From positions 1-49,950 of the forward strand of contig JALSIL010000475.1 of the NCBI GenBank assembly GCA_026990095.1: DNA of 49,950 nt, written 5' to 3'. The position numbers were made by a program, and so were the translations under genes. Below, piece by piece: positions 1 to 49,950 of this stretch. Each line of letters opens with the position of its first letter. The first letter of the stretch is position 1. The DNA is from Lysobacterales bacterium (GTDB lineage: Bacteria; Pseudomonadota; Gammaproteobacteria; Xanthomonadales; Marinicellaceae). The notes under the pieces were generated by a model that saw nothing but the letters and a program-made list of their open reading frames with translations, was not told the origin of the DNA and made no database searches.

Positions 1-1083
1 AACCGTAGAATCTTGTCTGGCAAATTCAGCAACCAAGAAAGTAGTAATAAAGGCAGTATCTGCCATCGGCTCATCCATATGCCAAAGTAATTTTGGTAAC
101 AATTTCACCACATCAGGCTTGACAATGATTTCCTTATGATCCGTTTTGAATAATTCGGAAACCTGTTTTGCATAAGGAAGTTCATTATAATAGGAACCAC
201 CACTGTCACCACCAAAGCCAATGGCATACGTCTTAACCGGCTGGGAACTATGTTTAGCCATAAACGCAACGACTGCGCTTGAATCAATGCCACCGCTTAA
301 AAAAGCACCGATCGGAACGTCACTCACCATTTGTTGAGTTACAGCTTTTTCAATAGTCTCTTTTACTTTTTGTTTCCACTCTTCTTCTGTCCGATCAAAA
401 TCCAACTCAGAAGGCATTTCCCAATAAGGTTTTATTTCTACCTTTTGGTTTTCCACAACCATTAAGGAAGCAACGGGGAGTTTTTTGATGCCCTTGAATA
501 ACGAATAGGGGGCAGAAACATAACCCAACGATAAATACGAATCCAGTGCAACAGAATCAATCCCTCGTTCTACGCCTGGCACTGCTAAAATCGCCTTCGC
601 CTCAGTAGCAAAAATCAAGCGTTCACTATCCTGATAATAATAAATCGGCTTTATTCCAATCCGATCACGACCAATAATCAAACGTTTTCGTTGAACATCC
701 CAAAGCGCAAAACCAAACATGCCATTGAGATGCAGAACAAAATCATCGCCATATTCTTCATATAAATGAAGAATTACTTCACTATCTGACCCTGTTTTAA
801 AACGGTGTCCCCGGGCAATTAAATCTTCTCTTAATTCCCTGAAATTATAAATTTCCCCATTACAAACCAACCACAGCGTCTGATCTTCATTTGATAAGGG
901 TTGATGCCCGCCTTCCAAATCAATAATGGAAAGACGACGCATCCCGATTCCCAGGCCATTTTCAACATAGCTACCTGAGTCATCAGGACCACGGTGAATG
1001 GTAACATCCCCCATTAATTGCATTATTTCTTTTGTTGGAATGAAATTGCTATTTAGCGAAACTATTCCGTGAATGCCACACAC
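1..1083 (-). CDS. Asparagine synthase (glutamine-hydrolysing) family amidotransferase, paralogue 1; C-terminus runs off the left window edge (361 codons visible)
   Basis: My translation of the minus strand is open from the GTG at 1083-1081 to position 1. It reads V/M-CGIHGIVS...HRGPDD...RRLSIIDL...GEIYNF...FLSGGIDSS...WHMDEPMAD. This shows the Ntn Cys2 nucleophile and the SGGxDS PP-loop. AAGGA lies about 10 nt upstream of the GTG. It is absent from the ORF track because no stop falls in the window. Confidence 0.85.
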   Translation of the reverse strand, partial: MCGIHGIVSLNSNFIPTKEIMQLMGDVTIHRGPDDSGSYVENGLGIGMRRLSIIDLEGGHQPLSNEDQTLWLVCNGEIYNFRELREDLIARGHRFKTGSDSEVILHLYEEYGDDFVLHLNGMFGFALWDVQRKRLIIGRDRIGIKPIYYYQDSERLIFATEAKAILAVPGVERGIDSVALDSYLSLGYVSAPYSLFKGIKKLPVASLMVVENQKVEIKPYWEMPSELDFDRTEEEWKQKVKETIEKAVTQQMVSDVPIGAFLSGGIDSSAVVAFMAKHSSQPVKTYAIGFGGDSGGSYYNELPYAKQVSELFKTDHKEIIVKPDVVKLLPKLLWHMDEPMADTAFITTFLVAEFARQDSTV

Positions 1084-1160
1084 GTATTGTTAATCCTTAA
1101 AAAATTTTAATTGAGCCAATTTATCGACACTTAGAGAACTAGTAATTTTAATCTACACTC

Positions 1161-2423
1161 TCAATGATCTCTACACACATCATTCATCATTTTAGCTAAT
1201 ATTTCGGTTCGTGCTTCGCGTGAGTGGGAAAAAATGTATTTATCTGATATTACAGGAGAAGTGCCTTGCTCAATCTGAAGTAAAAACTTGATCATTGTTT
1301 GAATTATTTCTTCTTTATTATCAAGTGCAGCAATGGAAGGCTCAACGCCAGAATTTAGCAAAACTGCAGCAGTATCGCCTTTAATATCAGTCAAAGCCAA
1401 AATAGGTTTTTTGGCACGTAAATATTCGTAAATCTTTGCAGGAATCTGATGATTACAATTTGCCGCCTGAAAAATAACAAGCCCATCAACCGACAACATT
1501 TCTGTTAAAGCCTCTTTATAACCAATTCCAGGCTCAATAAAAATAATATCTTGTAGGCCTTTTTCTCGAATCAACTTTTGATAATATTCATCATGCCCAG
1601 TCGCTCTCAATATCATTTTGAAATTGTCAGGACTAACCGCTCCAGTTTTTAGAAGCTCTTCCATAGCCAAAAAAAATTGCGAGGGATCTCGTTCAGATGG
1701 GTACAAAACACCACTATGAAGTAGAGTGATTTTTTGTTTATTCAGGTTTCTTTCGGGAATTTTCTTTTGAAGTTGTTTTTCTGCTTCGATAAAATTCTCT
1801 TCATCAAACCCATTAGGTATTAGAACCCAGTGATTGTTTTCTACTTCAGGATACCGTTCCTCATACATTTTTATTGCGCTAGGAGTTGTGAAAACAGCTC
1901 GCGAACAATATTTGATAGTTTGCTTTTCAATCCAGCGATATACCTTTCTTTGGGTAGGATTGACTGGATAATCATCTTCTGTCATAGAATCCCTGAAATC
2001 GGCTATCCAAGGTTTCCCTGTTATTCGATGAAGAATCAAACCAATTAAATGTGCTGTAGCAATGGGATAAGTGGACCAAATAATTTTAGGGCGAAATTTT
2101 ATTATCATACCCAAACCGGAAACAACGCCTGCAAAGCTCCAACTAACCCAACGGTCTGGCAAAGCCATCCAATATAAATAGCGGCCTTTTATAGACAACT
2201 GTCTTGAAGTATCTAGTGCGAAAGCTCTTTTTACAAAAACTGCTTCTGGAATTTCTTTAATTTGCCCATCATTTGATTCAATATAAGCAATCGGACTAAC
2301 CGTTAAAACCTGCGCCCGCCAATGGTGATTAAGTAAATATTGGGTAAACTTCAAAGTTCTCTGGATACCGCTACTTACTCTAACCGGCGGAAAATGATAG
2401 GCAATCATAAGAACATTTTTCAT
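1161..2423 (-). CDS. Glycosyltransferase (GT-B fold, GT4-like)
   Basis: Track ORF 1161..2549. I prefer the start at ATG 2423 (MKNVLMIAYHFPP...) because it forms an ATGA overlap with the stop of the upstream hydrolase gene at 2420. The N-terminal 'IAYHFPP' glycosyltransferase-like beginning and a Rossmann-like C-terminal half support the call. Confidence 0.6.
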   Translation of the reverse strand: MKNVLMIAYHFPPVRVSSGIQRTLKFTQYLLNHHWRAQVLTVSPIAYIESNDGQIKEIPEAVFVKRAFALDTSRQLSIKGRYLYWMALPDRWVSWSFAGVVSGLGMIIKFRPKIIWSTYPIATAHLIGLILHRITGKPWIADFRDSMTEDDYPVNPTQRKVYRWIEKQTIKYCSRAVFTTPSAIKMYEERYPEVENNHWVLIPNGFDEENFIEAEKQLQKKIPERNLNKQKITLLHSGVLYPSERDPSQFFLAMEELLKTGAVSPDNFKMILRATGHDEYYQKLIREKGLQDIIFIEPGIGYKEALTEMLSVDGLVIFQAANCNHQIPAKIYEYLRAKKPILALTDIKGDTAAVLLNSGVEPSIAALDNKEEIIQTMIKFLLQIEQGTSPVISDKYIFSHSREARTEILAKMMNDVCRDH

Positions 2424-3298
2424 AAGTTTTTTACCCACTCCAAGCTCCAATTGGCTACTTGCTCTCGCCATTGGGCAGAGGAAAAAGTATGGTCGGCTTC
2501 GACTAGTGATTTTTGGGAAACTTTTTTTTCTTCCAGCAACATTTGCCACTTTTTATCTGATTTAACAGTTTCTCTAAATTCATCAGCCGTCAAATCATTG
2601 CCACTCAAAATCAACAAAATTGGCTGATCAAATTTTGTTAGACATGCCTTCATTCTTTCAGGTAATAAAAGTGTTTTTTCAACAAAATGATTTGCGTTGC
2701 TATATTGGGTGCTTTTTTTTGTGCTTTTTTGAACAACTATTTTTTTTATTAAATCGCCAAGTCCTTTAAATGATTCAACATAATCAAATTTTAGATGAAT
2801 AATTTTCGCCCAGAAATCAGGGTTACATAACCTTTTGATATAGTAATATTTTAAATAGGTCTTTGCTGCACCCTGTTCAGTAAAAACCCAGGGATTTAAT
2901 AAAATTAACCCCTTAACACGATCATCCTGATAACCGTAGAATAATGCTGCCGATGCCGCATCACAAAGTCCCCAAATTACAACCCCCGATAATTGAGGAC
3001 ATTCTTTGTACATAACATCTATTGCTAATGCAATATCGCTGTCAACGTCAAGAAAGGATCTTGGTTCCCCTTCAGAATCTCCCATGCCCCGGTAATCAAA
3101 ACGCATTACGGGCATTCCCGCATCAGCAAGCGTTCTAGCCAATAAAACGAATTGGCGATGACTTCCAACACGATATTGGGGACCACCAACTACAATCAAA
3201 ACACCAATATTGTTAGAAATCGAAACAGGATTATGAATGATGCCGGTTAACTTATTTTTTTCACATTCGAAAACTACAACCTTTTCAGACTGAGCCAC
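2420..3298 (-). CDS. Alpha/beta hydrolase ('hydrolase 1, exosortase A system-associated' type)
   Basis: The pattern GVLIVVGGPQYRVGSHRQF...MRFDYRGMGDSEG...WGLCDAAS matches the hydrolase-1 family that accompanies XrtA loci, as I recall it. The start is GTG, 1 nt after the stop of the upstream gene. Confidence 0.7.
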   Translation of the reverse strand: MAQSEKVVVFECEKNKLTGIIHNPVSISNNIGVLIVVGGPQYRVGSHRQFVLLARTLADAGMPVMRFDYRGMGDSEGEPRSFLDVDSDIALAIDVMYKECPQLSGVVIWGLCDAASAALFYGYQDDRVKGLILLNPWVFTEQGAAKTYLKYYYIKRLCNPDFWAKIIHLKFDYVESFKGLGDLIKKIVVQKSTKKSTQYSNANHFVEKTLLLPERMKACLTKFDQPILLILSGNDLTADEFRETVKSDKKWQMLLEEKKVSQKSLVEADHTFSSAQWREQVANWSLEWVKNL

Positions 3299-3299
3299 T

Positions 3300-4145
3300 T
3301 TAACCTTCCAATGTCAGGCAATTATTAGTCTCATTAAGCAACCCTGGCACTTCAGTAATTTCCTGAGTTGACCAAAAAGGACTTCCTAAAACTTTAGCTT
3401 CGCTGAGTTTTTTTACTTGTGACTTCAAAAAATCATAATTTTCAATAGCTAAAGCTGTGGCTTTTTTATCAAGATTATTTACAACCTCTAAAATTGAAAT
3501 AAATTCAACATCTTGTATATTCAACGACTTGAGATTTAGCTTGAGCATTGGACATGCCAATTCAGGATTTAGCATATATCCAGCTATTTCAATAGACCGT
3601 CCATCCAAAAGTTGGTTTTTCAAATCAGACACTTTTTCTTGAGGTGAATTTTTGTTCATCATCGCTGCGGCTGTACGCAATCTTAAAAATTGCAATACAA
3701 ATGTTTCTCCAGAAAACACCGGCTGCCAACAAATCAATTGTTTGACATTGAGAGTATTCTCGCTAATAAAATCCATGGCAAGTAATGATCCAGTCCTTAA
3801 TCCCCAAAAAATCAGGGATTGATATTCTCGATCAAGCAACCACTCACAAAGACTATTTAAATCACTCTGCCATTGCGACCACGTAGCTTCGGAAAACTCA
3901 CCTGAACTATCTCCAGTCCCAAATAAGTCAATAATAAAAACTGCGTAGCCATTTTTCACAAATTCTCTTGCTTGCAATGCCACCATTCTTCTGGATTTGT
4001 TCATTTCCTCTGCAAATGCAGGTATATGAACAATAGCCTTTTTTGAAAGATCATGGGGATTTAGAGGGTAATAGGCTGAGACATATAAACTACCCTGTGT
4101 GCCAGCAAGAAAAAAAGGGCTATATTGAAAATCTATTCCGGCCAT
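3300..4145 (-). CDS. Alpha/beta hydrolase ('hydrolase 2, exosortase A system-associated' type)
   Basis: 281 aa. It carries FIIDLFGTGDSSGEF and a GLRTGS nucleophile-elbow-like motif. It is paired with hydrolase 1 and an ACP, as in XrtA loci. Confidence 0.65.
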   Translation of the reverse strand: MAGIDFQYSPFFLAGTQGSLYVSAYYPLNPHDLSKKAIVHIPAFAEEMNKSRRMVALQAREFVKNGYAVFIIDLFGTGDSSGEFSEATWSQWQSDLNSLCEWLLDREYQSLIFWGLRTGSLLAMDFISENTLNVKQLICWQPVFSGETFVLQFLRLRTAAAMMNKNSPQEKVSDLKNQLLDGRSIEIAGYMLNPELACPMLKLNLKSLNIQDVEFISILEVVNNLDKKATALAIENYDFLKSQVKKLSEAKVLGSPFWSTQEITEVPGLLNETNNCLTLEG

Positions 4146-4195
4146 TCCCCTAAAAAATTAATAAATGATGATAGAAACGATTAATAAAATTCGCA

Positions 4196-4453
4196 CTAAC
4201 TCATGCTCAATTTATTATCGACAAATGAAATCAATGTTCCCACAGTCTCAAATATTTCTGCATCAATTTCATCATCATCGACAAAAAAACCATATTCTTC
4301 CTCTAACGCAGTAAGTACAGTTACTACAGCCATTGAATCAAATTCAGGAATTGAACCTAATAGAGGAGTATCAAAAGCTAAAGATTTGGCCACATTGCCG
4401 CCTAGCTGCAGAACATCAACCAAAATTGAAATTACATTTTCTTGCGTGGACAT
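4196..4453 (-). CDS. Acyl carrier protein-like
   Basis: 85 aa and acidic. The 'EFDSMAVVTVLTALEEEYG' segment fits the 4'-phosphopantetheine attachment motif (DSx) and helix II. Confidence 0.7.
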   Translation of the reverse strand: MSTQENVISILVDVLQLGGNVAKSLAFDTPLLGSIPEFDSMAVVTVLTALEEEYGFFVDDDEIDAEIFETVGTLISFVDNKLSMS

Positions 4454-4475
4454 AAATACCTTAAATTTAAAAAAC

Positions 4476-5150
4476 TTACTCTGGTGGCTTTAACCTGAAT
4501 ACAGGAAATGAAGCCTTACGAAACGAAACATGAAAAAAAGGGGATACATTAGCAATCGTAACCTGAATACCCCCTAAACAAATAAATACAGCCCAACCAA
4601 TTATAACCGCACCCATCCGCTTATGCGAGAAAAGAGAATTAGGATTGAATGCAGATATTCGACTCAAAGACCAATGACAGTCTTCCTTTAATAACCTATC
4701 AGAAGTATAGTCCCATAATTTCAAAAAAACTGGTGACAACCTGAATTTTGGTTCAACATAAACATCAAAGTCCCACACTGAATCATTTGCTGGTAATTCA
4801 AACAAACAATTCACTTCGTCTTCTTTGTATTTGTCCTTTATATACCAAAGGCAACCAGCAAATTCTCCGTTTTTATAAGCAATCAGACTTGTTGCTCCTT
4901 GTTTATATCTATCATTAATTACTTCAGGAGGTCTAGGGCAGGGATGATTTCCAGAATTGACAAAATCAACAATTTCTATATTTTTCCCTCTTTTAGCAGA
5001 CAATAAAGGCTGTTTCGATAACTTTTGTGCAACATAAAAATATTTAATTAATTTCGAAGATGGAAAAAACGATAAAATACGATTAATTGAATATAAATAT
5101 ACATTTACAAGCCCAATTTGTTGGGATAAAGCTATTATTTTTTTTATCAT
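4476..5150 (-). CDS. Hypothetical protein, possibly GNAT-like acyltransferase
   Basis: Track ORF 4476..5171 starts at TTG. I prefer ATG 5150 (MIKKIIAL...). The similarity to the GNAT core is weak (DVYVEPKFRLSPVFLKLW ... NPNSLFSHKRMGA), so the function is uncertain. Confidence 0.35.
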   Translation of the reverse strand: MIKKIIALSQQIGLVNVYLYSINRILSFFPSSKLIKYFYVAQKLSKQPLLSAKRGKNIEIVDFVNSGNHPCPRPPEVINDRYKQGATSLIAYKNGEFAGCLWYIKDKYKEDEVNCLFELPANDSVWDFDVYVEPKFRLSPVFLKLWDYTSDRLLKEDCHWSLSRISAFNPNSLFSHKRMGAVIIGWAVFICLGGIQVTIANVSPFFHVSFRKASFPVFRLKPPE

Positions 5151-5524
5151 ACATTCTACCCGAAAAAACAATAAGTCATATCACTCCCACAAGAGGAAGG
5201 CTTGGCGGTTGTGAGTAGCTCCACGGGCTATCAGTTTTAAATGTTTATGCCTCACCATTTTCATTAGCTCTTTTTCCTTCCAACTGATCTTGATTTTTAA
5301 TTTAGCACCTGATTTGCTCTTCTTCAAAACCTGAAATGGACCCTATTAATTGGGCGGTCCAATCAATAGAGTCCATTTCTTATGACTTTTGAAGTCACGG
5401 ACCGAGCCTTAGTAATCAGGAATAATATCTCCCATTTTCCGTAAAGTATTGTTCATTGAAATTTCTATCGTTATAGATGAATTTTAACAAAAAACCTTCG
5501 CAATGAAGAAAGACCCGCCATTTC

Positions 5525-6919
5525 TCAACTTAATTTCGATTTCCGTGTAAACAACAGAAAAAAACCGGAAATAAACAAATAAACTGCCCCAGGAAGTGGA
5601 ACACTTGAAGGCTGCCAATCATTAGGCTTAAATGCCCAAACATCACCATTAACTGGATCAACAACGCCTAAAAAAACATCTAATTCTTTACTATATTTCC
5701 ATTTTCCTAGCACCCCAGTAAAAGCACCAATTTCTGCAAGGCTAGGGAAACCATCTTCATTGCCAAAACTATCAGTTAATAAATTCATTTGCCAACCAGT
5801 CACATCGGCAGGGTCGTCGCCAGGAGTTAGACTCCATATATCTGCCCCACCACCCCAAAGAACAAAACGATCTCTGACTGGGTCAAAATCCATACCGTAA
5901 TCGCCTAACTTAGTAAAATCAAAGCTATCGCTACCTTGAATATCATTTGGTTTAATATTGATATTATTTACAATCTGCCCTGTGGAGTTATCAAGTAACC
6001 AAACGTTGAAATCTTGGGTCCCACCTGAAGTTCTAACGAACATATTTTCAAATGGTGAGTAGGCGCCAGCCCCCTTACCTGAGAAGGTTTGCAAAGCACG
6101 GCCTACTATTTCATAAGAATCTGAAGAGGAGTCAGTAAGATCGTTAACCGTATATTTAAGTAGAGTATTCCCTCCCTGAATATAAAGTACATCTTTACCA
6201 TTTTCGTTTGCGTAAGCAGATGCAGTATTAGTAGTTTGGATAGGTTCTCTATTATCACGGTTTTGCCACATATTACCACCGACTACAGTTTGATCAACTT
6301 GCGAACCTGTAGTCCCACCAACTTTATTTGCATCCGCTTTAGAAGGATCCCAAAAATAAGGCCCTGTCGCAGCACCATCTGGACGCTGAAATCCCCCTCC
6401 AGTCTGATAAGCAGCACCGCCAAATGTTACAAATCGATCAGCAACAGGAAAAAATTCGTTACTATCATAGGTATGACTTGATATTGGAGCGCTATCAACT
6501 CCATCTATAGCAGTATAAAGCCCCCCTGAAATCCTTTTGACTGCACTGGGAAGTGATGCACGTTCCCATTTTAAAGTTGAAGCCCTCCATCGATAAATGT
6601 CATTTCCTGCATAATTTGCATGCCCCCCTCCAAAAAAAACCAGATCCCCTCTATTACTATCCCACGCCATTGAACCCCAAGCTAGGATAATACTAGCAGG
6701 ACTTCCCTCGGTAGTTGGCCGCAAAGAATTAGGTGTCCAAACCTCGCTATATTTATTAGCGTTTAACCTAACCCATTGGTTTTCAGATGCCACTAAAAGT
6801 TTTTGCCCAACTAACGAAGAATTTGAATAAACAAAGTCAGCCGATCGAACCGAACTAATATTGAATATCAAAATGAATAATGAAGAAACAATGCTTAGTG
6901 ATTTTATTATTTTTTTCAT
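5525..6919 (-). CDS. Secreted Kelch/beta-propeller-like protein with C-terminal PEP-CTERM-class sorting signal (VPLPG variant)
   Basis: The N-terminal signal peptide is MKKIIKSLSIVSSLFILIFNISSVRSA. GGG/W repeats recur (FFGGGHANYAGNDIYRW, TFGGAAYQTGGG, LWGGGADIW). The C-terminus SSVPLPGAVYLFISGFFLLFTRKSKLS shows a motif, a TM helix and a basic tail. Confidence 0.7.
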   Translation of the reverse strand: MKKIIKSLSIVSSLFILIFNISSVRSADFVYSNSSLVGQKLLVASENQWVRLNANKYSEVWTPNSLRPTTEGSPASIILAWGSMAWDSNRGDLVFFGGGHANYAGNDIYRWRASTLKWERASLPSAVKRISGGLYTAIDGVDSAPISSHTYDSNEFFPVADRFVTFGGAAYQTGGGFQRPDGAATGPYFWDPSKADANKVGGTTGSQVDQTVVGGNMWQNRDNREPIQTTNTASAYANENGKDVLYIQGGNTLLKYTVNDLTDSSSDSYEIVGRALQTFSGKGAGAYSPFENMFVRTSGGTQDFNVWLLDNSTGQIVNNINIKPNDIQGSDSFDFTKLGDYGMDFDPVRDRFVLWGGGADIWSLTPGDDPADVTGWQMNLLTDSFGNEDGFPSLAEIGAFTGVLGKWKYSKELDVFLGVVDPVNGDVWAFKPNDWQPSSVPLPGAVYLFISGFFLLFTRKSKLS

Positions 6920-6963
6920 TTTTAATAACCTTTTTTAGTAGCTTGATCTCAAATTTATAATAC

Positions 6964-7089
6964 GAATTAAGAGCTAAAAGCACCCTATAATTAAAAAAAT
7001 CAACAACTTACATAATTTTTGTTTTCGCGTATTCAGTTGTTGTCAAGCTAGAATATTGATTTATAATGATAAAATTTAGCTCTTAATTC
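6964..7089. promoter_or_regulatory. Perfect 15-bp inverted repeat (GAATTAAGAGCTAAA / TTTAGCTCTTAATTC) bracketing 96 bp upstream of the PEP-CTERM protein gene
   Basis: Read directly: 6964-6978 and 7075-7089 are exact reverse complements. A third, near-identical copy (TTTTGCTCTTAATTA) lies at 11034-11048 in another intergenic gap of the locus. Confidence 0.3.
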
Positions 7090-7172
7090 ATATTATACAC
7101 TACCTCTTTCTTAACCCATCTTCGTGATGAAATGGCTACACTAAACCAATAGTCAAAAATACAATTCTATAC

Positions 7173-7931
7173 TTAGCGCGGCTTTTGGAAAAGAACATGA
7201 ATCCAATTTGGATGTGGACTGGCAAAAAGCCCTTGAATACGAATTACAATAAATGCTATCTTCGTCAACACTTTTTGCATTACATTTCTTACAGGTGGAT
7301 TTTGTAATTTTTTATCACAATAGACACATGGCTCATCTTGCGCATATGTTCCATACGGATTGCCTGCTAAGTCCATGAGAAATGTAGAGAGAAAATTGGT
7401 TGCTTCTTTCGCTTCTCCAACGAATGATACTTTTTCGAGAATAAGTGACGGAAATAGCGCTATCAACTTTTCCTTATCAAAACTATTTACGTGACCCCAA
7501 GGAGGGTTCTTTTTACCACATGAGTAACATGTAGTTCTTCCGACCCTGATATCCTGCCTAAATGGCACTCCGATAAGCAACCACCTGCTAGAAACACGAG
7601 TTAACTCTGAGCATGCATTTTTAAGGAGTTCAGTCGGTATGTGCTCAAGCACTTCAGCACAAAAAACGAAATCAAATGAATTATCATTAAACTTTAGCCC
7701 TGTAATATCGCCTTGGACACACGAAATTTTATTATGATGAATTTTTGGTTTATCTAAGTCAAGGGCAGTAATTTTTTGAAAATAATTCGTTAGTAATTTA
7801 GAAAAATATCCATCCCGTGCCCCTATATCTAATGCAGTTAATTCTTCATCAGAAACATATGAAATAAGTCTTATTAGATCTTCAGTCCGCTTACGTTCTA
7901 AATCACTTTCCCGATATGCTTTTAAATTCAT
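7173..7931 (-). CDS. Class I SAM-dependent methyltransferase
   Basis: Motif I is ALDIGARDGYF and the post-II/III region is FDFVFCAEVLEHI. There are two CxxC pairs (CYSCGKK, CVYCDKK) in the C-terminal half. Confidence 0.75.
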   Translation of the reverse strand: MNLKAYRESDLERKRTEDLIRLISYVSDEELTALDIGARDGYFSKLLTNYFQKITALDLDKPKIHHNKISCVQGDITGLKFNDNSFDFVFCAEVLEHIPTELLKNACSELTRVSSRWLLIGVPFRQDIRVGRTTCYSCGKKNPPWGHVNSFDKEKLIALFPSLILEKVSFVGEAKEATNFLSTFLMDLAGNPYGTYAQDEPCVYCDKKLQNPPVRNVMQKVLTKIAFIVIRIQGLFASPHPNWIHVLFQKPR

Positions 7932-7976
7932 TGAAATTTACCTGCTCTGATATCTAATTGAATCTCTTGATTATAC

Positions 7977-8243
7977 GTATACTTCGCGCGATTACGAATG
8001 CGGACTTTATAGTGCACTGATTTATGCCGAGAGCAAGGCACTAAAATAGGCGCATAGCAAGCTACGCAACTGTTTTATACTGTTTACGGCAAAAACACCT
8101 CAATACAATCATAACAATTGATTTATATTCAGTGTGTTACAGAATGCAAAAAGTGTATTTTTCGGCGTAAACAATATAGTAACGCAGCTATCAGCAAAAA
8201 CTCAATCGTTAAAAATCCGTAGTCGTGACCGCACGAAGTATAC
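7977..8243. repeat. Nested imperfect palindrome / MITE- or ERIC-like element, copy 1
   Basis: The outer 28-nt arms 7977-8004 and 8216-8243 pair at 23/28 positions. The inner core 8076-8178 is itself an imperfect palindrome (TATACTGTTTACGG...CCGTAAACAATATA) and recurs at 45673-45778. Confidence 0.6.
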
Positions 8244-8393
8244 TTAACCATATAAACTCAAAATTAAAGTTGGTGTAAAAACGCACTTAATTATGCAATT
8301 AATTGTCAGAAAGCGCTCCTTCTGGATAAAAATAACTATCAAAATACATTTTTTTGACAAAGATCCGTTCACAAATCCTTATAAAAAGGTAAT

Positions 8394-9047
8394 TTATTTC
8401 CACACACCAAGTCTTTTTAGTTTTTTCATTAATCCATTAGGTGGTTTGCCGTGCTTATATGCCCTTTTGGCATATTCTAATGCCTTTTTATACTCTTTAA
8501 GTTTTACTAATAACAAGCTGTATGAATATTCAAATTTGGAGTTATCCGGGCTAATTTTCAAAGCTTCCTCATATTTTTTGGCAGCCTCTGTTAAACGGCC
8601 AATTTTGGTTAAATAATATCCATAAATAGCATAAAGCGCTGCATCTTTAGGATTATAATTAATAGCTCTTTGTAAATAGCACTCTGGTGAGTTAAGTAAT
8701 TTTTTTGTTGCCAACTTGTTCAATAGTTTAACTTGATAACGTATTGTGCTTAGCAAAGCCTTGTGGTGATTTGGTATCGACCTCAAGGTATAATCTAAAT
8801 CACTAGGCAAAGTTCCTGATTTTCCTTTAATTAGTAATTCAACATTTTTTGTAAAATGAAAAATTTCAACAACCGGAATTTTTTTTTTGTCACTAGGATT
8901 AATGTAATCATAAGGCCCATACCCATACCCAGGAGCCTCACCAACACATGGCACGCCATTTAAACTTGTTCCAACCCAAACCGGCTTTGACTTTGCCTGA
9001 ACTTGAGAAAAAAAAGAACTTATCAGTAATATTGCTAGAAATTTCAT
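8394..9047 (-). CDS. Secreted TPR-repeat protein
   Basis: The signal peptide is MKFLAILLISSFFSQVQA. The C-terminal half has TPR-like A/Y/L spacing (YAIYGYYLTKIGRLTEAAKKYEEALKISPDN...EYKKALEYAKRAY). Confidence 0.65.
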   Translation of the reverse strand: MKFLAILLISSFFSQVQAKSKPVWVGTSLNGVPCVGEAPGYGYGPYDYINPSDKKKIPVVEIFHFTKNVELLIKGKSGTLPSDLDYTLRSIPNHHKALLSTIRYQVKLLNKLATKKLLNSPECYLQRAINYNPKDAALYAIYGYYLTKIGRLTEAAKKYEEALKISPDNSKFEYSYSLLLVKLKEYKKALEYAKRAYKHGKPPNGLMKKLKRLGVWK

Positions 9048-9373
9048 AATGCTATGCAGTACTTACTAAAACAAAGTAGTTTTAGAATTATTGAAAAACC
9101 ACTTTAATTTATCATTTTTTTAAAGATGCGGATAATTTATAATGACCAAAATAATGACGCTTAATCATAAAACTCAGTGTGCACTAGTATGTTTATAACT
9201 CCATAAAGAACTTCATAATATCAAAACTAACTTGACATTGTTTCCAGTAAATATTTTAGGGTATCATAATAACTGAAATTTTGATTTAAATAATTACTAT
9301 TTAGGCCACAAATATATTGACCCTAGTTAAAGTCAACATTCCCTCAATTTTCTTCATTAAAACTATTCAGTTA

Positions 9374-10846
9374 TTATATATTACCAAACACCCTATTAAC
9401 TAAAAATCTTTCTGGGCCTGGCTTCCTGCCTCCTAGCAGCCATAAAAAAATCAAACAAAGACTAAAAACCACAATACCGAGGACAATACCCACCATCAAA
9501 TAAATAATGTCATAATCGATAATAAAATATTGTTTAATATGGATAGTATATTGGTTAACAATGTATCCCATTATTGCACCAGATATAAGCGGCCTATAAA
9601 TACTTATAAAAACGCTTCTAAATCTCATGTTAACTAGTCTATTTAACCTCATTATGCTAATAGGAAACATTATGAGAGAGGAAAATAAAATTGCAAACAC
9701 AGCCCCATTAACTCCATCATTTATTGTCAAAACAACCAAAAGTGGCAAATATATAAATATCCTTAAGCATAGTAATTTTGTTGTTATTTTTTGTTTTGCT
9801 AAAGCTAAGTAAATATAGCTTGAATTTGTATTCAAAGCCTCAAAAGCGCTAGCCAAAGATATTATCTGTATAATAAAAATAGCATCCACCCAATTATCTC
9901 CTAACATAACTGGAACCAGAAAAGGAGCAATTCCAAAAATCCCAAATGCACTAGGGAAAGCTATCAAAGCAATATAGGATAAAGTTTTTAAATATGTTTT
10001 TTTTAATTCGTCCTTATTATGCGATAACTTTGAATACCCAGGATAAGCTGCACGATTAATTGGAGCAATTATCTCTGTCGTTGTAATTGTTGCTATCTCA
10101 TTTGAAACTGAATAAACACCTAAACCTCTACTCCCAACAAATTTGGCCAAAATAAAGTTCTGGCTATAGTTATTTATAAAAAATAAAATATTATTAAGAA
10201 ACAGCCAAAAAGAAAAACTAAACAAATCTTTTATAGCAACAAGTGACAGTTTAGGTCGATAATTTTGCATAATATAACTTAACAACAAAGAGGTTATATT
10301 ACTCGATAGCATACCCAACAATAACGCCCAATAACTTCTCCAATACCATGCTATCGGTATAGTCACAATAAATCCTGAAATTTTAATTAAAACCTGATAA
10401 AGATATTCTTTATTGAAACTTAGCTTTTTTCTGAACTCTACAACACCAATATTATTAAAACCATTTATAAAAATAATTACAGCCATCATTTTTAAAACAT
10501 CAGATAATCGTTCATCCCCATAAAAATCTGCAGTAATATCTGAAACCGACATAATAATTGACGCTGCGGTTATTGCAAAAATGACCTCCATTGTCCATGC
10601 GGTATCATAATGTGTTCTACCTGCTCTTTGGTTCTGTATTAAAGCTGTATCAAAACCAAATTCTCTTATAATATTGACCATCGCATAAACAGCTGAGGCT
10701 AATGCCATCAAACCAAAATCATCAGGCGTCAATAAACGAGCTAAAATCATAGTGCTAATTACACTGATCCCTTTTATACTGAATTTAAGAGCTACCATCC
10801 ATATGGCCCCTCTTGCAATACCTTTATTTATGTTTTGATCTGACAA
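9374..10846 (-). CDS. Wzx-type oligosaccharide flippase (MOP superfamily polysaccharide biosynthesis protein)
   Basis: 490 aa with about 12-14 hydrophobic segments. The N-terminus GAIWMVALKFSIKGISVISTMILARLLTPDDFG is typical of Wzx/RfbX. The start is TTG with AAGGG 8 nt upstream. Confidence 0.75.
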   Translation of the reverse strand: MSDQNINKGIARGAIWMVALKFSIKGISVISTMILARLLTPDDFGLMALASAVYAMVNIIREFGFDTALIQNQRAGRTHYDTAWTMEVIFAITAASIIMSVSDITADFYGDERLSDVLKMMAVIIFINGFNNIGVVEFRKKLSFNKEYLYQVLIKISGFIVTIPIAWYWRSYWALLLGMLSSNITSLLLSYIMQNYRPKLSLVAIKDLFSFSFWLFLNNILFFINNYSQNFILAKFVGSRGLGVYSVSNEIATITTTEIIAPINRAAYPGYSKLSHNKDELKKTYLKTLSYIALIAFPSAFGIFGIAPFLVPVMLGDNWVDAIFIIQIISLASAFEALNTNSSYIYLALAKQKITTKLLCLRIFIYLPLLVVLTINDGVNGAVFAILFSSLIMFPISIMRLNRLVNMRFRSVFISIYRPLISGAIMGYIVNQYTIHIKQYFIIDYDIIYLMVGIVLGIVVFSLCLIFLWLLGGRKPGPERFLVNRVFGNI

Positions 10847-11057
10847 AATAAACCCTTAACAAAATACACCCTACAATTCTGCGCATTTAAAAATACTCAT
10901 AAATTCATAGTTTAATAAATAACAATAAGTTACTACAATAATTACCACAATCAATCAAGCGTTCATTGCATTGCAAAATGAATAGATAGACAAATAGTAA
11001 AGTCGAATTCACCTGTTTATTTTGAAATTCCAATTTTGCTCTTAATTAACCCTTCAC

Positions 11058-12326
11058 CTAACTTTTATCCATAATTTTCAAGAAAACACCTTTTTTTTCT
11101 AGTTGTTTTGAATATTCATTTATCAAAATTACAATAGCAACTATATTCCATGGCAAATCAAAATAAGACAAACTCAGAAAAGCTCCCCCAGAAAAATATG
11201 CTATTAAACTAACTTTCAATAGCTTGGCAAGCAAATAAATATCACGAGCTGCTTCCTTCTTCTTAGTTTCTTTTATTATATTTGATAATGTTTTCCATAC
11301 CCCACAAAATATTAATAAAAAAAGAAATAAACCTACCCAGCCATGATCAGCAAGCACACTGAAATAAATACTGTGAGCAGCATGAACAGCTTCCGGGTTG
11401 GGTGCATAAATCAAAAAAGTATCATAACTCCAAGCATCTAACCCTACTCCAGAAAAATTGTCATTAGCGGCATTAAAGGCATACTCCCATGCATTCAGCC
11501 TCCCCATTGCAGAGCTGTCATTCTGATACGTTTCAATGGTTTCCATCCGTTTATACCAACTCTCAGGCATAAAAGCCAAAAGAACTCCTGCAAATATTAT
11601 TATCAGAAAACCAGAAGCCATTTTACTACTACTTTCTTTCCAATAAAAAAAACCTACACTTAATATAGCAATTAAAGCCCCTCTGGATTGACTTCCCAAA
11701 ACGGTAAATAAGCTCAAAATAATTGCTACTATCATCCCCTTTTTGACCCAGCCATTCTCTGATGTTTGATACAGAAACATCATCAACGGAATGGTCATTA
11801 ATATTGCAACAGCCAGGGCATTATTATCTTCAATAAACCCCCCTGGGGGACCCCAAACTCTTCCACCTCCGGCTGTCACAATAGTATAAATGCCGCCTTT
11901 AATACTATAAAATCCTATGGATAAAACGATAGTCCATATTAGATACCTCATTTTTTCCATATCATCAATTAATAATAATACCAAAAACGTTACCATCTGA
12001 ATTTTAATAATCTTTTTATATTGAATCCATGCATCATCTGGAAAATATGCAAAAAATGTTGATATTCCCATCCATACAATAAAAATTATCCATACTGGTA
12101 AAAGCCAATGTTTGGGAAAGCTTCTTTTTTCTTTTGAAAATAGAAGCGATGCAAATGTAGCAATAGCCACTATCTGCGCAAACGGCATATCAAAAGCAAA
12201 TCCAAACGCCAAGCGATGAGGATTCATATAACTGAGCCACGACCAAACTATAATTCCAATCCATGGACGTTTAAAAATATAGGGTATCGAACCAAACACC
12301 AGGGCCGTAATTAGAATATCGCGCAA
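11058..12326 (-). CDS. O-antigen-ligase-like membrane protein ('putative O-glycosylation ligase, exosortase A system-associated' type)
   Basis: 422 aa and polytopic. The N-terminus MRDILITALVFGSIPYIFKRPWIGIIVWSWLSYMNPHRLAFGFAFDMPFAQI matches my memory of this family. The start is TTG. Confidence 0.7.
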   Translation of the reverse strand: MRDILITALVFGSIPYIFKRPWIGIIVWSWLSYMNPHRLAFGFAFDMPFAQIVAIATFASLLFSKEKRSFPKHWLLPVWIIFIVWMGISTFFAYFPDDAWIQYKKIIKIQMVTFLVLLLIDDMEKMRYLIWTIVLSIGFYSIKGGIYTIVTAGGGRVWGPPGGFIEDNNALAVAILMTIPLMMFLYQTSENGWVKKGMIVAIILSLFTVLGSQSRGALIAILSVGFFYWKESSSKMASGFLIIIFAGVLLAFMPESWYKRMETIETYQNDSSAMGRLNAWEYAFNAANDNFSGVGLDAWSYDTFLIYAPNPEAVHAAHSIYFSVLADHGWVGLFLFLLIFCGVWKTLSNIIKETKKKEAARDIYLLAKLLKVSLIAYFSGGAFLSLSYFDLPWNIVAIVILINEYSKQLEKKGVFLKIMDKS

Positions 12327-12342
12327 TTTTGTGACCTGTTTA

Positions 12343-13305
12343 TTATTTGCTTAGATAACTATTTGCAATACGCAGCATAAATTTCTCTGGAACAGAATCC
12401 CAAGGTGTAAATCTCGGCAACTGCAATCGATCAGAGTTATTATCCATTACTCCCCACAGTGTTGAGAGAGCAGCCTGATAATTATTGGCTTTAACCATTT
12501 GCACATGCTCAGGCAAATAATCATGTTCCGGCTTACCATTTGGATAAGCAAAAAAGTTAATTTGTGTTTCTAAAATACCTTCCAAAACCTGCTTGTTGTC
12601 TTTGATCTCTACGTTTGCTTGTGCATCAGTAAGTGTTGCTAAAATTGGATGAGTTTTTGTATGCCCACCAATTTCCATACCACTTTCATGTAACTTCCTT
12701 AGTTGTCCTGTCGTAAGCATTATTTCAGATGCACTTTTTGGAATAAACGAAAAAAAATATTCGGCATATTCTTTCCTTTGGTTTGGCTCGCAATGTTTTA
12801 TAGTTTTAAGAATTGTTTCAGCTACCCTAGCTTTTTTTTCATCATTCGAAATATCAAAATCTCCTAATTTAAAATCCCTTAAATCGAGCTTATCTCCCTG
12901 AACATTTCTCACCCCTTCAATAACGCAATCATTCCACATGATTCCACCGTCTAAAAATCCATCTGCAATGAAGAAGGTTGCTTCCAAACCGAATTTATTC
13001 AATATAGGCAGTGCATATAAATAATTATCGGCATAACCATCATCGAAGGTAATACAAACTGCTCGGGGAGGAAGATTATCTTCATCGGCTTTTTTGAGTG
13101 CATCCTTTAAAGAAAGCACGTTAAAATAACGCGACATCAGCTCCATATGCCACGTAAATACGTTCTTATCAACTTCACCGGGTCGCATGAAATCAGGCTC
13201 ATCCAAAACCCGGTGATAAATTAATATTAAAAGCTTTTTCTGTTTTCCGATCCCTGATGAAATTGTAGACAAGTGCTTTAACGTGGAACGTACTATGTGC
13301 TTCAT
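12343..13305 (-). CDS. Polysaccharide deacetylase (NodB homology domain)
   Basis: Motifs are ITFDDGYADNY and GGHTKTHPIL. I prefer ATG 13305 (MKHIV...), which avoids overlapping the upstream gene. The track ORF begins at 13344. Confidence 0.75.
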   Translation of the reverse strand: MKHIVRSTLKHLSTISSGIGKQKKLLILIYHRVLDEPDFMRPGEVDKNVFTWHMELMSRYFNVLSLKDALKKADEDNLPPRAVCITFDDGYADNYLYALPILNKFGLEATFFIADGFLDGGIMWNDCVIEGVRNVQGDKLDLRDFKLGDFDISNDEKKARVAETILKTIKHCEPNQRKEYAEYFFSFIPKSASEIMLTTGQLRKLHESGMEIGGHTKTHPILATLTDAQANVEIKDNKQVLEGILETQINFFAYPNGKPEHDYLPEHVQMVKANNYQAALSTLWGVMDNNSDRLQLPRFTPWDSVPEKFMLRIANSYLSK

Positions 13306-13312
13306 TTCTAAT

Positions 13313-15109
13313 CTAAATTTTCTTTGCCTGCATCCATAACTCAAGCATCATTAAAATCCATATCAATTCGCCATAATATGCCGCATGAATACTTTGATGC
13401 ATCTTAATCGAATGATCTAGAAAATCCGGGACAAAATAAGACCGTTTTTTTAAACTATTGATGCTGTCATAAGCTAACTCTTTCAATGGCTGAAAGTCTT
13501 TTAACCAAATTCCAAATGGCAACCCAAAACCATGCTTGGATTTATTTAGAATTTCATCGGGCAAAAAACCATTCATCGCATGCTTATAAAACCAGCGTAA
13601 TTTTTGTCCTTTCATTTTAATTGATGAAGGAATTTTAAGTGATAACTTAAGCACTTCATGATCCAGCAGAGGATAATGAACTTCAACACCAGCCATTTCG
13701 CACATTTTGTTGACTTTAACTAAATCATTGTCATGTAAAGTAGTTTTCCAGTCCATATACAGCATTCTATTTAAAGATGTCGCATTTTCTGGACGCCGAT
13801 AGCTATCGCGCAAACTTTCAAGTGGTTGGCTAGTAACTATGTGAGATAAAAAATCTGCCTGGAAAATCTCTTCTGCTTGATGCCTATGCAGAAAATTGTA
13901 ATCTTGCAATCGATCAGGCAAAGGTGTCTCAGCCTGCTCAATGTATCGTTTAGCCTTGAAAATCAGATTGTTATTAGAAACAACTTCAGGTGCTTTTGTT
14001 AGGAAAGATTTCAATAGTTGCCTAAATGGAGCAGGAACAGAAAAATATTTCTCAAAAAGCAGTTGTCTTGCGTAACGCTCATTTCCAGCAAAAAGCTCAT
14101 CACCGCCATCCCCTGCTAACAAAACGTCTATACCATTATCTTTTGCTAACTTAGCGCAATAAAAAGCAGCTAAAGCAGATGAATTTCCGAATGGCTCATC
14201 GTAGTAAGCGGCAATATCAGGAATTGCAGCAACCGTATCTTCCGCTGTTACATAGTATTCATGTTGAATTGTTTTGAAATTCTCTGAAGCAATGCGAGCA
14301 AAAGAGATCTCATCATATCCTTCAACAGGAAACCCCATTGAAAAAGTGTTGGCTTGATCCGGATACACTTTGGCAAGTGCACCAGCTACACTTGAACTAT
14401 CTAATCCACCACTAAGAAAGGCACCCGTTTGCCCCGCACTACTGGATAATCGCTTAACAGATCGAAAAAGCGTTTCTTGGAGTTCTTTACTGGCATCTGA
14501 AAGGGAAAAATCCATTGTTTCTGAAAATGTGGGAACCCAATAGCGATTTAAACTCATTTTCCCTGCTTGGAAAACCAGTTGCTGCCCACCTTCCAGTTTT
14601 TTTACTGATTCATAAATTGTGTTGGGGCTAGGGCAGTGATGAAAATAAACATAATCATAAATAGATTGCAAAAAAATGTTGTTATTTACCTCGGGATGGG
14701 CAATAACTGCATCGGCTGTAGAACTAAAAACCAAACCATTAGGCGTCTCAGCAAAATATAAATTTCTGTGGCCTAAAGGATCAATAGCAAGCAATAGTTT
14801 TTTGTTTTCAGTGTCAATAATAATTAATGAGAAATCTCCTTTGACATTATTAATGAACTGATCGCCATTTTCCAAATAGTCTTTGGCTATCTTTGTTAAA
14901 TCATCCCTTTCATTTAACCCACCTCCGTAACCAATAAAAATACATTGTCCTAATTCGGTAATGTGATTTTCTGTTGCTGAACAAACAGAAAATGATGTCG
15001 CCAATGTTTTGACTTTGTTTCTATATTGTTTAGGTGCATATTCAGTCATCTTAGTTGATAACTCAATAGCTCCCAAATTACTGCCAACCCAACCCGCTAC
15101 AAATCCCAT
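13313..15109 (-). CDS. Asparagine synthase family protein, paralogue 2, lacking the N-terminal catalytic cysteine
   Basis: It starts MGFVAGWVG where canonical enzymes have MCGIxG. It retains the synthetase domain: FLSGGLDSS PP-loop, YDEPFGNSSA and LAGDGGDELF. Confidence 0.8.
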   Translation of the reverse strand: MGFVAGWVGSNLGAIELSTKMTEYAPKQYRNKVKTLATSFSVCSATENHITELGQCIFIGYGGGLNERDDLTKIAKDYLENGDQFINNVKGDFSLIIIDTENKKLLLAIDPLGHRNLYFAETPNGLVFSSTADAVIAHPEVNNNIFLQSIYDYVYFHHCPSPNTIYESVKKLEGGQQLVFQAGKMSLNRYWVPTFSETMDFSLSDASKELQETLFRSVKRLSSSAGQTGAFLSGGLDSSSVAGALAKVYPDQANTFSMGFPVEGYDEISFARIASENFKTIQHEYYVTAEDTVAAIPDIAAYYDEPFGNSSALAAFYCAKLAKDNGIDVLLAGDGGDELFAGNERYARQLLFEKYFSVPAPFRQLLKSFLTKAPEVVSNNNLIFKAKRYIEQAETPLPDRLQDYNFLHRHQAEEIFQADFLSHIVTSQPLESLRDSYRRPENATSLNRMLYMDWKTTLHDNDLVKVNKMCEMAGVEVHYPLLDHEVLKLSLKIPSSIKMKGQKLRWFYKHAMNGFLPDEILNKSKHGFGLPFGIWLKDFQPLKELAYDSINSLKKRSYFVPDFLDHSIKMHQSIHAAYYGELIWILMMLELWMQAKKI

Positions 15110-15126
15110 GTAAAATACTCGCCTCT

Positions 15127-16476
15127 CTAAATAGTAACTTTACTAATCACGTACCTGAACTTACCCGATTTTTCTTTTTTAATTTCGTTCAGGTATTCAA
15201 ATATAACTTCTATTTTTTTACCTAAACGTTTTTTAAACTCTTGTTTAATATAATCTAGTTGTTTGGGGTTAAATTCATTATTCTTTACAATCTGGACAAT
15301 TATCTTATCCTTGCTTTCTTGAATAATTTTAAATGCGGCAATCCCTTCCAAATCCCTAAGCACATAAATTAATGCCAAACCATGTAATATAGTACCATCC
15401 TGTGCGACAACAAAATCAGTTGTCCTGCCTTGAATTTCTTTAAGTATAGGCAAACCTCGCCCACACGAACAAGTATCATCTGATAAAACACCAATATCAC
15501 CGGTACGATATCTTATAAAAGGAAAATCCTGGGTAGCGAGATGAGTAACCACAACTTCTCCACTCTCACCTTTTGGGAGCACATTCCCTTCACCATCAAT
15601 AATTTCAACGATAATATCTTCAGCAGAAATATGCATCGATCCCGATGGACATTGATGCGCAATAAAGCCAGCATCCCTGCCTCCGTAGCCATTTGCCACA
15701 GGGCAAGCAAACATGCGCTCAATTATTTCGCGCTGATGATCATACAATTTTTCTGAAGTAACAAACGCGACTTTAATATCCAATTCGCTAAATGTTACAC
15801 CTTTTTTTTCAGCGTGACTTGCAATATGTGCAAGAGCGGATGGATATCCGAAAAGCATTTTTGGCTTGATGGTTTTAATTTGTTGAATAAAACCATCAAG
15901 ATTTTTTTTTGACATTTCAAAAGCCGGCACCAAATGGCTGCGGATAACTTTATCCCTCAACATTTTAATTTTGTCTTGGGATCCAAGTTCGACAGGTGAA
16001 CCCCAGATTACAATTTCCGGATCACCAATATCGACACCCCACCATCTGGTAGCTCTCCATTTCGCGGCCACGTCATGTGTAACCCTGTCCTTACCAATAA
16101 AAAAAATTAAAGGTTCGCCACTTGATCCACCAGTATTATACCGGGCTAAGCTCTCGGCATTATCTGATTTTAAGCGCTCAGTATTTGAACGTATTTCTTT
16201 TTTACCAAACAATGGAATTTTGGTTAACTCATTCAGGTTCGTAATGTTTGATGGTTCAAGCCCTGTAGCCTCAAAAATTTCTCGATAGTAAGGCACATCA
16301 CGACCCACAATTGTCAAAAAATCTTTTAGCTTCGTTATTTGAATTTGTTCAATTTCTCCAGATGAAAACCACTGTGATTTTTCCAGTTCTTTTCTAACAG
16401 TGACTGAGTCATGCTTTTTTATATATTCATGCAAAGGAAAAATTACATTTGAAACTAGCCGTGTATATAAACTCAT
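15127..16476 (-). CDS. Adenylate-forming enzyme, phenylacetate-CoA ligase / CapK-like
   Basis: 449 aa. It has YNTGGSSGEPL (a P-loop-like AMP motif), GYGGRD, and a YRTGD-type motif (RYRTGDIG). The architecture is typical of PaaK/CapK/F390-synthetase-like proteins in capsule loci. Confidence 0.7.
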   Translation of the reverse strand: MSLYTRLVSNVIFPLHEYIKKHDSVTVRKELEKSQWFSSGEIEQIQITKLKDFLTIVGRDVPYYREIFEATGLEPSNITNLNELTKIPLFGKKEIRSNTERLKSDNAESLARYNTGGSSGEPLIFFIGKDRVTHDVAAKWRATRWWGVDIGDPEIVIWGSPVELGSQDKIKMLRDKVIRSHLVPAFEMSKKNLDGFIQQIKTIKPKMLFGYPSALAHIASHAEKKGVTFSELDIKVAFVTSEKLYDHQREIIERMFACPVANGYGGRDAGFIAHQCPSGSMHISAEDIIVEIIDGEGNVLPKGESGEVVVTHLATQDFPFIRYRTGDIGVLSDDTCSCGRGLPILKEIQGRTTDFVVAQDGTILHGLALIYVLRDLEGIAAFKIIQESKDKIIVQIVKNNEFNPKQLDYIKQEFKKRLGKKIEVIFEYLNEIKKEKSGKFRYVISKVTI

Positions 16477-17558
16477 TTTTTATTTGATAACTGATGGTAT
16501 AAATCAATCCATTGGTGTTTAACCTCATGCCAGGAATATTTTTTGACTTCTTCAATGCCATTTTTGGCAAGTGCATTGTATAAATTTTTATCCTGATAAA
16601 GTTTAAACACCGCATTTGCCATTGCTTCTGGTTGACCAATCTCGACTAACAATGCGGTAACATTATTTTCCGTAATATACGGAATACCACCAGCACTCGT
16701 TGTCACTACCGGCACTCCACAGGCCATTGATTCCAAAATTGCATTTGGCATATTGTCCACTAAGCTTGGATTCAACATAATATCCGAAGAATGAAAAAGT
16801 CTCACCATTTCATCTGGTGTGATTTTCCCTACAAACTTAATGTTTCCCTCTAAATCCAACTCTTTTACTAAAGACAATAATTGTTTTTCTTGCGGCCCAC
16901 TTCCCGCAATAAACAAACGAACGTGCGGATATGTTTTTTTTAAATATTTCACGGCACGAATGGCACTGTCTATCCCATAAATGCTTTCCAGATTTCGAGC
17001 AACCATTAAGCGAAATTGGAATTGGCTATTTTCTTTTGGGGTAAATCTATCCAAATTTATAATATTAGGGATGATCTCACTTTCAAAATTAAACTCCGAA
17101 AAAATTTTTTGTAAATACCCCGAAGGAACAATTATTTTTTCAGCCTTTCGTAAAGTTGGGCGAACCCAATGGATCGATTTACTAAGATATTGTCGTGCCT
17201 CCCCCCCCCTGTAATTAACTATAACAGGCTTTTTTCTGATCCACCCCGCCCAAATAACTGGCGCGGAAAACAATTGCCAAGCCCACCCAGAGTTTGAAAA
17301 AACATGCACTACATCAACTGTTTTTGATAAATCCCAAACCTTTAAAAAAAAAGGAATAATACGAAAAAGTGCCCTCAGACCTTTGATTCTTCCAACGACT
17401 GCAGGCTGATATGGTGCATTATTTTGAACAAATACAACCTCAATATTTTCATTTCTCAGTAGTTCAACTAACTGCTTTGCCTGATTGGCCATACCACCAA
17501 ATGGCGGCGGGAAAGGACCAACTATACCGATGGAGAGACTATGACTTTTGTCTAGCAT
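16473..17558 (-). CDS. Glycosyltransferase family 4 (GT-B)
   Basis: The N-terminus is GIVGPFPPPFGGMANQ. The C-terminal EX7E-type region is NPSLVDNMPNAILESMACGVPVVTT. An ATGA overlap links it to the downstream gene. Confidence 0.8.
   Translation of the reverse strand: MLDKSHSLSIGIVGPFPPPFGGMANQAKQLVELLRNENIEVVFVQNNAPYQPAVVGRIKGLRALFRIIPFFLKVWDLSKTVDVVHVFSNSGWAWQLFSAPVIWAGWIRKKPVIVNYRGGEARQYLSKSIHWVRPTLRKAEKIIVPSGYLQKIFSEFNFESEIIPNIINLDRFTPKENSQFQFRLMVARNLESIYGIDSAIRAVKYLKKTYPHVRLFIAGSGPQEKQLLSLVKELDLEGNIKFVGKITPDEMVRLFHSSDIMLNPSLVDNMPNAILESMACGVPVVTTSAGGIPYITENNVTALLVEIGQPEAMANAVFKLYQDKNLYNALAKNGIEEVKKYSWHEVKHQWIDLYHQLSNKK
17201..17209 (-). repeat. G9 homopolymer (C9 on the plus strand) inside the GT4 coding sequence
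   Basis: Read directly: AAT TAC AGG GGG GGG GAG = N-Y-R117-G118-G119-E120. The only other G/C run of this length in the window is the one at 17683-17691. Confidence 0.9.
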
Positions 17559-17682
17559 TAAATGTATCGTTTTTTTGACTTTAGAAAAATAGCTTGGCGA
17601 ATATTAGAATAACAACGTATAAATAAATGAATAATGAATCAATAATTTTTCTTACCTAGAAAAAGCTATCAAAATACATTCA

Positions 17683-17691
17683 CCCCCCCCC
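17683..17691. repeat. C9 homopolymer in the divergent intergenic region
   Basis: Read directly (cattcaCCCCCCCCCttagc). It lies 125 nt upstream of the GT4 start codon (17558) and 340 nt upstream of the plus-strand gene at 18031. Confidence 0.9.
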
Positions 17692-18030
17692 TTAGCTAGC
17701 TTAAATTATCAATCCCTTTATTTAAGGATACTAAAATATTAAATATTTTTATAATGCAAGGCCTTAGAATGATGCCTCCATTTAATAATAATGGGTACTT
17801 ATCCTATTGTTTTGAAATTGCTTTTTAAGCACCATTCTTAAATGTACCTTAGTGCAATGTTTTAAAGTGATTTCTTTATTATTCTCATTAATCTTAAATA
17901 ATTAATTTAAAAACTGACTTTATGTTGACGTCTTCATTTACGCTTATCAAGAAACAAGGTGGTTTATTATTTGATCATTATAGCGTATAATAGACCTAGT
18001 GAATAAAACTAGGATTCGGAGTAATCAAAA

Positions 18031-18633
18031 ATGAGTTCAATAAAAAAACATCAGAAAGATAATACCCTATCGCCAAAACGAAGGGCTATAATTAAAGGTT
18101 CCGCCACTGCAGTGCCATTGGTCCTAACATTACGAAGCGGCGCCGCATTTGCTGCTACTAGTGCTACTGCCTGTGTTGTTAATACCCAGAATTTTCTTAA
18201 AAACAACCCGGACAGTAAACCAGTAACCCTCCTGGAAAACGGTCAATCAGAAACAATATCCTATGTTAGGGTTTTGACAACGGGACGTGTTCTTGAGGAA
18301 ATTAATGTGGCTCCCGGGGCTACCCCGGAAACTCTTGCCGTATTTTTGGATCCTAACTCCCCATATCCAGATGGATCAATCGCTCGATGGTACAATGTTG
18401 AAGAAAACAACATGTCTATGACCTATTATACGAATGCACAGGGATCAGTACGCATGGTTAATCAATCTGGCACAAAGACATACAGAGTTACAGAAGAACA
18501 AACTGATTGCGCAGTTTTATGCTATGTTAATGCTGATGGCAAGCCTTACAGCCCACCGGTTTATGGAAGTGCACCAGGTGATGGTACATTTCCTTTCGCA
18601 ACAACATCTTGCATGGCGTCAATTACTGGATAA
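18031..18633 (+). CDS. Hypothetical exported protein with Tat-like signal peptide, 4 Cys in the mature part
   Basis: SPKRRAIIKGSATAVPLVLTLRSGAAFA|AT shows a twin-Arg, an h-region and AxA. GGAG lies about 10 nt upstream of the ATG, and a perfect TATAAT sits at 17986-17991. I recognise no family. Confidence 0.6.
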   Translation: MSSIKKHQKDNTLSPKRRAIIKGSATAVPLVLTLRSGAAFAATSATACVVNTQNFLKNNPDSKPVTLLENGQSETISYVRVLTTGRVLEEINVAPGATPETLAVFLDPNSPYPDGSIARWYNVEENNMSMTYYTNAQGSVRMVNQSGTKTYRVTEEQTDCAVLCYVNADGKPYSPPVYGSAPGDGTFPFATTSCMASITG

Positions 18634-18881
18634 TTTGTATTTGACACAAAATAAAAGTATAACAGCAGTAAGTTTTCCACCCTGTAACCATCAATTCGCT
18701 GCCTTTATTTGCAGCGGATTGAAACCTTTTCAGCAGCGATTCGGTTTTTGTTAAACCCCCTCTCAATTCCTGTATCCAATAGTTGATTGCGAATTTAAGC
18801 AAGGTAATCTACACTTTACTTTTACTTCAGTTATTGTCATTTCTTAAACTTGAATTATTGGAGATAAGTTTTTAGTCCTTT

Positions 18882-19190
18882 ATGCATGAAGTGAAGAAAC
18901 AAATCCAATCTCGTAAATGGAGCGTTCCCCAAAATACCACCTTGCTTATTAAGCAGCGGCAAGATAGTGCAATTGTTTTTCATTCAAAATCCGGAGAAAC
19001 ACACCAGCTTAATGATATTGGAATAGCGGCATTACTGATCATTCAGCAACACCCTGTTTCGCTGAACGATCTAGCCGATCAAATTAATAAGCTTTACGAG
19101 GTCGAAACCCCATCTGAGTTAACTGTCCGGCTGCAGCGACTGGTAAAAGATTTTGAAATACTTGGTCTAATAGAACCATTCAAAGAATGA
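18882..19190 (+). CDS. PqqD-family peptide chaperone / RiPP-recognition-element-like protein ('HPr-rel-A system' type)
   Basis: 102 aa. SGETHQLNDIGIAALLIIQQHPVSLNDLADQINKLYEV...RLVKDFEILGLIE follows the PqqD winged-helix pattern. An ATGA overlap links it to the next gene. Confidence 0.7.
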   Translation: MHEVKKQIQSRKWSVPQNTTLLIKQRQDSAIVFHSKSGETHQLNDIGIAALLIIQQHPVSLNDLADQINKLYEVETPSELTVRLQRLVKDFEILGLIEPFKE

Positions 19191-20104
19191 AATTGAGTCA
19201 CTATTCAGTACCCGAACTGCTTAAAAAAGCATCAAGTAATAATGGAATAATATTACTTGTCGGGCCATTTTCAGTACGCCTTCGTACCCGTAACCACCAA
19301 TTAGTGAGTAATCTTCGTGACCTTTACCAGGACTTTTCAACCTGCTCAGTCAAAAATCAAATTGTTGATTTTCACATTGATATGTTTTCTCCATCAAATC
19401 ATCGTCGCTGGATAAAACCGCAAATTAATTTCAGCATTGATGGCTTATTCCCTTTCAGTCCTTTTTCTGTTTCTCATGCAACTCCCTTATTTGAGTGGGG
19501 GTTTAATTGGTGTATCGCCCGTAACGCACAAAATTTTCTATTACTCCATGCCGCTGTTCTTGAAAAAAACAACAAATCTTTAATTCTTCCAGCTCTGCCC
19601 GGTTCCGGGAAAAGCACCCTTGCAGCGGCACTAAGCCACTCCGGCTGGCGTTTTTTATCTGATGAATTTTGCATTATTCACCCTAGCGATGGGAAAATTA
19701 TCCCAATTCCCAGACCAACCCCATTAAAAAATGAATCCATCCAAATTATTCGTGATTTTTCTCCTGACACATTTATCGGACCGCTATTTCACAATACCCG
19801 TAAGGGAACCATTGGACATTTAAGATCACCAACTTCGGCAATTGAACAACAGCATAAACCAGGAACACCCCGTTGGATTATTTTTCCAAGATATCAATCA
19901 AGCTCAAAAACCACTTTAATGCCTTTGGATAAATCCTTTTCGCAGATGAAATTAGCTTCAAACGCGTTTAATTATGAAATTCAAAGTGAAGTGGGTTTCA
20001 AAACAGTGACCAGAATGGTTGATAATTGCGATTGCTATAATTTGACATTTAGTACTCTCAATTCCGCTATTTCCATACTCGACACCCTGGCTGATAATGT
20101 CTGA
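19187..20104 (+). CDS. HprK-related P-loop kinase ('HprK-related kinase A' type)
   Basis: LHAAVLEKNNKSLILPALPGSGKSTLAAALSHSGWRFLSDEFCII resembles the HPr kinase C-terminal domain: a Walker A followed by (L/V)SDE/D. Confidence 0.75.
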   Translation: MKLSHYSVPELLKKASSNNGIILLVGPFSVRLRTRNHQLVSNLRDLYQDFSTCSVKNQIVDFHIDMFSPSNHRRWIKPQINFSIDGLFPFSPFSVSHATPLFEWGFNWCIARNAQNFLLLHAAVLEKNNKSLILPALPGSGKSTLAAALSHSGWRFLSDEFCIIHPSDGKIIPIPRPTPLKNESIQIIRDFSPDTFIGPLFHNTRKGTIGHLRSPTSAIEQQHKPGTPRWIIFPRYQSSSKTTLMPLDKSFSQMKLASNAFNYEIQSEVGFKTVTRMVDNCDCYNLTFSTLNSAISILDTLADNV

Positions 20105-21203
20105 TAATTTTCATTCCGAAAAAAACTTTATATTTAATTTCCTGCAAAACCCGGAAATTTCTAACTCATACACCAAGCAACAGTGGTCCTTGCTGCTGAG
20201 AATAGCTAGAAACGCTAATATTCTCGCTCATATTGGTTGGCTACTAAAACTAAAAAACATTTTTGATGATGCCCCATCAAAAGTAAAAGACAATATCAAT
20301 GCCGCACAAACAATCGTTGAATATAGAAAACAAACTGCACTTTGGGAGCTAGATCGACTTCACCATGCATTAAATGGTATTGGCACTGATATTATTGCTC
20401 TAAAGGGCGGCGCTTATCTCATTGCGCAGCTGCCTTTTTCAGAAGCCAGAATGTTTGCCGATATAGATATCCTGGTCAAAAAAGAAAAAATTGAAATGAT
20501 TGAAGATATGCTACTCAAGCAGAGCTGGAAATCAATGAAAATGGACGATTATGATCAGAAATATTACCGAGAATGGTCGCATGAAATTCCACCACTTAGA
20601 CATATCGCACGCACCATAGAAGTTGATATCCACCACACAATTATACCGCCAACCAGCCGCTTAAACCCTGATCCACAAAAACTTCTGGCAGAAACAGTTG
20701 CCTCAAACGAAAATGGTTTTAAAACTCTTTCTTCTTATGACATGACATTGCATAGCGCAACGCATCTTTTTTATGATTCGGATCTGGATAACAAGCTGAA
20801 AGATCTAATTGATCTTGATCAACTTATCACTCACTTTTGCAAAAAAGAGAACGATTTTGTTAATAAATTGATAGTTCGTGCAGGCGAATTGGATTTACAG
20901 CGACCACTTTTTTATACGCTTTATTTCACACAAAAGCTGCTTGGGACAAAAATCACTGCCAATGAGTTAAAAAATTCCAAGAAAATTAGCGGCGTTTCCT
21001 TTCCTACTGTTATTTTAATGGATATTTTAGTTCCTTTAGCAATCTTACCTGAACATCCAGATTTTCCTAGACTTACAGTTCGATTTGCCAGATGGCTTCT
21101 TTATATTCGGTCACATTATTTGAGAATGCCTTTGAAACTTCTAATACCGCATCTGCTATACAAAAGCAAAACCCGCTGGGAAGCAAGCAAAAGTGCTGCT
21201 TAG
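20097..21203 (+). CDS. Nucleotidyltransferase family protein (PF14907 / NTP_transf_5-like)
   Basis: ALKGGAYLIAQLPFSEARMFADIDILVKKEKIEMIEDMLLKQSW fits the uncharacterised nucleotidyltransferase family pattern. Its start overlaps the kinase gene by 8 bp (ATGTCTGA). Confidence 0.7.
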   Translation: MSDNFHSEKNFIFNFLQNPEISNSYTKQQWSLLLRIARNANILAHIGWLLKLKNIFDDAPSKVKDNINAAQTIVEYRKQTALWELDRLHHALNGIGTDIIALKGGAYLIAQLPFSEARMFADIDILVKKEKIEMIEDMLLKQSWKSMKMDDYDQKYYREWSHEIPPLRHIARTIEVDIHHTIIPPTSRLNPDPQKLLAETVASNENGFKTLSSYDMTLHSATHLFYDSDLDNKLKDLIDLDQLITHFCKKENDFVNKLIVRAGELDLQRPLFYTLYFTQKLLGTKITANELKNSKKISGVSFPTVILMDILVPLAILPEHPDFPRLTVRFARWLLYIRSHYLRMPLKLLIPHLLYKSKTRWEASKSAA

Positions 21204-23089
21204 CTTGCACTCCTTAAAAATGATTCAAACATCAACAAACTCCAAATAGGTGCACTATAATCTTTGACGCCTGCCTGATGTTGGTCAACCATTTTTCTTA
21301 AAAACTTTTGATCGAACAAATTACTATCACTCATCGCAGCACCCAGTAACGATTCCCGAACTCGTTCCTTTAAGGGACCTCTAAACCAAGACGACAAGGG
21401 GATTGAAAAACCCATTTTAGGCCGATACAAAATATCCTCGGGCAAATATTTTTCCAGTGATTTTTTAAAAATATATTTTCCCTCCTTCCCATGCAGCTTT
21501 AATTCCGGCCTTAATCCGGCCATCCACTCCACAAGCTGGTGATCAAGAAGCGGAACTCTGACCTCTAGTGAGTGCGCCATACTAGCCCGATCTACCTTAG
21601 TTAAAATATCTCCAGGAAGATAGGTTTTGATATCCAGGTACTGCACCAAAGAAAGCGGATCGTTAACAGGTGCTTTTTCACTATGTCTTCTAAATACTTC
21701 AACAGCTTGATATCCTTGCAGCTGATTTTTCAAAGATGGGCTGAATAATTGCTTTCGCAGATCATCAGTCGAAATTGATACACTGTGAAAATAACCCGCA
21801 ACTGAATCACGAGCAATGGACTGAAATGTAGATTTAGCACGAAAAATCTTTGGCGCCCAATCAGCCTTTGGATAAATTTTCCCTAATGCTCCAAAGACTG
21901 GCTGCCTGATGGTATTTGGCAGCCAGGACCGCATCTGCTCTTCATAGGTATGCCAGCGATATCGCCGATAACCCGCAAGGTTTTCATCACCCCCATCACC
22001 AGAAAGCACCACAGTCACCTGTTTTTTTGCCAACTCGCAGACTCGATAAGTAGGAAGCGCAGAACTATCAGCATATGGCTCATCATATAAACTGGACAAC
22101 TTATCGATCAAACTATAGTCATCAGGATCAACCTGCTCTACTCGATGTTTAGTATGGTATTGTTGCGCTACCTTTTCAGCAAATTGTGACTCATTAAATT
22201 CGGGGTCACCAAATGAAATTGAACAAGTATTCACTGGATCCTGAGAATGCTGGGCCATCATAGCAACGACCGCACTGGAATCAACGCCCCCTGAAAGGAA
22301 AGCACCAAGAGGCACATCGGCAACCATACGAATTTTTACTGCTTCCTGAAGCCGCTCAATTAACTCATCCTGAATTTGATTTTCTTCTCCATGCTTATTG
22401 ACAGAAAAATTAACATCCCAATATTTTCTGGCAATCAAACCTTTTTTGCCGCGCTTTATCGTTAGAGAATAACCAGGTTCCAACTTATATACATTTTTGT
22501 AAATCGTTTTTGGATCAGGTATATAACCAAATCCAAAGTACTCTTCAATGGCAGTAGGTTCCAGCTCTTTAGAAAATTCAGGATGGGCAACTAATGACTT
22601 TAATTCCGAGCCAAAAATAAAATGCCCATTGGTAAGTTCAGTATAAAATAATGGCTTAATTCCCAGTCTGTCTCTGGCTAAAAAAAGAACATCTTTCATT
22701 CTATCCCAAATTGCAAAAGCAAACATCCCTCTTAATCGATCAACACACCTTTCACCCCACGCTTGCCACGCATACAAAATAACCTCTGTGTCACAATGGG
22801 TATTAAACACATAACCAAGTTTTTCGAGTTCAGCCCTCAATTCAGGAAAATTATATACCTCGCCGTTATATGTCAAAATTGCATTTCCATCTTGACTTAC
22901 CATTGGTTGCTGGCCATGCGATAAATCAATAATCGACAGACGCCGATGAGCCAGCCCTAAACCAGCTTCTGTATGGATTCCACCCTCATCTGGACCTCGA
23001 TGGAATTGAGTTTCATTCATTTTTGAAAGCAACTCACGATTAATTTCACGCTTTCCCTTTAGATCAAAAATTCCCGTTATTCCACACAT
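21200..23089 (-). CDS. XrtA/PEP-CTERM system amidotransferase (asparagine synthase paralogue 3)
   Basis: 629 aa. Motifs are MCGITGIFD...HRGPDE...RRLSIIDL, FLSGGVDSS, YDEPYADSSA and LSGDGGDENLAGY. It sits beside the locus-specific GT, as in XrtA loci. Confidence 0.85.
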   Translation of the reverse strand: MCGITGIFDLKGKREINRELLSKMNETQFHRGPDEGGIHTEAGLGLAHRRLSIIDLSHGQQPMVSQDGNAILTYNGEVYNFPELRAELEKLGYVFNTHCDTEVILYAWQAWGERCVDRLRGMFAFAIWDRMKDVLFLARDRLGIKPLFYTELTNGHFIFGSELKSLVAHPEFSKELEPTAIEEYFGFGYIPDPKTIYKNVYKLEPGYSLTIKRGKKGLIARKYWDVNFSVNKHGEENQIQDELIERLQEAVKIRMVADVPLGAFLSGGVDSSAVVAMMAQHSQDPVNTCSISFGDPEFNESQFAEKVAQQYHTKHRVEQVDPDDYSLIDKLSSLYDEPYADSSALPTYRVCELAKKQVTVVLSGDGGDENLAGYRRYRWHTYEEQMRSWLPNTIRQPVFGALGKIYPKADWAPKIFRAKSTFQSIARDSVAGYFHSVSISTDDLRKQLFSPSLKNQLQGYQAVEVFRRHSEKAPVNDPLSLVQYLDIKTYLPGDILTKVDRASMAHSLEVRVPLLDHQLVEWMAGLRPELKLHGKEGKYIFKKSLEKYLPEDILYRPKMGFSIPLSSWFRGPLKERVRESLLGAAMSDSNLFDQKFLRKMVDQHQAGVKDYSAPIWSLLMFESFLRSAS

Positions 23090-23092
23090 AGC

Positions 23093-24256
23093 TTATTTAT
23101 TTTTTGTCGCTGCTGAATCATAAACTTCGAGGTAGGAAGTAACCATTTTATTTAATGAGAACTGTTCCATAACCCGCTGCCGGGCATTGTGGCCCTGCTG
23201 CTCGCGCATCATATTATTCTCTAGATAGTTTGCAAGGCATTGTGCCATCATTATAGGGTTTTGCTTTTCCACCAAACTACCTGTTTCTCCTTCAATGACT
23301 AATTCAGGATTACCTCCAACATTAGTCGCAATAACTGGTAATCCTGTTGCCATTGCCTCTAGGATAGTATTGGAAATACCTTCGGCAGCAGAGGGTAAAA
23401 CAAAAATATCCAAGCATCGCATAATATCAGCAATATCGTCCCTTTTTCCCGGCAACCAAACAATCTCCTGTAAATTTTCATCTGCCAATAATTGTTCAGC
23501 TTTTAGCCTCAAAGGTCCTTCCCCAATAAGAATCAATCTCGCCTTTTTTTTAAGTTCAGGAAAATCCTTAAGTACTTTTATAAATGCACGCACTAATGTT
23601 AGTTGATCCTTAACACCATGCATTCTGCCTACACAACCAATATAAATTTCTTGCTTGTTAAAGGCAAAGGGACAATCCACTAAAGGCTGTTTTTTACCAT
23701 TAGAAGGATAAAAAATATTAGTATCAACGCCATTGCAAATTCTTGAAATTTTTTTAGGAGAAATTCCAACCTTATGTAATAAATATTCTTCCAATTCCTT
23801 GGACAGCGGGACAAATCGGTGAATAAATAAATTCAGAACCCGCCTAATCCATTGGTATTTTTTGTTTTCCCCGCGAGGATCAAACACATCCCAGCCATGT
23901 TCCCCGTGAACTCTAAATTTTATATGAGCAAGAAATGCAGGAATCTGATATTCAATAGCACCCAGATTACGAGTATGAAAAATTGACGGTTGAATTTCCT
24001 TTAACAATCGATATAACCTGACAAAAGACATCCAATCCTGGCCAGGTTGTTTGTGTAACTGGTAAATGTCAACATTATCTCGATTAAGCCTGGATTGGAA
24101 ATCTGTGCTGGTCGTCAAACAGATAATTGCATGCCGGTATTTATCTGAAGGCATGTTGTTAATTAAGTTAACAACGCCATTTTCCAGCCCACCAACCCCT
24201 AATTGATAAATGACATGGGCGATGAGCGGTGATTTTGTTTCGTATATTTGATTCAA
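23093..24256 (-). CDS. PEP-CTERM/XrtA system glycosyltransferase (GT4)
   Basis: The N-terminus IAHVIYQLGVGGLENGVVNLINNM and the C-terminal segment FVLPSAAEGISNTILEAMATGLPVIATNVGGNPELV support the call. Confidence 0.8.
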   Translation of the reverse strand: MNQIYETKSPLIAHVIYQLGVGGLENGVVNLINNMPSDKYRHAIICLTTSTDFQSRLNRDNVDIYQLHKQPGQDWMSFVRLYRLLKEIQPSIFHTRNLGAIEYQIPAFLAHIKFRVHGEHGWDVFDPRGENKKYQWIRRVLNLFIHRFVPLSKELEEYLLHKVGISPKKISRICNGVDTNIFYPSNGKKQPLVDCPFAFNKQEIYIGCVGRMHGVKDQLTLVRAFIKVLKDFPELKKKARLILIGEGPLRLKAEQLLADENLQEIVWLPGKRDDIADIMRCLDIFVLPSAAEGISNTILEAMATGLPVIATNVGGNPELVIEGETGSLVEKQNPIMMAQCLANYLENNMMREQQGHNARQRVMEQFSLNKMVTSYLEVYDSAATKNK

Positions 24257-24258
24257 AA

Positions 24259-25278
24259 TTATGCTAAATCTTTAGCCAACCAAGGACCAATTGTTTGACT
24301 CACGGCAAGCGGTAATCGCTTCCATGCAGAAATAAACATCTGATATTTTGGATTCAAGGGATTAATATCAGGAAGCGCATCAGTATTAACCAAATGAAAT
24401 TCGTAATACAATGGCTCTGGTTCAAAGCCCCAGTGTCTTTTAAATTTATAAGACCCTGTACCAATTTTGCTTCTGCCAAAATCAAAAATCTTAATACCTT
24501 TCGCTACAGCACGTCGCATCACTTCCCAATACATAAAATCATTAGCCTTAACCGCTCTGGCCTGTTCTGTTCCACCACCGTAATAAGGTAAAACCTGATC
24601 TCGAAAATAAAAATTCATGACACTGCTTACTAATTTACCATTATGCTCAATCGTTAAAATTTCGCATTGATCTTTAAAAATATCTTTTAATGCTTGAAAA
24701 TATTTTTTTGGTAAGACCGGTGTACCTAAATTTCTAACACTTTCTGAATATGCTGAAAAGAAACGGTCAATATTTTCATCCACAACGCTTATTAGGCCCG
24801 CTTTAATACCCTTTCTGACCATTGCCCTCTGTTTTCTTGGTATTGCTTGCAGATTTTTTTCTTCTTCTGGGTCCAATTCCTTCCGAAAAGTAACATACAA
24901 ATCTTTGAAAGGTCTATCCGGTGTCATTTGTACTTGATTTCTCATTTCCAAATGATCGACACCTAACTCGCCCGCTAATCGGCAGGCTTCCTTATCTAAC
25001 TTCTGAAAAGTTGCATCATCATCGGCAATAATTCCTCCATATACACAAAATGCATTTGAAACTAACGCATTGCCAAACAACAAACTTTTTACATGGACTA
25101 AAGGTAAAACTCCAGTTATTTTTCCATTTTCTTCAACATAAAGATAATACGTTGAATGTGAAAAAACTTTTTCAACAAGTTGTTTCCACCCTGACAAATG
25201 GAAAAAAGTTCCTTGCTCAGACTGCCGGACATAGTTGTCCCATCTTTCAAAGGACGATGAATCGAGTCTTTTGATCAT
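24259..25278 (-). CDS. FemAB-family protein, XrtA/PEP-CTERM system-associated
   Basis: 339 aa. GTFFHLSGWKQLVEKVF...LPLVHVKSLLFGNALVS...FKRHWGFEP is typical of FemAB-like/GNAT-fold peptidyl-transferase homologues in these loci. Confidence 0.8.
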   Translation of the reverse strand: MIKRLDSSSFERWDNYVRQSEQGTFFHLSGWKQLVEKVFSHSTYYLYVEENGKITGVLPLVHVKSLLFGNALVSNAFCVYGGIIADDDATFQKLDKEACRLAGELGVDHLEMRNQVQMTPDRPFKDLYVTFRKELDPEEEKNLQAIPRKQRAMVRKGIKAGLISVVDENIDRFFSAYSESVRNLGTPVLPKKYFQALKDIFKDQCEILTIEHNGKLVSSVMNFYFRDQVLPYYGGGTEQARAVKANDFMYWEVMRRAVAKGIKIFDFGRSKIGTGSYKFKRHWGFEPEPLYYEFHLVNTDALPDINPLNPKYQMFISAWKRLPLAVSQTIGPWLAKDLA

Positions 25279-25307
25279 TAAATTCTAACCCTGTAAATTG
25301 AAATATT

Positions 25308-26144
25308 TTATTTTTTAAGAAATATCGCGGCCATAGTGTCCCATTCAAAATCTTGCAAAAGACTAGAAATACGATTCTCCATTTTTGAAAGATTCAAGTA
25401 ATGACGAAACTTGGTTTTAAAAGAGAGTTGTTTCTGCCTTGGCTGGCCCGGATCAATTTCCCACGGATGAAAATAAAAAATTCCAGATTGTTTTTCTTTC
25501 AAATTAATAGTTTTGAATGCCCATTTTGAAAAAAAATAGGGATATAGCCTAAAAAACCCTCCTCCACCACAAGGCAGGTTTTTTTCAAAAATTCTTAGCG
25601 TAGTAATTGGTATTTCTTTAAAGTCTTTGTTATCTATGGGTTGATACATAAATCTCGGAGCATCAGGAATACCATATAAATCATGCTTAACCGGATAGAT
25701 ACTGGAACTATATTGATAGCCCGCCTCTTGCAGGACATCTAACGCCCAAAGATTCTTTGAAACAATCGAATAACTGGCAGCCCGATATCCTTTAACTTCA
25801 TGACCAGAAAAATCTTCCAGTAATTTTTTCGTTCTAGTGATGTCTTCACGAAATTCAATCTGCGTTTGTTCTGTTACTCTTATATGCTCATAGCCATGGC
25901 TGGCCAACTCATGCCCGTCACTAACAATTCTTTTGATTAAAGATGGATAACGTTCGGCAACCCAACCCAATGTGAAAAAAGTAGCCTTTATATCATTTTG
26001 GCTGAACAAATCCAGAATACGATTGGTATTGTTTTCTACCCTGTGAGGCAAACTATCCCATTGCTTTTTATCGATATAAGGTTCAAAAGCTGATACCTGG
26101 AAATAATCTTCCACATCGACTGTCATTGCATTTTTGGGTTTCAT
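25308..26144 (-). CDS. XrtA system polysaccharide deacetylase
   Basis: Motifs are MTVDVEDYFQVSAFEPYI and GHELASHGYEHIRV. It is 278 aa and sits in the conserved position between the ATPase and FemAB genes. Confidence 0.85.
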   Translation of the reverse strand: MKPKNAMTVDVEDYFQVSAFEPYIDKKQWDSLPHRVENNTNRILDLFSQNDIKATFFTLGWVAERYPSLIKRIVSDGHELASHGYEHIRVTEQTQIEFREDITRTKKLLEDFSGHEVKGYRAASYSIVSKNLWALDVLQEAGYQYSSSIYPVKHDLYGIPDAPRFMYQPIDNKDFKEIPITTLRIFEKNLPCGGGGFFRLYPYFFSKWAFKTINLKEKQSGIFYFHPWEIDPGQPRQKQLSFKTKFRHYLNLSKMENRISSLLQDFEWDTMAAIFLKK

Positions 26145-26210
26145 TTAGCGTTTTTTTATCTTATAAATAGATACATTAAGGAGGAGAAAGAGAAATTTAG
26201 ATGATACAAA

Positions 26211-27227
26211 TCAATCCTTATTGAAGACATCTTCCATATCAAGCTGAATTAAAATGGCTTTACGTAATAAAGCCCGCTCTTTATTCACTATATTTTGCAA
26301 ACTAGTCAGGTTATTTTCCAAGTAACGAACCCGCTCTGCCAAAGAACTATCAATAGGCAATTGATCAGAGAAATCAATGGGAGAAGTAATATTTTCAGTT
26401 TGAGCAGCGGGTTGCGGAACTTCTTCAAGAATTTCTTTCACAACTTTTTCAATATCACTGGGTTTGAAGATTTCGAGTTCTTCCAAGTATCCGTACAATA
26501 ATAATCTGTCACAAAATGTATTTATTTTACGAGGTATGCCTTCAGTAAAAATAAAAATATCCTGAAATACAGCATCTTCAAACTCAGGCTTATGATTCCA
26601 ACCCGCTTTTTCCAATCGAAAAAGAATATAAACTTTGGTTTCTTCTTCAGTTAAAGCTTTAAGCTGAAATGTTGCAACAATACGCTGTCTGAATTGGTCC
26701 ATATCTGGACTATACAAAGTTTGAGCCAGCTCTTTTTGCCCAACTAAAAACACCTGAAAGGGAATAATGCCATCAACAACAAAATCAGCCAACATCCGTA
26801 ATTCTTCAAGTGCTCCTTTAGGAAGATGCTGTGCTTCGTCAACAATTAAAAGAACCCTTTTGCCTTGTTGAACCTGATCAATAAAATAATCTTTAATTTG
26901 TTCCAAAGTGGTGGTCTTATCATCTCCCTCATAACGAATACCGAAAGTAGCCGCTACAATTTTGATGGTTTCATCAGAGTCCACATGGGAAGTCACCATG
27001 ACTCCGATAACTATATTTTCAGTATTCAGATTATGAACCAATTGTCTAACCAACATGGTTTTACCTAATCCTGGTTCTCCTGTTACAACAACAAACCCTT
27101 CTCCCTGAGTTAATCCGTAATTCATGTAAGCTAATGCCCGACTATGAATCTTACTGCCAAAAAAGAAATCTGGATCAGCATTCAGCTGGAATGGTTTTTT
27201 GGTTAAATTGTAGAATTTGTTATACAT
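26211..27227 (-). CDS. XrtA/PEP-CTERM system-associated AAA ATPase (ExeA/GspA-like)
   Basis: Walker A is VVTGEPGLGKTMLV and Walker B is LLIVDEAQHL. The ExeA-like N-terminus is FYNLTKKPFQLNADPDFFF. Confidence 0.8.
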   Translation of the reverse strand: MYNKFYNLTKKPFQLNADPDFFFGSKIHSRALAYMNYGLTQGEGFVVVTGEPGLGKTMLVRQLVHNLNTENIVIGVMVTSHVDSDETIKIVAATFGIRYEGDDKTTTLEQIKDYFIDQVQQGKRVLLIVDEAQHLPKGALEELRMLADFVVDGIIPFQVFLVGQKELAQTLYSPDMDQFRQRIVATFQLKALTEEETKVYILFRLEKAGWNHKPEFEDAVFQDIFIFTEGIPRKINTFCDRLLLYGYLEELEIFKPSDIEKVVKEILEEVPQPAAQTENITSPIDFSDQLPIDSSLAERVRYLENNLTSLQNIVNKERALLRKAILIQLDMEDVFNKD

Positions 27228-27234
27228 TAAATTT

Positions 27235-27266
27235 TTAGTTGTAATTTTTTAACAATTTACAACTAA
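27235..27266. promoter_or_regulatory. Perfect 10-bp inverted repeat (TTAGTTGTAA N12 TTACAACTAA) immediately upstream of the ATPase start codon
   Basis: Read directly. It lies 8-39 nt 5' of ATG 27227 on the coding strand, in the 130-bp gap after the OMP gene. No obvious Shine-Dalgarno sequence lies between it and the ATG. Confidence 0.3.
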
Positions 27267-27357
27267 TCCTAGTAGATTTATCAAATAAATATAGACTGCA
27301 CTCGTTCAAACCTTGATTGATGACCATTACGCAGTAAATACAAAAGGCTGATATTTA

Positions 27358-28995
27358 TTACAGACTCATTTGTAAACTGGCACTGATTCTATTTTCCTGG
27401 AATTCGTTAAATTCGCTATCAGAGGTTTGATTTAAAAAACGATATTCAATACGTGCATTCATTCGTGAATTTTTGCCAACGCGAAAAGGAATTCTTCTAA
27501 TCAAACCAAGCGAAAAATCAAATCGATTATCAGAAAAATTTGAAGAATTATTGACAGTACTGGTAATGTTAGTTGCACTTCCTAATAATGAAGAACCTTT
27601 CCTGTCTCTTTTTTGCCAAGAAGAACGAGCAAAAAAACTTGTTCTTCTGGTGAAACGCCAATCAAGATCTGCTGAAGCTCCAAATACATCATCTTTTCTA
27701 CCTGACACTTGAAAAATTCTTTTTACGTTAAATACCCTTGCATTGATGTCGGTTTTGCCAGTTCGATATGAAAAAGAAATTTCTCCCCGTTTGCTGATAA
27801 AAACCTCATCGACCAAAGTAGGTAGACTAATATCTCTTTGGAAAGGTTGATTGGTTACTGGGTCAATCACTGGCTGACCAGTTGCATCAACCTGAGTGAA
27901 AGGTCTGGCGTCAGACAGCAAATTTTGAACAGTTGATGTTTCTTCTGAATAACTAGCCGTCCATGTAGCGCGTCTGGTTTTCCACTCAAAATGGCTTTCC
28001 CATGTACTTCCTGTATTTGTCCCAATATCATTATTTCTATAAGTGACATCCCATTTCATATGCCTTGTAGGACTTAATTTAAGTGTAACAAAAGTATTGT
28101 TACCAAAACCCGCTTCAATTCCAAAATAGCGACTCGGCTTCCAGCCACCTCCAAAGGTATAAAAAAAACCATTTCTGTTTCTATTGTTATTAAAACCCTG
28201 AAAACTGTTATCGCTATAGCCTGCCTGTGCAAATAAACTAAATTCTCTATTTAGATGAACTCTTACTAACCCGTCTGTATGACGAAAAACCACATCATTC
28301 CCACGCTCCCTTGTCTGCTCACGATTGACAAAATTAACAGCCCAGGTAACTCTTGAAAAACGCCAACCACTTTTTAAGTGTATCGATTCTTCAATAGTCT
28401 CAGAATCAGACAAAGCTGAATTTGTAGTTATGATGTTGGTATTTGCTATGGAAGCAGAATCATTTCTATCCCGGTCTGTGGAAAGTTTTTCATATCGAAA
28501 ACGTAACTCTCCATCTGCATAGCCATGAAAACGAGGAGTCCAGTAAGGAGAAAATCCATATCGAGTAACATTTGTTCTATTATTTCCACCAGAAATATTG
28601 TCATTTGCTGAACGAATATCACTCACATTTTGCTGGCTAATAGAACTGCTTAAATCCAAAAATAATAAATTTCTTGAAAATTCCGTCTTTGAATCAAATT
28701 GAAACTGATGAAATAAATCATAGCTATCATTTCCCCCCGCATTAAAATAATTCTGCATTCGATAATTTAAATCTAATTCATTTCTCGCTGTTCGACGTGA
28801 AAATGAAATACCTGGACTGATTTCGGTTACAAAAGCACTTATTTCTTGCCCTGAAGTTGCTAACCTGACATTATCAGAATATGTTTCCTGTATTGTGAGA
28901 CTAGGATCAAGCTGCCAATTGCGCGCCCAGGAATAATTTTGGTATGAGAATATAGAAATCAGAAACAATAGGTGGCATATGATTGTTTTTCGCAT
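27358..28995 (-). CDS. PEP-CTERM system-associated outer-membrane beta-barrel protein
   Basis: It has a signal peptide, then WQLDPSLTIQETYSDNVRL, then alternating beta-strand-like sequence rich in Y/F/R/N/S. It holds the conserved position between the kinase and the ATPase. Confidence 0.7.
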   Translation of the reverse strand: MRKTIICHLLFLISIFSYQNYSWARNWQLDPSLTIQETYSDNVRLATSGQEISAFVTEISPGISFSRRTARNELDLNYRMQNYFNAGGNDSYDLFHQFQFDSKTEFSRNLLFLDLSSSISQQNVSDIRSANDNISGGNNRTNVTRYGFSPYWTPRFHGYADGELRFRYEKLSTDRDRNDSASIANTNIITTNSALSDSETIEESIHLKSGWRFSRVTWAVNFVNREQTRERGNDVVFRHTDGLVRVHLNREFSLFAQAGYSDNSFQGFNNNRNRNGFFYTFGGGWKPSRYFGIEAGFGNNTFVTLKLSPTRHMKWDVTYRNNDIGTNTGSTWESHFEWKTRRATWTASYSEETSTVQNLLSDARPFTQVDATGQPVIDPVTNQPFQRDISLPTLVDEVFISKRGEISFSYRTGKTDINARVFNVKRIFQVSGRKDDVFGASADLDWRFTRRTSFFARSSWQKRDRKGSSLLGSATNITSTVNNSSNFSDNRFDFSLGLIRRIPFRVGKNSRMNARIEYRFLNQTSDSEFNEFQENRISASLQMSL

Positions 28996-29028
28996 AATTC
29001 CATAAAAGCCGAATAATTTTTATTTTTG

Positions 29029-29955
29029 TCAATGGCCATATTGTCCATAGCCATAGCCATAGCCATAGCCATAGCCATAAGAACCAAAGTTAAAACTGCG
29101 ATTAGTTTTATTAAGAAGCGCTAGCACCACATCGCAATTATCTAATTTACTGACGGTTTCTTTTACCGTTGCCTGCAATGTGCTTTCTGCTTCAACAACA
29201 AGCACAACCTGCCCTACCAAACTGGCTAAAACCTCTCCTTGCGTTGCAGCCAACAATGGGGGGGAATCGAAAATAACAATTCTATCTGAATATCGTTGAC
29301 TGAGTTCAGAGGCCAACTCAGCCATTTTATTACTTGCAAGCAATTCTGTTGAATAACTATGCCAATCTCCAGCTGGAACCACGCGAAACCCATCTAAATC
29401 AGTATTACGGATAACTTCTGAAAAGTCCATATTATCTGATTCCAAATACTCTATTAATCCTGGTGTGTTTTCAATGCCTAAGGCATTTGCTACCGAAGGT
29501 TTTGCAACATCTGCATCTATTAACAAAACTTCTTTATCACGTTCTTGAGCGATACTTAAAGCCAAATTTATTGCAGAAAAAGTTTTTCCTTCACCAGGCA
29601 CACTGCTCGTGACTAAAATTAAATTGGCTCGCTCAATTCCTTTCGATCTTGTACCAAATGCATTGGATAATAATGGCCTTTTAATAGTTCTGTATTCTTC
29701 AACCATCTGTAAGCGTTCGGTATTAGCAGTCAAATACCCCTGACTGCTAATAAAATCCCAATCTAATTTAATAGTTTCAGATTTTTTCGCTATCTTTTGT
29801 TTTGGTCTTACTTTAGATAACTCTTGTGGGGAAGCTATTTTATTGCCAACACCTTGTTCTGTATTTATCTTTGCAAGCTTGTTAAGGTTATTATTTTGTC
29901 CCTCATCATCTGCCTTTTTTAGTGCTTCATCAATAATTCCCACATTAGCCTCCAA
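29029..29955 (-). CDS. Bacterial tyrosine (BY) autokinase, XrtA-associated (EpsG-like)
   Basis: Walker A is SSVPGEGKTFSAINLA, Walker A' is LLIDADV and Walker B is IVIFDSPPLL. The C-terminal Tyr cluster is GSYGYGYGYGYGYGQYGH. Confidence 0.85.
   Translation of the reverse strand: MEANVGIIDEALKKADDEGQNNNLNKLAKINTEQGVGNKIASPQELSKVRPKQKIAKKSETIKLDWDFISSQGYLTANTERLQMVEEYRTIKRPLLSNAFGTRSKGIERANLILVTSSVPGEGKTFSAINLALSIAQERDKEVLLIDADVAKPSVANALGIENTPGLIEYLESDNMDFSEVIRNTDLDGFRVVPAGDWHSYSTELLASNKMAELASELSQRYSDRIVIFDSPPLLAATQGEVLASLVGQVVLVVEAESTLQATVKETVSKLDNCDVVLALLNKTNRSFNFGSYGYGYGYGYGYGQYGH
29045..29080 (-). repeat. Hexanucleotide microsatellite (CCATAG x5 + CCATAA on the plus strand; TATGGC on the coding strand) encoding the (YG)n tail
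   Basis: Read directly from the sequence. There are five perfect units followed by one unit with a single substitution. Confidence 0.9.
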
Positions 29956-31546
29956 TAAGAGTATTCAATTGCCAATAAATATTCTGAACATATCCATAAA
30001 TAGTTTCATTAGTAGCAGCTAAAATTTCGATAATCATCAGAATCAAGAAAATTGCTATTAAACTAACCACAGCAACTAACGCGGGATAGACAGCAGAACT
30101 GGCAGCTGCATCATCCTCGAAAGCCTGCATTGAGACCGTTCCTAAAACTGGCAAACCTGTGGCCACTCGCAATTGCCTGGTTGACATATAAGTCGGCTTG
30201 ATAAAATATAGAAGGAAAGCAATACCAAGCCCCACAACCAGCCCAGCAACTAACACAATGGGAATAAGCAACATTCTATTGGGCGAATCGGGTCTTATCG
30301 GCAACTTGGGCGGATCAACAACTTTAAGTTTGAGCGAAGCTGCCTCAAGATCAAGTTTTTCAGACATAGAAGCTTGCTCTTTTCTTTCCAGCAATTTCAT
30401 ATAATTTGTCTTTATTGTATTGTAATCCCTGTTTAAATTCTGCATTGCTGTTTCAATTTTTAAACGTTGATCCAGCTGATCCTTATGCTTATCCAATCGT
30501 TTTGTTAATGAATTGACTCTGGACTGTATTGCCGCAACCTCAGCGCCTGCCTCATTCACAGCAATTTTTAATGATTGAACATAAGGGTTCACCATCGCCA
30601 TCGAATCAACAGAAGCTCCTGAATCTGGGTTTTTTTCTTTTTCTTCTGCCTTGCGTTTTTCCAGAAGTTTAATAATGCTGTCAATGGCAAGTATTGCGGG
30701 GTGGTTCTCAGTATACTTTAATAAAAGATCAGTCCGATTCGACTTCAGTTCTTGAATTTTTGAATCTTCTGTAACAGCTTCTTGGCTTAAATTCGAAATA
30801 GCCCACTCTTCATCAGTATCTAAAGCTTCATCTAACTGGGACTGTAAAATATTTTTTCTTGATAAAGCTTCATTTAACATTAATTTTGCTTCATCCAGTT
30901 TTACTTTTAAGGCATTCAGCTGGGCCATCTGACTACTTTCTGTTCCAGGAAGCAGTCCAAAATTAACCCTCCTGAATTCTTCACGAGCTTGTTCAGCGGC
31001 AAGTAGTCGCTTTTCATATTGTTGTATTTGCTCATCAATAAAACGTTGCGCTGCCCCCATATCTCCCATGGTTCTCATTTGCGTCTGTTCTGAGAACACC
31101 GATAGCACTGCAAGTACTACATTTTTTGCTTTTTTCGGATCACCTGACTGATAAGTAATAGAAAATAAATCATTTTTCCCTCCTGAGATGGATATATTTT
31201 CCTTTAATCCTTCCAGTAATTCTATCCGTTTGATTTCACCTTGGTTAATTTCTTTTAATTTAGCCAGATGAGCAATTTTTTCCAGATTTTTATTAGTAAA
31301 CATCAGTTGCTGCATAACCCTGATTAAGGCTCGCACATCTGTTTGGATAGTTAGCCCTCTCAGCAAAGGACGCAACATTGTCCTGCTATCAACATGTACC
31401 CGCGCTTCCGAAACGTATTGATTTGGCATTGCCATAACATACAACCATCCAGCCAAACAAATGAGCCATGCAATCACAATTGCTACCCATTTATATTTTA
31501 ATGTCCCTTTGACATAGTATATCGCTTCGGCTAATTGTTCCTGCAT
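29945..31546 (-). CDS. XrtA system polysaccharide chain-length determinant (Wzz/PCP family, EpsF-like)
   Basis: An N-terminal TM segment is followed by YVSEARVHVD. There is a long coiled-coil periplasmic region and a C-terminal TM pair. It overlaps the kinase gene by 11 bp. Confidence 0.8.
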   Translation of the reverse strand: MQEQLAEAIYYVKGTLKYKWVAIVIAWLICLAGWLYVMAMPNQYVSEARVHVDSRTMLRPLLRGLTIQTDVRALIRVMQQLMFTNKNLEKIAHLAKLKEINQGEIKRIELLEGLKENISISGGKNDLFSITYQSGDPKKAKNVVLAVLSVFSEQTQMRTMGDMGAAQRFIDEQIQQYEKRLLAAEQAREEFRRVNFGLLPGTESSQMAQLNALKVKLDEAKLMLNEALSRKNILQSQLDEALDTDEEWAISNLSQEAVTEDSKIQELKSNRTDLLLKYTENHPAILAIDSIIKLLEKRKAEEKEKNPDSGASVDSMAMVNPYVQSLKIAVNEAGAEVAAIQSRVNSLTKRLDKHKDQLDQRLKIETAMQNLNRDYNTIKTNYMKLLERKEQASMSEKLDLEAASLKLKVVDPPKLPIRPDSPNRMLLIPIVLVAGLVVGLGIAFLLYFIKPTYMSTRQLRVATGLPVLGTVSMQAFEDDAAASSAVYPALVAVVSLIAIFLILMIIEILAATNETIYGYVQNIYWQLNTLIGG

Positions 31547-31706
31547 TTCTGATTATTACCTAATAATTTGCTTAATGGGGCCATTTAAGGAATCACAAAT
31601 TTAATATTATTTAACATACTGAAAAATAATATTAAACGATGCTTGCTCCATTCTTAATTTTTAAAGACTTAAAATGGTATTAGCTATTTCCTGATCTATA
31701 TTGAAA

Positions 31707-32375
31707 TCAAAAGTAAGCTTCAGGAATAACAAGAATATCACCAGGAAACATTTTGACATTTTCTGACATATCTCCATCTTCAACTAGGTCGTCAATATTT
31801 ACTCCGAATTGTTTTTCTACTCCATCAACTTTACGTATAATACTTGCCCTGTTTCCATCTGCAAACTCGCCTATGCTTCCAATTCGGATAATAACATCCA
31901 TTAAAGTCATCCCTCGCTCATAAGGAATAGATTCACCACTGTATCGATTGGATCCACTATCACCACCACTGTTCCCAACTTGGCCAATAACTCGAATTTG
32001 CTGCTGGTCAACACCTTGAAATTCCGCAACCATTACCACAACCTGTGGGTCTCTAATATATTGCGCGTATTCTTCTTCAAGTTTTCTGGCTAATTCAAAA
32101 GCAGTTTTTCCACTTGCTTGAATATCCTCTACCAATGGAACAGTCACTTTCCCATCAGGTCTTACTGTTACTACTCTTGAAACATCAGGGTTGCCCCAAA
32201 CATAAATATCAATGCTGTCCCCTGGACCAATCAAATAAGTATAGTCTAGAGCCACATCATCATTTCCCGATAGCGGTGGATGTCCCACGATAACTGCCGG
32301 TAAATATGAACATGCAGAAACTAATGAACCTACAATTATTAGTACGGCGAGTTTTGTTTTTTTTAATATCATCAC
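31707..32375 (-). CDS. Polysaccharide export outer-membrane lipoprotein (Wza-like, XrtA/PEP-CTERM export protein)
   Basis: The lipobox is LVSAC. The Poly_export motif is YLIGPGDSIDIYVWGNPDVS, and a SLBB-like C-terminus follows. Confidence 0.85.
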   Translation of the reverse strand: MMILKKTKLAVLIIVGSLVSACSYLPAVIVGHPPLSGNDDVALDYTYLIGPGDSIDIYVWGNPDVSRVVTVRPDGKVTVPLVEDIQASGKTAFELARKLEEEYAQYIRDPQVVVMVAEFQGVDQQQIRVIGQVGNSGGDSGSNRYSGESIPYERGMTLMDVIIRIGSIGEFADGNRASIIRKVDGVEKQFGVNIDDLVEDGDMSENVKMFPGDILVIPEAYF

Positions 32376-32421
32376 AGTAATAACCTCTTTGAATAAATTT
32401 ACTGTACTTTGGTTGAATAAA

Positions 32422-34827
32422 TTAACTAACGACAGGTTTTAACAACTTATCTAACAATTTTTTTGCTGCTTCGTTTTCTGCGAAGCCACCTTGTTTTTTT
32501 CCTAATTCAATTGCTTGTTTTAACTCAGAAATTGCAACGGAGTCTTGACCTGCTTGGTGATAAGCCACACCTAAATGGAACTTGAAAACTGGAATTGACG
32601 CAGCAACACTATTAACTTTTTTAAGAGCTTCCAAGGCTTTAGATAAATTACCCAGCTTGAGTTCGGTCCATGCATAGGTATCAAGATAAAAAGGTTGTTT
32701 GGAATCTTTAAACCTGGTTGCAAGCTGTCTTGCCTTTTGTAAACTTTCCTGATCCCCAAAAAAATCTACAAGCAATGAAGCATATTCATTCGCAACCACA
32801 TCTAATTTGTCATTTTTTCCTATTAACATTTCATAGATATCTGCGGCATTTTTATACTGATCGGTTCTTTTGTAAACTGCTGCTAATTTCAGAGGGATTT
32901 TCAAATTATCCGGTATTGCAGCTTGTCCCTTCAATAAACTCTTAATGGCATCTTGATATTTTCGTTGCTGTAAATAAGTGTCTGCCAGGGTCAAATAAAT
33001 CTGTGGCACCTTATCATTAACTTTTAAAGCTTCTTCTAAAGTTGCAATTGCTTTATCAAATTGTTTATTTAATAAATATAGTTTACTTTTGACAAGATAC
33101 GCAGGAATATTACCTTTTGTTTGGGTAATTAAAGAAGAAAGATAATCAAGCATCTTGTCTCTTTGATTCAATGCCTCATAACTCCGCGCCATCTCCTGCA
33201 TTGCATCAAGCTGATATGGCATTTTTGTTAATAATTCTTTATATTTTTCAACTGCCTTATTATATTCTTGCTTTTCTTGAAAAACCTTAGCCTGCATAAA
33301 CATTGCAATCAAGGCGCCTTTATTCGGCTGTTTTGACATTACCTGTAAAATCTTTTCAGCCGCATCCCAATCCTTTTCAACCATTTTGATTTGAGCGAGC
33401 TTTTGTAAAAGCATAATATTTCCTGGCTTTTGCTTCAAAGCCTGACTTAATATTTCAGTCGCATAGCCAAAATTTTGTTCTTTTATTAAATTATTGACTA
33501 CTGGAAACAACGCATTGAGATTTGAGGGATTAATTTCCAGGGCTTCACGAAACTTTCTAACAGCTTGCTTTTCATTACCATCCAATAATTCAAGCTGGGC
33601 CAGCATGACTATCGTTTCGTCCGATTTTGGATGACTCCATAGCACTGAAGTCAGCAATGTTTTAGCTTCTTGATACTTTTTGTTGACCACTAAAATCCTT
33701 GCTTGAAGAATCTGTGCATCTTTATTCTCCGAATCCTCTTCAAGAATACCATTAATCAGGGAAGAAGCAGTTTCAAAATCTTGTTGTTGAAAAGCCATTT
33801 TAGCCAACAACAATTGTGCTTCGTGCTTTTCTGGTTTCGATTTTGATTGAGCAATCTTCTCTAAATATTTTTTTGCAGACTCAGGTTTTTTTCTTAATAA
33901 CAACCATTTACTTAATTGCAAAAGTTCTTTGGGTTGATTTCCATATTGATCTGCATATTTATTAAATTGCTGCATAGCCTTGTTTTCATCAAGGCTTACC
34001 AGAAAACTAAGCAATACAAATTTGGGTCTGATGCTTTTTGGATTTTCAGCGACATATTCTCGCAACAACTTCTCCGCCTCTTCTGGCTTTTTGGCATGTA
34101 CTAGCAGTTTGGCTAGAGCGATTTTCAGTTGATCCTTCTTTGGATACATTTTTATTAATTGCTGATACTCTCTGATAACAGCATCAATATCTTTCTTCTT
34201 GGCATTCAGTTGTATCTTCAACAAATGTAGCGAAGGATTTTCAGCATTTGCCTCAATAGCCGGTTCAAGTATGGAAAGCGCTTCATCGAAATCTTCATTT
34301 TCCATGTAAACCACTGCTTTCAAAGAGACTGCATCAACATTCCCCGGGTCTTGTTGCAAAATACCGTCAATAACAGGCAAAGCTTCACCTGACTTTTTCT
34401 GCCTGATTAATATTGCCGCTTTCAACGATAATGCATCCAAATCATCAGGCTTCTTTTCGATTACATAATCTGCCTGTTTTGCTGCACTTTCAACATCGTT
34501 AAATAACAACAAGACCTTACCTAATTTAAGGCGGGCATCAATGTTATCCGGCTCAAGCTTAACAGCCTGCTCCAGATTCTCTTTCATTGCTGGATAATTA
34601 CGGCTTTTTTCATTTAATAAAGCCATGGTGTAATATGAATCTGCAAGATTGTCATTGCTCTGAATAGCGCTTTTTAACTCTAACTCAGCGCTTTTCAGAT
34701 CACCTTTTTCCAATAATTCTTTTCCTCGAGCAAGTCGTTCTTGCGCTTGCTCTTGTTCATTTTGACAAGCGGTCAAGACCCAAAGGCTCAAGCCCACAGC
34801 CATCATTATTTTTTTCAATTTATACAT
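32422..34827 (-). CDS. prsT: PEP-CTERM system TPR-repeat lipoprotein PrsT
   Basis: 801 aa with the lipobox LWVLTAC and TPR repeats wall to wall. It sits at the head of the export gene set. Confidence 0.8.
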   Translation of the reverse strand: MYKLKKIMMAVGLSLWVLTACQNEQEQAQERLARGKELLEKGDLKSAELELKSAIQSNDNLADSYYTMALLNEKSRNYPAMKENLEQAVKLEPDNIDARLKLGKVLLLFNDVESAAKQADYVIEKKPDDLDALSLKAAILIRQKKSGEALPVIDGILQQDPGNVDAVSLKAVVYMENEDFDEALSILEPAIEANAENPSLHLLKIQLNAKKKDIDAVIREYQQLIKMYPKKDQLKIALAKLLVHAKKPEEAEKLLREYVAENPKSIRPKFVLLSFLVSLDENKAMQQFNKYADQYGNQPKELLQLSKWLLLRKKPESAKKYLEKIAQSKSKPEKHEAQLLLAKMAFQQQDFETASSLINGILEEDSENKDAQILQARILVVNKKYQEAKTLLTSVLWSHPKSDETIVMLAQLELLDGNEKQAVRKFREALEINPSNLNALFPVVNNLIKEQNFGYATEILSQALKQKPGNIMLLQKLAQIKMVEKDWDAAEKILQVMSKQPNKGALIAMFMQAKVFQEKQEYNKAVEKYKELLTKMPYQLDAMQEMARSYEALNQRDKMLDYLSSLITQTKGNIPAYLVKSKLYLLNKQFDKAIATLEEALKVNDKVPQIYLTLADTYLQQRKYQDAIKSLLKGQAAIPDNLKIPLKLAAVYKRTDQYKNAADIYEMLIGKNDKLDVVANEYASLLVDFFGDQESLQKARQLATRFKDSKQPFYLDTYAWTELKLGNLSKALEALKKVNSVAASIPVFKFHLGVAYHQAGQDSVAISELKQAIELGKKQGGFAENEAAKKLLDKLLKPVVS

Positions 34828-34894
34828 TATGTACCCAAATTAAACGCCAAATAATACAAAATTAAACTTTATATAAGCTGAACAACAATCAACA

Positions 34895-35659
34895 TTATCT
34901 ATTTTGAAGATATTTTTCGACGCGCTTTACATCATCTTCGGTATCAATACCAGCCATTGGTGCTTTAGCAACCACTTCCACTAAAATCTTTTCTCCATGC
35001 CATAAAATCCGTAACTGCTCTAATCTTTCAATCTGTTCTAAAATTGACTCCCGCCATTTAACATATTGATTTAAAAAACCAACTGTATAAGCATATAAAC
35101 CAATATGTCTTAAATAAATATTTTTAGGAATAAAAGATTGCTGTTCTACAAAACCATCCCTATCCCATGGAATAACCGCCCTGCTAAAATAAAGTGCATG
35201 ACCCTGCTTATCAACAACAACTTTAACAATATTATTGTCAAACACTTCCTCTGCTGCACTCATTGTCACGGCCAATGTGGAAACTTTAGCTACCAGATTA
35301 TCTGAAAGCGCTTTGGCCACCTTTTGGATATATTCTGCGGATAACAAAGGCTCATCGCCTTGCAAATTTACAATTATCTCATCATCTTGCCACTGTAATT
35401 TCTGGGCGACTTCAGCAATTCTCTCCGATCCGCTTTGGTGAGAATCGGATGTCATCACTGCTTTAACCCCTAATTCACTGGCGACTTTAAAAATTCGAGA
35501 ATCATCAGTTGCGACGACAATCTGTTCGGCGTTCGCTTCCCTTGCTCTATCACAAACATGAGCTATCATTGGTCTTCCAGCCAGAGCGATTAAAGGCTTT
35601 CCAGGTAAGCGAGTTGATGCGTACCGGGCAGGGATAACAACTTTAAACCTTGTTGTCAT
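34895..35659 (-). CDS. kdsB: 3-deoxy-manno-octulosonate cytidylyltransferase (CMP-Kdo synthetase)
   Basis: [28 protein letters not shown] and NLQGDEPLL are present. It is 254 aa and in synteny with lpxK. Confidence 0.9.
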
Positions 35660-35847
35660 TTTGGTAAGGCATCTATTTCTTCCAGCGTTAGTTCTCTGGC
35701 CTCTTCTTCTAGCATCACCGGAATATCATCTCGAATTGGAAAGGCCAATCTGTCAGCTTTGCAAACCAGCTCCTGTTGTTTCTTTATATAGATCAATGGA
35801 CTTTTACAAAGTGGGCAAGCGAGAATCTCAAGTAACTTTTTATCCAT
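35656..35847 (-). CDS. Trm112/YcaR family small zinc-ribbon protein
   Basis: 63 aa with [14 protein letters not shown]. It lies between lpxK and kdsB, as in many proteobacteria, and overlaps both neighbours. Confidence 0.8.
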
Positions 35848-36841
35848 GTTCCTTCTCTTTTAATTTCTTAACTAAATTTTCAGTGAATGCCTCTGGTATC
35901 GAGGCAGTAACCGGAATGAACCAATAATTTATTTGTGCAAAAGCGGTGCATTTCACAGCATCTTTTTCCGTCATCAATACTTCATTACTATCGTCAAAAG
36001 TAAAATCTTCTTGAACAAAATCATGATGGTCTGAAAATGGATGCCGAAGGAATGAAATTCCTGCATTATCAAGCAAGGAAAAAAAACGCTCTGGATTTCC
36101 AATGCCTGCCACTGCATGACAGGTCTTGTTTTTAAAATAATCAAGAGATTGCTGCTCACCAGTAAGTAAATTTATGGCTTTACTGCCTTGAACATTCATT
36201 GGATATTCACCTTCTTCAGCATTCTCACCATTACAAACTAAAAAATCAACCTCTCTGATTCGGCTAATGGCTTCACGCAGGGGGCCGCTTGGAAGACTAT
36301 AACCATTACCAAACCGCCGTTTTCCATCAATCACGATAATCTCAACATCTCTATCCAGGCTATAATGCTGCAAACCATCATCAGAAATAATGACATTACA
36401 ATCAGTTTTATCCAATAGCAATTTTGCAGAGGTAACCCTGTCAGGGCCAACAGCAATTGGCACTTCGCAATGACGAATAATCACCAGAGGCTCATCACCA
36501 ACTATTGCAGGTTGACTATCTGAGGACACCATTTTCGGCCATTGTTCCGATTCTCCACCATAACCCCGTGCAATCACACCTGGTTTATAACCCAAACGCT
36601 TTAACTGCTCAACGATATAAATAGTTAATGGCGTTTTACCAGTTCCTCCAACTGTAATATTACCAACAATAATGACTGGAACAGAAAGTTTATGTTTTTT
36701 CAATATGCCTATGTGGTAAAGATATCTACGAAACCGAACGATATCGTGAAATATCATCGAAAATGGTAATAGACATAATCCAATGAAATTATCCTGATAC
36801 CAAATAAAATTAGACCATTTATGTAATGTTTCTTTATTCAT
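35840..36841 (-). CDS. lpxK: Tetraacyldisaccharide 4'-kinase
   Basis: The P-loop is [19 protein letters not shown]. It is 333 aa. Confidence 0.9.
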
Positions 36842-37261
36842 TTATTGATTTGGGATATTCTGAGCTGCAAAGGTTACCTTTGTAAATCCAATTTTACTTG
36901 CCACATCCAAAACTCTAATCACTGCCTGGTGGGGAGTTTTTGCATCTGCACTGATAATAAAAGGTAAATCTCTGGAATTGCCTGTGATATCCAGAATTGC
37001 TTTTTTTAATGTCGAATATTTTTGATTGATTACCTGCTGATTGTTTACATAATAAACGCCATCTGCATCTATCGTCAGATTAACCACTTTTGGCGCCTCG
37101 AGTCGCTCCTCACCACTCGCTTCAGGAAGATTTATCTTGATTGCTGTTTCACGGCTGAATGTTGTTGTAACCATAAAAAAAATCAATAACAAGAACACGA
37201 CATCAATCATGGGTGTCAATGTAATTTCCAGCTTCTCACGTTTTTTGTCGCGGAAATTCAT
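36842..37261 (-). CDS. exbD: ExbD/TolR family biopolymer transport protein
   Basis: LTPMIDVVFLLLIFFMVT is present. It is 139 aa and overlaps exbB through TGATG. Confidence 0.85.
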   Translation of the reverse strand: MNFRDKKREKLEITLTPMIDVVFLLLIFFMVTTTFSRETAIKINLPEASGEERLEAPKVVNLTIDADGVYYVNNQQVINQKYSTLKKAILDITGNSRDLPFIISADAKTPHQAVIRVLDVASKIGFTKVTFAAQNIPNQ

Positions 37262-37875
37262 CAGCTTTCCTCCCGCTCCCCATGCATCATTTCAATTAGT
37301 TTCAGGGCTTCTTCTTCCATATTGAGCACATAAGCATCTACAAGTCCTTCAAAATATCGATGAAAAATCAAACTGGGAATGGCAACAGTCAAACCTGCAG
37401 CGGTGGTAATCAAGGCTTCTGAAATTCCACCAGCCAATATCGCTGGGTCCCCAACACCATGACTCATAATCGCGGCAAATACCTTAATCATACCCATCAC
37501 AGTACCCAGCAAGCCAAGCAATGGTGTAACTGAAGCGATGGTTCCCAAGGTATTTAAAAACCTGTCCAGCTCATGCGCCGCTTGCCTACCCGCTTCGATG
37601 ATGCTTTCTTTCATGATTTCCCTGCCATGTTTACTATTGATTAAGCCTGCAGATAAAATCGCACCCAACGGAGAATTGGTTTTCAAACGCCTGATGGTTG
37701 CATCATCTAATCTATTTTCCTTGGCCAAGGTCCAAACTTGAGGAACAAGGTCAGAGGGAACAATTTTTTTCTTCTGCAATGACCAAAAACGCTCTCCAAT
37801 AATTGCCATCGCAATCACTGAACATAAGATGATTGGCCACATCAATAGGCCGCCCTTTTGTATCAATTCAAACAC
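37261..37875 (-). CDS. exbB: MotA/TolQ/ExbB proton-channel protein
   Basis: GTIASVTPLLGLLGTVMGMI and ISEALITTAAGLTVAIPS are present. The start is GTG and is uncertain; an internal ATG lies at codon 12. Confidence 0.85.
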   Translation of the reverse strand: MFELIQKGGLLMWPIILCSVIAMAIIGERFWSLQKKKIVPSDLVPQVWTLAKENRLDDATIRRLKTNSPLGAILSAGLINSKHGREIMKESIIEAGRQAAHELDRFLNTLGTIASVTPLLGLLGTVMGMIKVFAAIMSHGVGDPAILAGGISEALITTAAGLTVAIPSLIFHRYFEGLVDAYVLNMEEEALKLIEMMHGEREES

Positions 37876-37935
37876 TATATTAAATCCATAATTATGTTAA
37901 ACGAGAAAATGAACTTTTTTTGATAAACTATTATT

Positions 37936-39096
37936 TTACGCCAAGTTAACACTTTTTTCCTTACCAACCCAAATTACTGCAACAACAAAGGCGATAACAC
38001 AACAACCAGCCGCCAAACTATATACGATTTCCGCACCTAGAGGGATCCATAAATAACCGCTAAGCAATCCTCCTAACATACCCCCTAAGCCAAAACTCAT
38101 GCTGCTGTATAATGCCTGCCCCTTTCCCTGATGGCGAGAATTAAAATAACGATGAACCAAATGAATAGCGACCACATGTGAAGCACCAAAAGTTGCAGCA
38201 TGTAACACCTGGGCTAACAGCAACAATGTCCAGCTTTGAACACCCCATGCAATTAGTAACCAGCGAACAATACTTAATACAATACTGACCAATAAAATTT
38301 TCCTGAGTGTAAATCGATTAATCAAACGTCTCATAAAAACAAACAGCACCACTTCGGCGAAAACCCCAAGCGCCCATAAAAATCCGGTGATTGAAGAGGA
38401 ATAGTGATAGTTTTTCAAATAAATGGAAAAAAATACATAATAGGGTCCATGAGCGATTTGCAATAACATATAAACCACAAAAAACGCAATTACCTCGGGC
38501 TTTCGCAGTATTTCAAAAATCCCGACCGCATCAAGATCATGATGAATAATCCTGACCTCAGGAATTAGTAAAGCAACAAGCCAAATCAATATCAACAACA
38601 ACAAAATAACAGCAGGCAAAATCTCTATTTGATAAAGATCCAATAACTTGCCGATTGCCAGCACTGAAAATATAAAACCCATGGAACCCCAAAGCCTGAT
38701 TTGACTGTAGCGATGCGGTTCATCACGCAAATGAAAAAGTGTTGCCGCTTCAAACTGAGGTAATGCTGCATTCCAAAAAAAACTGAAGCCGATGGTAATC
38801 CAGGCAAATGCTTCATACCCTGACTTAAATAAAAATCCAGCAAAAATCAACATGCCAAAAAAGGATGTCAACCTGACGACTCGCAAGCTCTTGCCCGTAT
38901 AATCGGCCAACCAACCCCAAATATTCGGAGCTATAACCTTGGTTGCAACCATTAATGCCGATAGCTCACCAATTTCAACTGAACTGAATGAAATATTTTC
39001 CAGAAACAAGCTCCAAAATGGTAGAAAACCACCAAGTGAAGCAAAATAAAAAAAATAAAACCCTGACAATCGCCAGTAGGGTATAGCTGAATCCAT
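37936..39096 (-). CDS. MFS transporter (HcaT/MFS_1_like type)
   Basis: 386 aa with 12 predicted TM segments. The N-terminus is YWRLSGFYFFYFASLGGFLPFWSLFL. Confidence 0.75.
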   Translation of the reverse strand: MDSAIPYWRLSGFYFFYFASLGGFLPFWSLFLENISFSSVEIGELSALMVATKVIAPNIWGWLADYTGKSLRVVRLTSFFGMLIFAGFLFKSGYEAFAWITIGFSFFWNAALPQFEAATLFHLRDEPHRYSQIRLWGSMGFIFSVLAIGKLLDLYQIEILPAVILLLLILIWLVALLIPEVRIIHHDLDAVGIFEILRKPEVIAFFVVYMLLQIAHGPYYVFFSIYLKNYHYSSSITGFLWALGVFAEVVLFVFMRRLINRFTLRKILLVSIVLSIVRWLLIAWGVQSWTLLLLAQVLHAATFGASHVVAIHLVHRYFNSRHQGKGQALYSSMSFGLGGMLGGLLSGYLWIPLGAEIVYSLAAGCCVIAFVVAVIWVGKEKSVNLA

Positions 39097-39124
39097 GCGT
39101 TGATCAGATTAAAGACTTTGCGGT

Positions 39125-40213
39125 TTATCTAAGTATCGGCAAGCCAGCATTAACATCAATATTTTGAGCTCGCTGCCGCAGAAAATGATCCATGATAACA
39201 ATGGCCATCATCGCTTCAGCAATTGGCGTTGCCCGAATACCAACACACGGATCATGACGACCTTCGGTTATAACCTCCACTGGTTCGCCATTCAAATTTA
39301 TACTTTTCCCAGGCAAACGCAAGCTAGATGTAGGCTTTAGCGCAATGCGCGCAACCACATCCTGACCACTGGAAATACCACCCAAAACCCCGCCAGCATG
39401 ATTACTCAAAAAACCATCCGGAGTTATCTCATCACGAAACTCCGTCCCTTTACAGTTGATACAATCAAAACCATCGCCTATTTCTACGCCTTTAACAGCA
39501 TTAATACTCATTAAAGCGTGCGCCAAATCAGCATCAAGGCGATCAAAAACTGGCTCTCCCAAGCCGGGGGGAACATGGCTTGCGACAATTTCAATCTTGG
39601 CGCCAATTGAATCACCAGATTTTCGTAACTGATCCATATAGGTTTCCAATTCTGAAATTTTACTCGCATCTGGACAGAAAAAAGGATTGGTTGTAACAAT
39701 ATCCCAATCAACACTGGATATTTTAATTGGTCCTAATTGTGACAAAAAACCTCTAATTTCAATTCCAGCTTGTTGCTGTAAATATTTTTTTGCAATGGTG
39801 CCAGCAGCAACACGCATCGCGGTTTCCCGTGCCGAGGATCGGCCGCCGCCACGGTAATCACGAAAACCATATTTGTGCTGATAAGTATAATCTGCATGTC
39901 CTGGTCGAAACCTGTCAGCAATTTTAGTGTAATCTTTTGAGCGTTGATCGGTATTTTCAATTAATAGACCAATCGGTGTTCCGGTTGTCTTGCCTTCAAA
40001 AACCCCAGAAAGAATCTTCACTCTGTCTGCCTCTCTACGCTGCGTGGTATGGCGTGAAGTCCCTGGCTTTCTTCTATCCAAGTCTTTTTGGATATCTTCT
40101 TCGCAGAGCTCCATGCCTGGAGGACAGCCATCAACAATACAACCAAGCGCCACTCCGTGACTTTCGCCAAAGCTAGTGACTGTAAAAATTTTTCCTATAC
40201 TGTTTCCTGACAT
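39125..40213 (-). CDS. aroC: Chorismate synthase
   Basis: [20 protein letters not shown]...GRSSARETA...RHDPCV are present. It is 362 aa. Confidence 0.95.
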
Positions 40214-41142
40214 AATAATGCTAACGATCGATTAAATAATTCATGGAATTGATTGACTTGTTGCGAAGTCAGCAAAAAGACGCCATCTCCGCCCTGCTCA
40301 AATTCCAACCAATTGAAAGGAATTTCCGGGAACAAATCCTGCAGTGTTTGTGCGCTACTACCCACCTCTACCACCAAAATACCATCGAATGAGAGGAAAA
40401 ACTTTGCTTGCGCCAAAATTTTGATCACCAGATCCAGACCTGATTCCCCCCCTTTAAAGCCCATTGCTGGCTCGGCATGGAATTCTTTGGGCAAATGTTG
40501 CCATTCTTTCAAACTAACATATGGAGGGTTACTGACTATCAAATCATATTGCTTGTCAGGGAGGTTTGCGAACAAATCTGAGTGTAACACCTTAACCTGC
40601 CCATTCAATTCAAACTTGTTGACATTAATTTCTGCGACCGCCAACGCATCCCTAGAGTAATCCACCGCATCAACATCCGCTTCAGGAAAGGCAAAAGCAC
40701 AGGCGATGGCAATACAGGCGCTGCCAGTACATAAATCTAAAACAGAACGCGCATCCTGCAGCCAAGGACTAAACCCCTCCTGGATAAGTTCGGCAATGGG
40801 GGAACGCGGAATTAAAACCCGCTCATCGACATAAAACGACAAACCAGCAAAAATAGCTTCCCGAGTTAAATAAGCGGAAGGAATCCTTTCCTCGATTCTC
40901 CGCTTGAACAATGCAACTATTTTTTCCTGCTCAATTTTTGTCAGCCGTGCTTCAAGATAGGTTCCCGGCAGCTGATAAGGCAAATGCAGCGTATGCAATA
41001 CAATTGCCGCCGCATCATCCAGTGCTGTCGTAGTCCCATGACCAAAAAACAAATCCGCCTCTGAAAACCGGCTGGCGCCCCAGCGTATAAAGTCTTTAAT
41101 TGAAATCAGGTTATCCGGAATATCCGAAAAAGTTTTTTCCAT
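40195..41142 (-). CDS. prmB: 50S ribosomal protein L3 Gln N5-methyltransferase
   Basis: Motifs are VSNPPYVS and [13 protein letters not shown] prefer the start [21 protein letters not shown] at 41142 by analogy with the E. coli PrmB N-terminus. It shows prmB-aroC synteny with a 19-bp overlap. Confidence 0.85.
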
Positions 41143-41238
41143 CGTGAAATTATGATGATAAAAGGGGAAAAACTGCAAAACCTCCATTTTAAACTAAACT
41201 AGAACTGTATGGAGAATTATCATCGTCATTAGCCCTTT

Positions 41239-42132
41239 ATGACCGAAACAGCCTCACCCAAACAAAGCATTGATAAAAGAGTAAGCAGTTTAGCCAAAAA
41301 CAGACTTTATATTGATTGCTATCGTTACATGCAATCAGACAAGCTGGCCTTACCCACAATTCCCGATGTCGCCCAAAAGATCAGAAAAGCGATTAATAAT
41401 GAAAATGCCAACAGCAATTCCATAGCTCGGGTTGTACAAATTGATCCGACTATAACCGCAAGACTAATCAAAATTTCCAATAGCCCTCTTTATTGCGGCC
41501 GTAGAAAAATTGAAAGTTGCCCCGAAGCACTTACCCGATTAGGCTTGAAAACCGCTCAGGAAATTATCACTGCTTTTGCCATGAAAGCCATTTTCAAAGC
41601 CAAATCACCCACTATCAAACGCAAAATGGTCGAGCTGTGGAACCATTCCAGTTATGTCGCGGCAATCAGTGCTGTTTTTGCTCATAAAACTCCTGGATTT
41701 GATCCCGACCGGGCAATGCTTGCCGGTTTGATTCATGATATTGGCATTGTGCCAATTCTGGCCCATGCAGACAAACACTCGCAAATTATTTCACACCCCA
41801 AAGATCTTGCAGATACCATCAAGCAACTGCGTGCAGAAATTGGTGTTCAAATTATCAGAAAATGGGATTTTCCCAGAGATTTCGAGGACGTGGTCATACA
41901 TGCTGAAAATTGGCATCGAGATGAAAAAAAAGAACCTGACTATACTGATATTGTAATGATTTCGCAGCTCCATAGTTATATTGGCAAGGTAGATATAAAG
42001 AAAATGCCGAAACTGGATAAATTACCGGCTTATCGAAAACTATTGGCTGGAAATCTGGATATGGACACCAGTATTAATATACTCGATCAAGCGAAGGAAG
42101 AAATAGATGAAATTCAGCAAATGCTAAATTGA
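41239..42132 (+). CDS. HDOD domain-containing signalling protein
   Basis: LPTIPDVAQKIRKAINNENANSNSIARVVQIDPTITARLIKISNSPLY and GLIHDIGIVPIL are present. Confidence 0.8.
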   Translation: MTETASPKQSIDKRVSSLAKNRLYIDCYRYMQSDKLALPTIPDVAQKIRKAINNENANSNSIARVVQIDPTITARLIKISNSPLYCGRRKIESCPEALTRLGLKTAQEIITAFAMKAIFKAKSPTIKRKMVELWNHSSYVAAISAVFAHKTPGFDPDRAMLAGLIHDIGIVPILAHADKHSQIISHPKDLADTIKQLRAEIGVQIIRKWDFPRDFEDVVIHAENWHRDEKKEPDYTDIVMISQLHSYIGKVDIKKMPKLDKLPAYRKLLAGNLDMDTSINILDQAKEEIDEIQQMLN

Positions 42133-43739
42133 TGGATTTCATCATTCCGGCCAAAGCCCTTTCTCTGCTTTCTCCAGGCATAAAACCAAATAACCCAGAA
42201 TTATCTTTAAAAATAGGACAGCAGCTTGATGCCAAGATACTCAACATTTCCGTTGAAAGAAATATTATTGAATTACAACTTAACAAGGCCATTGTAAAAG
42301 TTACCGCCGACCCGCCACTGACATCCCAACCCCCTTTAACTCAGTCACTGCCACCATTCACAAAAGGTGAGCAAATTTCATTACTTGTTAGCAAACTCTT
42401 GCCAAGGCCCGAACTTACCCTTGAACTCACAGCACCTCCCTCTCAAAAACAATCCCAATTTCCGTTAACGGGCGAAAACAAAACAATAAATCAAGCTGGT
42501 AATGGGTTCAAATCAAATCCTGCTGCTTTGAAATTATTATTCACCACAACGATACAACCTCAGATTGTAAAAAACAGTACAGATGGACAACTTTCTCTGT
42601 TAGAGAAAGGTCAACCATTCACTGCAAAAATCATATCAATAGAAAATAGCAGTTTAAAGCTTGAGTTAATGTCTGCCCCCAAAAATAATAGATTTGGCGT
42701 CACACAATCAATTAAAACAACCGTTCTTTCAGTCCCACTGGAAAAGATTTCACAACCTCAAACTTCATTGTTCAAGACTGATCTGTCTCAATTGAAGACG
42801 GGGCAATTAATATCATTGGAGATAACTAAAACAGGAAATCACCCAGAATTTAAAATCCTGAAAAACCAACCGCCCCCTCCATTGGTGACTCCAGAAAAAA
42901 TACTGACAGAAACAATCAGGCGCTTTCTTCCGGTTCAGCAGTCGCCATTTATTTTTATTGAACAGTTAGGGGAAAATATACCATCCCTCATTGCAGATAA
43001 AACAATTCCCGATACGTTAAAGCAGTTAGCTCAGCAAATTCTGCAACAACTACCAAAAAAAATCACTCTGACTCATCCCCAAGGACTCAAGAAAAGCATT
43101 AATAATTCTGGACTTTTTCTGGAAAGTAGATTATTCCAATCAGAACAAGACCCTTTATTAAAAAATCAAACTGATTTTAAAGCTGTTACTCTAAAATTCA
43201 TTCAGGCTTTGAAACAGCAATTGCCAATAACATTGGCTTCGGAGTTTCAAAGCACTGAAAATAAATCCCTGGACCTAAAACAACTGCAAAATAATGCAGA
43301 AAGTTCGATAGCAAAAATTGTTTTGGATCAAATATCTTCTTTGCCGAAAGAAGATATGCCAAAACAGATTCTGCATTTGGAATTACCCTATCTAGGCGAT
43401 CAAAAAAATGTAGAAAATATCACCATCCAAATTGAGCAAGACAATAACAATCAGGCGCAAACAGAAAAAGATAATTGGACTGTAGACATCACACTCAATC
43501 CACCTCGGTTAGGTGAATTATTTTGCAAAATCTCCTGCATTAATGGCACCATCAGCACCTATTTCTGGAGTAATTCCTCTAAAACCAATAACTTGGTCAA
43601 TCAAAATCTGGATTTTCTTAAAAGCCGCCTTGAAGCGTCTGGACTTAAAACCGGCCAAATCAAAGCACATGACCACGCGCCTAAATCCGCTAAAAAAGGC
43701 ATTGAATGCTCGCATAAATTAATTGACGAACAAATCTAA
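42132..43739 (+). CDS. Q/P/L-rich protein with FliK-like (flagellar hook-length control, Flg_hook) C-terminal domain
   Basis: The C-terminal segment LHLELPYLGDQKNVENITIQ...NWTVDITLNPPRLGELFCKIS...NLDFLKSRLEASGLKTGQI follows the PF02120 pattern. I take ATG 42132, which overlaps the HDOD stop by 1 nt. The track starts at TTG 42129. Confidence 0.5.
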   Translation: MDFIIPAKALSLLSPGIKPNNPELSLKIGQQLDAKILNISVERNIIELQLNKAIVKVTADPPLTSQPPLTQSLPPFTKGEQISLLVSKLLPRPELTLELTAPPSQKQSQFPLTGENKTINQAGNGFKSNPAALKLLFTTTIQPQIVKNSTDGQLSLLEKGQPFTAKIISIENSSLKLELMSAPKNNRFGVTQSIKTTVLSVPLEKISQPQTSLFKTDLSQLKTGQLISLEITKTGNHPEFKILKNQPPPPLVTPEKILTETIRRFLPVQQSPFIFIEQLGENIPSLIADKTIPDTLKQLAQQILQQLPKKITLTHPQGLKKSINNSGLFLESRLFQSEQDPLLKNQTDFKAVTLKFIQALKQQLPITLASEFQSTENKSLDLKQLQNNAESSIAKIVLDQISSLPKEDMPKQILHLELPYLGDQKNVENITIQIEQDNNNQAQTEKDNWTVDITLNPPRLGELFCKISCINGTISTYFWSNSSKTNNLVNQNLDFLKSRLEASGLKTGQIKAHDHAPKSAKKGIECSHKLIDEQI

Positions 43740-43755
43740 AACAATAATTGTTTTT

Positions 43756-43786
43756 TTGAAATACGACCACCCTACCCGTATTTCAA
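43756..43786 (+). terminator. Hairpin, candidate intrinsic terminator after the FliK-like gene
   Basis: TTGAAATACG-N11-CGTATTTCAA forms a 10-bp perfect stem, 17 nt after the stop, and is followed by A/T-rich AATTATTATTTG. Confidence 0.4.
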
Positions 43787-44091
43787 AATTATTATTTGTC
43801 TTTACCAAACTCCCCTCTTGACACTAATAAAATAGTTGCGAAATTAGTTAAAATACCAGATACTTTTACCAGTATTCACAATAGTCATGGGAGCAGATCA
43901 TCCGAATTCCCGACTTTGAAGCTGTTCGAGTTTTGATTTATGGATGCAAAACAAGAAAAAGGTGGGCGGAAAAGAGTTACATACAGAATTATGTCCATTT
44001 TCATTCCAAACACCATTTATCAAAATCTTAAGCAAGTTTTTAAATAATCTGCGCCTGCGCTAAACATACATTACTAGGAGGAAAAAACCAC

Positions 44092-44412
44092 ATGAAAAAA
44101 TCCATTATTTTAGGAATGAGTGTCTTCGGAATAATTTTCAACTCAATCCAAAGCTTTGCTGATAACGATCAATATCCAGCTACTAATTTTCAGCCAAAAG
44201 TTATTTATATCGATAAAGACCTAGTGAAATCAACACCACAAAAAGCTGAGTTTGACCCGAAATATCCAGCTACCAATTTTCAACCCAAAGTCATCTACAT
44301 TGACAAAAGTGCAGCTACTACCTCATCCTCTACACCAAGAAAAAAAGCTGAATTTGACCCAAAATATCCAGCGGCGAATTTTGAACCTAAAGTCATTTTC
44401 CCTGCGGGCTAG
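44092..44412 (+). CDS. Small secreted protein with three tandem (K/Q)YPA(T/A)NF(Q/E)PKVI repeats
   Basis: A strong SD (TAGGAGG) precedes the gene. The signal peptide is MKKSIILGMSVFGIIFNSIQSFA. The repeats are visible at both the DNA and protein level (44170-44402). Confidence 0.6.
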   Translation: MKKSIILGMSVFGIIFNSIQSFADNDQYPATNFQPKVIYIDKDLVKSTPQKAEFDPKYPATNFQPKVIYIDKSAATTSSSTPRKKAEFDPKYPAANFEPKVIFPAG

Positions 44413-44431
44413 CTGGAAAAACAACTCAATC

Positions 44432-44457
44432 GGGCATGCTTTGATGAAAGCATGCCC
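44432..44457 (+). terminator. Strong hairpin 20 nt after the stop of the repeat-protein gene
   Basis: GGGCATGCTTT-GATG-AAAGCATGCCC has an 11-bp perfect stem and a 4-nt loop. No U-tract follows, so a terminator role is uncertain. Confidence 0.4.
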
Positions 44458-44721
44458 ATTAAACCATTGTCTTTCGTTCCCTGGCACTTAGGAACGCGCA
44501 TGAAATAACTAGAGCAACAGACTGTCTTGTTATCTGTCTTTAAGGCGTAGAATACAACGCCTGTTGCCCAACTTATTCCGTATACGTTCTTTACTTATCC
44601 CTAATTTACAGCATCAACAATACAACCAATCAATACTTATAGCCCATCTCTTGAAAAAACAAACATTGCCACCATTAAATGAGTAACTTTTTTTAATATT
44701 TCTACTTAACGGAGTCCGGCT

Positions 44722-45156
44722 ATGAGCGCAACACATATTGTTTGTCCCCACTGTAACATTACCAATCGTATCCCCAGTGAGAAATTAGCAAACAAACCCA
44801 TCTGTGGGAAATGCAAAAAACCGCTTTTCTTTGCTAAACCTTTAGAGCTCAACACCACTAATTTTACATCTCATATCAGCAAAAATGATATCCCAGTTGT
44901 TGTAGACTTCTGGGCAGAATGGTGTGGACCTTGTAAAATGATGGCTCCAATGTTTGCTCAGGCGACTACGCAGCTTGAACCCAAAGTCCGCATGGCTAAA
45001 GTCAACACCGAGCAGGAACAAAATATAGCTGCACAATTTAATATCCGCAGCATTCCAACCCTGATAATTTTTAAACATGGCAAAGAAATTGCCCGTCAAT
45101 CTGGAGCCATGGATAGTCAAAGCCTAATACAATGGGTTAATCAACACTTGAATTAA
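44722..45156 (+). CDS. trxC: Thioredoxin 2 (N-terminal zinc-finger thioredoxin)
   Basis: The zinc finger is CPHCNITNRIP...CGKCKKPL and the active site is WAEWCGPCK. It is 144 aa. Confidence 0.9.
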   Translation: MSATHIVCPHCNITNRIPSEKLANKPICGKCKKPLFFAKPLELNTTNFTSHISKNDIPVVVDFWAEWCGPCKMMAPMFAQATTQLEPKVRMAKVNTEQEQNIAAQFNIRSIPTLIIFKHGKEIARQSGAMDSQSLIQWVNQHLN

Positions 45157-45215
45157 ACCAACATAATTTTCAGGGATAATTATAAAATGATGGCTATTTT
45201 TAAATACACAAAACC

Positions 45216-45689
45216 TTGATAGATTTAAGTTTAATCTTTTCTATTGTAATTTTACTCTTAACGGCAAATGGCCTGCCAATCATTGCTCGAAATCTATTAA
45301 CAGAAAAACTAGAATATCCTATTGATTTCGGGATTAAATTGCCTGATCACCATCCTATTTTTGGCATATCAAAAACATGGCGCGGTGTCATTGCCTCAAT
45401 TTTAGGCACTGGTGCATTAGCCTATTTAATCGGGTTTCCAAAAATCGTAATTGCAAAGTTTGGTTTTTACGCAATGCTTGGTGATTTATTTTCCAGCTTC
45501 TTTAAACGCCGCATGGGTTTACCTGAAAGCTCTAAAACACGGGGCCTTGATGTCATTCCAGAATCATTATTCCCTCTCATAATGTTACATAATCATTTGA
45601 ATATCAATATGCTCGAAATTGTTATCATTGTTGGAATTTTCGTTATTGTGGAAATCACACTTTCACCTGTTTTATACTGTTTACGCTGA
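45216..45689 (+). CDS. CDP-archaeol synthase-like (CarS/DUF46) CTP-transferase family membrane protein
   Basis: ISKTWRGVIASILG and GDLFSSFFKRRMGLPESSKTRGLDVIPESLFP resemble the GxxKTWRG and GDLxxSFxKRR motifs of CarS/CdsA-type enzymes. The start is TTG. The last 7 codons and the stop lie inside repeat copy 2. Confidence 0.55.
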   Translation: MIDLSLIFSIVILLLTANGLPIIARNLLTEKLEYPIDFGIKLPDHHPIFGISKTWRGVIASILGTGALAYLIGFPKIVIAKFGFYAMLGDLFSSFFKRRMGLPESSKTRGLDVIPESLFPLIMLHNHLNINMLEIVIIVGIFVIVEITLSPVLYCLR

Positions 45690-45778
45690 AAAATGCACTT
45701 TTGACGTTATGTAACATACTGAATGTAAATTAATTATTATGAATGTAGCGAGGTATTTTTGACCGTAAATAGCATATA
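45673..45778. repeat. Palindromic MITE/ERIC-like element, copy 2
   Basis: My hand alignment to the reverse complement of 8076-8178 gives 87/106 matches (about 82 %). In addition, a 19-nt block identical in direct orientation links 45667-45685 to 8070-8088. Confidence 0.6.
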
Positions 45779-45821
45779 TCGACTGCATATCCGAAAAAGG
45801 CCTTACTAAAAATTACAAGCA

Positions 45822-46580
45822 ATGGCTAACAAGCGCTTAAGAGTTCTCACCTACAATATCCATAAAGGTTTCAGTACGGGCAATCGCCGCTTTGTTTTAA
45901 AGCAAATTCATAAACATTTGATTGCCGAAGACGCTGACCTCTTATTTCTTCAGGAATTACAAGGCAAGCATCAATCGCATCAGGAAAAAATCAAAGACTG
46001 GCCTGAACAGTGCCAATCCGAATTTCTTGCCGAAAAAAACTGGCCTCATTACGCCTATGGAAAAAATGCAACCTATAGTGCCGGCCACCACGGCAATGCC
46101 ATATTAAGCAAATTTGCTCTCGAATCCTGGGAGAATATCAACGTATCGCCTTTTTCATGGGCGAGTCGCAGTATTTTGCACGGCGTTGTTAATATTCCGC
46201 CACTTAAAACCAGGTTACACATGGTCTGCGTGCATTTTGGCTTAACTTCTTATGAGAGAAAACGACAAATCGAAACGCTCAGCCAACGTATTGAAGCACA
46301 TGTTCCGGCTAATGAACCTTTAATCGTAGCAGGTGATTTTAATGATTGGCTTGGTCGTGCGGATAAACAATTTTATCAGCATCTTCATTTACAAGAGGTT
46401 TTTCTCACCTTACATGGCGCACATGCAAAATCATTCCCGAGCTGGCTCCCTGTTTTGCCTATGGATCGAATTTATTTCCGTGGTTTGCATGCAATTGAAT
46501 GCAACCGTTTAGGCCCATCTCCTTGGCACGAACTTTCAGACCATAGCCCACTTATGGCAATTTTCGAACTTGCCTCTTAA
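45822..46580 (+). CDS. Endonuclease/exonuclease/phosphatase (EEP) family protein
   Basis: Motifs are LRVLTYNIHKG, LFLQELQ, VAGDFND and LSDHSPL. Confidence 0.8.
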   Translation: MANKRLRVLTYNIHKGFSTGNRRFVLKQIHKHLIAEDADLLFLQELQGKHQSHQEKIKDWPEQCQSEFLAEKNWPHYAYGKNATYSAGHHGNAILSKFALESWENINVSPFSWASRSILHGVVNIPPLKTRLHMVCVHFGLTSYERKRQIETLSQRIEAHVPANEPLIVAGDFNDWLGRADKQFYQHLHLQEVFLTLHGAHAKSFPSWLPVLPMDRIYFRGLHAIECNRLGPSPWHELSDHSPLMAIFELAS

Positions 46581-46616
46581 CTTAGGAACGTGCACGGAAT
46601 TAAGTTTACTGAAAGT

Positions 46617-46928
46617 TTAATCCAGCCAATCAGCCAGATCCATGTCTTCATTCTTAGGTTTATGAATATCCGGATCGGAATAACCTAAATCATCAACTTC
46701 CAGGTCTCCAAAGGGCGCACTCCAGTCCTCTGGTGTTTCAATATAATCAAACGTTGAACTATACCAGCTATCCTTGTCGTATTCGCTAATATCACCATTA
46801 GAATACTGAACTTCTATCGTATCGCCATTATCATCAATAGCTACTACAACAAAAGTTAAATCATTCTCTAAGTCTTTGTACCAACTTCCAATTACTGGAT
46901 CTGTAACAGTTGTCATGATCGGCACCAT
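46617..46928 (-). CDS. Small acidic hypothetical protein
   Basis: 103 aa and very D/E-rich. AGGAC lies 11 nt upstream of the ATG. I recognise no family. Confidence 0.45.
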   Translation of the reverse strand: MVPIMTTVTDPVIGSWYKDLENDLTFVVVAIDDNGDTIEVQYSNGDISEYDKDSWYSSTFDYIETPEDWSAPFGDLEVDDLGYSDPDIHKPKNEDMDLADWLD

Positions 46929-47090
46929 AAATTGAGTCCTATAGTGCTATTTATAGACCAATCGATAGGGGTAAAGCAAGTAAAATCGATGTGAATTATA
47001 AAATTGAATCAGATGAGCATAGATGTTATTTTGAAGGGTTAGGTTTTATTGCATTGCATCGAACCAAACAGCCCGTCAAATCTATCGCAA

Positions 47091-47636
47091 CTAATTGAAT
47101 ATACTAAATAACCCTAGTGAAACACCAGTAAGAAACAGAATCAACAAAGCAAATAAAGACAATACCCCGAAAAATAAATAAAAAGGATTAACCAGAGGAC
47201 CGATACTAAAATATTGCTCCAAAATATTATCAGCAGAATTTAAAAGCGAGCGGATCTCGAACAATTTTTTTGCCTGACCGAAAAAATTCAAAGCACCTTT
47301 TTTACCTGACTTCATCGCATGCCAACTTTGGGCAACGTCTTCAGTGACATCATCCATCATTTCTTCAGCAATTTTGGGGATATCCTTTAAATTTTCCAGA
47401 GCAAACCAGAAACGCGTTAAAATCAGGACTGGAATGATCGCCAATCCAACAACTCCCAGACTCATTACCAAAGAAAAATGATGCAAATGAAAAAAATAGA
47501 CAAAAATCCAGACAATGATTGCTAAGGATATCAACAGCAGGATCCCAAGAGCATCAGCCAGATCATCTACCAAAGGCAATAAACGCTGAAAGACTGTTTG
47601 CAATTTTTCCAATGCAGATGATTCAAGTACCATCAT
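47091..47636 (-). CDS. Hypothetical membrane protein (about 4 TM segments)
   Basis: 181 aa. Its start ATG overlaps the rapA stop (TAATG). The hydrophobic segments are ILLLISLAIIVWIFVYFF, LVMSLGVVGLAIIPVLIL and FYLFFGVLSLFALLILFLTGV. Confidence 0.5.
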   Translation of the reverse strand: MMVLESSALEKLQTVFQRLLPLVDDLADALGILLLISLAIIVWIFVYFFHLHHFSLVMSLGVVGLAIIPVLILTRFWFALENLKDIPKIAEEMMDDVTEDVAQSWHAMKSGKKGALNFFGQAKKLFEIRSLLNSADNILEQYFSIGPLVNPFYLFFGVLSLFALLILFLTGVSLGLFSIFN

Positions 47637-49950
47637 TAACTCACGACCAAAAATCTAACTGCATCCATTTTCAGCCTGGCGTCATTCATTTTACTGTGCA
47701 AATCTCGCGTCAGGTTCTGCAGATATTCAATCTCCTCATCTTTGATACCTGGGTTCACCTTTTTTAATCTGACCAGGCGTTTAATTTCATCGCTCATGGT
47801 TTCAAGCATTTCTGAAACGCTTTCTTGCACAATATCCTCCATTTCATGACTTGCTGTTTGTTGCGCTGTTTCAAGTAAACTATTAATATGACTTTTCTGG
47901 CTAATTAGAAAATCAGTGATTTTTTCTTTTTCAACTTCAGTATCAACTTCAATCAAACTACCATGATTGATCTGACTAGAAAGATCATTACCTTGTTGGT
48001 CAATCAAGATGCGTACCGGCGTTGGAGGTAAAAATCTACCAATTTTTAATATTGCCGGGGCACTGCATTCAACAATAAACAAAACTTCCAGCAGGAATTG
48101 GCCTGGCTTTATTTCTGGATGGCTGACCACACTGACTGAAGCATTGCCGATTTCACTGGACAATGTCAGTTCCATGGCATCAGCTACCATCGCATGCTCC
48201 CAGGACAAAAACTGCATATCCTCACGGGCTAATGCAATTTCCCGGTTTACTGTGACAGTAACGCCATCTTCCGGAACATGAGGAAAATAATCAATTCGTC
48301 TGTGTTCACCCGGTTTTAGAATATGGCAATCCGCTGAATGGTATTCATAATCAACACCATAACAATCGAAAACCTGCTCCATATAATCCCAAAGCGTATC
48401 TGGCTTAAAACTTTGTATTTGCTGAATATACAGCTCTGCCTCCTGTTTACGACAAGAGTTTAACTCCAATAATTGATCACGACCATCGTGTAACTGTTGC
48501 TCCAATTTCTGAGTTAATTCTGATGTCGCCACAACAAATTGATCCATGCCAGAATGATCATTGGCAGATAATCTTTGCTTCAATTCCTGTGCCTGTAATT
48601 CATAAACTTTCGATGCTGCTGAACAATTTTTCCGAAAAGCATCCAAGCCCTTGTGATACCAGTGAAACAATATTTCCTGAGGTGTTTTTTCAAGATAGGG
48701 AACATGAATCTGAATAACCTCTGTCTGACCGATCCTATCCAGTCGACCAATACGCTGCTGCAATAAATCAGGATTTTCCGGCAGATCAAATAAAATCAAA
48801 TGATGCACAAACTGGAAATTTCTGCCTTCACTGCCAATTTCAGAACAAATCAATATTCGAGCATTACTGTCAGGATCGTCAAAATAAGCTGCGGCCCTAT
48901 CGCGCTCAATAATGGTTAATCCTTCATGAAATACAGCAGCCGGTATTCCAGTCTTGTTATTGAGTGCCTGCCCTAACGCCATGGCCATTTCGGCGCTATG
49001 ACAAATCAGAACTGATTTCTCCTGATCTAATTCTCGGATTTTATCAACCAACCAACGATACCTAGGGTCATCCTGAATATTATCCTTCGGATCTATTACC
49101 TCATTTTTTGTTAATGGATAATGATGACATTGTCTTTCTGGAAAACCGCCAACTGTTTTTCGAGAATTTCTAAACAATATTCGGCCAGTACCATGATGGT
49201 CGAGCAGTAATTGCAAAATTTCCTGTCGGGCAGATTCTGCCTGCTCAGGCTGATCAAGCTGCTCCAACAAGGTTTCAACATTTTCTCGCTTTAGTAAATT
49301 TTTTAGACTAAATTCCAGTTCTTGAGTTAAGGATTTACCATCAGCTAATAACTTGGCGACTTTGGCAACCGGTTCAAATTGAGATTCTTCATCAAGAAAA
49401 GCCTTAAAATTATGAAAACGGTCAGGGTCTAACAATCGGAGTCTGGCGAAATGGCTTTTCTTGCCCAATTGTTCGGGGGTTGCACTTAACAAGATTAGTC
49501 CTGCTGACTGGATACTTAATTTTTCTATAAACTGATATTCAAGACTGGGATTTGTTTCATCCCATTCAATATGATGAGCCTCGTCGACAACCACCATATC
49601 CCATGTCGCTTCCAGTGCCTGAAGCTGTCGATCTGGATATTGCTTGAAAAAATCCAGACTGCATAAAATTAATTGTTCAGACTGAAATGGATTTTTACTA
49701 TGGGTTTCGACACAGCGTTCCTGGTCAAAAATACTGAATCGAAGATTAAATCGCCTGAGCATCTCAACCAGCCATTGATATTGCAGACTTTCAGGAACAA
49801 TAATCAATACTCTGCTGCTTAAACCGTTAATGATCCGATGCTGCAAAATCAAACCGGCTTCAATGGTTTTCCCCAAACCCACCTCATCAGCCAACATCAC
49901 CCGAGTCACCGGTCTGTTTGCGGCTTCATGAGCAATATAAATTTGATGCT
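47636..49950 (-). CDS. rapA: RNA polymerase-associated SNF2 ATPase RapA (HepA); N-terminus beyond the right window edge
   Basis: Motifs are VMLADEVGLGKTIEAG (motif I), VVVDEAHH (DEAH) and QQRIGRLDRIGQ (motif VI). The reading frame stays open upstream of the track start (…HQIYIAHEAANRPVTRVML), so the gene is 5'-partial. Confidence 0.9.
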   Translation of the reverse strand, partial: HQIYIAHEAANRPVTRVMLADEVGLGKTIEAGLILQHRIINGLSSRVLIIVPESLQYQWLVEMLRRFNLRFSIFDQERCVETHSKNPFQSEQLILCSLDFFKQYPDRQLQALEATWDMVVVDEAHHIEWDETNPSLEYQFIEKLSIQSAGLILLSATPEQLGKKSHFARLRLLDPDRFHNFKAFLDEESQFEPVAKVAKLLADGKSLTQELEFSLKNLLKRENVETLLEQLDQPEQAESARQEILQLLLDHHGTGRILFRNSRKTVGGFPERQCHHYPLTKNEVIDPKDNIQDDPRYRWLVDKIRELDQEKSVLICHSAEMAMALGQALNNKTGIPAAVFHEGLTIIERDRAAAYFDDPDSNARILICSEIGSEGRNFQFVHHLILFDLPENPDLLQQRIGRLDRIGQTEVIQIHVPYLEKTPQEILFHWYHKGLDAFRKNCSAASKVYELQAQELKQRLSANDHSGMDQFVVATSELTQKLEQQLHDGRDQLLELNSCRKQEAELYIQQIQSFKPDTLWDYMEQVFDCYGVDYEYHSADCHILKPGEHRRIDYFPHVPEDGVTVTVNREIALAREDMQFLSWEHAMVADAMELTLSSEIGNASVSVVSHPEIKPGQFLLEVLFIVECSAPAILKIGRFLPPTPVRILIDQQGNDLSSQINHGSLIEVDTEVEKEKITDFLISQKSHINSLLETAQQTASHEMEDIVQESVSEMLETMSDEIKRLVRLKKVNPGIKDEEIEYLQNLTRDLHSKMNDARLKMDAVRFLVVS

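Follow-up and report, generated by a model that had tools for sequence, protein, structure and literature searches.

What a small group of plus-strand genes does inside an exopolysaccharide (EPS) locus that is otherwise read from the minus strand, and on which molecule its enzymes act, are the questions raised by the stretch of DNA analysed here (49,950 nucleotides, hereafter the window). Between 1161 and 41187, every ORF of 150 aa or more lies on the minus strand save those of ORF-A, the kinase and the nucleotidyltransferase (NTase) listed in Table 1, and the 102-aa ORF downstream of ORF-A is likewise on the plus strand. A preliminary description of this DNA had reported such an island within minus-strand EPS genes, and it holds for ORFs of this size in this interval. 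Both of the overlaps described there are real: the TGA stop of pqqD (19188–19190) shares an ATGA (19187–19190) with the ATG of the kinase gene (19187–19189), a 4-bp overlap, and the NTase starts with an ATG at 20097 before the kinase stop at 20102–20104, an 8-bp overlap (20097–20104). The same description credited the genes with no known substrate; however, its own range starts with a 200-aa ORF that it left uninterpreted, and this ORF-A is a conserved fourth member with the architecture of a precursor. We read 18031–21203, with moderate confidence, as a single four-gene operon that encodes a secreted-type precursor protein together with the machinery that would modify it before export.

Table 1. 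Features of the plus-strand island, in window coordinates.
Feature	Position	Strand	Basis
ORF-A, candidate precursor/substrate, 200 aa	18031–18633	+	conserved leader, position upstream of PqqD
RNA hairpin, 11-bp stem, 8-nt loop	18692–18721	+	centroid fold, stem kept in relatives
PqqD-family RiPP recognition element (RRE), 102 aa, predicted leader-binding chaperone	18882–19190	+	TIGR04353, PF05402
HprK-related kinase A, 305 aa, predicted Ser kinase for ORF-A	19187–20104	+	TIGR04352
PF14907 (NTP_transf_5) nucleotidyltransferase-fold protein, 368 aa	20097–21203	+	PF14907

The window genes that flank the cassette on both sides are EPS enzymes. Markers of the XrtA/PEP-CTERM system (TIGR03108, TIGR03088, TIGR03019, TIGR03006, TIGR03015 and TIGR03016) score above cutoff in these flanks together with TIGR03018, TIGR03007, TIGR03027, TIGR03097, TIGR03100 and TIGR03101 (12 marker families in all). 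A PrsT-like TPR protein falls below its cutoff (266 bits vs 312), and no exosortase gene (xrtA) turned up among the window ORFs of at least 150 aa; it may be located beyond the window ends. The AsnB homologue adjoining the cassette is the XrtA-system amidotransferase (TIGR03108, 1071 bits, cutoff 817) and was rejected as a lasso cyclase (NF033535, 266 bits vs a cutoff of 525). The EPS locus around the island also encodes a tyrosine autokinase, and a PEP-CTERM-like protein is encoded at 5525–6919, a homologue of which adjoins the cassette in a related locus (L067).

The PqqD protein exceeds the curated cutoff of TIGR04353 (43.3 bits, cutoff 35) and is borderline for PF05402 (23.5 bits, cutoff 23.4). 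Its conserved core is VYxxxSGxTHxL, and the best solved relatives of its profile (alignment A4) are the RREs of lasso peptides, TfuB1 (6jx3, E = 7.6e-4) and TbiB1 (5v1u, E = 2.6e-3). The kinase, whose homologues form 2405 clusters, matches TIGR04352 over the full length (369.9 bits, cutoff 200, 3–280/280) and carries the motifs LPALPGSGKST...FLSDEF. H121, G139-x-G-K-S-T, K142, D159 and E160 are invariant in 18 kinase sequences; these catalytic residues are of the His-Lys-Asp-Asp type that is common among lasso-peptide kinases (PMC9266682), with Asp-Glu replacing Asp-Asp. PF07475 (Hpr_kinase_C) does not match the window kinase even at E ≤ 10, and the matches in 9 of the 18 relatives are weak (best E 0.0037) and all below significance. 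Foldseek searches with the AF2 model (mean pLDDT 92.5) return ATP-PEPCK (E ~1e-6, TMq 0.54) and then HprK/P (E ~2e-3, TM ~0.28 on the query), so that the modelled structure places the enzyme among the P-loop kinases of the PEPCK/HprK superfamily, nearer to PEPCK in overall fold. The third protein matches PF14907 (167.2 bits, cutoff 31.2, residues 27–283), has no sequence relative in the PDB and shows the motif KGGAY...x13...DIDILV with FADIDILV (G[GS]...DxD type); it is predicted to decorate the phosphorylated residue. The kinase (LPGSGKST, LSDEF) and NTase (ADIDILV) motifs singled out previously are present, and of the families proposed for an HMM check TIGR04353, TIGR04352 and PF14907 score above cutoff, PF05402 only just reaches it and PF07475 is left unmatched by the window kinase. 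The general idea of a peptide- or protein-directed system built from an RRE, an HprK-superfamily kinase and a PF14907 enzyme is borne out by the lasso RRE match, the PEPCK/HprK fold and the invariant catalytic residues, although PF07475 membership fails at the sequence level.

Related NCBI assemblies annotate ORF-A as a gene, and it has no match in Pfam or NCBIfam. Its residues 1–41 form a Tat-like leader with S14-x-K-R-R-A-I-I-K-G (S-P-K-R-R-A-I-I-K), the h-region GSATAVPLVLTL and the c-region RSGAAFA; signal peptidase is predicted to cut between AFA and ATSATAC, which puts S44 at +3 and leaves a mature part of ~159 aa with four Cys and the C-terminal motif T-S-C-M-A-S. Family leaders follow one order: RR, 15–17 residues, T-L-x-S, an AxA site, a Ser-rich stretch and a Cys. 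In 72 proteins aligned at fixed spacing the logo reads R 97%, R 82%, T 96%, L 94%, S 93% and A (-1) 86%, and the consensus is RR-x12-13-P-x-[VIL]-[LMF]-T-L-x-S. The RR-to-TL spacing is 15–17 residues in 70/72 proteins, the Cys lies 11–17 residues past the leader T in 70/72, and a Ser is found at most 4 residues from that Cys in 68 of these 70. Alignment A2 gives near-invariant residues 14–48 with S44 invariant, the remainder being 31–50% identical; across the family, conservation is confined to the leader, the residues right after it and a short motif at the C-terminus. The mature parts belong to BLAST-unrelated classes and are proteins of 90–230 aa, not short peptides; the Cys number is even in most of them, which fits export to an oxidising compartment. 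Searched against 24,498 open segments, a leader HMM picks out exactly one ORF in each cassette (in the window, ORF-A alone), and an exhaustive search returned 512 cluster representatives, many of which match through the leader region only, with a GSC[WYL]xS motif again at the C-terminus of the sequences inspected. The AF2 model is poor (mean pLDDT 57), with residues 1–53 disordered and a beta core at 77–170, and gave no fold match. A conserved leader on a variable core is the architecture of a precursor, and ORF-A is probably the substrate of the PqqD chaperone, the Ser-kinase-like enzyme and the NTase encoded downstream.

Comparison with 80 related genome loci fetched from other species supports the same grouping of genes. 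The kinase, NTase and PqqD genes are each present in 80/80 loci, so the island is not a chance arrangement. The co-varying fourth gene that a neighbourhood survey had been expected to bring out is the leader-bearing protein itself, which lies directly upstream of PqqD in 76/80 loci (jackhmmer) and in a divergent form in L072, giving ~77/80; L038 and L062 have no recognisable precursor upstream of PqqD. The four genes share one strand with median gaps of 16.5, -4 and -4 bp. When all ORFs of the 80 loci were clustered, no fifth conserved gene emerged, whether a small ORF, a protease or a transporter. The cassette occurs in Gamma-, Beta- and Alphaproteobacteria and in Magnetococcales. Additionally, the nearest neighbour of a sequence belongs to the same leader class for 65/65 kinases, 51/51 NTases and 61/65 PqqD proteins, and in L005, which has a cassette of either leader class in tandem, the enzymes of each cassette cluster with those of their own class. 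Enzyme sequences follow the class of the upstream leader, including where a single genome carries two cassettes.

In the window, ORF-A and pqqD are separated by a spacer of 248 bp whose centroid fold is dominated by the hairpin of Table 1. The stem is retained in two relatives, L083 and L084 (U.G to U-A, C-G to U.G), while loop and flanks diverge. A canonical terminator was rejected because a T-run is absent; the hairpin may instead act in processing, stability or attenuation of the mRNA and so set the ratio of precursor to enzymes.

The explanation we prefer, which on balance appears the better supported one, is that ORF-A is modified by the RRE, kinase and NTase encoded in its own operon and is then exported, the catalytic steps being ones that we infer from related systems. 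The PqqD-like protein, a homologue of lasso-peptide B1 proteins and a putative one of LppB, would take up P-x-[VIL]-[LMF]-T-L-x-S of the leader as an extra beta-strand and would offer the precursor to the enzymes. The HprK-related kinase, by analogy with PadeK, ThcoK, PsmK and LppK, would then move one or more phosphates from ATP onto Ser. The acceptor is most likely in the Ser-rich stretch right after the leader (S44, at the predicted +3), as is Ser3 of the LppA core, with S193 or S197 in the C-terminal motif or S36 within the leader as alternatives. As proposed from PsmN, the PF14907 enzyme would place a further group, hexose or nucleotide, on that phosphate. Given the form of the leader and the lack of a conserved protease or exporter, the leader may also serve as a signal of the Tat (or Sec) type; the LppS peptidase and the LppD pump would then have their counterparts in signal peptidase I and the general export machinery. 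The product would be a disulfide-bonded protein of the periplasm or cell surface that carries phosphate and possibly sugar, and that is often produced beside XrtA-type exopolysaccharide.

How the leader is used bears on a first alternative, in which ORF-A is the substrate of the trio but carries a purely RiPP-type leader that is cut by an unlinked protease, the product leaving by another route or staying inside. Its invariant T-L-x-S at fixed spacing is foreign to generic signal peptides, and the leader of linear polyphosphorylated peptides (LPPs) is cleaved by a dedicated peptidase that needs the RRE for cleavage (PMC13381572). HMM support for Tat and Sec is weak as well: PF10518 matches 5/48 sequences (best E 0.12) and TIGR01409 4/48 (best E 0.0074), and the window ORF-A matches neither. 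On the other hand, every formal element of a Tat signal is present (S/T-R-R-x-hydrophobic-hydrophobic-K, an uncharged 12-residue h-region, a basic c-region and AxA), so that by its sequence the leader looks like a Tat signal, although part of its conservation could reflect export constraints alone. None of the 80 loci has a protease or transporter conserved with the cassette, and the even Cys counts suggest an oxidising compartment; this alternative is unlikely, if still deserving of some weight.

The genomic surroundings bear on a second alternative, that ORF-A is merely a co-transcribed secreted protein and that the trio targets a small unannotated peptide, a PEP-CTERM protein or an EPS/lipid intermediate. 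XrtA-system genes occur inside the fetched flanks of 20/80 loci (~25%), with at least 3 different insertion points, a PEP-CTERM-like protein is encoded in the window as well as beside the cassette in L067, and PF14907 enzymes are without a proven acceptor. Most loci, however, carry the cassette without any EPS gene within 10 kb, and in ~23 loci of Thiobacillus and relatives it sits amid housekeeping genes (hemA-prfA-prmC upstream; grx4, ntrBC and glnA downstream). The linkage to XrtA-type EPS genes is common yet not obligatory, and the recruitment to the PEP-CTERM/EPS pathway suggested in the preliminary description is supported only in part. Additionally, a PqqD-type RRE implies a peptide leader, which is conserved in ORF-A only; no further ORF or small ORF is conserved, and enzyme divergence parallels the leader class of the protein encoded upstream. 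Another target thus seems improbable. A regulatory HprK-like switch, acting on a signalling or carrier protein that controls EPS with PqqD and NTase as accessory regulators, would suit a fold related to HprK/P and an EPS locus that also encodes a tyrosine autokinase, but it is very improbable for a kinase that has no HPr-like gene nearby, is only remotely related to HprK/P and closer to PEPCK, is the obligate partner of an RRE and of a protein with a leader, and is also found away from EPS genes.

Within the preferred reading, of a precursor modified before export, a further and more tentative possibility is that a PqqD-type RRE has come to serve in proofreading, as the chaperone of a twin-arginine signal. 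It would hold the full-size precursor in the cytoplasm until kinase and NTase have added a phospho-(glyco/nucleotidyl) group beside the signal-peptidase site; the dedicated RiPP protease and pump would be replaced by the ordinary signal peptidase and by Tat export. If true, the leader-guided logic of RiPPs would extend to secreted proteins, and phosphoglycosylated matrix proteins, which could tie protein to exopolysaccharide, would be expected in >500 proteobacterial species; that the cassette primes a protein-polysaccharide link is speculation. The analogy with TorD/DmsD/NapD-type REMPs is functional only: a small cytoplasmic protein is proposed to hold a twin-arginine leader until cytoplasmic maturation ends, but it is a PqqD winged helix, unlike the all-helical TorD family or the ferredoxin-like NapD, and maturation would mean modifying the precursor covalently instead of inserting a cofactor.

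The window cassette belongs, as an ordinary case, to a catalogued pair, the HPr-rel-A system (NCBIfam/TIGRFAMs, TIGR04352 + TIGR04353): the two genes are adjacent and both proteins score above the curated cutoffs. The catalogue entry is a name only, no mention of the system was found in the literature searched, and NCBIfam has no model for the NTase or for the precursor family encoded upstream. Lasso-peptide pathways (paeninodin, PadeK/ThcoK; pseudomycoidin, PsmK/PsmN) likewise combine an RRE, a His-Lys-Asp-Asp HprK-family kinase and an NTP-transferase-like enzyme; their kinases act on the linear precursor and can add several phosphates, and PsmN attaches hexose to the phosphate (PMC6993621). 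Unlike them, the cassette has no conserved transglutaminase-like B2 protease and no lasso cyclase (C), and the lasso acceptor is the C-terminal Ser of a peptide of ~20 aa.

The closest described relative, missed in the preliminary description, is the LPP system of Bacillota, whose clusters encode LppA, LppB, LppK, LppS, LppD and LppN (Popov et al., Nat Commun 2026, PMC13381572). The LPP precursor is 35–200 aa long with a conserved N-terminus and a variable C-terminus, and its clusters, which lie inside polysaccharide loci, provide an RRE, an HprK-like kinase acting on core Ser3 and an NTP-transferase; LppN had no activity in the heterologous LPP system, and LPPs are restricted to Bacillota according to the authors (PMC13381572). 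The two systems differ in several respects. The cassette has no conserved SpI-like (SipW-type) leader peptidase or MsbA-like exporter in the 80 loci, its hosts are proteobacterial classes and Magnetococcales, and its mature parts are Cys-containing and 90–230 aa long. Its leader has a Tat-like RR and T-L-x-S, as against YxxPxVLxHQxIxFETxxS in LPPs; in the 72 proteins both the full LPP motif and the aromatic [Y/W]xxP bound by lasso and LPP RREs are absent, and only P-x-V-L resembles it. On the other hand, in both systems the cluster encodes a precursor that is conserved at the N-terminus and variable towards the C-terminus, both are often found inside polysaccharide biosynthesis loci, and both have Ser just past the leader cut: in LppA (A-Q-S) Ser3 is the proven acceptor, and in the window a Ser-rich stretch beginning A-T-S follows the predicted cut. 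A free-standing PqqD-type RRE, an HprK-like kinase and an 'uncharacterised NTP transferase' are likewise common to both, neither having a lasso cyclase; the match is by family and fold. With the likeness of the enzymes resting on family, fold and description, the cassette is probably the proteobacterial counterpart of a peptide-phosphorylating system hitherto known from Bacillota only.

Because the NTase, PqqD and an upstream relative of ORF-A recur across genomes and no fifth gene does, the plus-strand island in the exosortase A (XrtA) locus is a four-gene operon, whose unit already begins at 18031. Its first gene encodes ORF-A and is followed by those for a PqqD-family RiPP recognition element (RRE), an HprK-related kinase A and a PF14907 nucleotidyltransferase (NTase). 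Apart from the island ORFs, all ORFs of at least 150 aa from 1161 to 41187 lie on the minus strand. The ATGA overlap between pqqD and the kinase gene (19187-19190), the 8-bp overlap between the kinase and NTase genes (20097-20104) and the LPGSGKST, LSDEF and ADIDILV motifs were all read in the sequence, which confirms what the preliminary description had observed; its interpretation is partly supported. The families it had named were recovered above cutoff for TIGR04353, TIGR04352 and PF14907 and at the borderline for PF05402, but for PF07475 the window kinase gave no match with the threshold relaxed to E ≤ 10 (9/18 kinase relatives match it weakly).

Features of the operon and its surroundings in the window
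Feature	Coordinates	Strand	Description
Asparagine-synthase-family paralogue	1-1090	-	runs off window edge
Protein with PEP-CTERM-like tail	5525-6919	-	464 aa; Sec-type signal; C-terminal VPLPGAVYLFISGFFLLFTRKSKLS
Asparagine-synthase-family paralogue	13313-15109	-	
CapK_C/PaaK-like adenylate-forming enzyme	15127-16476	-	
ORF-A	18031-18633	+	200 aa
Hairpin	18692-18721	+	11 bp; conserved
Spacer block	18804-18816	+	GTAATCTACACTT; conserved
PqqD	18882-19190	+	102 aa; TIGR04353 43.3 bits (cutoff 35), PF05402 23.5 bits (cutoff 23.4, borderline)
Kinase	19187-20104	+	305 aa; TIGR04352 369.9 bits (cutoff 200)
NTase	20097-21203	+	368 aa; PF14907 167.2 bits (cutoff 31.2)
Asparagine-synthase-family paralogue	21200-23089	-	the only one of the three to reach the TIGR03108 cutoff
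PrsT-like TPR protein	32422-34827		266 bits (curated cutoff 312)

The kinase family comprises 2405 clusters, and 80 loci from other species were retrieved through it, out of at least 562 species representatives with a relative among the scanned genomes. The NTase lies alongside the kinase in 80/80 loci, and PqqD was found in 80/80 by iterated search. The trio had been described as having no known substrate, and a neighbourhood survey for a co-varying fourth gene had been suggested; this survey returned the overlooked first gene as conserved fourth member and candidate substrate: in 76/80 loci, an ORF-A relative immediately precedes the trio in the same orientation. The upstream precursor is present but divergent in locus L072 and truncated by the contig end in L009. 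Median gaps are 16.5 bp between precursor and PqqD, then -4 bp and -4 bp. Clustering of all ORFs from the 80 loci gave no conserved fifth gene beyond lineage-specific synteny, and the small ORFs sought in the two intergenic regions gave none conserved either, the conserved upstream element being the 200-aa ORF-A itself. In two high-GC loci (L038 and L062), PqqD, kinase and NTase are present and the upstream leader-bearing ORF is not recognisable; the trio of L062 is preceded by a NAD-dependent epimerase-like gene. In L067, the precursor gene (8979-9668) is frameshifted into two ORFs (8979-9374 and 9378-9668) and the remaining cassette is intact. Between ORF-A and pqqD, the window has a 248-bp spacer with a conserved hairpin and a conserved block, both retained in L083 and L084 despite an otherwise diverged spacer; in L085 the spacer measures just 21 bp. 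A search for an intrinsic terminator after ORF-A found none; the hairpin has no T-run.

What the upstream proteins have in common is an N-terminal segment and not a domain. When 72 proteins were aligned with the T-L motif as anchor, R was found at -15 (97%) and -14 (82%), G at -10 (71%), P at -4 (53%) and V/I/L at -2 (98%), followed by T (96%), L (94%), any residue and S (93%), with A at +8 (86%). The spacing from RR to TL is 15-17 residues in 70/72 proteins; the first Cys lies 11-17 residues past the T, again in 70/72, and a Ser stands at most four residues from that Cys in 68/70. The window leader reads S14-P-K-R-R-A-I-I-K-G-SATAVPLVLTL-RSGAAFA, with the predicted cut before ATSATAC. It contains the elements of a twin-arginine (Tat) export signal, namely S/T-R-R-x-hydrophobic-hydrophobic-K, an uncharged 12-residue h-region, a basic c-region and an AxA site, and these motifs support calling it Tat-like. 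Additionally, T-L-x-S at fixed spacing is invariant in the leader and absent from generic signals, and the curated Tat HMMs match 4-5 of 48 upstream proteins, weakly. Run against 24,498 open segments, an HMM of the leader alone picked out a single ORF in each cassette, and in the whole window it matched ORF-A alone. The conserved Cys was also considered as a lipoprotein Cys, a reading rejected on the preceding residues, which form no lipobox.

Beyond the leader, the proteins fall into groups unrelated by BLAST. Class I, which includes the window protein, has a very variable mature part of 90-190 aa with a conserved C-terminal G-S-C-[WYLM]-x-S; a short subclass ends in V-A-I-L-S-S-x-S-A-x-S, and class II (Thiobacillus type) carries C-x-G-C-T-P-G-Y-W and H-x-V-A-A-L-L-N-A, with a C-terminal R-G-C-P-L in many members. 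The Cys count of the mature parts is mostly even. In the window's subfamily, residues 14-48 are nearly invariant and overall identity goes down to 31-50%. When 1.84 billion representatives were searched exhaustively with a profile, 512 matched at E ≤ 1e-3, many of them over no more than the leader and a few dozen residues at the start of the mature part. In those inspected, the leader and the S...C stretch recur, as does the C-terminal G-S-C-W-x-S, and the hypervariable region between them, in some cases of low complexity, reaches up to 352 aa. Some class-I precursors among the database proteins (P0195, P0213 and P0194), reaching 300-350 aa, have long inserts between the conserved leader and the conserved C-terminal GSCWxS, low-complexity or repeated acidic ones such as DPVEEAGMS repeats. 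ORF-A belongs to no Pfam or NCBIfam family and its homologues are unnamed or 'hypothetical protein' in databases; scanned likewise, 48 upstream proteins matched no family except, weakly, the Tat-signal models. The AF2 model of ORF-A is poor (pLDDT 57) and shows a beta core behind a disordered N-terminus; a Foldseek search with this model stayed at noise level (best E 0.28) without a fold match.

The best solved relatives of the PqqD profile (45 proteins) are the lasso-peptide RREs TfuB1 and TbiB1. The kinase has a confident AF2 model (pLDDT 92.5), which in fold searches resembles ATP-dependent PEP carboxykinase over its whole length (E ~1e-6, TMq 0.54) and HprK/P in its nucleotide-binding half (E ~2e-3), two matches that fit the known superfamily relationship of PEPCK and HprK. 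Across 18 diverse kinase homologues, H121, K142, D159 and E160 do not vary; they correspond to the His-Lys-Asp-Asp motif reported in lasso-peptide kinases (PMC9266682). The NTase combines a G-G...D-x-D signature with its strong PF14907 match; sequence searches of the PDB gave no meaningful relative of either the kinase or the NTase. These enzymes diverge together with the leader: the nearest-neighbour enzyme came from the same leader class in 65/65 cases for the kinase, 51/51 for the NTase and 61/65 for PqqD, an agreement that is in general confounded by taxonomy. This confound is broken by a Methylomonas MAG (L005) with two complete tandem cassettes (4163-7046 and 8995-12012) of different leader and core classes, each with its own RRE, kinase and NTase, since the enzymes follow the leader class within one genome and those of the class-II cassette group with Betaproteobacteria class-II cassettes, not with their same-genome neighbours. 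Such a pattern would be expected if the upstream protein were the substrate.

In the mechanism proposed here, PqqD would bind the ORF-A leader, the kinase would phosphorylate a Ser, and the NTase would then decorate the phosphate. The acceptor most likely lies in the stretch after the predicted cut (S44, +3); S193 or S197 are alternative candidates, as is S36, which is weakened by the presence of Asn at this position in 7% of members. The cell's general Tat (or Sec) pathway may carry out export, with signal peptidase I removing the leader; the product would be a protein of the periplasm or cell surface that bears the modification and is often made together with exopolysaccharide (EPS). That ORF-A is an RRE-guided substrate of the kinase and NTase is considered reasonably probable; the Tat export step is more tentative, at or slightly short of an even chance.

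The window flanks form an XrtA/PEP-CTERM-type EPS locus, with the TIGR03108 amidotransferase, stp2 glycosyltransferase, FemAB, deacetylase, ATPase, outer-membrane protein, tyrosine autokinase, chain-length determinant, export protein, O-ligase and hydrolases 1 and 2. Twelve XrtA-system marker families were found in the window; screening of its ORFs of at least 150 aa revealed no xrtA, the exosortase gene. The preliminary description had the trio recruited to this pathway, which holds as a recurrent association and not as an obligatory one. XrtA-system genes occur in the fetched flanks of 20/80 loci, and of 15/54 loci of at least 15 kb, counts that are lower bounds as they were scored by homologues of the window's own proteins only. 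The insertion points differ, among them those between the GT4 gene and the amidotransferase (window and close relatives), between the export gene and PrsT (Massilia, Duganella, Telluria) and adjoining the export gene (L058). An obligatory XrtA linkage was rejected on these counts and on ~23 loci (Thiobacillus, Hydrogenophilales) where the cassette lies between hemA-prfA-prmC and grx4, ntrBC, glnA. The EPS linkage is thus recurrent and probably meaningful, but the cassette is self-contained. Among the neighbours, the CapK_C/PaaK-like gene stands beside a GT4 gene, divergent and immediately upstream of the cassette, an arrangement kept in close relatives L081-L083. The VPLPGAVYLFISGFFLLFTRKSKLS tail resembles the PLP variant of a PEP-CTERM sorting signal; the protein that bears it matched neither Pfam nor NCBIfam, and in L067 the gene immediately preceding the cassette (6520-8706) encodes a homologue. 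A relic lasso cluster with the neighbouring AsnB homologue as cyclase was rejected by model scores and because most loci have no AsnB gene.

As a sequence feature, the window cassette is a typical representative of a catalogued, unstudied system: annotation databases list the kinase/PqqD pair as the 'HPr-rel-A system' without a substrate, and no mention of TIGR04352, TIGR04353 or 'HprK-related kinase A' was found in the literature searched. New here are the candidate substrate, the export-signal character of the leader and a link to linear polyphosphorylated peptides (LPP) outside Bacillota. With a candidate substrate encoded in the operon itself and key residues at hand (R17/R18, T33/L34/S36, S44 and S193/S197), an annotation-only system becomes directly testable, and it possibly provides the first example in which an export signal is read by an RRE.

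Among described systems, the LPP family, published in 2026, comes closest. Its precursors (35-200 aa) are conserved at the N-terminus and variable at the C-terminus, and they are accompanied by a discrete RRE (LppB) and an HprK-like kinase (LppK) that polyphosphorylates core Ser3; LppS is a SpI-like signal peptidase whose leader cleavage is RRE-dependent, and the clusters, which also encode LppN, an NTP-transferase for which no activity was observed, and an MsbA-like pump, lie inside capsular polysaccharide loci and are described as restricted to Bacillota (PMC13381572). In pseudomycoidin, the homologous pair PsmK/PsmN puts phosphates, then hexoses, on a Ser (PMC6993621). If the LPP link holds, RRE-guided Ser (poly)phosphorylation would be a broad bacterial decoration of secreted proteins and not a Bacillota oddity. 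The systems of both phyla show a tendency toward polysaccharide loci, which opens their role (possibly in the biofilm matrix) to testing in proteobacteria amenable to experiment, among them Methylotuvimicrobium, Massilia and Thiobacillus; Methylotuvimicrobium alcaliphilum 20Z has a homologue (P0050). The window cassette shares with LPP the precursor logic, the RRE, the kinase and NTase types and the polysaccharide context, whereas it has another leader and a proteobacterial host and comes without a dedicated peptidase and pump. In LPP, the protease that cuts the leader is a homologue of signal peptidases; in the window, the leader resembles a signal peptide and the operon would need nothing else.
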